This document shows, one piece after another, positions 1-64,000 of a stretch of 64,000 nucleotides of DNA. Location of the stretch: contig JAIOIE010000018.1 of NCBI GenBank assembly GCA_019912665.1, positions 751,433 through 815,432 on the forward strand, written 5' to 3'. The notes under the pieces are model-generated. The model saw nothing but the letters and a program-made list of their open reading frames with translations, was not told the origin of the DNA and searched no databases. This DNA is from Deltaproteobacteria bacterium. Lineage in GTDB: Bacteria; Desulfobacterota; GWC2-55-46. The position numbers and the translations under genes were made by a program. Each line of letters begins with the position of its first letter. The first letter of the stretch is position 1.

Positions 1-555
1 GACATCCTGCCTGTGATTGTTGGACTCGTGGCCCGCATCATCTATCAGGTGCAATTCTGGACGGACCGTGGCAAACGCAAGCCTATGGCTTTTGTCTGCG
101 ACGAGGCGCATCTCTATCTACCTAAGAAGGACGGACGAAACCCCGTTGAGCAGCGTGCAATCGAAAACTTTGAGAAGATCGCGAAGGAAGGCCGGAAGTA
201 TGGCGTCTCATTGCTAATTGTCAGTCAGCAGCCTTCCGATGTGAGCACAACCATACTGAGCCAATGCAACAATGTCGTCGCCTTGCGCCTAACCAACGGC
301 GACGACCAGGCCACGGTCAAGAGGTTCATGCCGGAAAGTCTTGAAGGACTGATGGACACGCTGCCCATTCTGGATGTTGGCGAGGCGCTGATTGTGGGTG
401 ACGCCGTGTTGTTACCGAGCAGAATCCGGATTCATCCCCCCAAAGAGAAGCCGCTCAGTGCGACAATTGATTTCTGGGATGAATGGAGCAAGAAGCCTGA
501 AATTCCCGACTTAACCAAGGCCATCGAGAATATGAGAAGGCAGAATAGGAGTTGA
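1..555 (+). CDS. HerA-like (DUF87) ATPase, C-terminal part; the gene continues upstream of the window
   Basis: The frame is open from nt 1. It has a Walker-B-like CDEAHLYLP motif followed by GRKYGVSLLIVSQQP...ILSQCNNVVALRL, which is typical of HerA/VirB4-type ATPases. Confidence 0.6.
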   Translation, partial: DILPVIVGLVARIIYQVQFWTDRGKRKPMAFVCDEAHLYLPKKDGRNPVEQRAIENFEKIAKEGRKYGVSLLIVSQQPSDVSTTILSQCNNVVALRLTNGDDQATVKRFMPESLEGLMDTLPILDVGEALIVGDAVLLPSRIRIHPPKEKPLSATIDFWDEWSKKPEIPDLTKAIENMRRQNRS

Positions 556-655
556 ATGGTAATTGTAATAAGACAATGACTGACGCCTTGTCCGACATAG
601 CATTACGACAACGGTGTTTATATCACTAATTTCTGAGATAGATGTGCACCAACGA

Positions 656-2866
656 CTAGTGAGCACCTATTATTTGTTTAAGCATGTACTGCGCTCCTTC
701 TAAATCCATCTTTGATGAGAGATAGTCTGCGCACATAAGATCTTCAGAGAGAAAATTATCGTATTTTGCAGAGGGTTTATTTTTGATCGTCCTTGCCAGC
801 TCCAATGCCTCTATTGATTCTTTTGCTACGTTTTTCAGATAGCCCGTGAGTTCTTCTTCGGTCGTATCAAGAACCGTTATAGCTATCCCGTCATTTTCTG
901 CTTTAATGCCGTTATTTCTAAGCAAGGCTGTTATTGTATCCATAACCTTATCCCCTCTCCAGCAAAAGAAAAGCAAATTTTTTCCATTTTGGAGTATATG
1001 CTTATTCTCCAATCCGTATCGATTGAAGTAATACCTTGCCTCTCCAAGAAGCTCCTTTGCTGTTGGATCCAGAAAAACGGGGATGTCATTTTCTGTATAG
1101 ATCTTATACATCTCCTGACGGATACTGTCATGCACCCATCCGGCTTGACCACCGAATGAAGGTGGCCGCCCACCCTTGGCTGGTATCAACTCAATTATTT
1201 TCTTTTGCTGATCGATACCAGTAACCTCCCAACGCCTGCCCCCGAATATCAAAAGTGAACCTTCGCTTAGTGGTCGGTCTATTGGCAGCGTCCCTAAAGT
1301 TTTTCCTCTTGTTATGAGTCTGTATTCCTCAGGCGTTATAAACGCAGTATAAAAAGAATAATGATTGACAATCTTCTCACCAAGTCTTCCATGCAGCAGC
1401 AGCCCATCGTTTGTCTGTGCAAGAAGGCCCTCATTCCCCATGCATCTTAAAAGCTCGATGAACTGTTTCTTATTTAGTAAATCGAATGGTCCATTATTGC
1501 AAAGTAAGTCCCAGGCCTGAGAGGCGGTAACACCTCCATATTGAGCGATGAGAGATAATATTTGTTGAATCAGGGTCGAGAGATGGAATGATTTTGCTGG
1601 CGGAGGCTCATACCATTTTAAAAGTAACAGTCTAACCATCGCAATGGATTGAACAAGATTGGCTCTTAAAGTGTCCTGGAGAGGGGTACTATTAGTAATC
1701 TCCTGCTCAGTAATATAAATTCGAAGAATCGCCGGGTCTCCGCGTCTGCCTGAACGGCCGAGACGCTGCCTCATGCTGGCAACGGATGGAGAAACGCCAA
1801 TCTGGGCTATGCTGGTAACTGAGCCTATATCGATTCCCATCTCCAAAGTAGAAGTGCATACTATACTGACGGGACGGGATTTGTCCTTTATGGCCGACTC
1901 GGCTTCTTCGCGTAATTCCTTTGATAAACTCCCATGGTGAGGCCAGAATTCATTTGGGACCCTGTTTTCCTCACACATCCCGCGTAAATTGTCAGAATAT
2001 GTCTCTACACTGGCGCGTCTATTCGCGAAAATGAGATTACTGGTGCCACGTAGGGTTTTAAAAAGCGACTCTGCAATGGAAGACTCAACGGATGAATCAT
2101 CAAAAGTATCTTCCTTTAATTCATTTGAATTTTCGTCAATCTTAATCTCTTTTTCGACATAGCCTTTTAGAAGCAATTTCAATTCCTGGCCGCTTGAACG
2201 TGAAACAATCATCCTGACATCTTTACCTTGTCCTGGCCTTAAGAATTCAGCCGCAAGCAACATATCACCTATTGTAGCGCTCAGGCCGATCCTAGGAACC
2301 CTGCGTCTTATGGCGATTTCAACGCGGTGTAGTAATGACTGCAGTTGTATGCCTCTTTCAGAACCGATGAATGAATGGAGTTCATCAACTATGACATATA
2401 AAAGTCTGCTGAAAATCCTTTTAACATCATGCCCGTAGTTTACGAATATAGCTTCAAGAGATTCGGGAGTAATAAGTAAAATTCCCGCAGGCTCTTTTAC
2501 AAAGCCCTTTTTTCTGCCAGAGCCTATGTCACCATGCCATGGATAAACTTTTATGTCGAGCTCCTTGCAAAGGTCGCTAATCCTGGAAAACTGGTCATTA
2601 ATTAGGGCTTTTAGCGGACTAATATAAAGTATAGAGGCTTCAAAGTTATCTGTTTTAAGAAGCCTTGAGCAAATTGGAAGGAATGCTGCTTCGGTCTTGC
2701 CGCTTGCCGTTGCAGCGGCTATTATTACATCTGTTTTGCCTTCCAGTATGGGTTGAATGGCCTCTTCCTGGGCTTCGCGCAGCTCTGTCCAGCCTTGCTG
2801 CCATATCCATCGCTGAATCTTCTCGTCAAGAAGATAGAACGCTTTTGTCTGCTCGATGTTTTCCAT
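656..2866 (-). CDS. Superfamily-2 DEAD/DEAH-box helicase, SngC-like, with a C-terminal extension
   Basis: Motif I AATASGKTEAAFLP, motif II DELH, motif III SAT, and motif VI QRLGRSGRRG are all present. It is the third gene of a TerB-ATPase-helicase operon. Its ATG shares one nucleotide with the upstream stop (TGATG). Confidence 0.75.
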   Translation of the reverse strand: MENIEQTKAFYLLDEKIQRWIWQQGWTELREAQEEAIQPILEGKTDVIIAAATASGKTEAAFLPICSRLLKTDNFEASILYISPLKALINDQFSRISDLCKELDIKVYPWHGDIGSGRKKGFVKEPAGILLITPESLEAIFVNYGHDVKRIFSRLLYVIVDELHSFIGSERGIQLQSLLHRVEIAIRRRVPRIGLSATIGDMLLAAEFLRPGQGKDVRMIVSRSSGQELKLLLKGYVEKEIKIDENSNELKEDTFDDSSVESSIAESLFKTLRGTSNLIFANRRASVETYSDNLRGMCEENRVPNEFWPHHGSLSKELREEAESAIKDKSRPVSIVCTSTLEMGIDIGSVTSIAQIGVSPSVASMRQRLGRSGRRGDPAILRIYITEQEITNSTPLQDTLRANLVQSIAMVRLLLLKWYEPPPAKSFHLSTLIQQILSLIAQYGGVTASQAWDLLCNNGPFDLLNKKQFIELLRCMGNEGLLAQTNDGLLLHGRLGEKIVNHYSFYTAFITPEEYRLITRGKTLGTLPIDRPLSEGSLLIFGGRRWEVTGIDQQKKIIELIPAKGGRPPSFGGQAGWVHDSIRQEMYKIYTENDIPVFLDPTAKELLGEARYYFNRYGLENKHILQNGKNLLFFCWRGDKVMDTITALLRNNGIKAENDGIAITVLDTTEEELTGYLKNVAKESIEALELARTIKNKPSAKYDNFLSEDLMCADYLSSKMDLEGAQYMLKQIIGAH

Positions 2867-3451
2867 CAAAGTTTGAACTTGGCGAGATCATCATCTCTAT
2901 TGTCTATTTTGGTCAAATCAGCGGTGGTTTCAGGATTTTCTGATTCCTCTTCAAAAAAACTAAGGTCCGGCATTGTATCAGGGCGAATCTCTACTGTGCC
3001 AAGCAGGTCTTGCCATTTTGCATCTCTATTTTGTTCTAAAACAGCTAATAGATTGATGAACGAAGTGATCGTGGTGCGAGGTGTGCGGAAATAGGCGTCT
3101 CCGATGCGTTTTGAGCAGTGCTCCATGAACGCCTTAAGGCCTTCATCGGGGAGAAGATATGCCGAAATGTCGCCAAATGCGAACACATGTCTGAGTTTCC
3201 CTGTCAGTATATAGAAGTCCTCTTGGGTCAAGTTGTCGAGTCTTAATACCGGGCCGCTGTAATCGGTGAGGCCCTTGACCGCAAAGGTATTTTCAGCAAG
3301 CCTGCTCTGAAGAGCCTGATAACTGTAGAGGCCCCTCCTCGTATCCATCAAAAATTCAGGGGTTCCGCCCATGATTATACCAAGACTGGCCGCAGTTCCT
3401 TGCAGGCAGTCATTCAATATGCGCAGTATCTGTTCATAATTCGAGTTCCTT
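2866..3451 (-). pseudogene. C-terminal ~195 codons of the Shango-like ATPase (sngB-like), cut off by the IS insertion
   Basis: The reading frame is open from the IS boundary at 3451 to the stop at 2866-2868. It is in frame with the 4665..5429 piece once the IS and one copy of the duplication are removed. Confidence 0.65.
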
Positions 3452-3529
3452 GGACCTGCCCCCCGTAAACTGTGCCACTTGTAATTAGAATGGGGTCGTA
3501 ATAAAACATTCTAAACAAGGAGGCTGGGT

Positions 3530-3796
3530 ATGAAGAAGAGCCGGTACACGGAGGAGCAGATTGTAGGGATTTTGAAGGAGGGGGAGGCCGGTATCGCGGT
3601 GTCTGACCTGTGCCGCAAGTACGGGATGAGCGACGCCACCTACTACAACTGGAAGGCCAAGTACGGCGGCATGGCAATAAGCGATGTCCGGCGTCTCAAG
3701 GCGCTTGAGGACGAGAACAGGCGCCTTAAGCATCTGGTTGCCGACCTCACGCTCGATAACCAGGCTCTGAAGGCTGTCGTTGCAAAAAACTTCTAA
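3530..3796 (+). CDS. IS3-family transposase OrfA (HTH)
   Basis: Residues YTEEQIVGILKEGEAG...LCRKYGMSDATYYNWKAKYGG and a leucine zipper are present. A slippery A_AAA_AAC heptamer sits at 3784-3790. Confidence 0.85.
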   Translation: MKKSRYTEEQIVGILKEGEAGIAVSDLCRKYGMSDATYYNWKAKYGGMAISDVRRLKALEDENRRLKHLVADLTLDNQALKAVVAKNF

Positions 3797-4632
3797 AGCC
3801 CAAGGCGCGGCGGGCAGCGGCTCAGTTTGTCGTTGAAAGCTTTGGGCTGAGTCAAAGGCGAGCAAGCGTCCTGACCGGGATAGGCAGGAGCACCTACAGA
3901 TACCAGCCGCAACCTGATCAGGATGAACAGATTCGCAAGAGGATGAAAGAGCTTGCCGATTTAAAGAAGCGCTTTGGGTGCCGGAGGCTACACTTATTTC
4001 TCAAGCGCGAAGGGCTTGTTGTCAATCATAAGCGCACGGAGCGGATATACAGAGAAGAACGTCTCTCACTGCGGATCCGTAAGCGTAAAAAGAGAGCCGC
4101 TCAGGTAAGGGTTGAGTTGCCGAAGGCGACGCGTCCCAATGAGCTCTGGGCCATGGATTTCGTGCAGGACACCATGCATAACGGTAGGAAGTTCCGGCTG
4201 CTTACCATGCTGGACACGTTTACAAAAGAAAGCCTCAAGATCGAGATTGATACGTCGATTGGCGGCAAACGGGTTGCCGCTGTTTTAACCGAGGTAGGGT
4301 CTGTACGCGGGCTTCCTGAGAGCATAGTGGTTGACAACGGCCCTGAGTTCATAAGCAATGCTCTGGATGCATGGGCCTACACGCAGAAGGTGAAGCTGCA
4401 CTTCACCCGTCCAGGCAAACCCGTTGACAACGCCTATATTGAGAGCTTCAATGGAAGGCTCAGGGACGAATGCCTCAACCAGCACTGGTTTCTTTCACTT
4501 GATCATGCACGCAGGATTGTTAATGAATGGCGCAGGGACTATAACGAGGATAGGCCGCACAGTTCACTCGGAAACCTTTCTCCGAATGAATTCGCAAGGC
4601 TTCAACAGGAGAAAATGGCTGCATTAGTCTAA
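3790..4632 (+). CDS. IS3-family transposase OrfB (DDE integrase core), produced as an OrfAB fusion by a -1 frameshift
   Basis: The -1 frame from the slippery site reads KKLLKPKARRAAAQFVV...STYRYQP and continues into WAMDFVQD...DNGPEFIS...HSSLGNLSPNEF, an rve-like core. Confidence 0.8.
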   Translation, partial: LLKPKARRAAAQFVVESFGLSQRRASVLTGIGRSTYRYQPQPDQDEQIRKRMKELADLKKRFGCRRLHLFLKREGLVVNHKRTERIYREERLSLRIRKRKKRAAQVRVELPKATRPNELWAMDFVQDTMHNGRKFRLLTMLDTFTKESLKIEIDTSIGGKRVAAVLTEVGSVRGLPESIVVDNGPEFISNALDAWAYTQKVKLHFTRPGKPVDNAYIESFNGRLRDECLNQHWFLSLDHARRIVNEWRRDYNEDRPHSSLGNLSPNEFARLQQEKMAALV

Positions 4633-4664
4633 TTACGAATGGCATTATAGATGGGGGCAGGTCC

Positions 4665-5429
4665 CCTTGCCTGTGTGTTTGACAGCTTATAAAGATTTAC
4701 AAGCTCATCAATGCATACAAGAAGACCTTCGAATCCGGCAAGTCTTACGAATCTCGCCATAAGTTTGAGATGGTCATATACTGTAGCATCATCTATTATT
4801 GTCCTTACTCCAAGGGCGGTTCTGGCTTCGGTTTTAGTGGAAAACTCGGCCCTCAGCCAGCGTATTGCATCCGATTTAAGCTGCTCGTTCCCCTGGTCAT
4901 GCCCTTTCCAATATTCGGCAATGACATGGGCGAAGTCATAACCGCCTACCATCTCAGTGAGCTCTGCGAGACGTTCATGTATGATTATTTCAGGCCCTTT
5001 GCCTGTCGAGCGAGCCTCTTTCAAAGACTCGGTTACGAACCTCTCGACGATGCTTTGGAGGGCTCCACCTTCCGGTTTTGATCTTGTGGCGATATTACGC
5101 ATTAGTTCAGCGTATAACGAGCGAGCCTTGCCGCCTGTCGCATGAATGCGCCTGTCAGGGGTCAAGTCGGCGTGGACTGTTACGAGACGCTTTTCAAGGG
5201 CGATAGCCCTTATTAAATTCAGAAAAAATGTTTTTCCCGAGCCGTATTCACCAATAACAAATCTTATCGTAGACCCTTTATCGGCTATCCTGTTTATATC
5301 GTTCAGGAGGGCTTCGACCTCTTTAACACGACCTACTTGTATCAGGTGCTGTCCAAGACGCGGCACAACCCCGGCCCTTAGAGACTGAATTATGGCGTCA
5401 CGTTCCCTTTGACGTATTTTCATCTGCAA
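4665..5429 (-). pseudogene. N-terminal ~255 codons of the Shango-like P-loop ATPase (sngB-like); the reading frame runs into the IS inverted repeat
   Basis: Walker A GEYGSGKTF and Walker B LLVCIDE are present. The predicted ORF ends with IS-encoded residues RGPAPIYNAIRN. Confidence 0.65.
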
Positions 5430-7740
5430 TCTCCCTGGCTATTGTTGGATTAATCTCGATAGGGTCTTCGCCTTCAAAGAAAGGTTCCCCGTAGGTTTCA
5501 TAAGAAGCGTCATTGATGCTATCAAGAGCACCGTCAAGCATTAGATTCATTGTTGCAGCAATTTTCTCAAGTTCTTCTCTCGACCATGTATCTTTTCCGG
5601 CAAGTTTTAACATGAGTCTGGAATTTTCTACATCAAGTCCGGCCACCGTCTTTTCTTTTATATTTTTGGAAGTCTCAACCCGAGCGGTAGAAGAGGCTTC
5701 CTCATCTTCCTCGACAAAGATATTACTCAAGAGCGCAGAAACGGCGGCTGTCTCGGCAAGCTTTGCTTCGATGGTTTCCATATCAAGGGAAACAGCGGCT
5801 TTTTTCTCAGGGGCTGACGGCAAAGCGTACTTCTTTTCCGCAGATTCCTTTGGTTTTACAGTTACAGGTTCTATAGCAGCCTTATGAGCGTGGCTGTACA
5901 GGTCCTGGGCGTTGAGCCCCAATAAATTATAGATTTTACTCAATAACTTTATTTCGTTCGGGTCTATGCTTCCGTCACTCTGGGCTATACCCACCAAAAA
6001 TCTTCCAATGGTCTCGCGTTCATTTGCATCCAGAGGTTCTATCCGCTTTTTAATTCCCGTAATGCCAGGAGGCGCTGCGAGCAGACATTTGGTATAAGCT
6101 TTCAGTCTCACCTTTTCATCCATGCTCAAATGCAATAAGGATTCAAGGTGCTCTTCCAGATGTTTTTCCTCATCAACAGAGATGCTCCCATCAGCATTTG
6201 CCACCGCAGCCGACAGGTGAAGAATGCTTGCGGCAGCAAGGTACTCGGAAGTTGGCGCATTGGCGGAATCTTTCTGTACTCTAAACAGGACTGCTTTTTG
6301 TTCTGGTTTCGGCAAAGAGCTACCGAATCTTACGTCGGGTTCGATGCCTATGCCTATCTTCGAAAGTAGCTGGGCTAAAGCTACCGATTCACGCTTTGTA
6401 AATTTTTCAGTAGCAAAAGAAGGGAAAAGGCCGATAATGGTTTTTAAATCAAATATTGCGGTTTCTTGCGGTAGATTTTTATCAAGCCAGTCAAAGATGT
6501 TTTTCAACTCCTCGCTTTGATGTTTGTCTAATAGACAGTCCGGCAATAAAGCGAGCGCCTCATGCGAACTTTTTTCATCAGGATATCTTCCTATAAAGCG
6601 GCTATATGCATCCAATTCATCGACGCAAGAGTTGGCGATCTCACGCAATCTTTTAATAGGTCCGGTAACGGCTGTAACATCAGGCAGGTCGGTTTTTATT
6701 TCATATTCTTCCGCCCCAGACAATCCCGAACTCGCTGGATGATAGCCGATCTTGAGCTTTGTCTTGTTAGGTTTAAGTTTCAGTCCATCCCCAATTTCGT
6801 CTGAATAGCGAATGAGGAACAATCTCCTGAACTCTTCTTTACAACGATATGCTGGCGTCCTTAGTCTGTTTTCAGGGTCGTTTTCAACCCATGCCAGAGC
6901 CCAGTCCGCTGGCAGTGGCATGCCATCTATGGCGAGTTGCCCAAGACCAATCTTAAAACTTGTATAGTCTAATTCAATGTCTAAGTTAATAGGGTTCTTG
7001 TAAAATTTTGTTTTTAAACCTCTGGCTTGTGCAAAGCTCAGAAGCCCTGTAGCATATCTGTTAAACGAAGCATTATGGCCGTAAATTGAAAGAAGCCGGC
7101 TAATTTCGGCTGCTATAAGGTCGGCTTCTTTTCTAGCAGATTCGCTTTTTTCAAAATCAGACAGCAGGCGGCGCTCCAGGCCATAGTAATAAAGGAAGAC
7201 GTAGCCGATATTTATATCAGGATTCTTCTTGCCATTTGCAAGCCATTCAAGGTAAGCACTGCGAGATTGAGTCGTTATTTCTGAATAAGAAGGCCAATAT
7301 CTTAAATCCCGTCCCTCTTTATCAGGTGATCCTTTATCTACTGGCAAATCAGGATTGATTAGAGCCGGCTCAACACCCCATTTTGCAACGCTCTTCAACC
7401 CTGTTCCGAAATAAAGCAAACCTTCTTTTATTTTATAGCCCTTAACATCGACATACATGCCTGCCGGAGTCCATACGGAATCTGGCGAGACATCCTGTGA
7501 GAAATTAGTTGATCTTTCGGCAGGGGTATAACTCGTAGAAACTGTTATGGTAAAAGAAGGTTCGGCCTCATGCTGGCGCTCCCATATTGGGTCTTGAAGT
7601 GTATTTGATGCTTTGTGGGTTGAAGGGGCTCCGTTGTTATAGGTTGTCTTAGATTGATTCGGCTTTTTATTTCTAAGAAGGAGAGACCAAATAAGAATCC
7701 CGAATACTATCGCAACTATGACAATAAAAATAAATTCCAT
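5398..7740 (-). CDS. TerB-domain protein (SngA-like) with an N-terminal transmembrane helix
   Basis: The C-terminal region AVANADGSISVDEEKHLEEHL...GIAQSDGSIDPNEIKLLSKIYNLLGL is a TerB-like tellurite-resistance fold. The N-terminus MEFIFIVIVAIVFGILIWSLLL is hydrophobic. It is the first gene of the triad. Confidence 0.7.
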   Translation of the reverse strand: MEFIFIVIVAIVFGILIWSLLLRNKKPNQSKTTYNNGAPSTHKASNTLQDPIWERQHEAEPSFTITVSTSYTPAERSTNFSQDVSPDSVWTPAGMYVDVKGYKIKEGLLYFGTGLKSVAKWGVEPALINPDLPVDKGSPDKEGRDLRYWPSYSEITTQSRSAYLEWLANGKKNPDINIGYVFLYYYGLERRLLSDFEKSESARKEADLIAAEISRLLSIYGHNASFNRYATGLLSFAQARGLKTKFYKNPINLDIELDYTSFKIGLGQLAIDGMPLPADWALAWVENDPENRLRTPAYRCKEEFRRLFLIRYSDEIGDGLKLKPNKTKLKIGYHPASSGLSGAEEYEIKTDLPDVTAVTGPIKRLREIANSCVDELDAYSRFIGRYPDEKSSHEALALLPDCLLDKHQSEELKNIFDWLDKNLPQETAIFDLKTIIGLFPSFATEKFTKRESVALAQLLSKIGIGIEPDVRFGSSLPKPEQKAVLFRVQKDSANAPTSEYLAAASILHLSAAVANADGSISVDEEKHLEEHLESLLHLSMDEKVRLKAYTKCLLAAPPGITGIKKRIEPLDANERETIGRFLVGIAQSDGSIDPNEIKLLSKIYNLLGLNAQDLYSHAHKAAIEPVTVKPKESAEKKYALPSAPEKKAAVSLDMETIEAKLAETAAVSALLSNIFVEEDEEASSTARVETSKNIKEKTVAGLDVENSRLMLKLAGKDTWSREELEKIAATMNLMLDGALDSINDASYETYGEPFFEGEDPIEINPTIAREIADENTSKGT

Positions 7741-8100
7741 ATTTACGCGATTTGAATTCCATGTTTGATTTTATCAAAATAATTACAATTTTTATGTGTT
7801 TTGTCAAATTAAAATCAGAAGGCAAGGCCTAAATCTAAATTACTCTTTTTATTACCCTCTTATGAGCCTTATTGCCCTTTCTTCATCCCGATCTGAAGCA
7901 TTCAATTATTCATTATCTTTTGAAGGTCCTCTGCTCATTAGACGATAATATCTCCGGTTCTTACAGGTATGAGCCGTTCCGGTATCTGGCAGTATAAATT
8001 TATCCGTTAAGACATCAACTGCTGCCCTTTTTGTCTTGCCCTTTTCCTTTAAAATTTATATATTTAAAATGTATTAAACCGTTAATTAAGGAAGATTTTC
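7741..8100. promoter_or_regulatory. AT-rich divergent intergenic region between the TerB operon and hsdM, a probable promoter region
   Basis: 360 bp with no ORF and very AT-rich. An RBS AAGGAAG precedes the hsdM ATG. Confidence 0.3.
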
Positions 8101-9650
8101 ATGGCACGTCAGACAAAAGACAAAAAGACCCCCAACGGCGGCAATCTCGGCTTTGAGGAAAAGCTCTGGCAGGCCGCTGACAAGATGCGCGGCCATATGG
8201 ATGCTTCGGAATACAAGCATGTAGTCCTCGGCCTCATCTTCCTTAAATACATATCAGACGCCTTCGAAGAGAAGCATCAGAAGCTTATGGAAGATAAATT
8301 TGCCGACCCTGAAGACCGCGACGAATACACCGCTGATAATATCTTCTGGGTTCCGAAGGGTGCCCGCTGGTCTTATCTGCAGGCGAACGCCAAACAACCA
8401 ACTATCGGCAAGCTCGTTGACGATGCGATGGTTGCCATTGAAAAGGAAAACTCCCAGCTTAAAGGAGTCCTCCCCAAAGACTACGCACGCCCGACCCTTG
8501 ATAAACATACCCTAGGCGAACTCATCGATTTAATCGGCACTATCGGCCTTGGCGATGCTGAGAGCCGCTCAAAAGACATACTTGGGCGTGTATATGAATA
8601 CTTCCTTGGACGCTTTGCCGCAGTTGAAGGTAAAAGTGGTGGCGAGTTTTACACTCCTCAGTCCGTCGTAAAAATACTGGTAGAGATGATAGAGCCTTAT
8701 AAGGGTCGTGTCTTTGACCCATGTTGCGGTTCGGGCGGTATGTTTGTTCAATCGGAAAAGTTCGTCGAGGCCCACGGGGGCAGGAAGGGGGATATCTCCA
8801 TCTACGGACAGGAGTCAAACCCCACGACATGGCGTCTGTGCAAGATGAATCTTGCGATAAGAGGCATTGACGGCAATATCGGGCCTCACCATGCGGACAG
8901 CTTCAGGCAGGATATCCATAAAGACCTTAAGGCGGACTTTATCCTTGCAAATCCTCCCTTTAACATAAGTGACTGGAAAGGCGAGCTCCTGATGTCAGAT
9001 GGAAATACGGCGCTCCTCCCGTGGGCAACGCGAACTTTGCCTGGGTTCAGCACTTTATCTACCATCTTTCCCCAAGTGGTGTGGCCGGTTTTGTTCTTGC
9101 GAACGGGTCCATGAGTTCAAATACAAGCGGCGAAGGCGAGATACGAAAGAACATAATCGAAGCCGACTTGGTAGATTGCATGATAGCTCTACCCGGACAG
9201 CTCTTCTATACAACGCCGATTCCTGTGTGCCTCTGGTTTGTAGCCCGTAGTAAGAAAAACGGCAAGTTCCGTGACAGGCGCGGCCAGACGCTCTTTATCG
9301 ATGCCCGAAAAATGGGCTATTTGATAGACAGAACACACAGGGAATTGTCCGATGAAGAGATTCAACGGATAGGTAAGACCTACCATGCCTGGCGAGGTGA
9401 AAAGGAAGCCGGAAAGTATGAAGATATCCCCGGCTTTTGCAAAAGCGCCACAATCGAGGAGATACATAGTCACGGTCACGTCCTCACGCCAGGCAGATAC
9501 GTCGGAGCCGAAGAGGTAGAGGATGACGGCGAGCCGTTTGAAGAGAAGATGAAGCGCCTTACCGCAAAGCTGAGCGCGCAGTTTAAGGAATCGGAGGGGC
9601 TGGAAAAGATTATAAAGGCGAACCTGAAGAGACTGGGGTATGGCGGATAA
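8101..9650 (+). pseudogene. hsdM: Type I R-M methyltransferase subunit HsdM, with a -1 frameshift near 8985-9025
   Basis: NPPFNISDW is in frame 1 up to GELL. The canonical continuation [26 protein letters not shown] is in frame 0. Two overlapping ORFs (8101-9114 and 9021-9650) together make one HsdM. Confidence 0.8.
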
Positions 9651-10752
9651 AAGAAAAACAAAAAAATCCAAATCTGAAATTGTGCAACAGGCTGCTGCAC
9701 AATTGCTATCAACGAGCTACGCTGAATTGCTCGAAGACCTCAAAGCGCGGATTCGCGCCGCGCAGATCCGCGCAGGTCTTGCAGCCAATAGTGAATTGAT
9801 CCAGCTCTACTGGAATGTTGGACAGCAAATATTGCTCCGACAACAAAAAGAGGGATGGGGTGCGAAAGTCATTGACCGCCTTGCCCGTGATTTACGCCGT
9901 GCATTTCCTGATATGAAGGGATTTTCTCCACGCAATCTCAAATACATGCGGGCGTTTGCCGAAACATATCAGGACAAACAATTTGTGCAACAGGTTGTTG
10001 CACAAATCCCCTGGGGGCATAATGTCCGTATTCTTGACCATGTAAAAGAATCGACTCAGCGCGAATGGTATATCCGACAGACCATCCAGCACGGCTGGTC
10101 ACGAGATATCCTTATCCACCAGATAGAAAGCGGTCTCTACAGGCGGCAGGGAAAAGCCATTACCAATTTCGACCGCACCCTACCCACGCCTCAATCCGAG
10201 CTTGCCCGGCAGGTCTTGAAAGATCCGTATGTCTTCGACTTCCTGAGTATCGGTGAGGAGGCAAAGGAACGGGATCTGGAAAAGGCCCTCTTGGAGCAGA
10301 TAAGGGCTTTCCTGCTTGAGTTGGGCGTCGGGTTTGCCTTTGTCGGTAGTCAGTACCATCTGGAGGTCGGCGGTGAGGATTTCTATATAGACCTTCTATT
10401 TTATCATCTCCACCTGCGCTGTTTCGTAGTCATCGAGCTTAAGATTGGGGAATTTCAGCCAGAATACGCTGGCAAGATGAACTTTTATCTTTCGGCGGTG
10501 GATGACCTCCTGCGCCATAAAGACGATCATCCGAGCATCGGCATAATCCTGTGCAAGGCCAAAAATAAGGTGATTGCGGAATATGCGCTCCGCGATACCA
10601 GAAAGCCGATCGGCGTTTCCGGATACAAACTTACGGAAACCTTGCCGAAGAACCTTAAAGGTGAACTGCCGAGCATTAAGGAACTGGAGGGGTCAATTTC
10701 GGCGTCTACTTCTGTATCAGGCTCGCTTACAATAACCAAAGGTGATTCCTGA
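9640..10752 (+). CDS. DUF1016 / YhcG-like PDDEXK nuclease family protein
   Basis: Carries the PDDEXK core [11 protein letters not shown]...ILC and N-terminal YhcG-like residues. It sits in the usual position between hsdM and hsdS. Confidence 0.75.
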
Positions 10753-10858
10753 GGTGATTGACATAATGGATTTGTCACATAAGAAACGGATTTGCGTATC
10801 GTAAATTGCAATTTGCCATACACAAGCTTGTTTGTTGTTATCTGACGATACACAATGA

Positions 10859-11170
10859 TTGACCTATAAGGTCACGAATTGTGACCATATAGAAAGGCCG
10901 CGGGACGCATCGCAAATACCTGCCTTATGTGTTTTTCCAGAGCAGAGAGTCGCCATGCTTTCCAGCGTACTGAACAGCAAAAGAGCGGTAAAGATAAACA
11001 TTGAGATTATGCGAGCGTTCGTAGGCTTCGCCAGATGTTCGCTTCTAACGCCGAGTTGATGCGAAAGATGACCGAACTTGAAAAGAAGTATGACGAGCAG
11101 TTCAAGGTTGTTTTTTAGGCCATTTATGAATTGATGCAGCCGCCGGGGCCAAAGAAAAGGCAGATCGGGT
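10859..11170 (+). pseudogene. ORF6N-domain gene remnant, truncated and frameshifted
   Basis: [27 protein letters not shown] is in one frame. [29 protein letters not shown], then after an in-frame stop, AIYELMQPPGPKKRQIGF are in another. No intact N-terminus is present. Confidence 0.5.
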
Positions 11171-11292
11171 TCAAGGCCGGGAGTAAAGAGTAGTCTTGAA
11201 GTGCCGATTTGGCATTTTAAAACGGCAATGCCTGGTTCGCTATTTATAAGGGATGCCGCAAACGAACAATTCCTATTTGGAAGATTTGAAAG

Positions 11293-12519
11293 ATGCAAGA
11301 TAAAAGCCCGATGACCCATTTAGAAAATATCTGTGAGATTATCATGGGGCAATCTCCAAAGGGAGAAACATATAATACTATAGGCAACGGGACACCTCTT
11401 TTGAATGGTCCAACAGAGTTCGGAGAACATCATCCCAAGCCTGTTTTATATACTACCTCACCTACCAGGCTATGTAAAAAAGGTGACCTGCTTTTCTGCG
11501 TTCGCGGTTCGACGACAGGTCGTATGAATTGGGCGGATGCTGAATATTGTATAGGGCGCGGTGTAGGGGCTTTCCGAGCCAAGAGCGATGAAATCGATAC
11601 TCGATTTATTTATTATACTTTGGTATGTGAATTGCCAAGGCTCCTGTCTCGATGCGCTGGCTCAGTTTTTCCTAATTTATCCCGCTCTGATTTCGAGACT
11701 TTTGATGTCGTGTGGCCTGATAGGAACATACGATCAGCCATCGCCCATATCCTCGGTGCGCTGGATGACAAGATAGAGCTTAACAGGCGAATGAACGAGA
11801 TGCTGGAGGCAATGGCTCGGGCAATCTTCAAGTCCTGGTTCGTGGACTTCGAGCCAATCCCCGGCTTCGGCCCTCACAAAGAATGGCAGGACTCCCCAAT
11901 CGGCAGGATTCCAAAAGGGTGGGATATTGCCACGCTCGGCGACTTCTCCTCATTGAATCCTGAGGTGTGGTCGAAGGAGACGCGCCCGGATGTAATCAAT
12001 TATGTCGATCTCTCGAATACGAAATGGGGCCGAATTGAAACAGTCACAATATATGCGAAAGGAGAAGCACCGAGCCGAGCCCAACGTGTATTGCGAGCAC
12101 AAGACACCATCGTCGGTACCGTGCGCCCCGGTAACGGCTCGTATGCTTTCATTTTAGAAGAAGGATTGACCGGAAGCACCGGGTTCGCAGTACTGAGACC
12201 CCTAAAAGCCGAGTATGCTGAGATTGTATATCTCACCGCCACAGCTGCCGACAATATCGAAAGGCTTGCGCACTTGGCGGACGGTGCAGCCTATCCGGCG
12301 GTGCGGCCTGATGTCGTTGTTGCAACGCAAATAGTTAAGCCAGTCGATAAAGTACTGAGGGCATTCTCTCACATTGTAGCACCATTGCTTGCCAAGATGT
12401 TTGTCAATGAACGAGAATCCCGTACCCTCGGCGCTATCCGCGACGCACTGTTGCCCAAACTCCTATTGGGCGAGATAAGAGTTAAGAATGGGGAGAAGTT
12501 TATAGTGGAGCGGACGTGA
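11293..12519 (+). CDS. hsdS: Type I R-M specificity subunit HsdS (two target-recognition domains)
   Basis: Residues LPKGWDIATLGDF are present. The conserved C-terminal coiled-coil tail is AIRDALLPKLLLGEIRV. Confidence 0.85.
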   Translation: MQDKSPMTHLENICEIIMGQSPKGETYNTIGNGTPLLNGPTEFGEHHPKPVLYTTSPTRLCKKGDLLFCVRGSTTGRMNWADAEYCIGRGVGAFRAKSDEIDTRFIYYTLVCELPRLLSRCAGSVFPNLSRSDFETFDVVWPDRNIRSAIAHILGALDDKIELNRRMNEMLEAMARAIFKSWFVDFEPIPGFGPHKEWQDSPIGRIPKGWDIATLGDFSSLNPEVWSKETRPDVINYVDLSNTKWGRIETVTIYAKGEAPSRAQRVLRAQDTIVGTVRPGNGSYAFILEEGLTGSTGFAVLRPLKAEYAEIVYLTATAADNIERLAHLADGAAYPAVRPDVVVATQIVKPVDKVLRAFSHIVAPLLAKMFVNERESRTLGAIRDALLPKLLLGEIRVKNGEKFIVERT

Positions 12520-13064
12520 TATTAGAATCTGCACCTTGGAAAGATGAGTTGCTTAAAATCGCTTTTCGTTTAGAAAAACGAAAACAGCAGAGAAGGTGGC
12601 TTGAAACTTCATTTGCAAAGCTGGAAATGGAAGTCTTTATTGCAGCTTACTGTATAAGGAAGCTTTTTGAGGCTGCAAAGACTTCCAGTAGTACCACTGC
12701 ATACCAGTTCAATGTGAAGGCATATCGTTTTATCGGTACGAATATAACAAAAATCAACTGGCATGAATTTGACGAGCATTATGACCTTAGAAAGCCAAAG
12801 ATCTTCAGGAAAGACGCCTTGTTTATCTGTAACCAGCTTGTCCACAGTTATGTATTTGCACCGGACCTTAAACGAACTGGAGGATTAAGGGGGATTTTCT
12901 TCTGCTCTGATCGGGAGCGGCACAGTTGGCTATACCTGCTTGCTATTGACGAATTGATACGATATCTGAAGAAAGTAGGCCGAGATTATCCTAACTACAG
13001 TTCATCATGCTTCGACCCAAAAAGGCGTGATTATGTCATCACCCATCAAGAGATGCTTAAATGA
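12516..13064 (+). CDS. Hypothetical protein (182 aa); its GTG start overlaps the hsdS stop (GTGA)
   Basis: Long ORF coupled to hsdS. No recognisable motif. Confidence 0.45.
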   Translation: MILESAPWKDELLKIAFRLEKRKQQRRWLETSFAKLEMEVFIAAYCIRKLFEAAKTSSSTTAYQFNVKAYRFIGTNITKINWHEFDEHYDLRKPKIFRKDALFICNQLVHSYVFAPDLKRTGGLRGIFFCSDRERHSWLYLLAIDELIRYLKKVGRDYPNYSSSCFDPKRRDYVITHQEMLK

Positions 13065-13065
13065 A

Positions 13066-13197
13066 ATGAAAGATAAACTCACAGAATCCATCATCGAAGT
13101 CGCCCTCGCCGCCATCAGCGATGCCCTGTTGCCAAAGCTCCTGTCGGGTGAGATAAGAGTTAAGTATGCAGAGAAGTTTGTGGAGGCTGTATCATGA
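13066..13197 (+). other. Duplicated hsdS 3' tail fragment (43-codon mini-ORF MKDKLTESIIEVALAAISDALLPKLLSGEIRVKYAEKFVEAVS)
   Basis: Near-identical at protein level to the real HsdS C-terminus. Its stop overlaps the next gene's ATG (ATGA). Confidence 0.8.
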
Positions 13198-14384
13198 TTC
13201 CCAAAACTTTTGATGCCATCTCAAAGTCTGACATAGAGGCACTTGTCGAAAATCAGGTGAGAGAAGGACGTACTATCGAGTACAAACAGGTTCTTCTTGG
13301 TAATTCAGACGAGGAGAAACGGGAGTTTCTATCCGATATCTCATCTTTCGCAAACGCGGGCGGAGGTGATTTGTTATATGGCATTTCGGCAACGGATGGC
13401 ATCCCACAGGATGCTTTAGGCCTGGAAAGCAATCTCGATGCTGAATTGCTTCGTTTGGAGAACCTAATCCGAGACAGTCTTGACCCTCGTGTGCATGGAT
13501 TGCGAATGAGAGCGATTGATGGATTCGCAAAAGGTCCTGTCCTGCTCATCCGCATTCCAAGGAGCTGGGCAGGCCCACACATGGTCACATTTAAGAACCT
13601 GTCGCGCTTCTTTACACGAAATAGTGCAGGGAAGCATCAAATGGATGTATTGGAGATAAGATCCGCCTGTTTGCTTGCAGATGCCTTGCCTGAAAAGATG
13701 AGACGCTTTCGTGACGAACGGCTGGGGAGGATAATCGCAAGCGCGACGCCCGTTCGCATGTTTGAGGGTGCAAAACTTGTGCTCCACATTTTGCCAGTTG
13801 CTGCTTTTACGTCGGACGCGAGCATTGAAGTGGCTGTCTTAAAGGCACGCTCTATGAGCAGTCTACGACCTATTGGAGCTTCAGGGTGGAATGACGGGTA
13901 CAATCTGGACGGCTTTCTTACCTATAGCGGCCCGTATGATAGCGCTGGATCAAGGGCATATTCGTTACTATTCCGAAAAGGGCAAATTGAGGCTGTTTTT
14001 GCGGATTTAGTAAGAGAGCGCGATGATCGGAGGTTTATTCCGAGCGTAGCCTATGAAGAATATATTATTCAAGGGGTCTTAGGTTATTTAGGCGTTTTGA
14101 AATCGTTAGAGATTCCGAGCCCGCTGGTGCTCTTTGTCTGCATGACAGGGGTGGCAAATGTGCATATGGGTGTTGACACCTTTTATTTTTCACATGGCGG
14201 CAGCCCCATAGACCGCGACACGCTGGTTCTGCCTGACATCCTTGTTGATGATTACGAATCCATAAATGATAAAAATGCGGTAGCCGGCGTTCTTCGACCG
14301 ATTTTTGACGCCGTTTGGAATGCATGCGGTTTTGAGCGCTCTTTCAATTTTGACGATAAAGGAAATTGGAAACCACGTAGATAA
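13194..14384 (+). CDS. AlbA_2 / Schlafen-like putative DNA-binding (divergent AAA) domain protein
   Basis: N-terminal EYKQVLL...ISSFANAGGGDLLYGI signature. This family is commonly embedded in R-M loci. Confidence 0.6.
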   Translation: MIPKTFDAISKSDIEALVENQVREGRTIEYKQVLLGNSDEEKREFLSDISSFANAGGGDLLYGISATDGIPQDALGLESNLDAELLRLENLIRDSLDPRVHGLRMRAIDGFAKGPVLLIRIPRSWAGPHMVTFKNLSRFFTRNSAGKHQMDVLEIRSACLLADALPEKMRRFRDERLGRIIASATPVRMFEGAKLVLHILPVAAFTSDASIEVAVLKARSMSSLRPIGASGWNDGYNLDGFLTYSGPYDSAGSRAYSLLFRKGQIEAVFADLVRERDDRRFIPSVAYEEYIIQGVLGYLGVLKSLEIPSPLVLFVCMTGVANVHMGVDTFYFSHGGSPIDRDTLVLPDILVDDYESINDKNAVAGVLRPIFDAVWNACGFERSFNFDDKGNWKPRR

Positions 14385-14492
14385 AAAGAGCTGGAAAAAA
14401 CTCTCGCCGCCATTCGCGATGCGCTTTTGCCAAAGTTGCTGTCGGGCGAGATAAAGGTAAAGGATGCGGAGAAGCTTGGGGAGGTAGTTTGA
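14385..14492 (+). other. Second duplicated hsdS 3' tail fragment (KELEKTLAAIRDALLPKLLSGEIKVKDAEKLGEVV), in frame directly after the AlbA_2 stop
   Basis: 36 codons with no start codon. It ends 1 nt before the next ATG. Confidence 0.8.
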
Positions 14493-14493
14493 C

Positions 14494-16413
14494 ATGGCAT
14501 TCACGGAGACACTGACAAGCTTAGCAATGCTAAAGGTCAACATTGATCAGGGTAAGGACTACCTCGAATATCTGCGACCTTTTATTCTGCAGATACTTAT
14601 TGACCAGAAGCCCGACCCCGTGACTGATGTGGTTGTCCGTGATCATCTTCGCACACAATTTGGCCTTGAGATTCCGGAGCGTGTTGCTCAGATTCTATTG
14701 AAGCGCATCTCTCGGTCGTATCTACTAAAGCGTGAAACTGGGGTATATCGAATCACGGGTACTTTACCAAACCCTGGGATTACTGCAAAGAAAACTGAAG
14801 CAGATCGACACATCAAGGCAGTGGTCTCAAGTCTGATAGAGTTCTCAAAGAACACCGCTAAGCCGATTACAACCGAAGATGAGGCGGTTACAGCCATTTG
14901 CGCATTCCTGGCAGAGTTCAATATCCCTTGTCTTCGTGCATACTTGAGAGGTACGGCCATTCCAACTGTCGAGGGCAAACACCATAGCCACATTGTGCTG
15001 GTCAGTGAGTATGTCGTACATCTGCAACGCACCAACCCTGAACGTTTTGAAAGCTTCCTCGTGGTGGTTCAAGGGCACATGCTGGCAAACGCCTTGCTTT
15101 GCCCAGACCTCCAAAACGCCCCAAAGTCATACAAGGGCGTCACTTTTTATTTAGATACCCCATTGTTGATACGACGGCTTGGGCTTGAGGGTAATCCAAA
15201 GCAGGCGGCGGCAGTAGAGCTAATCCGACTGCTGAAGAATCTTGATGCGGCCGTTGCTACGTTCGCACATTCGCGTGATGAACTGGATCGTGTGATCAGG
15301 GGCGCAGCCGATCATATAGAAGCACCGAGCGGCCGCGGGGCCATTGTTATGGAAGCAAGACGCAAAGGCACGACCAAATCTGACCTACTGCTCTTGGCAG
15401 GACAAATCGATGAGAAGCTCGCCGACTCTGGAATTGAGGTGAAGTGCACACCGAAATATATTGCAAACTTTCAGATCGATGAAACAGCTTTCGCTAAGGT
15501 ACTTGAGGATGAGGTGTCATACTTTAACTCGCGTGCCATGGATTATGATATCAACTCTGTGCGAAGTATCTATGCACTTAGGGTAAATTCGTCCCCCACG
15601 ATTGTGGAAAAGTGCGGAGCAGTTCTCGTCAGCAGTAATGAAGGTTTTGCACGGGCAGCATATGAGTACGGACAGCGGCATGAAGAGTCGCGCGAGGTGT
15701 CAAGCGTGATCACCGACTTCAGCCTGGCAAACATGGCTTGGTTGAAAGCTCCGATGGGTGCGCCGTCTCTACCGACCGCTGAGATACTCGCATTCTCTTA
15801 TGCAGCACTTCAGCCCTCAAAGGAGTTGCTTGACAAGTTTTTGGATGAGATGAATAAGTTGGAGAAACAAGGCAAGATTACTGCACGCGATCATCAGCTC
15901 CTCAGGAGTAGCACACTTGCACAAGAGGAGATGATGAGCCTGACGCTGGGAGAAGAGACAGCGCTTACCGAGAAGACGGTCACCGAGACACTGCGGCGCG
16001 TTTCAGAAGAAATCAAGAAGGAGGAAAGCGAGAAGCTTACAGCCGAGCAAATTGCTCATCGCAAAACTCAAGTTGAGCTTGATGCCGAACGTGTGACGAA
16101 AAAGCAAATTCAGGAACGGTTTTTCTGGCGATGTCTGAAGAATGCACAATACTGCGCGTGGGGGATTTCAGGGTTTATCTCTATTCTCATAATTGGTGGC
16201 ATCATTGCCGGATTCGGGCTCAAAGCGGCAAATCCTGCTCTTGGCTGGGTGCTTCTCGTAGGTTTGTCTGCACTGGCAATTGCGACAATAGCGAATCTTA
16301 TTTTCGGTGCTACTGTCCAGCAATTGCACAACTACATCGAAGAACGATGTCTTAAATTCTTTTTAAAACGCGTGTTTAAATCAAGCGGGATTGACATCGA
16401 GAATAGACTATGA
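14494..16413 (+). CDS. Hypothetical 639-aa protein with a C-terminal coiled coil and two predicted transmembrane helices
   Basis: Long ORF. The C-terminus GISGFISILIIGGIIAGFGL...WVLLVGLSALAIATIANLIFG is hydrophobic. No recognisable catalytic motif. Confidence 0.55.
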   Translation: MAFTETLTSLAMLKVNIDQGKDYLEYLRPFILQILIDQKPDPVTDVVVRDHLRTQFGLEIPERVAQILLKRISRSYLLKRETGVYRITGTLPNPGITAKKTEADRHIKAVVSSLIEFSKNTAKPITTEDEAVTAICAFLAEFNIPCLRAYLRGTAIPTVEGKHHSHIVLVSEYVVHLQRTNPERFESFLVVVQGHMLANALLCPDLQNAPKSYKGVTFYLDTPLLIRRLGLEGNPKQAAAVELIRLLKNLDAAVATFAHSRDELDRVIRGAADHIEAPSGRGAIVMEARRKGTTKSDLLLLAGQIDEKLADSGIEVKCTPKYIANFQIDETAFAKVLEDEVSYFNSRAMDYDINSVRSIYALRVNSSPTIVEKCGAVLVSSNEGFARAAYEYGQRHEESREVSSVITDFSLANMAWLKAPMGAPSLPTAEILAFSYAALQPSKELLDKFLDEMNKLEKQGKITARDHQLLRSSTLAQEEMMSLTLGEETALTEKTVTETLRRVSEEIKKEESEKLTAEQIAHRKTQVELDAERVTKKQIQERFFWRCLKNAQYCAWGISGFISILIIGGIIAGFGLKAANPALGWVLLVGLSALAIATIANLIFGATVQQLHNYIEERCLKFFLKRVFKSSGIDIENRL

Positions 16414-16472
16414 CCCCTTCAAGAATCACTGAATCTACCGCTGAAGAGGCTCTTTACGGTTGGCGAGATTGA
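16410..16472 (+). other. Duplicated hsdR 5' head fragment (MTPSRITESTAEEALYGWRD*), overlapping the orf639 stop (ATGA)
   Basis: Matches the real HsdR N-terminus [19 protein letters not shown] at 17334. Confidence 0.75.
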
Positions 16473-17125
16473 TTATAAAAAAATCTAATCGCTATGACAC
16501 CTCTGGCTTAACAGAGGCACAGTTTGAGCCTGGTTCGGGTCGGCGTGTGCTCAAGAATTTGCTCGGAATTAAGAGCAAGCGGGAGATGGACCGCATCGAA
16601 GCACTTGTTCAGCTTCCTGTTCTGGAGGAACTATCCAGCATCTATGATAAAGACCATAGGTTCACCGCCGCTGATATATGCAGGATTCACGAGATCTGGC
16701 TTGGGAGAATATATGAGTGGGCTGGACAATACAGGAGAGTAAATGTCAGCAAGGGAGACTTCCCTTTCGCAGCCGCCGGACATATACCAAGTTTAATGTC
16801 AGAGTTTGAAAAGAAGCTTCTTAAGAAATACACTCCTTGTCTTTACTCAGCACATAAAGACATAGTCAAGGCAATTGCTGTTGTCCATACAGAACTGGTT
16901 TTGATTCACCCCTTTCGCGAAGGGAACGGCAGGGTTGCCCGTATACTAAGTGCCCTGATGGCGTTACAGGCAGGATTGCCGTCACTGGATTTTACTGGAA
17001 TTAAGGGGAAGAGAAGACAAGAATACTTTGCGGCGGTAAGGGCTGGTATGGATAATAATTATGAGCCTATGGAAAAGATTTTTAACGCCGTGATTTCCCG
17101 GACACTACGGATTCAGAAAGGATAG
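16460..17125 (+). CDS. Fic/Doc family protein; start codon uncertain (TTG at 16460 or a downstream ATG)
   Basis: Fic motif HPFREGNGRVAR is present. Confidence 0.8.
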   Translation: MARLIIKKSNRYDTSGLTEAQFEPGSGRRVLKNLLGIKSKREMDRIEALVQLPVLEELSSIYDKDHRFTAADICRIHEIWLGRIYEWAGQYRRVNVSKGDFPFAAAGHIPSLMSEFEKKLLKKYTPCLYSAHKDIVKAIAVVHTELVLIHPFREGNGRVARILSALMALQAGLPSLDFTGIKGKRRQEYFAAVRAGMDNNYEPMEKIFNAVISRTLRIQKG

Positions 17126-17333
17126 CTATCTTGCCGGGCTCTTTAACAGCCTTGATTGCTTTGTCGACTGCCGCGTGGACACCTTCGATAGCGGTTGAAG
17201 AAGATACAGTAGTATAGAACATGGCTTTACGCTTCTCAGGGTCTTTCAGATAAGGATTCGTTTTTATTAAAGGTTTTTTTACCATATTTTAAGTATACAC
17301 TAAAAAACCATAGAAATCACCGGGATTTTTAAA

Positions 17334-20300
17334 ATGACCTTATCAAGAATCACCGAATCAACCACTGAAGAAGCTACCCTCGACTGGTTCAATGAACTGG
17401 GTTACTCTATCCTCAGCGGCCCTGATATTGCCCCTGGTGAACCGCTCGCCGAAAGGTCGGGTTATGGCGATGTCGTTTTAGAGGGCCGGCTCCGTTCTGC
17501 TTTATCCAGAATAAATGCCGCCATTCCTTCAGAAGCTATAGAAGATGCCATCCGTAAGCTCCTGCGAGCTGTCCATGAGTCCCCCCTTCTTTACATCAAT
17601 AATCACCGCTTCCATAAGGTCCTTACCGATGGGATCGATATTGAATACAAAAATTCTGAAGGACGGATTGTTGGGGACAAAGTCTGGCTCATTGATTTCA
17701 ATAATCCTGGTAACAACGACTGGCTGGCGGTCAATCAGTTTACGGTTGTCGAGGGACAAAGCAACAGACGCCCTGATGTAGTGGTTTTTATCAACGGGCT
17801 CCCTTTAGGGGTTATTGAGCTAAAAAACCCGGCAGACGAAAACGCCACGATAAAGAATGCTTTTAATCAGCTTCAGACTTATAAAAACGAAATCCCCTCC
17901 CTTTTTTCCTATAACGAAATTCTTATAGTCTCAGACGGTCTTGAGGCGAGGACTGGCACCCTAACTGCCGATTGGGAATGGTTCATGCCGTGGCGGACTA
18001 TTGAGGGTGAGGATTTGGCGCCCAAAGGGATGCCGGAGCTTGAGGTGTTAATCAAGGGGATATTCGACAAGTCGAGATTCCTGGATATCCTCAGATACTT
18101 TGTTGTTTTTGAGACGGACGGGGCGCTTGTCATAAAGAAGATGGCCGCCTACCATCAGTTCCATGCAGTAAACAGGGCTGTAGACTGCACATTGACTGCG
18201 GCTTCTCCGAGGGGAGACAGAAGGGTTGGAGTAGTCTGGCACACGCAGGGAAGCGGCAAAAGCCTGACCATGACCTTTTATGCTGGAAAGATTATTCAGC
18301 GCCATGAGATGGAAAACCCCACCCTTATTGTCCTTACTGACAGGAACGACCTTGACGACCAGCTGTTCGGCACTTTTTCAAGGTGTCTGAGCCTCTTGAG
18401 GCAGACCCCTGTCCAATCCCGGAGCAGAGAGCACCTTAAAGAACTTTTGAGTGTCGCTTCGGGCGGGGTTGTTTTTACCACTATACAGAAGTTTCTCCCC
18501 GAAAAGGGGCTGGATTACCTAAGACTTTCGGATAGAAGCAATATAATCGTCATCGCTGACGAGGCCCACAGGAGCCAATACGATTTCATAGATGGTTTTG
18601 CAAGGCACATGAGGGACGCCGTGCCCAAGGCGTCCTTTATCGGCTTTACCGGCACACCCATTGAAGCTGACGACAGAAACACGCCCGCCGTCTTCGGCAA
18701 CTATATAAGCATATATGACATCCAGCGGGCCGTTGAGGACGGAGCCACTGTGCGTATCTACTATGAGGCGCGCCTTGCGAAGCTTGAGCTGAAGGCAGAG
18801 GAGCTCCCCAGGATAGACCCTGAGTTTGAGGAAATAACGGAGGGCGAGGAAGAAGCGACTAAAGAGAAACTCAAGCGGAAATGGGCGCAGTTTGAGGCGA
18901 TGGTGGGGACTGAAAAGCGCATCGGTCTTGTGGCAGAGGATATTGTTGAGCACTTTGAAAGCAGACTTGAAGCCATGGACGGCAAGGGGATGGTAGTCTG
19001 CATGAGCCGCAGGATCTGCATTGACTTGTACAACGCTATTGTGAAACTGCGGCCAGAGTGGCACAGCGAGGACGACGACAGAGGGTTTTTGAAAATTGTA
19101 ATGACCGGGTCCGCAAGCGACCCTGCGGACTGGCAAAGCCATATCAGAAATAAGGCGCGCAGGGAATCCATGGCCAAGAACTTTAAAAAACCGGACAACC
19201 CCTTTAAGTTAGTTATAGTCCGGGACATGTGGCTTACCGGGTTTGACGCCCCCTGCCTCCATACAATGTACATAGATAAACCGATGCGCGGACATGGACT
19301 CATGCAAGCGATAGCCCGTGTGAACAGGGTATTTAAGGATAAGCCTGGCGGGCTTGCTGTGGATTATCTTGGCATAGCGGATGAACTCAAAAAGGCCCTT
19401 TCGAATTACACTGAAAAAGACCGCGATATTACCGGCATCCCGCAGGAAGAGGCTGTCGCTGTGATGCTGGAGAAATTTGAGATAGTCTCGGCGATATTGC
19501 ATGGTTTTGACTATTCAGGGTTTCTCAAAGGCGCTCCATCTGAGAAACTGACAACCGTAAAGGAAGCGCTGGAGCATATCCTTGCTCTCGAAGACGGAAA
19601 AAATAGGTTTATGCAGGCGGTTACGGAGCTTTCAAGGGCGTTTGCGCTTTCAGTGCCACATGAAAAAGCGATGGCTATTAGGAATGACGTCGGGTTTTTC
19701 CAAGCGTTAAGGGGAGCCTTTGCCAAGAATACCGTGACCGACGGCAAAAGCCCGGAGATGCTTGATTCGGCAATACGGCAGATCGTCTCAAAGGCTGTGG
19801 CATCCGGAGAGGTAATCGACATCTTCTCTTCAGCGGGCCTCAAGAGGCCGGACATCTCGATTCTGTCGGATGAGTTCCTGGAAGAGGTCCGCAATATGCC
19901 GCAGCGTAACCTCGCCTTAGAACTTTTAAAAAAGCTGTTGAACGATGAGATAAAGGCACGCTCCAAAAAGAACCTGGTGCAGGCAAGATCTTTTGCGGAA
20001 ATGCTTGAGGAAACCGTAAGGAGGTATCAGAACCGTGCCATCGAGGCCGCCCAGGTCATAACCGAGCTTATCGATCTTGCAAAAGACATGAGGGAAGCCC
20101 ACAAGCGGGGTGAGAAGCTTAATCTTACCGAAGAAGAGGCCGCCTTCTACGATGCACTTGAGACCAACGACAGCGCGGTCCATGTCCTCGGCGACGAAAA
20201 GCTGAAAATAATAGCCAGAGAGCTGGTCGAGACTGTAAAAAGAAATGCGACGATAGACTGGACGGTCAAGGAAAGCGTTAAGGCTAAGCTTAGGACTATG

Positions 20301-20408
20301 GTAAAGCGTATACTCCGGAAATACGGCTATCCACCAGATATGCAGGAGAAGGCGACAAAAACCGTTTTGGAGCAGGCGGAGCTTCTTGGCGCTAACTGGG
20401 CAGCGTAA
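17334..20408 (+). CDS. hsdR: Type I restriction enzyme R subunit HsdR
   Basis: N-terminal HsdR_N region. Helicase motifs GSGKS and DEAH-equivalent ADEAHRSQ are present. Length 1024 aa. Confidence 0.9.
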
Positions 20409-20493
20409 GTAAAGCGATAGTGGACGGCACAGGATTGGATTGCGGTTTTCAAAAGGGGTAATACACTGGGGAAGCGCATGAAAACAGTTTAAA

Positions 20494-20670
20494 ATGACCT
20501 TCTGTCCATGCGGAAGTGTTAAGAAGTTTAAGAAATGCTGTATGTCTGGACAGGCCAGCAGGTCTGGGCTCCCTGGGATGCAGGAAATCACAGATGAAAT
20601 TAAGAAGGAATTCGTGACCACCCTGCAGGCTCTCTCGCCGAGACTCAGGTGGTTGCCAATCGCTTCATAG
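20494..20670 (+). CDS. Small SEC-C-motif (CPCGS..KKFKKCC) zinc-binding protein, 58 aa
   Basis: Metal-binding motif CPCGSVKKFKKCC at the N-terminus. Short, so coding status is uncertain. Confidence 0.35.
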   Translation: MTFCPCGSVKKFKKCCMSGQASRSGLPGMQEITDEIKKEFVTTLQALSPRLRWLPIAS

Positions 20671-20707
20671 ACGCGTAGGAACAGATCTGACTTGTTGAAT
20701 TCTCGGA

Positions 20708-22525
20708 TTGTCACCTGAGCAGATGCTAAAGTTTCTGGGTGTTTTTTCTTATAGGAGGCTGTTGATGGCTATTGATATAAATTGGTTTTTGATGACGGAT
20801 ATAAAAAAACGTTCTTTAATCAAGGCATCCTGGACTCCGTTATGCGCGTATGATGAACATACAATAAATGGAGAACCTGGCCATATTGGATATGAGAGAG
20901 AATATTTTGGATCGGTTGGTCTTATTTTCCCTATTGATCAGGCACGAGAAGCATTCTTGCTTCAATGGGATGAAGTTATCCCAAAATGGGGGCATAAGCC
21001 TTGCGTTGAAAACGGGAAATATTTTCCTGCGGATGTTTATTCTTTTTGCAATGGCTTGCTAGGTACCTATCCTGTATTACAACAGTCATTTGATAGCGGT
21101 GAGCCTTGTGTATGGCATCTGTCGCAAGACATCATTTTAGGGCTTGGATTATTACGTGAAAGAGATGGCTGGGTTCGTCCCCAAGAAGACTATTTGGAAG
21201 TTGCTCGGCTTAAGCGCATTCAGGAAGGAAAGCCTGTGCGCTTTGAAATACGAACGGAGCATCTCCGCGATTTTCTTTGCGCCAGGGAATCCGGGATATT
21301 AATTGTCACATATCATTTGAGAGAAATAATCGTGGACTCTGCACCAGATTTTGGGTGGAAGAACGGAATCGCAAATGAGACTGGAGAAAATTATCATTGG
21401 AATGGACATATTCATCCTATTCACGAAGGTGGATTCCCATTCGGAGAAAAGATAGCAGTCTTCCACATGGGTAGAACTAATATCGATCCTAATGACGATA
21501 TACCGACCTTTGGCATGCCTGGAGAAGATGAATACAAGTCGAGCTCTTGGGTAAGGACGCCTACTGGTCGGCAGCTTTTTAGCATTACGGGTGAAATGTG
21601 GAGGACCGAATGGATTCCTCCATTAGAGACTAGTCCTCGGGTCAGAGGTGATAAGGAAGAGTCACACATATCGTTTCAGATCGACAGTGCTGGAACCACT
21701 TTAGCTGGTAAGAAGCTTTATGACCATAGAGGATGGATCTGGTTCAAGCCATCAATAATTCGCACTCTGCTGGAAAAGCGAAACGGGGTTCTCGAATGGT
21801 ATACCGATGAGACTGGTTGTGTTGGCCCTGCTCCTAATATGGGAGTACATTTTGGTGTCAACGAGCTTGGCTTAATTAATGTATTGGCAAAGGATATAGC
21901 CTCATTACCAACTATCTATCAGCGCGTATGGGTGGCACACAATATACCTCCTGACGGCCGAGTTTCAAAAGAATTACTAAAGTCGCAGATGGAGGCGGAA
22001 CCAGCCGATACAAAAGCTCCGGAAGTCATACTAAAAAAGGCGATTGAACATCTTCAGAAAGCGTCCACTTATTTTCTTGGTCGGCCCATGCTCAAAGAGC
22101 ATCACATTTCAACGAAAATCGATCGTGAAATTCATAGATTCCATGGACAGAGCATGGAAGGCTTGTTTTTTCTTTGCAAAGAGTTGACAAGGTTAATAGT
22201 AGAGCGAATAGATGTCGATTTATTAAAGGAGCTTGACCCCGCTGCTGACAAAAAATTAGGCTCTATTAAGCGGCTGGAATATTTCCTTAATTCTAAAGGT
22301 TTTGAAGGACGTAAAATCATGGCAGCACTGGCTGGTGTTTACGACTTACGTATAGGGGACTCTCATTTGCCTTCTACAGAGATTACGGAATCTTTGAAAC
22401 TGCTGGGCATTGGAGACACTGGTGATTACCAGAAAATGGCGAAACAAATAATTCTTTCCGTTGCGTATTCTATAGGGACAATAGGAGATATCATAATAAA
22501 GTCTAGCAAAGACAATAGGGCTTAG
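20708..22525 (+). CDS. Hypothetical 605-aa protein at the island edge, no recognisable domains
   Basis: Long ORF with lower GC than the core. The start may be the internal ATG at codon 20. Confidence 0.5.
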   Translation: MSPEQMLKFLGVFSYRRLLMAIDINWFLMTDIKKRSLIKASWTPLCAYDEHTINGEPGHIGYEREYFGSVGLIFPIDQAREAFLLQWDEVIPKWGHKPCVENGKYFPADVYSFCNGLLGTYPVLQQSFDSGEPCVWHLSQDIILGLGLLRERDGWVRPQEDYLEVARLKRIQEGKPVRFEIRTEHLRDFLCARESGILIVTYHLREIIVDSAPDFGWKNGIANETGENYHWNGHIHPIHEGGFPFGEKIAVFHMGRTNIDPNDDIPTFGMPGEDEYKSSSWVRTPTGRQLFSITGEMWRTEWIPPLETSPRVRGDKEESHISFQIDSAGTTLAGKKLYDHRGWIWFKPSIIRTLLEKRNGVLEWYTDETGCVGPAPNMGVHFGVNELGLINVLAKDIASLPTIYQRVWVAHNIPPDGRVSKELLKSQMEAEPADTKAPEVILKKAIEHLQKASTYFLGRPMLKEHHISTKIDREIHRFHGQSMEGLFFLCKELTRLIVERIDVDLLKELDPAADKKLGSIKRLEYFLNSKGFEGRKIMAALAGVYDLRIGDSHLPSTEITESLKLLGIGDTGDYQKMAKQIILSVAYSIGTIGDIIIKSSKDNRA

Positions 22526-22723
22526 TTGTCTAAAGCCTTATTAGCACCAGGGGATGAATGGACTTCAATTTAATTCTGAGTAGCTATTAGCGTAACCAAA
22601 ACGTAACCGAAATCGTCAAAAAAGGCCTTAAACGGCGGAAAATACGTAAAGGACGGAAGGCCGAAAAACATTTATTTTTCAACTATGTGCAGGTAAAAGG
22701 CCCGGTTATGATTTTTGATTTAA

Positions 22724-22772
22724 CGCGCTCATAACCCGAAGGTCGCAGGTTCAAATCCTGTCCCCGCTACCA
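22724..22772 (+). other. 3' half of a tRNA-fMet gene (anticodon loop CTCATAA to CCA); att-like remnant, not an intact tRNA
   Basis: CGCGCTCATAACCCGAAGGTCGCAGGTTCAAATCCTGTCCCCGCTACCA resembles the initiator tRNA-Met anticodon/T-arm/acceptor 3' strand. No D-arm or 5' acceptor is present upstream. Confidence 0.7.
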
Positions 22773-22779
22773 AATTAAA

Positions 22780-22816
22780 CCCCTGAAATCTAAACGGATT
22801 TCAGGGGTTTTTCTTT
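22780..22816 (+). terminator. Rho-independent terminator hairpin CCCCTGAAATC-taaac-GGATTTCAGGGG followed by a T-run
   Basis: Perfect 11-12 bp stem followed by TTTTTCTTT. Confidence 0.7.
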
Positions 22817-22937
22817 GAAAACTGATTTTCTCTGAATCAACTTGGTTCTGTTTTTAATCTTTAAATAACTAATATAATTTCAAATCCATTTTAACTAAAC
22901 CTATTCAGATAGGTTTAGTATTTACAAAAAATTATTA

Positions 22938-24509
22938 TTGAGTTATAACAGGTTGCCTTTAAATTTTAATTTCTACTTGGAGACGGTGATGAAAAAGAAC
23001 ACGCTATGTCGATTTTTAAAGAAAGCAAGTTTAATCCTTTCCGCGCCTTTCATAGCATTGGGATTTATGGCAACGATGATGGCCGGGTGTGGCGGCGGTG
23101 GCTCTTCAAGCAGTGGCGCAGCTACCGCAACGGGCCTCTTGGTAGATAGCGCCGTTCAAGGGGTAAGCTATGTGTCCGGCGGCCAGTCCGGCGTGACCGG
23201 GGCTGACGGCTCTTTTACATATGAGGTCGGGAACACGATTACATTCTCAATAGGCAATATCGTACTCGGCAATGTAGGTATAGAGCCAAAGGGGATCATG
23301 ACGCCGCTCGATCTGGCGGGAGCAGTAGACGCGACAGACACGGCAGTAGTGAACCTGGCCATTTTTCTTATGACCCTGGACAGCGACCAGGACCCCTCGA
23401 ACGGGATAGAGATCGAACCGGACGTAAGGACCGCCGCCGCCTCCCCATCTGTCACGCAGATAGATTTTTCTACTGCTAACGTGGGTGATCTTACATCCTT
23501 ACTAGGCGTGCTCACATCAAGTCCCGTTGTAAGCGCTGAGGATGCTTTGTCCCATGTGTCTGGCAGCATACTTAATCTCTATGCGGGATCGTACACTGGC
23601 ACATTTGCCGGCGATGATTCAGGGACCTGGAGCGCGACCATCGACTCGGATGGAGTAATAACCGGGACCTTTACCGGAACTAGCAGCGGCACCCTCAGCG
23701 GCAGTATCGACACGAGCGGAAGCATGTTCTTCTCTACCAGCGGGAACACTTCCGAAGGCACTGTATTCAGCGGCACCATTGACATTTCTACCGGTTCGGC
23801 GGCGGGCACCTGGAGTGATGATGAGGACTCCGGGACGTATGCGGGCAATAAAATATCCTCGATTATAGGCTCTTGGTACAGCGGCACGGGTCCTGACGAC
23901 CTGGTCGTACTCACCTTTTTTGAAGACGGGACCTACATGTTCTCCCAAGACGGGAATGCCGCGCAGCATGGAGATGAAGGCCAGGATGGAATGGAGCGCG
24001 GCACGTATGCCTGGGATTCCAGCACCGGAGCCTTCACGGCATCTCCGGCTGTAGACACAAGCGGTGACTGGGGGCTCTCACATCCTCAGGGCACCGTGAC
24101 CGTACAGATCAACGGCAATGTAATGACAATGACCGATTCCGTAGAGGGCATATATACCGCAGTTCGCGTTACAAACGGCAGCGGCTCGATTGTCGGCAGC
24201 TGGTATAATGGCAGCACCTCTCAGACCAATAATCTTGTCATACTGACTTTTTTTGAGGACGGCACCTACATGTTTTCCCAGGACGGGAATGCCGCGCAGC
24301 ACGGAGATGGGGGGCAGGATGGAATGGAACGCGGTACTTATGCCTGGGATTCCGGCACAGGGGCCTTCACGGCGACCCCGGCTGTAGACACAAGCGGTGA
24401 ATGGGGGCTTTCACACCCCGATGGCAGCGTGACGGTGCAGGTCAACGGCAATAATATGACTATGACCGATTCAGGAGGCGGCATTACCGCAACGCGTATC
24501 CTGCCATAG
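22938..24509 (+). CDS. Probable secreted lipoprotein, G/S/T-rich, with two near-identical ~105-aa tandem repeats
   Basis: Signal peptide with lipobox-like MMAGC. The repeats SWY.G....L.ILTFFEDGTYMFSQDGNAAQHGD.GQDGMERGTYAWDS.TGAFTA.PAVDTSG.WGLSHP cover ~23,880-24,500. Confidence 0.6.
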   Translation: MSYNRLPLNFNFYLETVMKKNTLCRFLKKASLILSAPFIALGFMATMMAGCGGGGSSSSGAATATGLLVDSAVQGVSYVSGGQSGVTGADGSFTYEVGNTITFSIGNIVLGNVGIEPKGIMTPLDLAGAVDATDTAVVNLAIFLMTLDSDQDPSNGIEIEPDVRTAAASPSVTQIDFSTANVGDLTSLLGVLTSSPVVSAEDALSHVSGSILNLYAGSYTGTFAGDDSGTWSATIDSDGVITGTFTGTSSGTLSGSIDTSGSMFFSTSGNTSEGTVFSGTIDISTGSAAGTWSDDEDSGTYAGNKISSIIGSWYSGTGPDDLVVLTFFEDGTYMFSQDGNAAQHGDEGQDGMERGTYAWDSSTGAFTASPAVDTSGDWGLSHPQGTVTVQINGNVMTMTDSVEGIYTAVRVTNGSGSIVGSWYNGSTSQTNNLVILTFFEDGTYMFSQDGNAAQHGDGGQDGMERGTYAWDSGTGAFTATPAVDTSGEWGLSHPDGSVTVQVNGNNMTMTDSGGGITATRILP

Positions 24510-24543
24510 CGGTTCAGGTAAATTAAGTTAAGCGGGTTCATAT

Positions 24544-24636
24544 CTGGCACAATAACCAGAGCTCGAGGTTCAACTCCTCTCTCCGCTACCAAATTAAAGC
24601 CCCCTGAACCTTTTGGTCCAGGGGGCTTTTGTAATT
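24544..24636 (+). repeat. Degenerate second copy of the tRNA 3' fragment plus terminator hairpin (direct repeat of 22724-22816)
   Basis: AGGTTCAACTCCTCTCTCCGCTACCAAATTAAAGCCCCCTGAACC...GGTCCAGGGGGCTTTT is alignable to the first copy, including the CCGCTACCAAATTAAA junction. Confidence 0.6.
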
Positions 24637-24720
24637 TCAGGGAGTTATTACAAATGGATGTCGCTGCCTCTATTCTGATTTGTTAGGCTGAGTTCCGCTA
24701 CTCCCTGCCTTCGGCCTTAC

Positions 24721-24954
24721 TTACGAATCGAGCGAGGATTTTCCCGTATCGCCGCGCATGATCCAGGCGAGCAAGCCTTCCTTGTTCTGGCGAAGCGCGT
24801 TCAGAAGCTCTTCGGCTTCCTGCTCCGGCACCTCCTCATTGAATTGAGCGGCATCGGGCAGGTTTTTTACGATCTCGAACCTTTTCAGGAATTCATCTTT
24901 TCTCTCGGGGGCGGCCTCCAGGAGGGCCTTAAGAAAGATGTCGCCGTAGGTCAT
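24721..24954 (-). CDS. Hypothetical small protein (77 aa)
   Basis: ORF only. Confidence 0.3.
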   Translation of the reverse strand: MTYGDIFLKALLEAAPERKDEFLKRFEIVKNLPDAAQFNEEVPEQEAEELLNALRQNKEGLLAWIMRGDTGKSSLDS

Positions 24955-25436
24955 TAAAAGTCTCCTTTGCGGTTTTGGCGCCGGGATTCTTCGCTTTGCT
25001 CAGAATGACAGGCTAAAATAGCTTTTCAGCAATTCGCCGATTGATAACTGAGAATAACACTGCGGCAATGCTTTATCAACGATATCGTAATCGGACTATG
25101 CGCCAGAGGACTGAAAGAAACCGATCGAATTCCCTGCAATAACAGCCGCAAAAAAAGTAACGGAGCGCCCCGGCTGCCGAATCCGCCACTAAAAACAACA
25201 TGATGACTACGGCGTGAGCCGTAATAACCTGTTGCATTTCAGGGCTGGATTTCGTATATTGCTTTAAACGCCATAGCCCGGATTACCTGAATTGTTGGGT
25301 TAAGCTACGCTTGACCCCAACCTGCGAACATACAACAACCAGGGCCGTTCGATGCTGAAGGCCCTGGTCCGTTGAGAAAATCCCCAAAGTAATTGAAGGA
25401 CGACATCCGGGCCGGTAATCGCCAGGAGCAGCAGCA

Positions 25437-27278
25437 TTGAGCCGAAGGTTGATTCGATTCGCTATCATTGCCGCCGTCTTTGTCGCGGGCATACTGGGCG
25501 GCACGTTTCTCTGGGACAGGATAGTTATTCCCTTCGAGAACCCCTGGGGCGTTATGGGTCCCCTGACCTTAATCTCCTACAACCCGGCCAACAACGTCGT
25601 CAGATTCCTTGTTTTCGTCTTCTGTCCGCTCCTCCTGCTGGGGGCCGCATACCTGCTCTCGCCCGGGCGGGTGCGGGGCCTTCTCTTTACGTCTTCGCTC
25701 CCGGAAGACAGCGTTCATGGAAGGGGCGGCCGGGGGGCGTTCCTGTTCCTGATGGTCTTTTCGGTGCTGCTTGCTATCTTCCATCCTTTTAACTACTACG
25801 GCAAACTCGACACCTTCCACGAGGGGGAGACCCTCGGTGCTGCGGTCGCATACGAGGCGGGGCAGGACCCGTACGAGGACTACATATCCGCCCACGGCGT
25901 GTACCAGGACACCCTGCGCCCCCTTATCGCGTTCAAGCTCTTCGGGCGCTCGATAAGCGCGGCGCGCACTTACGAGGGGCTTCACGACATCCTTTCCTTC
26001 TCGCTCCTCGGGCTGGTCGCATGGAGGCTCTTTTCGGGCAATGTCGCCTTTGCCTTCGCCGCCGTGCTCCTCGCCTCCGTTTACGTATTCGTGGAGCCCT
26101 CGCACGTCCTCATACCGCCACTCCTCGTATGGAGGCAGGCCCTGACTCTCTCCTTCATCCTGGCCGCCCTTTCATTGAACTCGCGGATGCGCAGGGGCGA
26201 GAAGGATGGCGCAGGCCTCTTCACGGCCGGTTTTCTCTTCACCTTCATACCGATAGCCTCTTTCCTCTGCTCGATCGACAGGGCGTTCTACATAACGGCG
26301 GCATGCGCCGTCCTGCTGCCGTTCCTCTATTTTTTCGGGTTCAGGAGGTCAAGGGCCTTTCTGGCGTCCACGGGATTCGGGGTCCTCGCCGGAGCCGTTC
26401 TGCTCGTCGCCACGCTCCAGTCCGGCATCGACGACTTCTTCGAGTTCGTATTCCTGATAATGCCGAGATACAAGGAACTGATGGACGGGCTGGTCTTTCC
26501 CTTCAAGATGCCTTCGGCGTACCTCCTGTGCGTCCTTTTGGCCTTGAACGCGTTCTGGGTTGCGTGGAAATTCTTCGGCTGCTTGCGCGTCCACGGGAAG
26601 AAAGCGCCGGGGGTCTTCTTCAGGAATAATTTCGCCGGGGTCCTGCTCCTTCTCATCTCACTGGCCGCGTTCAGGGGCGCGCTCGGCAGGGCCGATCTGC
26701 CGCATATAGCGTACAGCTCGTACTTCGCCTACCTGCTCCTGATCTATCTTATCTTCACCGCCCTGGCCGCGACTATGCGTGAAAGGATCGGCATGTGGCG
26801 GGGCTTGAGCACCGGGGCTGTCGTCCTGGCCGCCGCGGTCTCCGCCTTCGGAGTTTACAAAATATACTCCTACGACCTCCTGAGCCACAAATTCCCCTTG
26901 CATGTAAGCGACTCCGAGCTGATACCGGACAGCTATGAAGAGGCGATAGAATACCTCGATGACAATCTCGGCCCGGACGAGTACTTCTTCACCCTAACAA
27001 ATGAGGGTATCTGGTATTATTTCCTCGACAGGCCCGCCCCCACGCGCTTCCATCTTGTATGGTTCGCCATGCCCCGCTTTTATCAAAAGGAGATAGTAGA
27101 GGACCTTAAGGAAAAAGATGTAGAGTTCATTATCGTGTCTAATTCCAACTGGTCCAGCAGGATAGACCTGATAAGCAGCATGAAAAGGCTTCCGATAGTC
27201 AGGAAATACATTCTCAAGAATTACGAATACCACGTTGAGATAGACGGCCACGAGATCTGGAGGAGAAAGGATTCTTGA
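25437..27278 (+). CDS. Polytopic integral membrane protein (about 12 TM helices) with a C-terminal soluble domain; TTG start uncertain
   Basis: Many hydrophobic helices. The C-terminal ~130 aa are hydrophilic. Confidence 0.55.
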   Translation: MSRRLIRFAIIAAVFVAGILGGTFLWDRIVIPFENPWGVMGPLTLISYNPANNVVRFLVFVFCPLLLLGAAYLLSPGRVRGLLFTSSLPEDSVHGRGGRGAFLFLMVFSVLLAIFHPFNYYGKLDTFHEGETLGAAVAYEAGQDPYEDYISAHGVYQDTLRPLIAFKLFGRSISAARTYEGLHDILSFSLLGLVAWRLFSGNVAFAFAAVLLASVYVFVEPSHVLIPPLLVWRQALTLSFILAALSLNSRMRRGEKDGAGLFTAGFLFTFIPIASFLCSIDRAFYITAACAVLLPFLYFFGFRRSRAFLASTGFGVLAGAVLLVATLQSGIDDFFEFVFLIMPRYKELMDGLVFPFKMPSAYLLCVLLALNAFWVAWKFFGCLRVHGKKAPGVFFRNNFAGVLLLLISLAAFRGALGRADLPHIAYSSYFAYLLLIYLIFTALAATMRERIGMWRGLSTGAVVLAAAVSAFGVYKIYSYDLLSHKFPLHVSDSELIPDSYEEAIEYLDDNLGPDEYFFTLTNEGIWYYFLDRPAPTRFHLVWFAMPRFYQKEIVEDLKEKDVEFIIVSNSNWSSRIDLISSMKRLPIVRKYILKNYEYHVEIDGHEIWRRKDS

Positions 27279-27508
27279 CGGGATTTTTAACCAGCCGGCG
27301 GGCTGTGAAGAGGTGCCCCTCCTCAGAAAGAGCTTACTTGCTTAATTCCCGAAGAGGATGAAGACTGCGAGGGGCGGTGCGAGTGATGGTTTTGCATTCG
27401 GATTCTAAAAAAAACAATTTAAAAATGCATTCCAGCGAGCCACTACCAAACTACCCCCTTAAATCCGCTGTAGTTACAATTTAAACCCGAACAGAAAGGA
27501 TTTCTCAT

Positions 27509-27979
27509 ATGGAGTCCGAGAAACCTCTTCGCGTGAGGCACTGCTATGTCCAGTCCATTTCCGCGCCTCCCGAAAAGGTGTTTCCGCTTTTGTGCCCTGT
27601 CCTGGAAGAAAAATGGGTGCCGGGCTGGGCGCCCATGAAGGTGATCACTGAATCAGGCTTTGCCGAAAAGGACTGCGTCTTCATCACGCCGGGAACGCCG
27701 CGCCCCTCCATATGGGTCGTCACGAAGCACGACCCCGTGGATTTCGCCCTTGAGATGTACAAGATCACCCCCGAACATACGGTCGGGAAGCTGGAGATAA
27801 ATCTAAAGCCGAACGGCACCGGCACAGAGGCGCGCGTCTCCTATGATTACACGGCAATAGGCAAGGAGGGCGAAGGCTTTCTCGCGGGTTTTACGACCGA
27901 GTGGTATCTTGAGTTCATGAAGCGCTGGGAAAAGGCGATGAACCATTTCCTGCTGACCGGCAGCAAGATCAGCGGCTGA
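27509..27979 (+). CDS. SRPBCC-like (START/Bet v1 fold) hypothetical protein
   Basis: Size and pattern only. Weak. Confidence 0.35.
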   Translation: MESEKPLRVRHCYVQSISAPPEKVFPLLCPVLEEKWVPGWAPMKVITESGFAEKDCVFITPGTPRPSIWVVTKHDPVDFALEMYKITPEHTVGKLEINLKPNGTGTEARVSYDYTAIGKEGEGFLAGFTTEWYLEFMKRWEKAMNHFLLTGSKISG

Positions 27980-28003
27980 TTTTTCCTATTTCCCGCTCGG
28001 ATT

Positions 28004-28040
28004 AAAAAGGGGTTACGGCTTTGCCGTAACCCCTTTTTTT
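28004..28040. terminator. Bidirectional rho-independent terminator (AAAAA-GGGGTTACGG-cttt-CCGTAACCCC-TTTTTTT)
   Basis: Perfect 10-bp stem flanked by an A-run and a T-run, sitting between convergent genes. Confidence 0.8.
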
Positions 28041-28048
28041 AAGCGCCT

Positions 28049-28594
28049 CTAATGCCCTCGGTGCTCCCGTCTTTCCTTTTCCATTTCCCGGTGGTGCTCC
28101 CTTCTGTCCTTCTCCTTTTCTCTCCGCTCTTCCCTTATATCCTTTTCACGTTCACGCCGTTCTTCCCTTACCTTGCTCGCGCGCTCCCACCTCTTCTCTT
28201 TTTCCCACTGTCGCCAGTGCTTCTTTAGCTGGCCGTAGGGTATCCTCTCGTGGCCGGGAGGGACGCGCCTGTAATCCGGGGGGAGCTTCAGGAGCACCCT
28301 GGGGACGCTTCCTATCTCTATTACGACCCAGGGGTCGCCGAACTCCACGGCCCTGTACCACCCGCCCCTGTGCGGCCTCCACCAGTAGCCGCCGTAGAAG
28401 AAGACGTCGTCTATATCAGGGGCGAAATATATGTAAGTGCCGGGGATGACGACAACGGCCGGAGGGGCCTTGACCACTATGGCCGGCGGCGGCGCGTTTA
28501 TGCCTATGTTTATATTTATTTCCGACAGGGCTGCGGAAGGGGCGAACAGCAGGGCTATTCCGGCGGTTGCGAGCGCAAGCGATAGTCTTTTCAT
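28049..28594 (-). CDS. Secreted protein with a W/Y-rich core and an Arg/Glu-rich C-terminal tail
   Basis: Signal peptide MKRLSLALATAGIALLFAPSAALS. The tail is REERREREKDIREERREKEKDRREHHREMEKERREHRGH. Confidence 0.5.
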   Translation of the reverse strand: MKRLSLALATAGIALLFAPSAALSEININIGINAPPPAIVVKAPPAVVVIPGTYIYFAPDIDDVFFYGGYWWRPHRGGWYRAVEFGDPWVVIEIGSVPRVLLKLPPDYRRVPPGHERIPYGQLKKHWRQWEKEKRWERASKVREERREREKDIREERREKEKDRREHHREMEKERREHRGH

Positions 28595-28756
28595 CCATGC
28601 CTCTCAGGGTTTATTTTTGTGAAGAATATACCAGCTCGGAATACCACAATTCTGTATCAAAAGCTACATCGGGCGGTCTGGAACGAATTCTTTTCCCTGC
28701 GGGAAAGGTTTTTAGCAAGGGGGTAAGCGGGCGGCAGACCAGGTAGTTTTCTGAAA

Positions 28757-29440
28757 CTATTCCCCGGCAGAGGGCTGGAACGGGGCCCCAATTATCCAGC
28801 CGTTCTCCCTCGCGCTGAAATGCCTGTTCGCGCCTATTATGATGTGGTCGTGCACTATGAGGTTTACGGCCAGGGCCGCGCCGTCGAGCTCGCGAATGAG
28901 GCGCACGTCTTCCATCGACGGCGTGAAATCCCCGCTCGGATGATTATGGGCGAATACCACCGAGCGCGCGTTATGGAGAAAGGCCCTCTCTATCGCCTTT
29001 CTCGGATACACCGCGCCCCTGCTTACGGCCCCCTCGTGCAGGGTCTCGACGGCCAGGACCTCGTTTTTCGAGTTCATGTATATGGCGACGAACTTCTCAA
29101 CCCGTTCGGCGGAAAGGCTGAACTTCAGATAAGCAAGGACGTCCTTCTTGCACCTTATGGCGTCCCTTCCGACTATCTTCTCTCTCAGGATGCCCGAGGC
29201 GAGGTTCCTTATGGCTACTATGAGGCAGGCGGGCTTTTCGCCGAGCCTGCCGAGCTCGATGAGCTGCTCAAATGACGCGCCGAAGACCCCCCGCACGCCG
29301 CCAAACTTCTTGATTAGCGGCTCCACGGTCTTCTCATCGCCCTTCCCGAATCCGGAAAGCTGAAAGACGACCTCCAGCATCTCGCCGCTTTTCAGGCCTT
29401 CTGGATTTTCCTTGAATCTTTCAACGAGGCTCTTCATCAA
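28757..29440 (-). CDS. radC: RadC-like JAB/MPN domain protein
   Basis: JAMM-like motif HNHPSGDFTPSMEDVRLIREL is present. Confidence 0.8.
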   Translation of the reverse strand: MMKSLVERFKENPEGLKSGEMLEVVFQLSGFGKGDEKTVEPLIKKFGGVRGVFGASFEQLIELGRLGEKPACLIVAIRNLASGILREKIVGRDAIRCKKDVLAYLKFSLSAERVEKFVAIYMNSKNEVLAVETLHEGAVSRGAVYPRKAIERAFLHNARSVVFAHNHPSGDFTPSMEDVRLIRELDGAALAVNLIVHDHIIIGANRHFSARENGWIIGAPFQPSAGE

Positions 29441-29453
29441 CTGCTTCTGTGAA

Positions 29454-29852
29454 TCAGTCCGGCCCTTTCAATAATAATTGGTATTCCTGGCGCTTCAGTA
29501 TGGCTTCGACATACTCGATAAGAGAGCTTATCGGGAAGGGCTTCCGCATGAACCGCCCCTTCATAATGGCCCGCTCCCTCATGTCCCCGGGTTCGTTATT
29601 CCCGATATAGATGAATCTGTTTTCCAGCTCCGGCCATCTTTCCACTGCCCGGAGGTAAAGGTCAGCTCCCCTCAAATGCGGCAGGTCCAATTCCGTAATC
29701 ACCATATCGTAAGGCCCGGCTTCGAGCTTCTTCATCGCGCTGAGCCCGTTGGTCACCAGGTCCACGGAAAAACCATGGATCCCAAGCGCCTCGGCGTAGA
29801 TGGATCCCGTCTTTATGTCGTCGACTATAAGGACCCTTTTCAAATCCCCCAT
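29454..29852 (-). CDS. Single-domain response regulator receiver protein
   Basis: LIVDDIKT...DMVITELDLP receiver signature. Confidence 0.75.
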   Translation of the reverse strand: MGDLKRVLIVDDIKTGSIYAEALGIHGFSVDLVTNGLSAMKKLEAGPYDMVITELDLPHLRGADLYLRAVERWPELENRFIYIGNNEPGDMRERAIMKGRFMRKPFPISSLIEYVEAILKRQEYQLLLKGPD

Positions 29853-30087
29853 AACCCAGCCCCTTTTTTTCCAAATAAAAGACGACTATCAGATAATACA
29901 AGATCCATGCCACACCGAGAGCTGGGCATAACCTTCTTTTTGCATTGAAAATCAGGTATTTTCATTTTTAAACCTAACCCACCGGATTTTTAGTTGTGTA
30001 CAGGGTTACACCTCCGGTGCTACACTCTGTGTAACACTGTTACACTTCGGACAGGCGGTAATTTATTTTCCGCATTGACGAGAAGCA

Positions 30088-33000
30088 TGAGGGACACTAT
30101 GGACGTTAAAAAAATGCCGGAAGACACATTCGCCCTGGCGCAAAGGGTGGCGGAACTGGAGGCCAGGCTCGCCGAACGCAGACGTGCCGAGGAAGAGCTC
30201 GAGATATACAAGGCGCTCTTCGACGACATAACCGACCTGGCATATATCTGCGACGACAGGGCCAATATACTTTATGTAAACAGGGCCTTTTCCAGGATGA
30301 CAGGAAAAAGGATCGAAGATTTTATCGGCAGGTCCTTCGCCCCCCTCTTTGACGAAGAAAACCTCAAGGCAGCGATTGCGAACTACTCGAAGACCCTCGA
30401 AGGCGAAAGCCCCGTATTCGAGCTCCGCTTCAAGGACACGGGCATCCTCTGCGAGTACAAGAACCTTCCCATGCGGGACGGTAAAGCCAACATCATAGGC
30501 GTCATAGGCACTGCCAGGGACGTAACGGAGAGGAAAAAAACGGAGCTGGTTATAAGCCAGAGGGACCGCGTACTCGAAGCCATAAGGTTCTTGACAGAAG
30601 AGCTCCTTGAGACGAGCTCCCTTGAAAAGGCCTTTGACGAGATACTTAAGAGGCTCGGCGAGGCCATTGAGGTGAGCAGGGCCTATATATTCGAGAACCA
30701 CACGGACAGGGACGGCGCCCTGCTTACGAGCCAGCGTTACGAATGGGCCGCGCCGGGCATCTCGCCTCAGATAGAGAACCCGACCCTGCAGGCATATCCA
30801 TTTCATGAGAACGGGTTTTCAAGATGGGTGAAGGCCATGGAGCGCGGCGAGGCGGTCCAGGGGCACATAAGCGGCTTCCCTGAAAGCGAAAAACCTTTAC
30901 TGGAAAATCAGGGGATCAGGTCCATAGCCGTTGTCCCCATATTCGTTGAAAACAGGTGGTGGGGCTTTATCGGCTTCGACGAATGCGAAAAGGAACGGGA
31001 ATGGGCCCCTGTGGTCATCGACGCGCTGAAGGCCGCTGCCGGCGCAATCGGCTCGGCCATGCAGCGGAGGCTCATGGAGGAGCGCCTGAAGAAAACCGCC
31101 GCCTCGCTTGCCGAGGCACAGCGGCTTTCATCCATCGGGAGCTGGGAGTGGGACATCTCCAAGGACGTAATCTCCTGGTCAGAGGGCCTTTTCGAGATAT
31201 TCGGCATAGGGCCGGAGCGGCTGGAAAAAGACGCGTACATCGCCTTCCTTGAATGCATCCACCCCGGGGACAGGGAGGCCGTGGACCGGGTAATCCGGAA
31301 CGCGTTCGCGGATAAAAAACCCTTCGAGTTCGAAAGCAGGATCATCCGCCCTTCGGGGGAGGTAAGGAGTATACTCTCGCGCGGAGAGGTCTTCTGTAAC
31401 GACTCCGGCGAGCCGGTAAAGATGCTCGGCACGGGACAGGACCTGACTGAAAGGAAACTCGCGGACGAGCGGCTCAAGGAATCGGAAGAGAAGTTCAGGG
31501 TCATGTTCGAGAACTCGAATGACGGGCTCCTCCTTGCAGACCCGCAGACCCTAAAGTTCTATGTCGGGAACAAACGGATCCGCGAAATGCTCGGATACAA
31601 CGAGGAGGAACTCCTGAGGCTCGGCGTCTTCGACATACACCAGGAGAAAGACTACCCGTTTCTGGCCGGGGAGTTCGAGCAGATAAGGAATGGCGCCACC
31701 CCGGTAGCAAGGAGCGTTGCGGTAAAAAGAAAGGACGGGAGCATCTTCTACGCCGATATCATCACCTCTCATATCAGGCTCTCCGGCAGGCATTTCGTCC
31801 TGGGGGCGTTCAGGGACGTGACCGACCGCATGGCCACAGAGGAAGAGCTCCATAAATATAAGAGCAACCTTGAGGCGATATTCAGGAGCGTGAAGGAAGC
31901 CATAATATCCGTCGACCTGGAGATGAGAGTCACGGAGGTGAACGAGGCCGCCGGAGATATCTGCGGGATTACCCGCGCTGGCATCGGAAGCGGCCTTAAA
32001 GGCCTGGCCGGGTCCTGCTCGTTCAAGTGCATGGGTGCCCTCGAAGAGACTATAAGGACGAAAAGGCCCGTCGAGCTATTCCGGCTTGAATGCGGCAGGG
32101 CAGGCAAGCCCCGCCAAACCGTAACGCTCAACACCTACCCCCTTATCGACGGCTCCGGACAGTTTGCCGGGGCGGTACTGGTGGTGAGCGACGAAACGAG
32201 GCTTGCGGACCTCGAAAAGGACCTCGGCGAGAGGAGGCAGCTCCATAAGATAATCGGTAAAAACGAGAGGATGATGGAGCTCTTCCGACTCATAGAAAAC
32301 CTCGCCGACATCGACACGACCGTCCTCATAACCGGCGAGAGCGGGACGGGCAAGGAACTGGTCGCCGAGGCTCTTCATTATACGGGGATACGGAGCGGCA
32401 AGCCTCTCGTAAAGGTAAACTGCTCGGCCATCCCGGAGCACCTCCTCGAAAGCGAGCTCTTCGGGCACATAAAGGGCGCCTTCACCGGGGCCGTGAAGGA
32501 CAGGGCCGGCAGGTTCGAACTCGCGGACTGCGGCACCATCTTCCTGGACGAGATAGGCGACATTTCCCCAGGCACGCAGCTCCGTCTTCTCCGGGTCATA
32601 CAGGAAAAGGAGTTCGAACGCCTCGGAGACTCCACTACCATCAGGATGGACGTAAGGGTCATAGCCGCGACGAACAAGGAGCTGGCGGAAAAGGTCCGGA
32701 GAGGGGAGTTCAGGGAGGACCTCTATTACCGCCTCAAGGTGGTCGAGCTCACGGTGCCTCCCCTCAGGGAGCGCCTTGACGACCTTCCGCTCCTCGAGGA
32801 GCATTTCATCCGGAAATTCAATAAGAAGTTCAAGAAGGAGATAACGGGCCTCTCTCCCGATATCCATAAGATATTCATGGAATACCCCTGGCCCGGGAAC
32901 ATCCGCGAGCTCGAGCACGCGTTCGAGCACGCATTCATCGTATGCCGCGAAAATATCATCTCGACAGGCGACCTGCCGCAGGCGCTTCGCGACTACTCCA

Positions 33001-33161
33001 AGAACAGGGCTCCTTTCAAAAAATACGACAAGGCCGATGAAAGGGACTTCATACTGAAGACCCTTGAGGACACGGACTGGAACAAGCAGAAGGCCGCCGG
33101 AAGGCTCGGCATGAGCAGGACGACCCTGTACCGTAAACTCGAAAAATACCGGCTGGGATAA
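30088..33161 (+). CDS. Sigma-54-dependent transcriptional regulator with multiple PAS domains, a GAF domain, an AAA+ domain and a Fis-type HTH
   Basis: GESGTGKELVA, GAFTGA, ESELFGH and a C-terminal AGRLGMSRTTLYRKLEKY are present. Several PAS S-box segments precede them. The start was chosen at the internal ATG MRDTMDV. Confidence 0.8.
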
Positions 33162-33269
33162 TAGTCCCTTGCTGGGGGGCATTTTTTACGCATTGACCGC
33201 ATTTTTCCTTGTAGAAAAAAAGTGCCTTGACAACCTGTCCGGCTTTAGCGTAGACTTGCCACCTAAAAT

Positions 33270-33435
33270 CTGGGCGGCCCTGCAGGGCCTTAATAGGGAA
33301 GAACGGTGCGAAACCGTCGCGGACCCGCCGCTGTAACCGGGGACGAAAGCCGCAGTCAAGGAAGCCACTGTCCGGAAAGGACGGGAAGGCGCGGCGAGTA
33401 GGACGAACTGGGAGCCAGAAGACCTGCCCCGATAA
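33270..33435 (+). ncRNA. Cobalamin (B12) riboswitch aptamer
   Basis: AGGGAAGAACGGTGCGAAACCGTCGCGGACCCGCCGCTGTAACCGGGGACGAAAGCC...GCCACTG...GGGAGCCAGAAGACCTGCC matches the conserved core and the B12 box. Confidence 0.8.
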
Positions 33436-33495
33436 TCATAGACATGCCCGCCTCCGTGGTTGGAGGCAAGGCTTATATTCGAGGATGAAAAACGG

Positions 33496-33536
33496 CATCC
33501 CGGACCTCTTGCCATGAGGTCCGGGATTTTTTTTAA
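33496..33536 (+). terminator. Riboswitch expression-platform terminator (TCCCGGACCTC-ttgccat-GAGGTCCGGGA followed by T8)
   Basis: Perfect stem plus a poly-T tract, 60 nt upstream of the regulated ORF. Confidence 0.8.
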
Positions 33537-33596
33537 GTACGGAGGGGGAATAGACGTTTTCGGCTCATATCCAACCACAAGAAAGGGGAAATTGAA

Positions 33597-34253
33597 ATGC
33601 ACATCGAACCGGGGTTTGTATCGGCTGCAAAGGTAATGGGGGCGAACGCCGCCGCATTGGGCCTCCTTGGCCTCTATCTGAAAGGCCTGGTCCGTCAGCC
33701 GATGGATATCGTAAAGGCCCTGCTGGCTGCGGTCTTCTTTTCCATCTTCATGCAGAGCTTTCACCTGAGCGTGGGCCCTTCGGAGCTTCACTTCATAGGC
33801 GCCATGTCCATATATCTTACGCTCGGTTTTTTACCGACGATGTTCGGCTTCGCCGTGGGGCTCCTTTTCCAGGGGCTCGTTTTTACGCCTACCGACCTGC
33901 CGCACCTTGCGGTCAATTCCCTATCTCTCATAGCGCCTCTCATGGCTGTCCACTATGCTGCGGGGAAGGATCTCTTCGAAGGACCTTCCGGGAAAAGGCT
34001 CTCCTGGCCTGCGATTTTGAAGCTCGACGGCATCTATTACGGCGGGGTCACGGCAATGGTGGGCTTCTGGCTCTTTATCGGCGAGGTAGAGACGCCGTTT
34101 TCAGCCTGGCTCTCTTTTGCGGCCTCGTACCTTGCGGTCGTAGCCGTTGAGCCCTTTATCACTCTCTTGACCATAAAAACCCTCAAGAGATACGAGAGCG
34201 CACCGGTTGTAAGGAGCCTTTTTGTTGCGCATAAATTAAGGCTCGGGGCATAG
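33597..34253 (+). CDS. CbiM/NikM-like membrane protein (N-terminal MHIEPG), solitary, B12-riboswitch controlled
   Basis: N-terminal Met-His followed by a polytopic membrane profile and a conserved His-containing segment FHLSVGPSELHF. It lies downstream of the riboswitch. A terminator follows at 34266-34300. Confidence 0.45.
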   Translation: MHIEPGFVSAAKVMGANAAALGLLGLYLKGLVRQPMDIVKALLAAVFFSIFMQSFHLSVGPSELHFIGAMSIYLTLGFLPTMFGFAVGLLFQGLVFTPTDLPHLAVNSLSLIAPLMAVHYAAGKDLFEGPSGKRLSWPAILKLDGIYYGGVTAMVGFWLFIGEVETPFSAWLSFAASYLAVVAVEPFITLLTIKTLKRYESAPVVRSLFVAHKLRLGA

Positions 34254-34337
34254 GGCGGAAAAGGAAAACCGGGGAAGACGTATTCTCCCCGGTTTTTTAG
34301 TAAATCGCGAGAAAAAAACTCCAAGAGGGACCCTGGC

Positions 34338-36911
34338 TCAGGCGGCAAGCACCCCCGCCTTCCCGACATTTTCCTTTTCGGGGATGGTAAAATAGAAGCT
34401 CGCCCCCTCCCCGGGCGCGGATTCCACCCAGATCCTGCCGCCGTGCCTGACGATGATCTTCTTGCAGATGGCCAGCCCGATGCCGGTGCCCGGATATTCC
34501 TTGCCGTGCAGCCGCTGGAATACCTTGAAGATCCGGTCCGCGGACCCGGACTCCATTCCTATGCCGTTGTCCTTCACGCAAAAAACCCACTCGCCATGCT
34601 TCTGACTGGCTGATATTTCGACTACAGGCGCCTGTCCCGGTTTCCTGAACTTGAGGGCGTTTTCGATAAGGTTCTGAAATACCCTCACGAGCTGTGTTGC
34701 GTCTCCGCGCACGGTCGGGAGGACCCCTATCCGCCTTACATCGGCCTTGGATTCCCTTATCGCCGCCGCGAGGTTCGAAAGCGCCGTTTCGCAGGCCTCC
34801 ATGCTGTCTATTTCCTCCAGCGGCCTGGCGCGGCTCGTGACCCTCGAATACGCCAGTATGTCATTGATCATCGCGCTCATGCGCTTTGCGCCGTCCACGG
34901 CATAATAGATATATTCGTCCGCGGTATGGTCAAGATTCGACTTGTAGCGGGATTCGAAGAGCTGCATGTAGCTCGCGACCATCCTGAGCGGCTCCTGAAG
35001 GTCGTGGGAGATGACGTACGCGAACTGCTCAAGCTCCTTGTTGGAGCCGGCTAGCTTTTCGAGGGCGCTTAAGAGCTCGGCCTCTGTCCCTTTCCTCGTG
35101 GCCACCTCTTTCCTGAGCGATTCGTTAAGGTCGGAGAGCTCCGCTGTCCTTTCGAGGACCCTCTGTTCGAGCTCGTCCTTTGCTTTCCGGAGCTCCTCTT
35201 CCGTCCGCTTCCTTTCGGTAATATCCCTCAATATCTCGAGCTTGGATATGCTGCCGTCCTGGTTTCTCAAAGGAGTATCGAGCAGGTCGAATGTCCTTCC
35301 GGTATTCGGGTCGGTCCATTCCCAGTGTACCGTCTCTCCTTTGAAGACGCGCTCATTGGGGCACCAGGGGCAGACGCTCTGGCGCCCGTGGAAATATGAA
35401 TAGCATTTCCTGCCCTCTACGGGCCCGAACTGCTTAAGGAGCACCGGGTTTATGTACTCTATATCGAAACCCCTGTTCGTGATGTAGACGCCGTCGTCCA
35501 TGGCCTCCAGGATGCTCAGGAGCCTGTTCCTCTCGGATTTCGCGGCCTCTTCCGCCTTTTTCCTTTCGGTTATATCGGTGAAGATCGTGACGAAATATTG
35601 CGGCCTCGGGCTGTATGCGGATACTGAAAACCATTTGCCCAACGCCTCGCCGTAGGTCTCGAACTCCCTTCCCTCCCCGGTCAGAGCGATTTTCCCGTAT
35701 ATGTCGATGAAATCGGGTTTTGCCTCCCTGAAGCCCGGGACGACTTCGGTCACCCTCCTCCCTATCACGTCCTCCCTCTTGAGGCCCGTTATGCGCTCGA
35801 ACGCCCTATTCACGTTCAGGAAAATGTAATCGACCGGCTCGTTGTGTTCGCCGAGGATTATCCTGTGGTAGGCCGCCCCGTCGATCATGTTGTCGAAAAG
35901 CGAATGGTACTTCGCCTCGCTCTCCTGCAGAGCCTCCTCCTGGCGCTTCCGCATGGTGATGTCCCTGTAGACGCAGTAGAGGTACTGCTTCCCGGCGATC
36001 TCCATCGCCTTTACGTTGACTACGACGTCGCGGAGCTCCCCGGCCTTGGTGCGGTGCTTGGTCTCGAATTCGCTCTTCCCGTAGCGGAGGATCTTCCGGA
36101 TATGGGCTTCGGTCTGCCCGGGGGTCTCTATCGCCTCGTAGTCCTGCACCCGCTTCGAGGCGAACTCCTCCCGGGAATAGCCGAGCTGGGCGCAGATGGA
36201 ATCGTTAAAGTCTACCGGGAGCGAAGTCTCAGGGTCCAGCACCACGATACCGTATGGAGACTGCTCGAAAAGGGTCCTGAAACGGCTCTCGTATTCCTTG
36301 AGCCTGTGTTCAGCCTCCTTGAGCGTGGAGCTCTCTATAAGGGTCCACTTCCCGCCGCGCCGGATGAGGGCGAACCTGTGATTGCTTACGACGTCGATGA
36401 CGTCGGAGAGAGTGCATCTCTCGAGGGAGTAGGTGCATATGGCCATCATCCTGTATCTGCCTATGACGCCGTTCACGACCCTCTCGTAATCCGTGAACTC
36501 CTCCCAATCCTTCCGTTCGAGCCAGAAGGTATTGCCCGTAAGGCGAAGACCGTCAAAACCCCTCTCAAGGGCCTTCTCGAGCTTGTCTACCCAGTCCGCG
36601 AGGACCCTGTCCTGGTCGAAATAGCCGTCCTTCAGGTACCACAGGGTGTGCGGGATTATCTCTATCCGGCCCTCGGATAAGTATCTCTCGAAATCCGGGA
36701 CAGCCCTCTTCATGGCATCGATAGCCTCGTCCGCCCCAAGGGGCTCGGAGGTGATCCAAAGGCAGAACTCGTTATTCTCCAGGCCGGATTTGAAGTAAGG
36801 GACCAGGATATCCAGGAGGTCCTGCTTATCAGTATAGAACTGGCAGAAATGAGTACCCCACGGCACGTCGCCTATTATCTCGATGCCGGTCTTTCTGATG
36901 CTTCCGTCCAT
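34338..36911 (-). CDS. Sensor histidine kinase: MEDS domain - three PAS domains - HisKA - HATPase_c
   Basis: N-terminal MEDS-like region FCQFYTDKQDLL. H-box FAYVISHDLQEPLR. G-box KDNGIGM...GTGIGLAICKKI. Confidence 0.8.
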   Translation of the reverse strand: MDGSIRKTGIEIIGDVPWGTHFCQFYTDKQDLLDILVPYFKSGLENNEFCLWITSEPLGADEAIDAMKRAVPDFERYLSEGRIEIIPHTLWYLKDGYFDQDRVLADWVDKLEKALERGFDGLRLTGNTFWLERKDWEEFTDYERVVNGVIGRYRMMAICTYSLERCTLSDVIDVVSNHRFALIRRGGKWTLIESSTLKEAEHRLKEYESRFRTLFEQSPYGIVVLDPETSLPVDFNDSICAQLGYSREEFASKRVQDYEAIETPGQTEAHIRKILRYGKSEFETKHRTKAGELRDVVVNVKAMEIAGKQYLYCVYRDITMRKRQEEALQESEAKYHSLFDNMIDGAAYHRIILGEHNEPVDYIFLNVNRAFERITGLKREDVIGRRVTEVVPGFREAKPDFIDIYGKIALTGEGREFETYGEALGKWFSVSAYSPRPQYFVTIFTDITERKKAEEAAKSERNRLLSILEAMDDGVYITNRGFDIEYINPVLLKQFGPVEGRKCYSYFHGRQSVCPWCPNERVFKGETVHWEWTDPNTGRTFDLLDTPLRNQDGSISKLEILRDITERKRTEEELRKAKDELEQRVLERTAELSDLNESLRKEVATRKGTEAELLSALEKLAGSNKELEQFAYVISHDLQEPLRMVASYMQLFESRYKSNLDHTADEYIYYAVDGAKRMSAMINDILAYSRVTSRARPLEEIDSMEACETALSNLAAAIRESKADVRRIGVLPTVRGDATQLVRVFQNLIENALKFRKPGQAPVVEISASQKHGEWVFCVKDNGIGMESGSADRIFKVFQRLHGKEYPGTGIGLAICKKIIVRHGGRIWVESAPGEGASFYFTIPEKENVGKAGVLAA

Positions 36912-37086
36912 TTTTCGTTCCTGAGCTTTTTTAAAACGTGACGCGCCGTAGAAATCGGCTAACCAGTTGATTCCATTCGAATTATATCACAGTCAGGTGC
37001 CGGCAAAAAATGAATTCCAGAGTAGAAGCCAGGACAGGAAGGCTGAGTACAAGGAGCGGCATGAATGAGAAATAAATGATTCTCCG

Positions 37087-37611
37087 CTACTCTTTTTTTG
37101 GCAGCTTTACTATGGACAGCCAGAAGTCTTCTATGGACCTTATTACGTCAAAGAACTGGTAAAGGTCGACCGGCTTGGTTATGTAGCAGTTGGCGTGGAG
37201 CGCATAGCTCCTTAGCACGTCTTCATCCGATTTGGAGGTCGTGAGCACCACTACCGGTATGACCTTTAGGACCGGGTCGGACTTAAGCTCCTTAAGGACC
37301 TCCCTGCCGTCCTTCCTTGGGAGATTGAGGTCAAGGAGGATGAGGTCAGGGATCGGTGCCCCGGCAAAGCGCCCCTTTCTCTTCAGAAAATCCATGGCTT
37401 CGACCCCGTCGGAAACGACGTGGAGCTTATTGTGAATGCGTCCCTCCTTTAGAGCTTCCTCAATGAGGCGTACGTCGCCGGGGTTGTCCTCGACAAGGAG
37501 TATTTCTATCTCTGAATTATCCATGAATAAATTATACCTCTTCAGGCCAGAACCGGCCGGCATTCGCCAAAAACCTATTTCTTCAAGCTGCGAGAAGATA
37601 CTGGAGTCCAT
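37087..37611 (-). CDS. Single-domain response regulator (CheY-like receiver)
   Basis: [14 protein letters not shown]...[14 protein letters not shown]...YITKP. Confidence 0.8.
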
Positions 37612-37655
37612 CTATTTGGGTTTTCACAGGAAGACTGACCCATTAATAAGAGCGG

Positions 37656-39328
37656 CTACATTTCCTTCTTATTCTCTTTCTCAAACTCGGGATAAAACTT
37701 CCTGAAGCAATCGGGGCACATGCTATGGGTGAATTCAGCCTCGGAGTGCTCGTGCACGTACTTTTCAACGGAATCCCAAAACCCCTGGTCGTTTCTTATC
37801 TTCTTGCATGAGGCGCAGATTGGGAGAAGCCCTTTCAGCACTTTTACCTTGGCCTGGGCTTCCGAGAGGTTCCTGTTGAGACTTATAAGCTCGTCTTCCG
37901 CCTTTTTCCGTTCGGTAATATCGAACACTATCGAATTGCTCATCACAAAACGACCGTCCCTGTCCTTTATTGCCGTGGCGCTAAGAAGCACAGGGAACCT
38001 GGCGCCGTCCTTCCGGACAAATTCAAACTCGAGGTCACGCACGAGACCGGTTTTCAGGAGACGCGGGAAATTCTGCAGGAATAGATCGAGGCTCTCAGGG
38101 GCTATCACGTCCGTGAGCTTCATCTTGCCGACCACTTCCTCGCGCGCATAGCCCAGCCATTTAAGCTCGGTATCGTTTATCCGGACGAATCTCCCGTCCG
38201 AATCCAGCGAATGATACCCGCACGGCGCGGCGTTATAAAGCGCCTCTACGGCGAGCTTACTCTCGGTTATATCGACCACGGTGCCACGTAGTCCCGTCGT
38301 GCGACCCTCGGGGTCCCTCTTCGCCTCCCCCCTGGCTATTACCCACCTCCTCGCGCCGGCCGGACGCGCAAGCTCCAATTCGAGCTCGTAAACCTCCCCG
38401 CCCTTCATCACAAGCCCGACCGCATTCCTGAGACGTTCAGCGCTCTCAGGCGCATATAACTTCAAATGACCTTCGTAGTCGGGAGGAGGCGTTGCCGGGT
38501 CCATCCCGAATATCCGGTAAGTCCCCTTAGACCAGGCGACCAGGTCTTCCGCGGCGTCCCATTCCCAGCTTCCCATCTTCCCCGTCCGCTCGATCTCGTC
38601 AAGCTTAAGCTCGGTATTCCTTAACGCCTCTCCTGTTTCATCCCAAAGCTCCTTTATCGTTTCGCGCTCGAAAATCTCGTAAAGGAGCCTCTCGACCTCC
38701 AGGAAGGGCTGCTCCGGGAGGAGCATCTCATCAGGTGGGACATAATAGAAATTCCTGCTTACGCGCCCCCTGTAGATTAAAATCGGGTGAGTGCGTATTA
38801 CGCTCATGATTATCCCGGGGCTGAACCGCTTGTAATCATACTGGCAGATGGCCAGCGCATCGTTTTCGGGGAGGAAATAGTTAAGCTTTGCCTCATACTC
38901 TATGAGGCGCTCGGACCCGGGGTCCCCCCCGAGCATCCAGGTCATCTCCCCCGTCGCCCTGAGCGCGGAATATCCCTCCGCCTTCGCCGAATCGGTCGCT
39001 TCCTTAAGGAGCCTATCATCCAGTCCGGGTCAAAATACCCCTGCTTGAGATACGCATCTCTTTTACTGAGGACGGACAGCGCCCCGGACCTTAATGCTCC
39101 GTCCGCGTCTATGCCGCCACTGGCCAAAGCCTTAAGCACATCAGCGGCCGTATGTTCGTCGGCTATGTAGACGCATTTTTCGCCGCGCTCAAGACCTGCG
39201 CGCATAAAGGGGATTATTGCCGCAAACTGCTCTTCCGGCGTTTCGTATATGAGCGCGAGGTGGTCGTGCCGCCCGAGCTTCTCTATGGCCGCGACAAGGC
39301 TTTTATAAGAATTTGTCATTGATTTCAT
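37656..39328 (-). pseudogene. MEDS - PAS - PAS sensor with a C-terminal CxxC...CxxC motif, frameshifted near 39001-39014
   Basis: The MEDS N-terminus HLALIYETPEE...GYFDPDWMI is in one frame. LLKEATDSAKAEGYSALRATGEMTWMLG continues in the adjacent frame. The C-terminus is ICASCKKIRNDQGFW...HSMCPDCF. Confidence 0.6.
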
Positions 39329-39673
39329 TCTCTATTATAACAACTACATCAATTATCCTTCCAACACATTCGCATGCTGATTAGCTCAACGCCCTTGGCT
39401 CGCCCCTGGCTTACGGGCAGCACAACCGAATTCCTTACCGGCTTGGGCCAGCATGGATGTAAAATCCTTTTTCAGGCCGCTAATCCTTTTCGGCCCGGCG
39501 AATTTCCTTGCAACCTCATGATTACAGGGCTTTTCCTTAAGCCCTGCCCCGGACCTTCCGTAAAAAGTATTTACATCCGGGCTTCCGGATACCCTGCCTT
39601 TCTCGGGTAAATGCGGGTCTTTTAAAAGTGGTACGGTAATTGCGTCCGGAAAAAGTAACAACCTTGGGGGGGG

Positions 39674-40654
39674 GTGCCTATGAAAAAACCGCGCTTGAGC
39701 ATCGGACTGCCGGTCTATAATGGCGCAAGATACCTTTTCTGCTGTCTCGATTCGATACTCTCGCAGAGCTATGAGGATTTCGAGCTTATCATATCCGATA
39801 ACGCCTCCACGGACTCGACACAGGATATCTGCCTGAAGTACGCTTCGAAGGACAAGCGGATCAAATATTTCCGGAACCCCAGGAACCTCGGGGCTTCGGT
39901 CAACTTCAATGCCACCTTCCATAAATCCCAGGGTGAGTTTTTCAAATGGGCCTCCTACGACGATTTATGCGCCCCGGGCTTTTTCTCTGAATGCATGGAA
40001 CTCCTTGAAAACGACCGCTCGGCCGTATTGAGCCATCCCCGGACCATGCGCATCGACGCAGATGGGCGGGAGCTTGGAATCTACGACCTGGAGCTACGCA
40101 CCGCCTCCGAAAACCCGGTCGAGCGCTTCCGAGACCTCCTCCTTATAAAGCACGCCTGTTTCCAGGTTTTCGGCATTATAAGGAGCGAGGTCCTGAGGAA
40201 GACGAAGCTCATACACAATTACTCGGGCTCCGACAGGGTGCTCCTGGCCGAGCTTTCCCTTTACGGAAGGTTCTGGGGGGTGCCAGAACCGCTGTTCTTG
40301 AGGAGGAGCCATCCCCATGAATCGGTCAGGCTTTTCCCTGACGCGAACCGCCGCTACGAATGGTTCGACCCCTCATTGGCAGGAAGGACCAACTTCACTC
40401 AATGGAGACTCCTTGCCGAGTATGTGAATTCCGTTAACAGGTCTCCCATCCCGGCCAGAGATAAAGCCGCATGCTATCTCCTTATCAAGAAATGGACAGC
40501 CATGCATTGGAGGCACTTCGCGCATGATATTAAGAACGCCGGAAAGGACATGCTCCACTTGGAGGCCTTCTCGCGGTTAATGCAGAGCGGGCTCCGCGCT
40601 ACGAGGCATGGCGTGGTCTCTGTCTCGGGTATTTTAGGGATATACAGGAAGTGA
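39674..40654 (+). CDS. Family 2 glycosyltransferase
   Basis: LSIGLPVYNGARYL...IISDNASTDST is a GT2 N-terminal signature. Confidence 0.8.
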   Translation: MPMKKPRLSIGLPVYNGARYLFCCLDSILSQSYEDFELIISDNASTDSTQDICLKYASKDKRIKYFRNPRNLGASVNFNATFHKSQGEFFKWASYDDLCAPGFFSECMELLENDRSAVLSHPRTMRIDADGRELGIYDLELRTASENPVERFRDLLLIKHACFQVFGIIRSEVLRKTKLIHNYSGSDRVLLAELSLYGRFWGVPEPLFLRRSHPHESVRLFPDANRRYEWFDPSLAGRTNFTQWRLLAEYVNSVNRSPIPARDKAACYLLIKKWTAMHWRHFAHDIKNAGKDMLHLEAFSRLMQSGLRATRHGVVSVSGILGIYRK

Positions 40655-41305
40655 TCGATGGATTTTGATTAAAAAGAGAAGACGGGCAAAAACAAAAAAA
40701 CCTTTTCAGAAGTTTTTTCGTTTTTTGAATTTTCTTTTTAAGAAAAAAAGGAAATCCGGGAAGCTGTATGCCAATTTAAAAAGACAAACATTGCATGGAC
40801 TGCTTTCAGCCAATCCGTAGGTTTCCTGAAGGCTTTTTTTCAACGCCCTGCTAGCCGCCGTCTTTTAAGGCCTCGGCCATTTGGGGCATAGCCTTCAGGG
40901 CCTCTTTAGGTGGTTTGCACGCACCTTGCGGATGGGGGTCCAAGGACCCTGGCTCCAGCCCATGCAACGCTTGTCTTTCTATTTATATTTTATCAGCTAG
41001 AAGGAACTGACGCAACTGCAACTTTTTATGAGTTTTAAAAGGCGCATCCAACGGAGAAAAGACCAAGACAGCAAGTGGCGGCCCAAGGGAACGGTTCAGG
41101 CGTCCCTCCAAGGGAAATACTCACGTATTCCCTTGAGGGCTTGCTCACCCCGCTCCGGTAGGACCCCTAGCGGGAACTGTAGCTCATCTCCATCAGATGC
41201 GCCTTTTATGTTTTTACTGTCTTTCCTCTCAGCCTTTTATTATTTATCTTTCTATAATTATATTATCCCTATTGAAAATACTTGTCAATTTTATCCGGGG
41301 CCGAT

Positions 41306-42223
41306 TTAAGAGGCCGGCTTGCCGGCCAGGCCTTCCTCGCTACCCTCGACGGCATCGCCCGGTGCGGGCCTGGTCTTCCACCTGTTATGGACCCAGAACC
41401 ACTCTTCCGGATGTCTTCTGACCATCTCCTCCACTACCCTGGCGAACCTGGCGGTATTTACGGCAGCGTCCTTTTCCCTGTCTCCTGTAGAAGCGACCTC
41501 GACCTCTTTTTGCACCTCTATCAGATGGCCGGGGCCCCGCCTCCGTATGAAGACCGGGACAACGGGAGCGCCGCTTGCGAGCGCAAGGAGCGCGGGACCT
41601 TTGTTCGAGCAGGCCGGCACGCCGAAGAAATCCACGAAGAAGCCCTCGCTTCTCGTAACGTTCTGGTCAACGAGTATGGCCACGGCCGAGTTCCGGGCAA
41701 GGCCCTTCATGAGCTTCCGCATGGCGCCCTTCTTGTAGACTATCCTGTTCCCCGACCGGGTCCTCACCCATGTCACGAACCTCTCGAAGAGGCTGTTATC
41801 GAGCTCCCGGACGACTATCTCCGGCCTGTATCCCCTGAGGCCCAGGCACGCTCCGAGTAGCTCCCAGTTCCCGAAGTGCGCGGTGAGTATGATTACGCCC
41901 TTGCCCCTGGCAAGCGCCCTCTCCATGTTTTCGAGCCCGGTCCACTGGACGAGTTTATCCATCTTTCCGCGGCTCAGCCACGGGAGCCTCGTGAACTCCA
42001 GGAGCATTATCGAAAGATTCCTGAATACATTTCTCGCTATCCTCATCTTTTCGGCCTGCCCGAGCGCCGGTCCGAATGCCCGATCGAGGTTACCGAGCGC
42101 GATATTTCGGTGCTTCTTGAGAACGCGGAAAGCGATGCTTCCCAGCGCGCCGCCAAGCAAAAATACAGTCCGGTAAGGCATGTGGCCGAGAAGAAATGAG
42201 AGGGCCTTCAGTAGGAGGAGCAT
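41306..42223 (-). CDS. Lipid A late acyltransferase (LpxL/HtrB family)
   Basis: ILTAHFGNWELLG motif. Located in the lpx cluster. Confidence 0.7.
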   Translation of the reverse strand: MLLLLKALSFLLGHMPYRTVFLLGGALGSIAFRVLKKHRNIALGNLDRAFGPALGQAEKMRIARNVFRNLSIMLLEFTRLPWLSRGKMDKLVQWTGLENMERALARGKGVIILTAHFGNWELLGACLGLRGYRPEIVVRELDNSLFERFVTWVRTRSGNRIVYKKGAMRKLMKGLARNSAVAILVDQNVTRSEGFFVDFFGVPACSNKGPALLALASGAPVVPVFIRRRGPGHLIEVQKEVEVASTGDREKDAAVNTARFARVVEEMVRRHPEEWFWVHNRWKTRPAPGDAVEGSEEGLAGKPAS

Positions 42224-43257
42224 CAGAGGACACCCTTCAAGACCGGGGCAAGCGAGGACTCGAGGAGCCGCTTCTCTATATCCACCTTGACCCTGAGCGC
42301 GAAGACCGGCGTCCGCTTTTTTATAGCCTTGAGCTTTACCCCGTCCTTTTCCGTGGTAACGACCAGGTCCGCGCCCCGGGCCTTCTCAGCAATGGCCGAG
42401 GAGTCCATGTCCGTGTAAGAGTGGTGGTCCGGGAATTCAAGCGAGGAGGAGACTATGCATCCCAGCTCATTGAGGCTTCCAAGGAACGAGCCGGGTTTCG
42501 CGATGCCTGAAACGGCAGCGACCTTCTGCCCCTTTAGCGATTCGAGAGGAAGCTCCTTGCCGGAATCTATATCATAGAGCGAGTCTGGCCTGTAGGAAAA
42601 GACGATGTAGGGGACCGAGTGCTCTCTCAGGAGTTCGAGGGTCCTGCCCTCCGGTTTTCCCCCCTTCACCAGCGCGAAATCCGCCCTCTTTAGCCCCGAG
42701 ACCGGCTCGCGTAGCACCCCCCTCGGGAGGAGATAGCCGTTCCCGAAGCCCTCTTTCGAGTCCATGAGGACTATATTGATGTCCCGTTCAAGGCGCACGT
42801 GCTGGAAGGCGTCGTCGAGTATGATGACGTGAGGGGAGAACCTTTCGAGCGCGAAGAGCCCGGCCCTCACCCGGTCCGGGGAGACTACTACAGGCACACC
42901 GTGAAGCCTCGTTGCCATAAGGTACGGCTCGTCACCGGCCTCTGCCGGGCCCATGAGCACGCCTTCCGTGTCGGAGACGACCGAAACGCCCCTGGCGCTC
43001 CCCCCGTAGCCGCGGCTCAAGACCGCCACCCTCTTGCCGTCCTTCCTGAAAAACTCGGCAAGGAATATGGTCACAGGCGTCTTCCCCGTGCCGCCGACCG
43101 TGAGGTTCCCGACGGATACCACCTTCGCGGGGATCCTGTGAGTGGGGAATATGCCCGACCTGTAGGAAAAGAGCCTGGCCCGCACCCCTAGGCCATAGGC
43201 AAGGGACGCGGCGTAAAGGAGCGCGCGGGGCCCGAACCCGAGCCTTTCACCCCTCAT
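42223..43257 (-). CDS. lpxK: Tetraacyldisaccharide 4'-kinase LpxK
   Basis: P-loop [12 protein letters not shown]. Start chosen at MRGERLG downstream of the waaA stop; the longer ORF overlaps waaA. Confidence 0.8.
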
Positions 43258-43288
43258 GCCGGCCTCTATCTTCCGTACTATGGACACC

Positions 43289-44581
43289 TTATCTCCTGAG
43301 GAGTTTTTCGATAGCAGAGGCTGCGCGCTCGGAAGCGCCTCTATTCTCCTCGACCACGCCCCGCGCCTTCCTGCCCGTCCTTTTCCTGAGCACCTCATTC
43401 GAAAGTAGCCCGTTGAGCGCGGGACCAAGCCCGTTATCGCTCCCGGCCCGTACGCCCCCGCCCTCCTTTTCAAGGAGCTCGGCCATGCCGAGGTAGGCGG
43501 CAAGGTGCGGCCCGTAGACCACGGGCACGCCATAGTACGCGGGCTCAAGGAGGTTATGCCCGCCGATGCCGGGGACAAGCGAGCCCCCGACGATAGCGAT
43601 ATCCGAGAGCGAGTAGACGGTCATGAGCTCGCCGATTGTGTCGAGAAGGACGATATCCGCGCCCCCTCCCCCTTCTACCCTTGACCGCCTCGCGTAAGCG
43701 AGGCCGCTCTTCCTGAGTATGGATTCGACCTCGTTGAACCTCTCGGGATGCCTCGGGGCGAGTACGAGCCTGAGCCCCGGGAACTTCCCCTTGAGCTCCC
43801 TGAACGCGGAAAGTACTATCTCCTCCTCGCCCGGGTGGGTCGAGCCCGCGGCTATGACGAGCGTTCCAGGGCCTCCGCCCAGGGCCTCTCTTAACTCAGC
43901 CAGAAGCCGGGGGTCCGTTACCGGGGGCGCGAGGTCGAATTTGAGGTTACCGGCAAGCTTGACACGCTCTTCCGACACGCCGACGGACACGGCCTTTTCC
44001 ATGTCCTCGCCCGTCCTTGCAAGAAATAGGCTCACCTCGTTAAAAACGTCCCTGAAAAGGAAGGAGAGCTTTCTGAACCTTTTGGCCGACTTATCAGAGA
44101 TGGTGCCGTTAACCACCACGACCGGCGCTCCGGCCCTCCGCATGGCCCTGAACGCGTTCGGCCATATCTCCTTCTCGACCACGATGAAAAGAGAGGGTTT
44201 CACAAGCGAAATGGCTCGCCGGACCGACCAGGAAAGGTCGAGCGGGTAGTAGATGAGCGCGTCGATTAGCCCCTTTCCTTCCTTTTCGGCGGTCCTCTGG
44301 CCTGTGGTCGTCACCGTTGAGAAGAGAATCTTTATGTCTGGCCGCCTCCGTTTGAGGAGCTTCAGGACCGGGAGCACGGCTTTCGTTTCCCCGACCGATA
44401 CGGCGTGCACCCACACCACCCTCCCTTTTCCCAGGTTTCTGAGTTTCCTTTTCCTTATGAACCCGAACCTCTCGGGGATGCCCTCCCTGTACTTGCGAAA
44501 GGTGAGCATTTTAAAAAGGAAGTACGGGATTAATAACAGGGTTGCCGCGAAGAGGAGTGTGTTATAGAGGAAATATGCCAT
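43289..44581 (-). CDS. waaA: Kdo transferase WaaA (KdtA)
   Basis: WVHAVSVGETKAV and a GT30 fold-like sequence. Start at MAYFLYNTLLF. Confidence 0.8.
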   Translation of the reverse strand: MAYFLYNTLLFAATLLLIPYFLFKMLTFRKYREGIPERFGFIRKRKLRNLGKGRVVWVHAVSVGETKAVLPVLKLLKRRRPDIKILFSTVTTTGQRTAEKEGKGLIDALIYYPLDLSWSVRRAISLVKPSLFIVVEKEIWPNAFRAMRRAGAPVVVVNGTISDKSAKRFRKLSFLFRDVFNEVSLFLARTGEDMEKAVSVGVSEERVKLAGNLKFDLAPPVTDPRLLAELREALGGGPGTLVIAAGSTHPGEEEIVLSAFRELKGKFPGLRLVLAPRHPERFNEVESILRKSGLAYARRSRVEGGGGADIVLLDTIGELMTVYSLSDIAIVGGSLVPGIGGHNLLEPAYYGVPVVYGPHLAAYLGMAELLEKEGGGVRAGSDNGLGPALNGLLSNEVLRKRTGRKARGVVEENRGASERAASAIEKLLRR

Positions 44582-44591
44582 CGAGGACGAG

Positions 44592-45250
44592 TTACTTCTT
44601 GAAGCGGTTGTCCGCGGCAGAGGTGATCTCAATCAGGGTCTTCTCCAGTCTGGCCCTTGCACTTTCCATCTCCCCGGGGTCCGCGTCATTTCCGACCTCC
44701 ACAGGCTCGCCGCATATGAAGACCCCCCTGGAGAACGGGTAAGGGACTATAAAGCCGTCCCAGCTGCCAAATGTTTTTTTTTTGAGGCCCCGAAGGTAAT
44801 GGGGAGTATGGGGAGGCCCGTTGCCTTGGCTATCTGTATGGCCCCCATCTGCGCCTTCATGGCCGGTCCCTTGGGGCCGTCCGGCGTGATTGCCAGGTCG
44901 CTACCCTCGCGGGCGGCCCTAAGGAGCCCCTTGATTCCCGCTACCCACCCTCTTGTGGTGGAGCCGCGGACCGAATCCATGCGGAAGCTGCGGACCGTGC
45001 GGGCGATAAGCTCGCCGTCCTTGCTCTGGCTGACCATTATCGATATTTTCTTCCCCAGGTAGCAGTAGGGCATCATGAGGAGCCGGCCGTGCCAGAAAGC
45101 GATCATGACCTGCGCGCCCCTGGAAGCGTATTCGCGGTAGCGGTCATAGCCCACGTAGTCGACCCGCATGGTGGCCCGAAGGAGCCTGATTACCCAGGCC
45201 GCCAGGAAAGGCAGCGCGGCCATTACGAATTTTTCACTCAACCTGCTCAT
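44592..45250 (-). pseudogene. DUF374 lysophospholipid-acyltransferase-like protein, reading frame broken at an A10 (plus-strand T10) homopolymer
   Basis: The ORF stops after GASKKKHLAAGTAL. With 11 or 8 A's the frame continues TFGSWDGFIVPYPFSRG...NRFKK and reaches the stop at 44592. Confidence 0.6.
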
Positions 45251-45350
45251 CTCGATAATTTGGGCCTATTCCGCCGGGATGTCGCCGAAACGGTTTGCGG
45301 CGCTCATAAATTAGCACGGCACGGGAATTTTCTCAATAGGCTCGCGCCCA

Positions 45351-47105
45351 TTATCCTTCAAACTGCATGGAATAAAGACGCGAATACTCCCCCCCGGAGG
45401 AGACGAGCTCCTCGTGCCTGCCCGTCTCCTTAATGGAGCCGCCCGAGAGGACCACTATCCTGTCCGCTCCCCTTACGGTCGAGAGCCTGTGGGCTATTAC
45501 GAATGTGGTGCGGCCGGATATGAGGTTCGAAAGGGCCTTCTGCACCTCCATTTCGGACTCGGTATCGAGGGCCGAGGTGGCCTCGTCGAGTATGAGTATG
45601 GGGGCGTCCTTGAGTATTGCCCTGGCTATCGATATCCTCTGCCTCTCCCCGCCCGATAGCTTCAAGCCGCTGTCGCCGACCACGGTATCATAGCCCTGCG
45701 GGAGCCTCGTTATGAAGTCGTGCGCGTTTGCAGCCTTTGCGGCGGCAATTATTTCCTCGTCGCTCCTCTCAACGCCGTAGGCGATATTTCTCTTTACGGT
45801 GTCATTAAAGAGGATCACCTGCTGGGAGACTATCGCCACCATGGACCTCAGGGACCTAAGCGAAAGTTCACGTATGTCCCTTCCGTCCATGAGTATGGCC
45901 CCTTCGGTAACGTCGTAGAACCTGGGGATGAGGTTAACGAAAGTGGACTTGCCCGCGCCGGAGCTTCCGACTATCGCTACGACCTCTCCCCTCCTTACGC
46001 TTAAGTCGATGCCCCTCAAGACCCATTCGGCGCCGTACCTGAAACCCACGCCCCTGAACTCGATAGAGTCCGGCGCGCCCGCCTGAAGGCCATTGTCCCC
46101 GACCTTCTCTCCAGGCCTGTCGATTATCTCGAAGACCCTGGCAGCGGCGGCAAGGCCCTGCTGGATATTGAGGTTCACCCCGTTAAGCGCCTTTATGGGC
46201 TGGTAAAACATTATTACCGCCGCGAAAAAGGAGATGAACGCCTCGGGCTCGAGGGTGCCCTGGCTTATCCTGTAGGCCGCGTACCATATGGTGACGGCAA
46301 AGGCAACGGCCCCGATGGTCTCCATGAGGGGCGAGGAGAGGGAGCGGACCTTGGCGGTCTTTATCTGGTTACGGGTGTAGCTTTCGTTCTCGGCCTGGAA
46401 CCGCCCGGACTCGTACCCCTCCATGCAGAAGGCCTTGACTATCCGTATCCCGGCTATTGCCTCGTGGAGGAGCGCCGTCATCGCGCCCATGGTTATCTGC
46501 CCCTGTGTCGAGACCTTCTTCATTCTCTTCCCGAGCTTCTGCATGGGGTATACCGAAAGGGGGAGCGCAACCCCTGCAGCCAGTGCGAGCTGCCAGTCGA
46601 GGCTTACTACCACCGCGCCGAGGACGATAATGGTGAGACTCTGCTTAAGGACCTGCGTGACCGCCTCGGAGGTCGAGGTCTGTATCATGTTGACATCGTG
46701 GGTTATGCGAGAGGTGAGGACCCCGGTAGAGGTATCGGAAAAAAAGCCGAGCGGCTGATCTAATATGTGTGAGTAGAGCTTTTTTCTCAGGTCGCGGACA
46801 ACACCCTGCCCCACGTACGCCATGAAGTAGGACTGGCCGTAAGAGCTTACGCCCTTCACCGCCGCAACGAGAATAATCGCGAAGGGTATGGCGAGCATCA
46901 TCATGTCCCTGGGGACGGTGAAGAGGTCGAAGGGGACGAGTTTCACATCGCCGCTGCCGTTTGTGAAAAGGAACTTCATCACCGGGCCTATGAGGTAGGC
47001 CATCGCGCCGTTCGAAAGGGCGAAGGCGACCATGCACACGAAGGCCATCACGAAATGGACCTTGTAGCGCGGCAAAAGCCTGAGTATACGGATATAGGTG
47101 TTCAT
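45351..47105 (-). CDS. msbA: Lipid A export ABC transporter MsbA (permease-ATPase fusion)
   Basis: Six-TM N-terminal domain plus Walker A GSSGAGKST, the signature LSGGERQR and Walker B ILILDEATSALD. It lies between lpxB and waaA. Confidence 0.75.
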   Translation of the reverse strand: MNTYIRILRLLPRYKVHFVMAFVCMVAFALSNGAMAYLIGPVMKFLFTNGSGDVKLVPFDLFTVPRDMMMLAIPFAIILVAAVKGVSSYGQSYFMAYVGQGVVRDLRKKLYSHILDQPLGFFSDTSTGVLTSRITHDVNMIQTSTSEAVTQVLKQSLTIIVLGAVVVSLDWQLALAAGVALPLSVYPMQKLGKRMKKVSTQGQITMGAMTALLHEAIAGIRIVKAFCMEGYESGRFQAENESYTRNQIKTAKVRSLSSPLMETIGAVAFAVTIWYAAYRISQGTLEPEAFISFFAAVIMFYQPIKALNGVNLNIQQGLAAAARVFEIIDRPGEKVGDNGLQAGAPDSIEFRGVGFRYGAEWVLRGIDLSVRRGEVVAIVGSSGAGKSTFVNLIPRFYDVTEGAILMDGRDIRELSLRSLRSMVAIVSQQVILFNDTVKRNIAYGVERSDEEIIAAAKAANAHDFITRLPQGYDTVVGDSGLKLSGGERQRISIARAILKDAPILILDEATSALDTESEMEVQKALSNLISGRTTFVIAHRLSTVRGADRIVVLSGGSIKETGRHEELVSSGGEYSRLYSMQFEG

Positions 47106-48286
47106 GTCCTCCGAACCAGGTCCGGGCTTACGTGGTAGTCGTGGTAGTCGAGATTGGTGATGAGGTTGTAGATTGTCCTGGCCGCCTTCTCTGCGGCCCC
47201 TCCCCTCCCGAGGTTTTTCCGTATCTGGTCGTAGCCCCTCAATATCTCTTCTCTCCGGGGTTCTTCGAGTATGGAAAGGACCTTTCCTGCTATGCCCTCC
47301 GGGCTGGCCTCGTCCTGGAGGAGCTCGGGGACCACCTCGCGCCCGGCGACAATGTTAGGAAGGCCCGCGTGGGAGAGATTGACGAGCCTCTTTGCTATGC
47401 CGTAGGAGAGGGCCGCCATTTTATAGACGATGACCATGGGCGTGCCTATGAGCGCGGTCTCGAGGGTCGCCGTACCCGAGGCGACAACGGCCGCGTCAGA
47501 CGCCCGGAGCGATTCGTACATCCGCCCCCGCACTATCCTTATGTCTGCCTTTGCGTCCTTGAGAGCCGCGTGGAAGAGCCCGTCCTCTATGCTCCGGGCC
47601 GCGGGCAAGAGGAATACGGCCTTTCCGTCAAGCTTCTCCGAGAGTATGCGGGCCGCCTCGGCCATTGGGCCGATGAGCCTTCTGACCTCGCCCGTGCGGC
47701 TCCCGGGGAGAAGCGAGACGACCCGGTCGCGGTTTTCGAGCCCCAGGGCCGCCCTCGCCTCTTCCCTCGTAAGATCGCATCTGACGGCATCGGCAAGGGG
47801 ATGGCCGACGTACTCGACATCGACCCCGGCCTCCCTGTAGATATAATACTCGAAGGGGAAGACGACCAGCATCTTGTTCACGAGGCGGGCGATCTTTTTA
47901 AGCCTCCCCTTCCTCCATGCCCAGACCTGGGGGCTTATGTAGTAGATGACCGGGACCCCGAGCCTCCTTGCCTCTTTCGCGATCCTCAGGTTGAAATCAG
48001 GAAAGTCTATGAGGACGACCGCGTCGAAATGCTCGCCCCGGAGCTGGCGCTTCAGGGTACTTATTGATTTGAGTATCCTGGGGAGCCTGGACGCCACCTC
48101 CACAACCCCGACGACCGAGACCTCGCGGGAATCGAGACCCACGAGCCCCTCTTCCTTCATGCGCCAACCGCCCATGCCGGCCACGTTGAGTCCGCCCGGG
48201 ACAAGCTTCTTCAATGCCCTTATGAGGGCCGCGCCGTGGAGGTCGCCTGACTCCTCCCCGCTTACCATCAGTATGCTTTTATCCAT
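47102..48286 (-). CDS. lpxB: Lipid-A-disaccharide synthase LpxB
   Basis: N-terminal ILMVSGEESGDLHGAALIRAL signature. Confidence 0.8.
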   Translation of the reverse strand: MDKSILMVSGEESGDLHGAALIRALKKLVPGGLNVAGMGGWRMKEEGLVGLDSREVSVVGVVEVASRLPRILKSISTLKRQLRGEHFDAVVLIDFPDFNLRIAKEARRLGVPVIYYISPQVWAWRKGRLKKIARLVNKMLVVFPFEYYIYREAGVDVEYVGHPLADAVRCDLTREEARAALGLENRDRVVSLLPGSRTGEVRRLIGPMAEAARILSEKLDGKAVFLLPAARSIEDGLFHAALKDAKADIRIVRGRMYESLRASDAAVVASGTATLETALIGTPMVIVYKMAALSYGIAKRLVNLSHAGLPNIVAGREVVPELLQDEASPEGIAGKVLSILEEPRREEILRGYDQIRKNLGRGGAAEKAARTIYNLITNLDYHDYHVSPDLVRRT

Positions 48287-48425
48287 TAGGCACGAAAGAA
48301 CTCGCGAGCAAGCCGGAAAAAGGCCGGTCCGGCGGGGTCAGCTAAATTTTGAACCAAGGGCGCGCAGCCCTGTAAAGCGCTCTTGCTTTGCGCAATATCC
48401 TGTTCCTGCCGGTCTTCAAGACCGG

Positions 48426-49382
48426 CTAAGGCGTCCTGAGCGTGGATTTGGAGGCCTCCCGTATCCTTTCGGCAAGCTCAAGGGCCCTCATCCCGTCCCT
48501 GCCCGAGACTACCGGCGGCTTCCCGTCCTTCACTGAAATAATGAAGCTCTTAAGCTCCTCGAGGAGCGAATCCTTCTTTTCGACCTTCACGTCCTCAGCG
48601 GCCTGGGTAGCGACCGGGCCGCTCCCGGGAACCGTCCTGTCAATATAGAGTGCCTGGGCCGCGTAGTCTATTGTGATTACCGCGCCCGGCTGGTAGACCG
48701 TTATCTTCCGTACCCGCTCCCTCGCGACCCTGCTCGCGGTAATGCCGGCCGCACAGCCGTTCCGGAACGCGACCCGGGCGCTCGCGAAATCGGCCTTCCC
48801 CGGAGACACCACCGGCAGGGCCGTAGCCTCTACATGCTCCGGCTCCGACCCGGCGATCGAGAGGACGAGGTCGATATCGTGTATCATCACGTCGAGGATG
48901 ACGTCCACGTCCGTGCTCCTGTTCGGGTAGGGAGAGGTCCTTACTGCCTCTATGTAGAGCGGGTCCCTTATGACGTCCTTGAGGGCAAGCATGGCCCCAT
49001 TGAACCTCTCGATGTGCCCGGCCTGCAATACGGCCCCGGCCCTTTCGGCCTCCCTTACGAGCTCCATCGCCGCCCTCGAATCAGCGGCAAGGGGCTTCTC
49101 CATCATCACATGGACGCCCCTTGAAAGGAACTCCATCCCGATCGAGTGGTGGAATTCGGTGGGAGTCGCTATGCTTACGGCGTCCACGAGCCCGAAAAGC
49201 TCGCCGCGGCTCCTGAAGGCCTTTGTTCCGACCTCTTTCGCGACAGCCTCGGCGCGCTCGGGGTCCGTGTCGACCACGCCCACGAGCTCGGCGTCCTCTA
49301 TCGCGGCGTACTTCTGGGCGTGGAACCTGCCGAGGTACCCTACCCCTATTACAGCTACCTTAATCCTCTTCCGGGAGCTCAC
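48426..49382 (-). CDS. Gfo/Idh/MocA-family NAD-dependent oxidoreductase in the lpx cluster (possible GnnA-like UDP-GlcNAc 3-dehydrogenase)
   Basis: Rossmann N-terminus KVAVIGVGYLGRFHA. The family assignment is firm; the GnnA function is inferred from position. Confidence 0.7.
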   Translation of the reverse strand: MSSRKRIKVAVIGVGYLGRFHAQKYAAIEDAELVGVVDTDPERAEAVAKEVGTKAFRSRGELFGLVDAVSIATPTEFHHSIGMEFLSRGVHVMMEKPLAADSRAAMELVREAERAGAVLQAGHIERFNGAMLALKDVIRDPLYIEAVRTSPYPNRSTDVDVILDVMIHDIDLVLSIAGSEPEHVEATALPVVSPGKADFASARVAFRNGCAAGITASRVARERVRKITVYQPGAVITIDYAAQALYIDRTVPGSGPVATQAAEDVKVEKKDSLLEELKSFIISVKDGKPPVVSGRDGMRALELAERIREASKSTLRTP

Positions 49383-50202
49383 TTTTCCTCTTCGTCCTTT
49401 CGCGCGCTATGCCCCTCTTCGAGCCCTTAATGAAATCCGCGAACCGCCTTGCGTGGACGGAATCCGGCATTTCGGCTACGAGCCTGTCAACGGCCTCCGC
49501 GGTAGAGATGGCGGACCTGAAGATTATGTCGTAAGACCTCTTTATCTCCTCGATGGCCTCCTTCGGGAAACCCTGCCTTCTTATGCCCACGGCATTGAGC
49601 CTGTACACCCTGGCCCTGTTCCCCACGGCCATGACGTAAGGGGGGATATCCTTGCTTACCGCCGAGGCGCCGCCTATTATGCAGTACGCCCCGATTCTCA
49701 CGTGCTGGTGGACCGCCACCAGGCCGCCCACTATGGCGTTGTCATCTATCGAGACGTGGCCGCCGAGGGTCGCCGAGTTCGCCATTATGACGTTATTCCC
49801 AATGCGGCAGTCGTGCGCGATGTGCACGTAATTCATGAAAAGGTTGTTGTTTCCGCACACGGTCATGAGCCTGTCCTTGGTGGTGGCCCGGTGTATCGTC
49901 ACGAACTCCCTGATGGTGTTCCCGTCCCCTATGATGGTCTCGGTCTTCTGCCCCTTATATCCCAGGTCCTGCGGGGCAGCGCCTATTGAGACGAACTGGA
50001 ATATGTCATTGCCCTTTCCGATGGTCGTCCACTTGTCTATGACCACGTGGGCGCCGACCTTCGTGTCCTCGCCTATTCTAACCCCTTCGCCTATGACCGT
50101 GAACGGGCCTATCTCCACCCCGGGCGCCAGCTCCGCCGTGGGATGGACGGATGCGGTCGGGTCGATACGGACTTTCTTTAGGGACGCAACTGACTCGCTC
50201 AT
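49360..50202 (-). CDS. lpxA: UDP-GlcNAc acyltransferase LpxA
   Basis: Hexapeptide repeats. Start at MSESVASLKKVRIDPTA. Confidence 0.85.
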   Translation of the reverse strand: MSESVASLKKVRIDPTASVHPTAELAPGVEIGPFTVIGEGVRIGEDTKVGAHVVIDKWTTIGKGNDIFQFVSIGAAPQDLGYKGQKTETIIGDGNTIREFVTIHRATTKDRLMTVCGNNNLFMNYVHIAHDCRIGNNVIMANSATLGGHVSIDDNAIVGGLVAVHQHVRIGAYCIIGGASAVSKDIPPYVMAVGNRARVYRLNAVGIRRQGFPKEAIEEIKRSYDIIFRSAISTAEAVDRLVAEMPDSVHARRFADFIKGSKRGIARERTKRKSELPEED

Positions 50203-50234
50203 TTTATGAAGTACGCCTTTCGTAGTTGGATGGA

Positions 50235-50708
50235 TTATTTTTCCATTATGGTGGCCATGAGCTCTGCCTCGGCCACGAGGTTCCCTTCCACGTACGCCTC
50301 TCCCTTGAAGACCCAGATGACCCCCCTGCACTTGGTCACTGTGAGCGAGAACTCGAGGGAGTCCCCCGGGAGGACCGGCTTCCTGAACCTGGCCTTGTCT
50401 ATGCCCATGAAGTAGACCACCTTGTTCTTGACGTCCGCCGACTTGAAGGCAAGCACCCCGCCGACCTGGGCCATGGCCTCGATTATGAGTACGCCCGGCA
50501 TGATGGGGTGACCCGGGAAATGGCCGTTGAAGAAGGGCTCGTTTATGGTGACGTTCTTAAGCCCCCTGGCGGATTTGCCCGGTTCGAGCTCGAGTATCCT
50601 GTCTATCAGGAGAAAGGGATAGCGGTGCGGCAGGATGCTCATTATCTCGTTCGTGTCCAGTAGCGCGGCCTTTGAGACCGGTGCCTCTGCCTGCAAAGTG
50701 TCGGTCAT
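50235..50708 (-). CDS. fabZ: 3-hydroxyacyl-ACP dehydratase FabZ
   Basis: [15 protein letters not shown]...[16 protein letters not shown]. Confidence 0.9.
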
Positions 50709-50717
50709 ATCTCCTCC

Positions 50718-51761
50718 TTATTCCTTTTCCGCCTTGTCGGCCTCGAGCCCGGCTATCCTTTTTTCGAGCTCCGCGATCTTTTTCTTGAGTTCCGGAAGTT
50801 TCGAGTAGACGTTCTGGGCCCGGAGCCAATCCGTATGCGGAATGGCAGGGTAGCCGGTGTATATGCTCCGTGGAGGCACGTCCTGGGCAACGCCTGACCT
50901 GGCGCCTATACCCACGTCGTCGCCTATCGATATATGCCCGTTCACCCCTGACTGGCCGCCGATTTGTACGCGGCTACCAACGGTCGCGGAGCCCGCTATA
51001 CCGGCCTGGGCGACTATGACCGTGTCCTCGCCTACCTTGACGTTATGGGCTATCTGCACGAGGTTGTCTATCTTGGTCCCCCTGCCGATGACGGTCTCCC
51101 CCATGGTGGCCCTGTCTATTGTGACGCACGCGCCTATCTCGACGTCGTCGCCTATCCTTACCATCCCTGCCTGGGGCATCTTTACGTATTTCGCCTTGTC
51201 CCTGGCGTAGCCGAACCCATCGCTCCCGATTACTGAATTGCAGTGTATGATTACTCGGGCGCCTATCCGGCAGTTTTCCCTTATCGCGACACCGGGGTAG
51301 ATGACGCAGTCAGGCCCTATCTCCGCGCCCCTGCCCACGTAAACGCCAGGGAAAAGGACGGTCCTGTCGCCCACGCTCGCGCCGTCCTCCACGACCGCGA
51401 AGGCCTGGATCGACACCCGTGCGCCGAGCTTCGCGCCCGGATGCACCTCGGCCCCCGGGTGTACGCCAGGCAACGGGAGGGCCTGGGGCCTGAGCACCCC
51501 GAGTATCCTGGCAAAGGCGAGCTCGGGGTTTTCGGCGATGATGAGGTTAAGCCCCTCCGGCGCCCCTCCGGCACTCCTTACGACGACCGCGGATGCGCGG
51601 GCCTTTGAAAGGAGTCCGACGTGTTTATTCCCGGCCGCGAAGGAAATATCGCCCGGACCAGCCGCCCCAAGGGGCGCGGCCCCGGTTATGATCGAGCTCC
51701 CATCGCCCCTGACCGTGCCGCCGACAAGCGTGGCAAGCTCTGAAAGGCGCTTCCCCGGCAT
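50718..51761 (-). CDS. lpxD: UDP-3-O-acylglucosamine N-acyltransferase LpxD
   Basis: LSELATLVGG N-terminus followed by hexapeptide repeats. Confidence 0.85.
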   Translation of the reverse strand: MPGKRLSELATLVGGTVRGDGSSIITGAAPLGAAGPGDISFAAGNKHVGLLSKARASAVVVRSAGGAPEGLNLIIAENPELAFARILGVLRPQALPLPGVHPGAEVHPGAKLGARVSIQAFAVVEDGASVGDRTVLFPGVYVGRGAEIGPDCVIYPGVAIRENCRIGARVIIHCNSVIGSDGFGYARDKAKYVKMPQAGMVRIGDDVEIGACVTIDRATMGETVIGRGTKIDNLVQIAHNVKVGEDTVIVAQAGIAGSATVGSRVQIGGQSGVNGHISIGDDVGIGARSGVAQDVPPRSIYTGYPAIPHTDWLRAQNVYSKLPELKKKIAELEKRIAGLEADKAEKE

Positions 51762-51774
51762 CTCCGTCACCCCT

Positions 51775-52308
51775 TTACTTTTTCCCCTTCCTGCCATTAT
51801 GTATCTTTATGACCTCGTCCGTTATGTCGAGGTCCTTCGGCGCGTAGAGTATGCCGCCCACGGACCTTTCAAAGACGAAGGTCATTCCCTTTTTCTTCGC
51901 GATCTCCTCGACTATGCCCCGGAGATCGTCTATTATCCTCGCCTCGGTATCCTGCTTCCTCTTGTTAAGCTCCTCGCCGTACTCCATGAACTTCTTCTGG
52001 AAGTCGGCCGACCTGGCCTTGAACTCCTTTTCCTTGGAGTCCCTGGTCTCCTTGTTCCAGACGGCTCCCTTGGTGTCCAGCTCGTCCTTGAGCTTCTTAA
52101 GCGACTCCTGCTCCTTGTTGAGCTCGGATTCGAGCTTCTCGGCCTCGTTCTTAAGGTCGTCCTTTGCCTTCATTCCCGCGTCGCATTCGTTAAGCGCCCT
52201 CTGCAAATTGGCGTAGCCTATCTTCTGCTCGGCGGCCAGGGCCTGGCCGGATACGAAAAGCGCAATTGCGATTATAACCGCGCCCAGTACTTTTGTCATT
52301 CTCATCAT
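51775..52308 (-). CDS. skp: Periplasmic chaperone Skp (OmpH)
   Basis: Signal peptide plus a coiled-coil OmpH profile. Located between bamA and lpxD. Confidence 0.8.
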   Translation of the reverse strand: MMRMTKVLGAVIIAIALFVSGQALAAEQKIGYANLQRALNECDAGMKAKDDLKNEAEKLESELNKEQESLKKLKDELDTKGAVWNKETRDSKEKEFKARSADFQKKFMEYGEELNKRKQDTEARIIDDLRGIVEEIAKKKGMTFVFERSVGGILYAPKDLDITDEVIKIHNGRKGKK

Positions 52309-52332
52309 CTTTCTCCTTTTTTTATGAGGAAA

Positions 52333-55053
52333 TCAGAACAGGGTCCCTATGGCGAAATCCCACTCCGACCTGCTCTCGTCTTCGTCGGGGTCGAGATTGA
52401 ACCCCAGCTCTATCCTTATGGGCCCTATGGGGGAGAACCACCGGAGGCCCGCCCCCACTGATGTTTTTAAATCGTCCAGGTCAATCGAGTCCAGGTAAGC
52501 GTTCCCGGCGTCGAAAAAGACGAGCCCCCTTATGCTCTGCTCCGCGAAGAGCGGGAAGAGGTACTCGGCGTTGAAGACCAGCATGGACCTTCCGCCGATA
52601 AGGTCTCCGGTCGCGGCGTCCCTGGGGCTTATAGACCTCGTCTGGAAGCCCCTTATCGTGTTTATGCCGCCGAGGAAATACCTCTCGTAGACCGGGGGCT
52701 CCCTGCCCTCGTAGCCCTGGACGTGGCCTGCCGAGCCGTGGAGCGAGAGCACGGTATCCCAAGGCAGGGGGAAGAACTTGACCGCTTCGGCCTCGTACTT
52801 GACGTAATAGCTCGTGCCGCCGAGCGGGCCGCCCGCGAACTCCGTCGTGAGCGTGACGACCGAGCCCTCGGACGGGAAGAAGGCGTCGTTCCTGGAATCC
52901 CTCCGGACCTGGAGCCTTATGCTGCTCTCGGTGCTCGTGCCCTCCTGCTCCTTTATGAGCGAGGACGCGGTGTCGGCGACGTCGGTTATATGGACGTCCT
53001 CGAGCTTGTAGGTTATATAACCCCTCGTATACCTCTTCGTAAGCGGAAACCCGGCCCGCAGGTTGAAACCCTGCTTGCTCAGGTCGAAATCCGGGTACTC
53101 CCTTTCAGTATTATAGATATCGAAGCCCGCGGATATGGGCCTGTCAAAGAGCCACGGCTCGGTTATCCCGAACACGTATCGCGAGCTCGAGGCGCTCACG
53201 GTGCCCGAGAGGTCGAGCTTAAGCCCGGTGCCCATGAAGTTTGACTGAGAGATGGACGCGGTGCCGATGATCTTGTCGACCGAGCTGTAGCCGAGGCCCA
53301 CGGAGATGGACCCCGTCGGCCTTTCCTTCACGCCCACGCCCAGGTTCATCCTGTCCGCCGCGCTCCCCCTTGTCTCGGTTATCTGCACGTCATCGAAATA
53401 TCCGAGCCTACGGAGGTTCCCGCGCGCCCTCTTAAGCTCGGTCGAGGAGTAGAGCTCGCCTTCGCCTATGGGGATCTCCCTCCTTACGACCTTGTCCCTG
53501 GTACGGGTGTTTCCTGTGATCTCTATCTTCTCTATGTAGACCAGCTCGTTCTTTGCAATATCAAGCGTTATGTCGATTGTGCGGGCCTCCTGGTCGACCC
53601 TGGTGCCCGGCCTGACCTCCGCGTACGCGTAGCCCTTCTCGCCATAAATATCGGTAACCGCCTCTATGCCTCTGGCGAGCTTGCTCCTGCTGAAGATTTG
53701 GCCGGTTTCGAGGCCGAGCTTGTCGAGTATCTCCTCCTTTGGGACCAGGAGGTCGCCTGTGGCGTCGAGCTTCCCTATCCTGAACCGGGCACCCTCGGAG
53801 AGGGCTATCGTTATATAGAACCAGCGCTTGTCCTCGCTTAGCAGAACTCTCGAATCAAGTATGTCCGCGTTAATGTACCCGTTGTCGAAATAATGGTTCA
53901 TGACGAGGGCCAGGTCGTTCTGGTAGATGAACTCGTTGAACTTCCCGGACTTTGTGAGGGCGGTAAAGAACCCCACCTCCTTCGTGTTCATGACTTTTTT
54001 TAGCTTGGAATCGGTGAAAGCCTCGTTCCCGATGATGGTTATCCTCTTTACCTTGACCTCAGGCCCCTCCTCTATCCTGAATGCCACGGTGGCATCGGTC
54101 CCGTCGCTCTCGACCAGAGGGGTGACGGTCGCGAGGTAGAAGCCCTCGTCCTCGTATAGCTTCTTTATCCTCTCGGCGTCCCCGGCGAGGAGCACCCTGT
54201 CGAGCACCCTGTTCGTCCGGAGCGTCACAGTCTCCTCAAGCTGCTCGAGCTTTATCTCCTTATTCCCCCGGTACTCTATCCGCCTTACGAAGGGCAGCTC
54301 CTTTACTATGAAGGCGAGGACCCTGCCGGACGCCGTCTCGGAGAGTACGGCGGAGACGTCGTCAAAGTAGCCGGTAGCGTATATGGCCCTTATGTCCTCC
54401 CTTACCGTGTCGTGGGAAAAGGGCTCGCCCTCCCTGCTCCTCACCTTCTGGAGGACCGCTTCGGAGTCGACCCTCCTATTTCCGGAGACGACGATCCTGT
54501 CTACTATGCCCTCTTTCTCTACGGGCCTCTCCCGGAGCGCCGAGGCCATGGCCAGAGGCATCTCGGCGGCCTTTGCCCTTATCCTTCGAAGGAGCTCGGC
54601 CTCGGACACCGAGCTTTCGAAATAAAAGGCCTTGGGGGCGCCGTCCTTAAGGTCTAGTATCCTCCAGTCCGCGCTTGAGGTCCGGCCCACCCTGGTGATT
54701 GAGCCGAGCACCGCGAAATCAGCTCCTAGCTTGGAAGCTATATCGAAGGCGGCCTCCTCACCGAAGCGGGCCACGCCCTTTTCCAGCATGAGCCGCCTCG
54801 TCTCCTCGATGCCTACGACCTCTATCCCGGCGCTCCCGTCGAGGGTAGAGGCGAGCGCCTCCATGATATTCCTCCGGAGCGTCGAGATGTCCTCCTCGGC
54901 GTGCATCTCAAACGGGAGCACCAGCACTCTCAAGCCCTCTGCAAAAGACAGGGAGGGGATGAGGAGAAAAAGGAGCGTGAATAAAAGACGGGAAAGGAAG
55001 GCCAGTGACCCGGTTACGGTCCGGGCCGGCCCCGTTGAATTCCAAAACGCCAT
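52333..55053 (-). CDS. bamA: Outer membrane protein assembly factor BamA (POTRA repeats plus Omp85 barrel)
   Basis: Size, position, and a C-terminal beta-barrel ending ...FAIGTLF. Confidence 0.85.
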   Translation of the reverse strand: MAFWNSTGPARTVTGSLAFLSRLLFTLLFLLIPSLSFAEGLRVLVLPFEMHAEEDISTLRRNIMEALASTLDGSAGIEVVGIEETRRLMLEKGVARFGEEAAFDIASKLGADFAVLGSITRVGRTSSADWRILDLKDGAPKAFYFESSVSEAELLRRIRAKAAEMPLAMASALRERPVEKEGIVDRIVVSGNRRVDSEAVLQKVRSREGEPFSHDTVREDIRAIYATGYFDDVSAVLSETASGRVLAFIVKELPFVRRIEYRGNKEIKLEQLEETVTLRTNRVLDRVLLAGDAERIKKLYEDEGFYLATVTPLVESDGTDATVAFRIEEGPEVKVKRITIIGNEAFTDSKLKKVMNTKEVGFFTALTKSGKFNEFIYQNDLALVMNHYFDNGYINADILDSRVLLSEDKRWFYITIALSEGARFRIGKLDATGDLLVPKEEILDKLGLETGQIFSRSKLARGIEAVTDIYGEKGYAYAEVRPGTRVDQEARTIDITLDIAKNELVYIEKIEITGNTRTRDKVVRREIPIGEGELYSSTELKRARGNLRRLGYFDDVQITETRGSAADRMNLGVGVKERPTGSISVGLGYSSVDKIIGTASISQSNFMGTGLKLDLSGTVSASSSRYVFGITEPWLFDRPISAGFDIYNTEREYPDFDLSKQGFNLRAGFPLTKRYTRGYITYKLEDVHITDVADTASSLIKEQEGTSTESSIRLQVRRDSRNDAFFPSEGSVVTLTTEFAGGPLGGTSYYVKYEAEAVKFFPLPWDTVLSLHGSAGHVQGYEGREPPVYERYFLGGINTIRGFQTRSISPRDAATGDLIGGRSMLVFNAEYLFPLFAEQSIRGLVFFDAGNAYLDSIDLDDLKTSVGAGLRWFSPIGPIRIELGFNLDPDEDESRSEWDFAIGTLF

Positions 55054-55174
55054 GCTTCGCGTGCCCTTCTTCTTCTGAGGACTGCCGTTCACAAAAGGCG
55101 CCTCGATTCGCCTGATGACCCCGAACCGCCGGGCCATGTACAAGTAAAAAACTGCGACTCCTTATTGTCTGCGG

Positions 55175-55849
55175 CTATTCCTCGATTATCCTGCCGTCGA
55201 CCATCTTAAGCCGCCTTCCGAGCCTGGAGGCCAGATTCTCGTTATGCGTCACTATGACCATGGCCGTCCCCATGGTGCGGTTAAGCTCAAATAGAAGATT
55301 AAAGACCTCTTCCCCGGTGTGGGTGTCGAGGTTCCCGGTCGGCTCGTCAGCCAGTATGACCTCCGGAGACTGCATGAGTGCGCGGACTATGGCAGCCCGT
55401 TGCTGTTCGCCCCCGGAAAGCTCCCCCGGCTTGTGAGCGAGCCTCGCTCCGAGGCCCACATCAGCCAGGAGCTTTGCCGCCCTCTCCCTTGCGGCGTTAA
55501 GGCCGCCCCCTCCTATGAGCGCCGGGAGCATGACATTCTCAAGCGCCGTGAACTCCGGCAGGAGGTGGTGGAACTGGAAGACGAACCCCATGTGCCTGTT
55601 CCGGAAGGCCGCAAGCCTTCTGTCGTCATACCCGAAGACCTGCTCGCCCTTGAAGGATACTTCCCCGGAGGTCGGCCGGTCGAGCGCGCCGAGTATGTTC
55701 AAGAGCGTGGACTTACCCGCGCCCGAGGCGCCCACCACGGCTATGGTCTCGCCCTTTGCTATCGAAAGGTCGATGCCCTTCAGGACCTCGACCCTCTTTC
55801 CCGAATCCCCGTATGTCTTCCTGAGCCCTGCTGCCCTTATGAGTTCCAT
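55175..55849 (-). CDS. lolD: Lipoprotein-releasing ABC ATPase LolD
   Basis: Walker [10 protein letters not shown], the signature LSGGEQQR, and the adjacent FtsX-type permease. Confidence 0.75.
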
Positions 55850-55886
55850 GTTACGGTTTCCTGAGCGGAAAGCCCGTCCGGCCCGC

Positions 55887-57146
55887 TCATTCGTATCTCA
55901 GCCCCTCGACCGGGTCGAACCTCGACGCCTGCCAGGACGGGTAAAGTGTGGCGAGAAAGCTTATGCCTATCGAGATGGCGACTATTGTCGCCACGACCAG
56001 CGGCTCGACCTTCGACGGGAAGGTGTCGATGTAGTAGATGGAAGGGGGGAGCACTTGAAACTGGAATACCCTCTCGATGAACTGTATGAGCTTTTCCAGA
56101 TTGAGGGCCGCCGCGACCCCCAGGACCGTGCCTAAAGTCGTGCCGGTGACCCCTATTACTATGCCCTCCACCATGAATATCCGCATTATGCCGCCCGAGG
56201 TGGCCCCCAGGCTTTTGAGTATCGCTATGTCCTTGCCCTTTTCCATTACGACCATTATGAGGGTGCTTATGATGTTCATGGCCGCTACCAGTATTATGAG
56301 CGTGAGGATTATGAACATGGCCGCCTTCTCGAGCTTGAGGGCCGAGAAGAGGTTCCTGTTCATCTCCATCCAGGTGCGGGTCCAGTAGGGCCCGCGTAGC
56401 TCCATCATTATGAGGTCCGCTGTCTCCTCAGCCTTGTAGATGTCCTTTATCTTGACCTCCACGCCGGAGACGGCGTCCCCCATCCTGAAAAAGCTCTGGG
56501 CATTCTCGATTGATATGAAGGCAAGGGACGAATCGTACTCGTACATGCCGAGCTCGAACACTCCGGCCACCCTGAAGGCCGCCATCCTGGGGACCGGCCC
56601 GGCCGGGGTCATGGTGCCCATGGGCGATATGACGCTTATGTCGTCGCCCACGGAAACGCCGAGGTTCCTCGCAAGCTCCCGACCGATGAGTATGCCGGGT
56701 TCGCCGGAGCCTTCGCCGAGAGCGGGCCTCAAGCCCTCCATCGTGCCTTCCTTCACCTTGTCCGGCAGGACCGCGACTTCGCCTATCGTCTCAAGCTCGA
56801 GCCCCCTTATGACCGCGCCGACGACCCCTCCGGGCGCGGATATCATTGCCTGGTTGTAGGTAAAGGGGGTCGCGCCCACGACGCCGTTCACTTTGCGCAC
56901 CTTTTCGGCGACCTCCGCGTACCCGGACATGGGCGAGCCGAGCTCGGTCACCACCACGTTGGCGTTTATGCCGAGGATCTTCTCCCTCAGGTTCTCCTCG
57001 AAGCCGGTCATTACGGATAGGACTATTATGAGGGCCGTTACGCCGACCGTTATGCCGGCTATGGAGATGAAGGTTATGACCGAGATAAAGGTCTGCTTCC
57101 TCTTGGCCTTGAGGTAACGTAGACCTATGAAAAGCTCGTATGACAT
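55887..57146 (-). CDS. Lipoprotein-releasing system permease LolC/LolE (FtsX/MacB-type)
   Basis: Four TM helices plus a periplasmic domain with this topology. Adjacent to lolD. Confidence 0.7.
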
Positions 57147-57215
57147 CCGTGTCCCGTCTCTCCGGGATATTAACCCGGCTGTATTAAAAAACCCTCAATG
57201 AAGGGTTAAAAAGGC

Positions 57216-58694
<1,479 letters not shown>

Positions 58695-58904
58695 TATGGA
58701 CACCTCAAAAAAAAGGGATTGCGGGGTTCGTCCGCAGAGAGCTCCGTCCGGAGAAAATCCAGCCCAAAAGGCGGATTTTCCCAATCAGGACAGGCCTGAA
58801 GATTAATGTTAAAAGTTATCTCATTTAATAGTGTGAGTCAAGGTAAAACCGCGGATTTTCAGGCGGTTATTGGGGGAATTGGCTGCTTGGAGCTACCGCG
58901 GCAA

Positions 58905-60035
58905 TCAGGCCGAGAGTCCGCCATCTGCCTTGAGAGACACCTCTTCATAAGGCCTTCCGAGCGAGGCGGCCACGTTCCGGTGCACGACCTTTCCATCGAG
59001 CACATTGGCGCCGCGCCTAAGGGGCTCTGACGAGGCCAGGGCCTTTTTGACGCCCTGGTTCGACATGGCAAGGACATAGGGTAGGGTAGCGTTCGTGAGG
59101 GCGAAGGTCGAGGTCCTCGGGACAGCCCCTGGCATGTTGGCGACCCCGTAATGGAGCACCCCTTCCTCAAAATAGACCGGGTCGGAATGGGTGGTGGGCC
59201 TTATGGACTCCACACAGCCGCCCTGGTCGACCGAAACGTCGACTATGACCGAGCCCTTTTTCATGAGCCGGAGCATGCCCCTTGTTACAAGCCTCGGGGT
59301 CCTTGAGCCAGGTATGTGGACCGCGCCTATCATGAGGTCTGTGCGGCTTGAGCACATCTCTATATTATGGGAGTTGGAATAGAGCGTTTCCACCTTTACG
59401 CCAAAGAGGTCGTCAAGGTATCTCAGGCGGGCCGCGTTCGTATCGAGGACGGTTACGCGCGCTCCCAGGCCAACGGCCATCTTCGCGGCATTCACGCCCG
59501 CGACCCCGGCGCCTATTATCGTGACTGCCCCGGCCTCGACTCCGGGGACCCCGCTTAAAAGTACGCCCCTGCCGCCCTCCGGCTTAAGAAGGTAATGCGC
59601 GCCTGCCTGAACCGCGAGCCTCCCGGCCACCTCGCTCATGGGCGCGAGCACCGGGAGCGTGTGGTCCTGAAGCTCTATTGTCTCATAGGCAATCGCGGCT
59701 ACCCCTTTATCTATGAGCTCCCCGGCAAGGCGATGGTCAGCGGCAAGATGGAAAAAAGTGAATACGGCAAGGCCGGGCCGGAGGTACGCATACTCCTCGG
59801 GCCTCGGCTCCTTTACCTTTACGATAAGCTCCGAGCGCGACCATACTTCGGAGGCGGACTGGACCACTTCCGCGCCCGCGCCCCTGTATTCGTCGTCCGT
59901 TATGGAGCTTCCGAGTCCGGCCCCTTTTTCGACCAGGACCGTGTGGCCGGCCTCCTTGAGGGCCCTTGCGCCCGCGGGCACAAGACCCACCCGGAACTCG
60001 TTGTCCTTTATCTCCCTGGGTACGCCGACTATCAT
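58905..60035 (-). CDS. ald: Alanine dehydrogenase
   Basis: [22 protein letters not shown]...[11 protein letters not shown]...[12 protein letters not shown]. Confidence 0.8.
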
Positions 60036-60128
60036 CCTCGCCCTACCGAAAGACTTTGATTTTCAATAACTTGGAGCGCCCTCACAAGGGACAGGCTACC
60101 AGTTTTGGGGCAGGTAGTCAAGGCCGTC

Positions 60129-61298
60129 TCAGACCTGCTTCTCCCTGGTTTCCCGCATGAGCGGAAAGACCGTGTGCTTCAGGTAATAGAGGTCGGCCTC
60201 CACGGTCTTCATCTCCTCGTCCCGGAGCGTGAAGGGCGTAATGGGTGTGTCCCGGAGATAGGCGCTACGGAAGATGTCGCCGTTCCTCCTGAGAAAGTCC
60301 TCAGGGATGACGTCGCGGGCGCTAAGCCCGTTCATTATGCCCCAAGCGAGCGTCCACGCCCTCGCGACGTTGGAGAGGTCGTAGCCGCCTCCGCCCAGGG
60401 CGACCCAGGGGAGCCTGAAGGAACGGAAACGCTCGATCATTTTCTCGAAACTATTGGTCGTAAGGCTCAGGTGCGTAAGGGGGTCTGTTTCGAAGGAATC
60501 CACCCCGAGCTGGGTTACCAGCACGTCCGGCTGGAACTCCTCTATGAAGGGCGGGACCACCTCCTCGAATGCCTTAAGGTAAAGCTCGTCGCCTGTAGAA
60601 GGCGGAAGCGGCATATTGACCGAGAAGCCCCTGCCGCTACCCACCCCTATGTCGGTGACGAACCCAGTGCCGGGAAAGAGCCATTGCCCGCTCTCGTGGA
60701 GCGATATGGTCAGCACCCTGTCGGTATCGTAGAAGGCATACTCGACACCATCGCCGTGATGGGCGTCTATATCCACATAGGCGACGCGCTTTCCGAGGTT
60801 TACGAGGTGTTTTATGGCGATCGCGGCGTCGTTTATGTAACAGAAACCCGAGGCCCTGCCGGGCATGGCGTGGTGGAGCCCGCCCGCGATGTTGAAGGCC
60901 GTCTCGGCCTTGCCCTCTGCCACGAGTTCCGCGGCCTGAATGGAGGCGCCGGCAGACAGGGCCGACCACTCGTACATCCCGTTGAAGACCGGGTTGTCGG
61001 CGAACCCGAGGCCGTGGAGCGACCCGCCCACCGGTATAATCCCCGTGTTAGCCTCCTTCAGGACCCTCACGTAATCCGGGGTATGAAAGAGGAGGAGGTC
61101 GGATTCGCTTGCATGGGCGGCCTCGACAATAGCAGACGAGTTGAGCCCCAGGAGGCCCAATTCCCTTATGAGCTCATAAGTGAGGCGGAGCCTCACGGGC
61201 TTCATCGGATGGTCTATGCCGTAGTAAAAGGAGCCGAACCTGTCGGAGTAAACAAAGGCGGTCCTGGCCTTTCCGCCCCTTGCCCGCTGCCTACTCAT
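60129..61298 (-). CDS. Histone deacetylase family protein (AcuC/HDAC-like)
   Basis: GLHHAMPGRASGFCYINDAAI...VDIDAHHGDGVE. Confidence 0.8.
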   Translation of the reverse strand: MSRQRARGGKARTAFVYSDRFGSFYYGIDHPMKPVRLRLTYELIRELGLLGLNSSAIVEAAHASESDLLLFHTPDYVRVLKEANTGIIPVGGSLHGLGFADNPVFNGMYEWSALSAGASIQAAELVAEGKAETAFNIAGGLHHAMPGRASGFCYINDAAIAIKHLVNLGKRVAYVDIDAHHGDGVEYAFYDTDRVLTISLHESGQWLFPGTGFVTDIGVGSGRGFSVNMPLPPSTGDELYLKAFEEVVPPFIEEFQPDVLVTQLGVDSFETDPLTHLSLTTNSFEKMIERFRSFRLPWVALGGGGYDLSNVARAWTLAWGIMNGLSARDVIPEDFLRRNGDIFRSAYLRDTPITPFTLRDEEMKTVEADLYYLKHTVFPLMRETREKQV

Positions 61299-62499
61299 AC
61301 CTTAGCGCCTCTATGGGGTCCATGAGCGAGGCCTTCCGCGCGGGGTATATGCCGAACACCAGCCCAACGAGCGCGGAAAAAAGGAAGCCCAGCCCAACGG
61401 ACCAGATTGTGATGACCGTCTCCCACTCGCCGAACCTCGAAAGGAGGACCGCCATTGACGAGCCCGCGGCAACACCAATGAGTCCGCCTGTTATGGTTAT
61501 GACCAGCGCCTCTATGAGGAACTGCCTGAGTATGTCGCTCCGCCTTGCGCCGACAGCCATTCTCACGCCTATTTCCCTCGTCCTTTCGGTCACGGAAACG
61601 AGCATGATGTTCATAACGCCTATGCCGCCCACGAGGAGCGATACCGCCGCTATGCCGGAAAGGAGGACGGTAAAGGTCTGCGAGGTCTCCTCCAGCGTCC
61701 TTACCATCTCGGTAAAGTCCCTTATGGTGAAATCCGAAACGGCGCCTGGGGCGATCCTGTGCCTCTCACGGAGGAGCCGCTCGAGGTCCTCTTTCACCTT
61801 GGGTATAAGGGACGCGTCCTCGACCTGGATGTTTATGTCGTTCAGGTAGACCTGGCTGAATATCCGCCTCTGGGCGGTCGATATGGGGATAAAGACCTGG
61901 TCGTCCGGGTCCGACCAGGAGCTCTGCCCCTTTGGAAGCATTACTCCTATCACCGTGAACGTCTGCCCCTGTATCTTTATCTCCTCTCCAAGGGCCGGAC
62001 TGTCCCCGAAAAGGTCCTGCCTGACGGTATTTCCGAGCACCGCGACCCTTCTCATCACCTTGATATCAGTTTCGTCCAGGAAATGCCCTTCCGCAACCTG
62101 AAAATTATTTATGCCGGGATATTCGGTAGTTGTGCCGGTTATCATCGTGTTCGTGTTCCTGTTCCCGTACTTTACCTGGCTTGAGCGGCCCGCGACAGGC
62201 GCAAGCGCCCGTATGCCGGACACCTCCCTTGCTACGGCCTCGGCGTCCTTAAGGGTGAGGGTCTCGACCGCGCCTGTCCTTATGTGCCCCATCCTTGCCG
62301 AGCCGGGGCGGACCCTCAAGAGGTTGGTGCCGAACCTGGAGATGGACTCCATTACCTGCTGTTTCGCGCCCTCGCCTATGGAAAGCATGGAGATTATCGA
62401 GGCAACGCCGATTATGATTCCTAGCATCGTGAGCGCGGTGCGCATCTTGTTGGCCAGGATGCCCCTGAACGCAACTTTTATTACCTGTGCGAGTACCAT
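61291..62499 (-). CDS. MacB-like ABC transporter permease (FtsX domain)
   Basis: N-terminal TM helix, a periplasmic domain, and a C-terminal FtsX helical bundle. Confidence 0.75.
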   Translation of the reverse strand: MVLAQVIKVAFRGILANKMRTALTMLGIIIGVASIISMLSIGEGAKQQVMESISRFGTNLLRVRPGSARMGHIRTGAVETLTLKDAEAVAREVSGIRALAPVAGRSSQVKYGNRNTNTMITGTTTEYPGINNFQVAEGHFLDETDIKVMRRVAVLGNTVRQDLFGDSPALGEEIKIQGQTFTVIGVMLPKGQSSWSDPDDQVFIPISTAQRRIFSQVYLNDINIQVEDASLIPKVKEDLERLLRERHRIAPGAVSDFTIRDFTEMVRTLEETSQTFTVLLSGIAAVSLLVGGIGVMNIMLVSVTERTREIGVRMAVGARRSDILRQFLIEALVITITGGLIGVAAGSSMAVLLSRFGEWETVITIWSVGLGFLFSALVGLVFGIYPARKASLMDPIEALRYE

Positions 62500-62537
62500 A
62501 ATCTATCGCATTCCGGCCAAAGGGCTAAAAGGCCGCC

Positions 62538-63200
62538 TCATGCCGCGGAGAGCACCTTTCCGTCCTTTAGCGTTATCACCCTCTCGGAATGGGCCGCTAT
62601 TTCGTTGTCATGCGTTACGACCACGAGGGTCGAGCCTTTTCTGTGAAGGTCCTTGAAGAGCTCCATGACCTCTCTGCCTGTGCGCGAATCGAGGTTGCCG
62701 GTCGGCTCGTCGCAGAGTATTATGGGCGGCCTCATGACGATCGCCCGCGCGATCGCAACGCGCTGCCTCTGCCCGCCGGAGAGCTCGTTGGGCCTGTGCC
62801 CCATCCTGTTCTCGAGGCCGACCTCCCTCAAGGCCTCTGCCGCTATCCGGGCCGTTCCCTCCGCCCCGGCGTAGAGCAATGGAAGCTCGACGTTCTCAAG
62901 CGCGGTCTGCCTTGCAAGGAGGTTAAAGCTCTGGAAGACGAAACCGATGTTCCTGTTCCTTACGGCCGCAAGGCCGTCGTCGTCCATCTCCTCGACCCTT
63001 ATCCCGTTAAGGGTGTAGGCGCCGCCCGTGGGCCTGTCAAGGCACCCTATTATATTCATGAGAGTGGATTTGCCGCTCCCGGAAGGGCCCATTATGGACA
63101 CGAACTCGCCTTTTTTTATGCGGAGGTCAACAGAGGAGAGGGCCTCAACGCGCTGGCCGCCCAGAAAATAAGTCTTTATTATACCCTTAAGCTCTATCAT
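62538..63200 (-). CDS. ABC transporter ATP-binding protein (MacB/LolD-type)
   Basis: Walker [10 protein letters not shown], the signature LSGGQRQR and Walker [12 protein letters not shown]. Confidence 0.85.
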
Positions 63201-63234
63201 CTCGATGGTCGGAGGAGGCTCATGACCGGACGCC

Positions 63235-64000
63235 TCAGATGAGGAACCTTCTCCTCCGGTTGTCCTTTCTATCGGGACTCACGGGCGATGTTACGACCTC
63301 GGCCCCCTCGCCGATGCCGCCCCTTATCTCTATTAAAGCCCCGTCGGTCTCTCCTGTCTCGACCTGCACGAACTCCTGCTCCTTGCCCTTGACCACGTAT
63401 ACCCCGGACTTCCTGTTAAGCGTCTTTATCGCTTCCCTCGGTACAAGGAGCACGCCGCTTCTCGTGCTTGTCACTATCTTGACGTCGGCGGTCATGCCGG
63501 GCTTAAGGAGCGCCTTGTCCTCATCGGTGACCCTCACTACCACGTCGAAGACCGTTACAGCCATCTCTGTCCTACCCTTGGGCGCGACCCGCTCGACCGC
63601 CCCCCGGAACTTCTTTCCCGGCAGGGAGTCGGCCCTCACTTCCACTTCCTGCCCCGGCTTTATCTTCGAGATATCCACCTCGTCTATGTGCGCCGTGACG
63701 AAGATATCATCCAGATTGGCTATGCTGAATATCTGCGTGCCGTCCGAGGCCGATGAGATGGTCGAGGATATCACCTGCCCCCTGTCCACTAATTTTTTGA
63801 GTATCGTCCCGGTAAAAGGCGACTTTATCTTAGTGTCCGCGAGCCTGTCCCTGGCCTCTTTAAGCGCCTCTACGGACTGCAAGAGCTCGGCTTCTGCGAG
63901 CTTCACGTCGGCCCCGGCCTTCTCAAAGGCTATCTCGGAATCGTCCAGCTCCTGCCTTGAGACGATGCCGTCGCCGTAGAGCCTTTTCTGCCTGGAGAGC
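63235..64000 (-). CDS. Efflux periplasmic adaptor (HlyD/MacA family), C-terminal part; the gene continues beyond the window
   Basis: Beta-barrel and membrane-proximal domain pattern. The frame is open to nt 64000. Confidence 0.65.
   Translation of the reverse strand, partial: LSRQKRLYGDGIVSRQELDDSEIAFEKAGADVKLAEAELLQSVEALKEARDRLADTKIKSPFTGTILKKLVDRGQVISSTISSASDGTQIFSIANLDDIFVTAHIDEVDISKIKPGQEVEVRADSLPGKKFRGAVERVAPKGRTEMAVTVFDVVVRVTDEDKALLKPGMTADVKIVTSTRSGVLLVPREAIKTLNRKSGVYVVKGKEQEFVQVETGETDGALIEIRGGIGEGAEVVTSPVSPDRKDNRRRRFLI

What the first reader, a model, noticed from the sequence alone, without database searches (positions are those of the whole stretch)
22724..24636. Two direct copies of a tRNA-fMet 3' half plus terminator mark stacked integration scars at the island boundary
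Copy 1 (22724-22816) reads from the anticodon loop (CTCATAA, anticodon CAT) through the T-arm to CCGCTACCA, then a perfect terminator hairpin. It has no D-arm or 5' acceptor strand, so it is an att-type partial tRNA rather than a gene. Copy 2 (24544-24636) is a diverged duplicate of the same ~90 bp, including the CCGCTACCAAATTAAA junction and a hairpin. Everything left of copy 1 is lower-GC defence cargo, the two copies bracket a repetitive lipoprotein gene, and the core GC (~60%) resumes after copy 2. This fits two successive island integrations into the 3' end of a tRNA-fMet gene whose intact copy would lie outside the window. No integrase is present in the window.
Basis: partly seen in the sequence, partly recalled or inferred. 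Interest (0 to 1): 0.6.

Follow-up and report, generated by a model that had tools for sequence, protein, structure and literature searches.

The report
tRNA-fMet island boundary with old scar
The two partial initiator-tRNA copies are leftovers of mobile DNA inserting into the initiator tRNA gene: the first is the exact right-hand junction of a 38-kb anti-phage defence island whose integrase lies 15 kb outside the window, and the second is an older, decayed remnant, so this is a real but ordinary kind of feature.

Summary
Copy 1 (core 22727-22774) is the 3' part of tRNA-fMet, from the anticodon loop to CCA plus 2 nt. No tRNA is called anywhere in the window. A contig of the same strain is 100% identical to window 1-3506. 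It extends 15.2 kb further left and starts with the identical 48 nt, followed by a different terminator, a 388-aa tyrosine integrase and an excisionase-like gene. Copy 1 is therefore the attR of a 37.9-kb island in tRNA-fMet. The island carries SIR2-HerA, Shango, a type I R-M system and other defence genes. The 140-nt arm left of copy 1 is 91-93% identical to partial tRNA-fMet copies in four other groundwater Desulfobacterota MAGs that carry different cargo. In one of these MAGs the intact tRNA-Met, the same integrase (92% aa) and an Xis-like gene lie on another contig. A 21-nt motif, AGCGTAACCAAAWCGTAACCG, marks both arms. Copy 2 (24548-24591 plus terminator) is a real but diverged duplicate. 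It most resembles the tRNA-fMet 3' end plus terminator of a related MAG. An older insertion scar is the best reading of copy 2, but this is unproven: the segment between the copies holds only an orphan lipoprotein gene and no integrase. This is a new member of a well-known kind, and interest is low.

The parts
1..22726 (.). Right 22.7 kb of a 37.9-kb integrative defence island. The island continues 15.2 kb left of the window, to window-equivalent position -15217.
   Evidence: GC is 0.47. Cargo found: HerA C-terminus; Shango SngC (656-2866), SngB (split, 2866-3417 and 4629-5429) and SngA (5398-7740); a type I R-M system (hsdM 8101-9650, hsdS 11293-12519, hsdR 17334-20408); YhcG; SLFN/AlbA_2; Fic. 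L104 and L001 are 100% identical to window 1-3506 and carry int, xis, AbiEi, a GapS1-like gene, SEC-C, Fic and SIR2-HerA further left.
22586..22726 (+). Element-side arm of attR (right end of the island).
   Evidence: Window 22572/22584-22779 is 91-93% identical to the flank of partial tRNA-fMet copies in L015, L067, L090 and L100. The homology stops on both sides of this stretch.
22589..22609 (+). 21-nt motif AGCGTAACCAAAACGTAACCG (two CGTAACC heptads), a candidate arm-type integrase-binding site.
   Evidence: It is unique in the window, with 0 expected by chance. The same motif, in the same orientation, occurs only in attR arms (L067, L090, L114) and attL arms (L104-106, L016, L042, L084, L088) among 118 loci. 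Its function is inferred.
22727..22774 (+). Copy 1: the attR core. It is the 3' 46 nt of tRNA-fMet (G31 to CCA76) plus AA.
   Evidence: It is 100% identical to L104 1-48, the attL copy in the same strain. Contigs L007, L008, L105, L106 and L116 all break inside it. No tRNA is called here.
22777..22810 (+). Terminator 1: the intrinsic terminator that followed the tRNA gene before the 38-kb island arrived.
   Evidence: A 15-bp perfect stem followed by a T run. It is not shared with attL, which has a different hairpin, GGCCGTAATTCC..GGGGTTACGGCC.
22989..24509 (+). Orphan lipoprotein gene (506 aa) between the two copies, preceded by a 25%-GC spacer (22817-22988).
   Evidence: Signal peptide with lipobox MAGC. 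Internal 333-bp duplication at 84% identity. The only full-length match is itself; the next best hit is 61% identical over 43% of the query. No Pfam family.
24548..24591 (+). Copy 2: a diverged relic of the tRNA-fMet 3' part. It has an 8-nt loop CACAATAA with no CAT, a shortened variable region, a T arm GAGG/CCTC and the acceptor 3' strand TCTCCGCT-ACCA.
   Evidence: Window 24552-24630 is 83% identical to the intact tRNA-fMet plus terminator of L076. The sequence upstream (24510-24547) cannot be assigned to a tRNA 5' half (p 0.2-0.8) or to the element arm (p 0.06-0.27).
24596..24629 (+). Terminator 2: the hairpin behind copy 2.
   Evidence: -25.5 kcal/mol, z -5.6. It is close to the terminator of the intact tRNA-fMet in GWA2_55_10: AAAGTCCCCTGAACCGAAAGGTTCAGGGGACTTTTTG. 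The T tract is weak.

Best explanation
Copy 1 is the attR junction of a 37.9-kb integrative island inserted into the initiator tRNA gene (tRNA-fMet). The island's tyrosine integrase recombines an element-borne copy of the tRNA's 3' part (anticodon loop to CCA plus 2 nt, 48 bp) with the chromosomal gene. At the left end (attL, 15.2 kb outside the window) the tRNA is rebuilt from the chromosomal 5' part and the 48-bp core. It is then followed by an element-supplied terminator, the integrase gene (convergent with the tRNA) and an HTH_17 excisionase-like gene. At the right end the displaced 3' part and the terminator that previously followed the gene remain as copy 1, directly after a conserved 140-nt element arm. 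Both arms carry the same 21-nt double-heptad motif, which probably binds the integrase. The cargo is anti-phage defence: SIR2-HerA, Shango, type I R-M, AbiEi, a GapS1-like gene and Fic. Copy 2 is most likely an older displaced tRNA-fMet 3' end with its terminator. An earlier insertion at the same gene pushed it outward, and of that insertion only the lipoprotein gene survives. Shown: the 48-bp perfect repeat, integrase and Xis at attL, the conserved arms, the varying cargo, and an intact tRNA at attL in relatives. Inferred: the tRNA 5' half in the source strain, the recombination chemistry, the function of the arm sites, and the origin of copy 2 (about 0.55).
For: L104 and L001 are the same sequence as the window (100% over 3506 nt). 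L104 1-48 equals window 22727-22774. L104 carries int (PF00589; phrog_1 at 1e-66) and an HTH_17/excisionase gene next to that copy. Three contigs start inside the tRNA part at attL and three inside it at attR, as expected for a repeat. The attL module (L104 1-1539) is 92.5% nt identical to L042 and L016, where ARAGORN finds an intact tRNA-Met(CAT). The integrase is 92% aa identical to that of L042. The attR arm is conserved in L015, L067, L090 and L100, with different cargo and different host terminators. In two cases the same MAG holds both the attR arm and the attL module: L100 with L042 (intact integrase), and L067 with L088 (only the first 438 nt of the attL module, an integrase C-terminal remnant). 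The 21-nt motif occurs only in these arms. For copy 2, four points support an older scar. It is outermost and most diverged. Its terminator matches that of the intact gene in L076. The lipoprotein is an orphan. L084 has the layout tRNA, integrase remnant, two genes, diverged partial copy. Extra tRNA-fMet 3' fragments downstream of the gene are common in this lineage.
Against: The 5' half of the tRNA at attL was not seen in the source strain, because the contigs break at the repeat. No island-free relative with a syntenic empty site was found. No excised circle or attB junction was observed. For copy 2, the inter-copy segment has no integrase, and no arm was detected at significance. Two of the differences in copy 2 are compensatory stem changes (29:41 G-C to T-A; a T-stem C-G to G-C). 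The chance of this under random decay is about 0.009, a post hoc figure. That is unexpected for a copy that was once identical and then drifted.
Confidence: 0.85

Rival explanations
1. Copy 2 is not an integration scar. It is the relic of a second complete tRNA-fMet gene, either a tandem paralogue or an element-borne tRNA. That gene lost its D arm and anticodon after a functional copy existed upstream. Copy 1 is still the attR of the 38-kb island.
For: The region 24531-24591 can be drawn as a D-arm-less cloverleaf: AGCGGG pairs with TCCGCT, TCTGG with CCAGA, and GAGG with CCTC (z -2.2). Both strands of the anticodon stem are present. Two stem changes are compensatory (p about 0.009), which suggests a past under structural selection. 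Tandem arrays of tRNA-fMet genes exist in Halodesulfovibrio (L077, L098).
Against: The alignment of 24510-24547 to the tRNA 5' half is not better than shuffles (p 0.2-0.8). The Rfam tRNA model gives no hit at copy 2, even at E of 10 or less. Other elements' attR copies also include part of the anticodon stem 5' strand (L048, L049, L056). A protein gene ends 22 nt upstream of the putative 5' end.
Confidence: 0.3
2. The two copies are unrelated to integration. They are chance similarity, a dispersed repeat or MITE, or a functional split or half tRNA gene.
For: There is none beyond the bare repeat. Copy 1 with its arm scores 20 bits against the tRNA model.
Against: Copy 1 is identical to the tRNA 3' part in about 80 genomes. 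It forms a 48-bp perfect repeat with a copy that abuts an integrase in the same strain. There are only two copies in 64 kb, with 0 expected by chance. No tRNA is called.
Confidence: 0.01
3. The island/chromosome junction at copy 1 is a misassembly, a chimeric join through the repeated tRNA sequence.
For: Several short-read assemblies break exactly at this repeat.
Against: ENA contig NODE_631 (151 kb) crosses the junction and is 100% identical to window 15449-37278. The same arm-plus-partial-tRNA junction is assembled in four other MAGs.
Confidence: 0.02

Closest known systems
Genomic islands and prophages integrated in tRNA genes by tyrosine integrases, anticodon-loop sublocation (Reiter 1989 and Williams 2002, cited as refs 52-53 in PMC9897764; Islander/TIGER resource, PMC12424338).
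   Same: The integrase sits next to the intact tRNA. A direct repeat of the tRNA 3' part (48 bp, starting at the anticodon loop) lies at the other end. The element restores the gene. The displaced fragment is not a gene. TIGER/Islander reports that 33.8% of 1.75 million islands lie in tRNA or tmRNA genes (PMC12424338).
   Different: Nothing differs in principle. This int/att family in uncultivated groundwater Desulfobacterota has not been described, as far as these tools can show. The target is the initiator tRNA. The integrase carries a Cys4 insertion.
PYG1 of Pyrococcus yayanosii: a 21.4-kb island between partial and complete tRNA-Gln copies, flanked by 44-bp direct repeats (described in PMC9897764).
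   Same: The anatomy is the same: complete tRNA, island, then a partial tRNA copy formed by a repeat of about 45 bp. The partial copy is liable to be mistaken for a gene.
   Different: PYG1 is in an archaeal host with a different tRNA and different cargo. Here neither ARAGORN nor Infernal miscalls the fragment.
Tandem or accreted island arrays at tDNA hot spots (TIGER resolves 'tandem arrays', PMC12424338; Klebsiella Asn tDNA hot spots, PMC4891358; phage-ICE tandems, PMC13651849).
   Same: There are three co-oriented att-like copies (attL, copy 1, copy 2). The outermost is the most decayed, as expected when new elements enter at the functional gene.
   Different: The outer segment is only 1.7 kb and has no integrase, so at best it is a remnant. 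An array in the strict sense, where each unit has its own integrase, is not present.
Lambda-type attP organisation: core flanked by arm-type integrase-binding sites, with Xis for directionality (established knowledge, from memory).
   Same: An identical 21-nt double-heptad motif lies about 120-140 nt left of the core and about 90-110 nt right of it. An HTH_17/excisionase-like gene lies next to int.
   Different: Binding has not been tested. The right-hand motif lies inside the last 20 codons of int.

Membership tests
tRNA-integrated genomic island (Islander-type definition) | Integrase gene inside the island, near one end | tested here: met
   L104 100-1266 encodes a 388-aa protein matching PF00589 and phrog_1 (1e-66). 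Its stop codon lies 52 nt from the end of the 48-bp core (core ends at L104 48, stop codon at 100-102), and L104 is the same strain as the window.
tRNA-integrated genomic island (Islander-type definition) | Direct repeat of a tRNA fragment at the far end (attR) matching the tRNA end at attL | tested here: met
   48 bp at 100% identity between L104 1-48 and window 22727-22774.
tRNA-integrated genomic island (Islander-type definition) | Complete, functional-looking tRNA gene at attL | tested here: inconclusive
   In the source strain the contigs start at G31 of the tRNA, so the 5' half is not assembled. In relatives with the same attL module (L042, L016, L088, L084) ARAGORN finds an intact tRNA-Met(CAT).
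tRNA-integrated genomic island (Islander-type definition) | Empty site (uninterrupted tRNA with the same right flank) in a related genome | tested here: not met
   None of the 91 tRNA-fMet loci shares the right flank. The relatives' orthologues of the 613-aa gene lie in another context. The JGI scans were empty. This reflects lack of a close relative in the collections; it is not evidence against the island.
Tandem island array | Three or more co-oriented att copies | tested here: met
   attL (L104 1-48), copy 1 and copy 2 are all on the + strand. Copy 2 is diverged.
Tandem island array | Each unit has its own integrase or recognisable element ends | tested here: not met
   The segment 22775-24547 holds only a lipoprotein gene. 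It has no integrase remnant (the blast of L104 against the window matched only the 48 nt) and no significant arm.
Functional tRNA gene | Full cloverleaf recognised by a tRNA finder or the Rfam model at gathering score | tested here: not met
   ARAGORN finds 0 genes. RF00005 scores 20 bits, below 29, at copy 1 and gives no hit at copy 2.
Intrinsic terminator | GC-rich hairpin followed by a U tract | tested here: met
   Terminator 1 fully meets the definition. Terminator 2 has a strong hairpin but only CTTTTG after it.

The most novel reading that the evidence does not exclude
Island traffic has repeatedly overwritten the 3' two-thirds of this lineage's initiator tRNA gene. On this reading copy 2 preserves an older, once-functional variant. 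It has U29:A41 instead of the first of the three conserved G-C pairs, and a compensated T stem. Elements carrying the canonical sequence later replaced it. The cell's present initiator tRNA would then be a chimera whose anticodon loop to 3' end is supplied by mobile DNA.
Probability: 0.12. Interest if true: 0.45.

Novelty: new member of a known kind. Interest (0 to 1): 0.2.

Why it matters
The result fixes the exact right boundary (22774) and size (37.9 kb) of a defence island in an uncultivated Desulfobacterota genome. It identifies the island's integrase, Xis and att module. It shows that the same module carries entirely different defence cargo into the initiator tRNA gene of several groundwater lineages. 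That is useful for annotation, because the partial tRNAs should not be called as genes, and for cataloguing carriers of defence systems. It does not change the current understanding of how such islands work.

Tried and rejected
1. Looking for the source genome among GTDB representatives with the 45-mer. It returned 91 loci, none of them the source.
2. Following the SEC-C protein's cluster representative. This led to a different island, at tRNA-Asn in another organism. The exact cluster member (P0135) then gave the right contig.
3. Searching for an empty site through orthologues of the 613-aa right-flank protein. Orthologues at 77% and 57% identity lie in an unrelated, conserved context with no tRNA nearby.
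4. Searching for relatives of the lipoprotein. No close orthologue exists, and the JGI metagenome scan was empty.
5. A JGI scan for the attL junction sequence: 0 hits.
6. Testing copy 2 as a full-length tRNA relic or as an attR with the family arm. Anchored and local alignments were not significant, so neither reading was adopted.
7. Looking for a third, more decayed copy in the window. None was found.
8. Looking for phage structural, replication or conjugation genes in the island. Pfam and PHROGs found none, so the island was not called a prophage or an ICE.
9. Running Rfam on the conserved 190-nt unit seen in relatives. It matched no family.
Full report
THE OBSERVATION

At 22727-22772 the + strand reads GCTCATAACCCGAAGGTCGCAGGTTCAAATCCTGTCCCCGCTACCA. 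This covers the anticodon loop with CAT, the CCCGA strand of the initiator-type anticodon stem, the variable loop, the T arm, the acceptor 3' strand and CCA. AATTAAA follows, then a perfect 15-bp hairpin at 22777-22810 with a T run (-22.6 kcal/mol, z -7.7). ARAGORN finds no tRNA in the whole window. At gathering thresholds Rfam reports only a cobalamin riboswitch. In a permissive search the tRNA model reaches 20 bits (gathering score 29) at 22699-22769 and nothing at copy 2.

Copy 2 shares the block AGGTTCAAMTCCTNTCYCCGCTACCAAATTAAA at 24566-24598. The pattern has two matches in 64 kb and none in 100 shuffles. The ungapped repeat is 37 nt at 89% identity. Copy 2 is followed by its own strong hairpin at 24596-24629. 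Both copies are real and related.

WHAT LIES LEFT OF COPY 1

Positions 1-22726 have 47% GC, against 55-58% to the right. The region encodes:
- the C-terminus of HerA;
- a Shango system: SngC 656-2866; SngB, split by an IS3-like element; SngA 5398-7740;
- a type I R-M system with inserted YhcG, SLFN/AlbA_2 and Fic genes;
- several proteins with no family match.

FINDING THE OTHER END

A look-up of the SngC protein returned contigs of a 'Desulfobacterota UBA5799' MAG and several Logan assemblies. These are 100% identical to window 1-3506 and break at the IS. By way of an exact cluster member I obtained the rest of that ENA contig as L104. The conversion is window coordinate = L104 coordinate - 15218. 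L104 begins with 48 nt that are identical to window 22727-22774. The next features are:
- a different hairpin, GGCCGTAATTCC...GGGGTTACGGCC;
- a 388-aa tyrosine integrase on the opposite strand (PF00589; phrog_1 at 1e-66);
- a 69-aa HTH_17/excisionase-like gene;
- AbiEi_4, a GapS1-like protein, SEC-C, Fic and SIR2-HerA.

Two further contigs start inside the same tRNA part. Three contigs that carry the lipoprotein start inside copy 1. This is the behaviour expected of a 48-bp repeat in de Bruijn assemblies. The island therefore runs from window-equivalent -15217 to 22774, a length of 37.9 kb including the IS. Copy 1 is its attR. The tRNA 5' half in the source strain was not recovered.

COMPARATIVE SUPPORT

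A scan of GTDB species representatives with the 45-mer gave 91 loci. About 80 are intact tRNA-Met(CAT) genes with the 5' half (C/T)GCGGGGTGGAGCAGTCCGGTAGCTCGTCGGG. They show a 1:72 mismatch and three G-C pairs next to the anticodon loop, which are initiator features.

Four loci (L015, L067, L090, L100) are partial copies. Their upstream 140-150 nt are 91-93% identical to window 22572/22584-22726. Beyond that stretch the cargo differs, and downstream each has a different host terminator.

For MAG SJ296 the attR locus is L100. Another contig of the same MAG (L042) holds the following features in order:
- an intact tRNA-fMet;
- the GGCCGTAATTCC hairpin;
- an integrase 92% identical in protein to the one in L104;
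- an HTH_17 gene;
- a WYL/WCX regulator.

L016 has the same module. L088 (the same MAG as L067) and L084 keep only remnants of it.

The 21-nt motif AGCGTAACCAAAWCGTAACCG occurs once in the window, at 22589-22609, with 0 expected by chance. Among 118 fetched loci it occurs only in these attR and attL arms, always co-oriented with the tRNA. In the excised form the two copies would flank the core, as arm-type sites do in lambda-like attP. Binding is inferred, not tested.

No phage structural, replication or conjugation genes were detected. The element is therefore best described as an integrative defence island whose means of transfer between cells is unknown.

COPY 2

Similarity to the tRNA runs from about 24548 to 24591. 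The loop is CACAATAA (8 nt, no CAT), the variable region is shortened, and several positions are substituted.

Window 24552-24630 is 83% identical to the intact tRNA-fMet plus terminator of the related MAG GWA2_55_10 (L076). The terminators behind copy 1, copy 2, L076 and L086 are all variants of CCCCTGAA...TTCAGGGG. The lipoprotein between the copies has no close orthologue and follows a 25%-GC spacer.

The accretion model holds that new elements enter at the functional gene and push older junctions outward. It predicts what is seen: a perfect repeat for the inner, young island and a decayed outermost copy. L084 gives a precedent. It has an intact tRNA, 205 nt of the attL module including an integrase remnant, two ordinary-looking genes, and then a diverged partial tRNA copy with a different terminator. 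Additional 3' fragments downstream of tRNA-fMet occur in many of the loci.

Against a firm conclusion:
- The inter-copy segment has no integrase.
- The 38 nt upstream of copy 2 cannot be assigned to the family arm (p 0.06-0.27) or to a tRNA 5' half (p 0.2-0.8).
- Two of the stem differences in copy 2 are compensatory, with p about 0.009 under random decay, a post hoc figure. This hints that copy 2 descends from a variant that once functioned, not from a sequence identical to copy 1.

I therefore give an older integration scar about 0.55, a relic of a second whole tRNA gene about 0.3, and other origins the remainder.

THE RIGHT FLANK

Orthologues of the 613-aa membrane protein (25437-27278), at 77% and 57% identity, lie in a conserved context: amine oxidase, the orthologue, cation ATPase, then the COX genes. 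That context is unrelated to the window and has no tRNA nearby. A RadC gene lies at 28757-29440. No empty-site comparator could be found in the collections.

COMPARISON WITH WHAT IS KNOWN

Partial tRNA genes created by integration of mobile elements are described as pervasive in Bacteria and Archaea. The PYG1 island, with 44-bp repeats between a complete and a partial tRNA-Gln, is a close anatomical parallel (PMC9897764). The TIGER/Islander resource reports that a third of 1.75 million islands lie in tRNA or tmRNA genes, and it explicitly resolves tandem arrays (PMC12424338).

This finding is thus a new member of a known kind. The second, stacked event remains a reasonable but unproven inference. 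Interest is low.

Noticed in passing
window 3418-4628: An IS3-like insertion sequence (orfA about 3515-3793; orfB 3943-4632 with HTH_21 and rve domains) splits the Shango SngB/BrxD-like ATPase gene into 4629-5429 and 2866-3417. All short-read contigs of this strain break at 3506, so the IS is probably multicopy.
   Followed up: partly
window 8101-9650: The type I R-M methylase gene hsdM is split into two overlapping ORFs in different frames (8101-9114 and 9021-9650). This is either a frameshifted pseudogene or a sequencing error.
   Followed up: no
window 33255-33445: A cobalamin riboswitch on the + strand (RF00174, 112.9 bits), upstream of a CbiM-family gene.
   Followed up: no
window 23901-24484: The lipoprotein gene contains a 333-bp tandem duplication (23901-24151 and 24234-24484, 84% identity). 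Its repeat domain has hundreds of distant homologues, some with PEP-CTERM or RTX annotations.
   Followed up: partly
L025 4546-4760; L067 7412-7587; also L057, L080, L075, L090: In related MAGs a conserved unit of about 190 nt (78-86% identity) follows the tRNA-fMet or attR terminator. It starts GGCAGGATTTGAA, an inverted repeat of the T-loop region. It ends with a 21-nt copy of the tRNA T-loop-to-CCA segment plus its own terminator. It has no Rfam match. It is either a second class of tRNA-fMet scar (T-loop sublocation) or a small RNA gene. It is absent from the window.
   Followed up: partly
L084 2001-6700: GWB2_55_19 shows an intact tRNA-fMet, 205 nt of the attL module (integrase remnant), an NMT1-like gene and a GGDEF/EAL gene. 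A diverged partial tRNA copy at 6598-6668 with a different terminator follows. This is the same stacked layout as in the window.
   Followed up: partly
L104 100-1266 (integrase): The integrase has a Cys4 (zinc-ribbon-like) insertion, CSACS...CPQC, before the HDLRHT box. The 21-nt arm motif overlaps its last 20 codons (ENGYDLVTL).
   Followed up: no
L101/L102 8797-19400: In another organism (JGI metagenomes) a module at 85-88% nt identity to L104 lies in an island at tRNA-Asn(GTT). The module includes SEC-C, the 127-aa protein and AbiEi; part of the int-xis region also matches at 86-88% nt. The analogous motif next to int there is CGTAGCCAAAACGTAGCC. Island modules are evidently exchanged between elements with different tRNA targets.
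   Followed up: partly
window 24543-24579: Relative to the tRNA, copy 2 keeps stem pairing through double changes (anticodon stem 29:41 G-C to T-A; T stem C-G to G-C). The chance under random decay is about 0.009. This is unexplained if copy 2 simply decayed from the copy 1 sequence.
   Followed up: partly
window 25437-29852: The genes right of copy 2 (the 613-aa membrane protein, an SRPBCC protein, RadC and a response regulator) are not syntenic with the nearest relatives. The variable region may therefore extend beyond copy 2.
   Followed up: partly
L077 2335-3418; L098 6414-7277: Halodesulfovibrio genomes carry tandem arrays of four to five tRNA-fMet copies, 200-320 nt apart.
   Followed up: no
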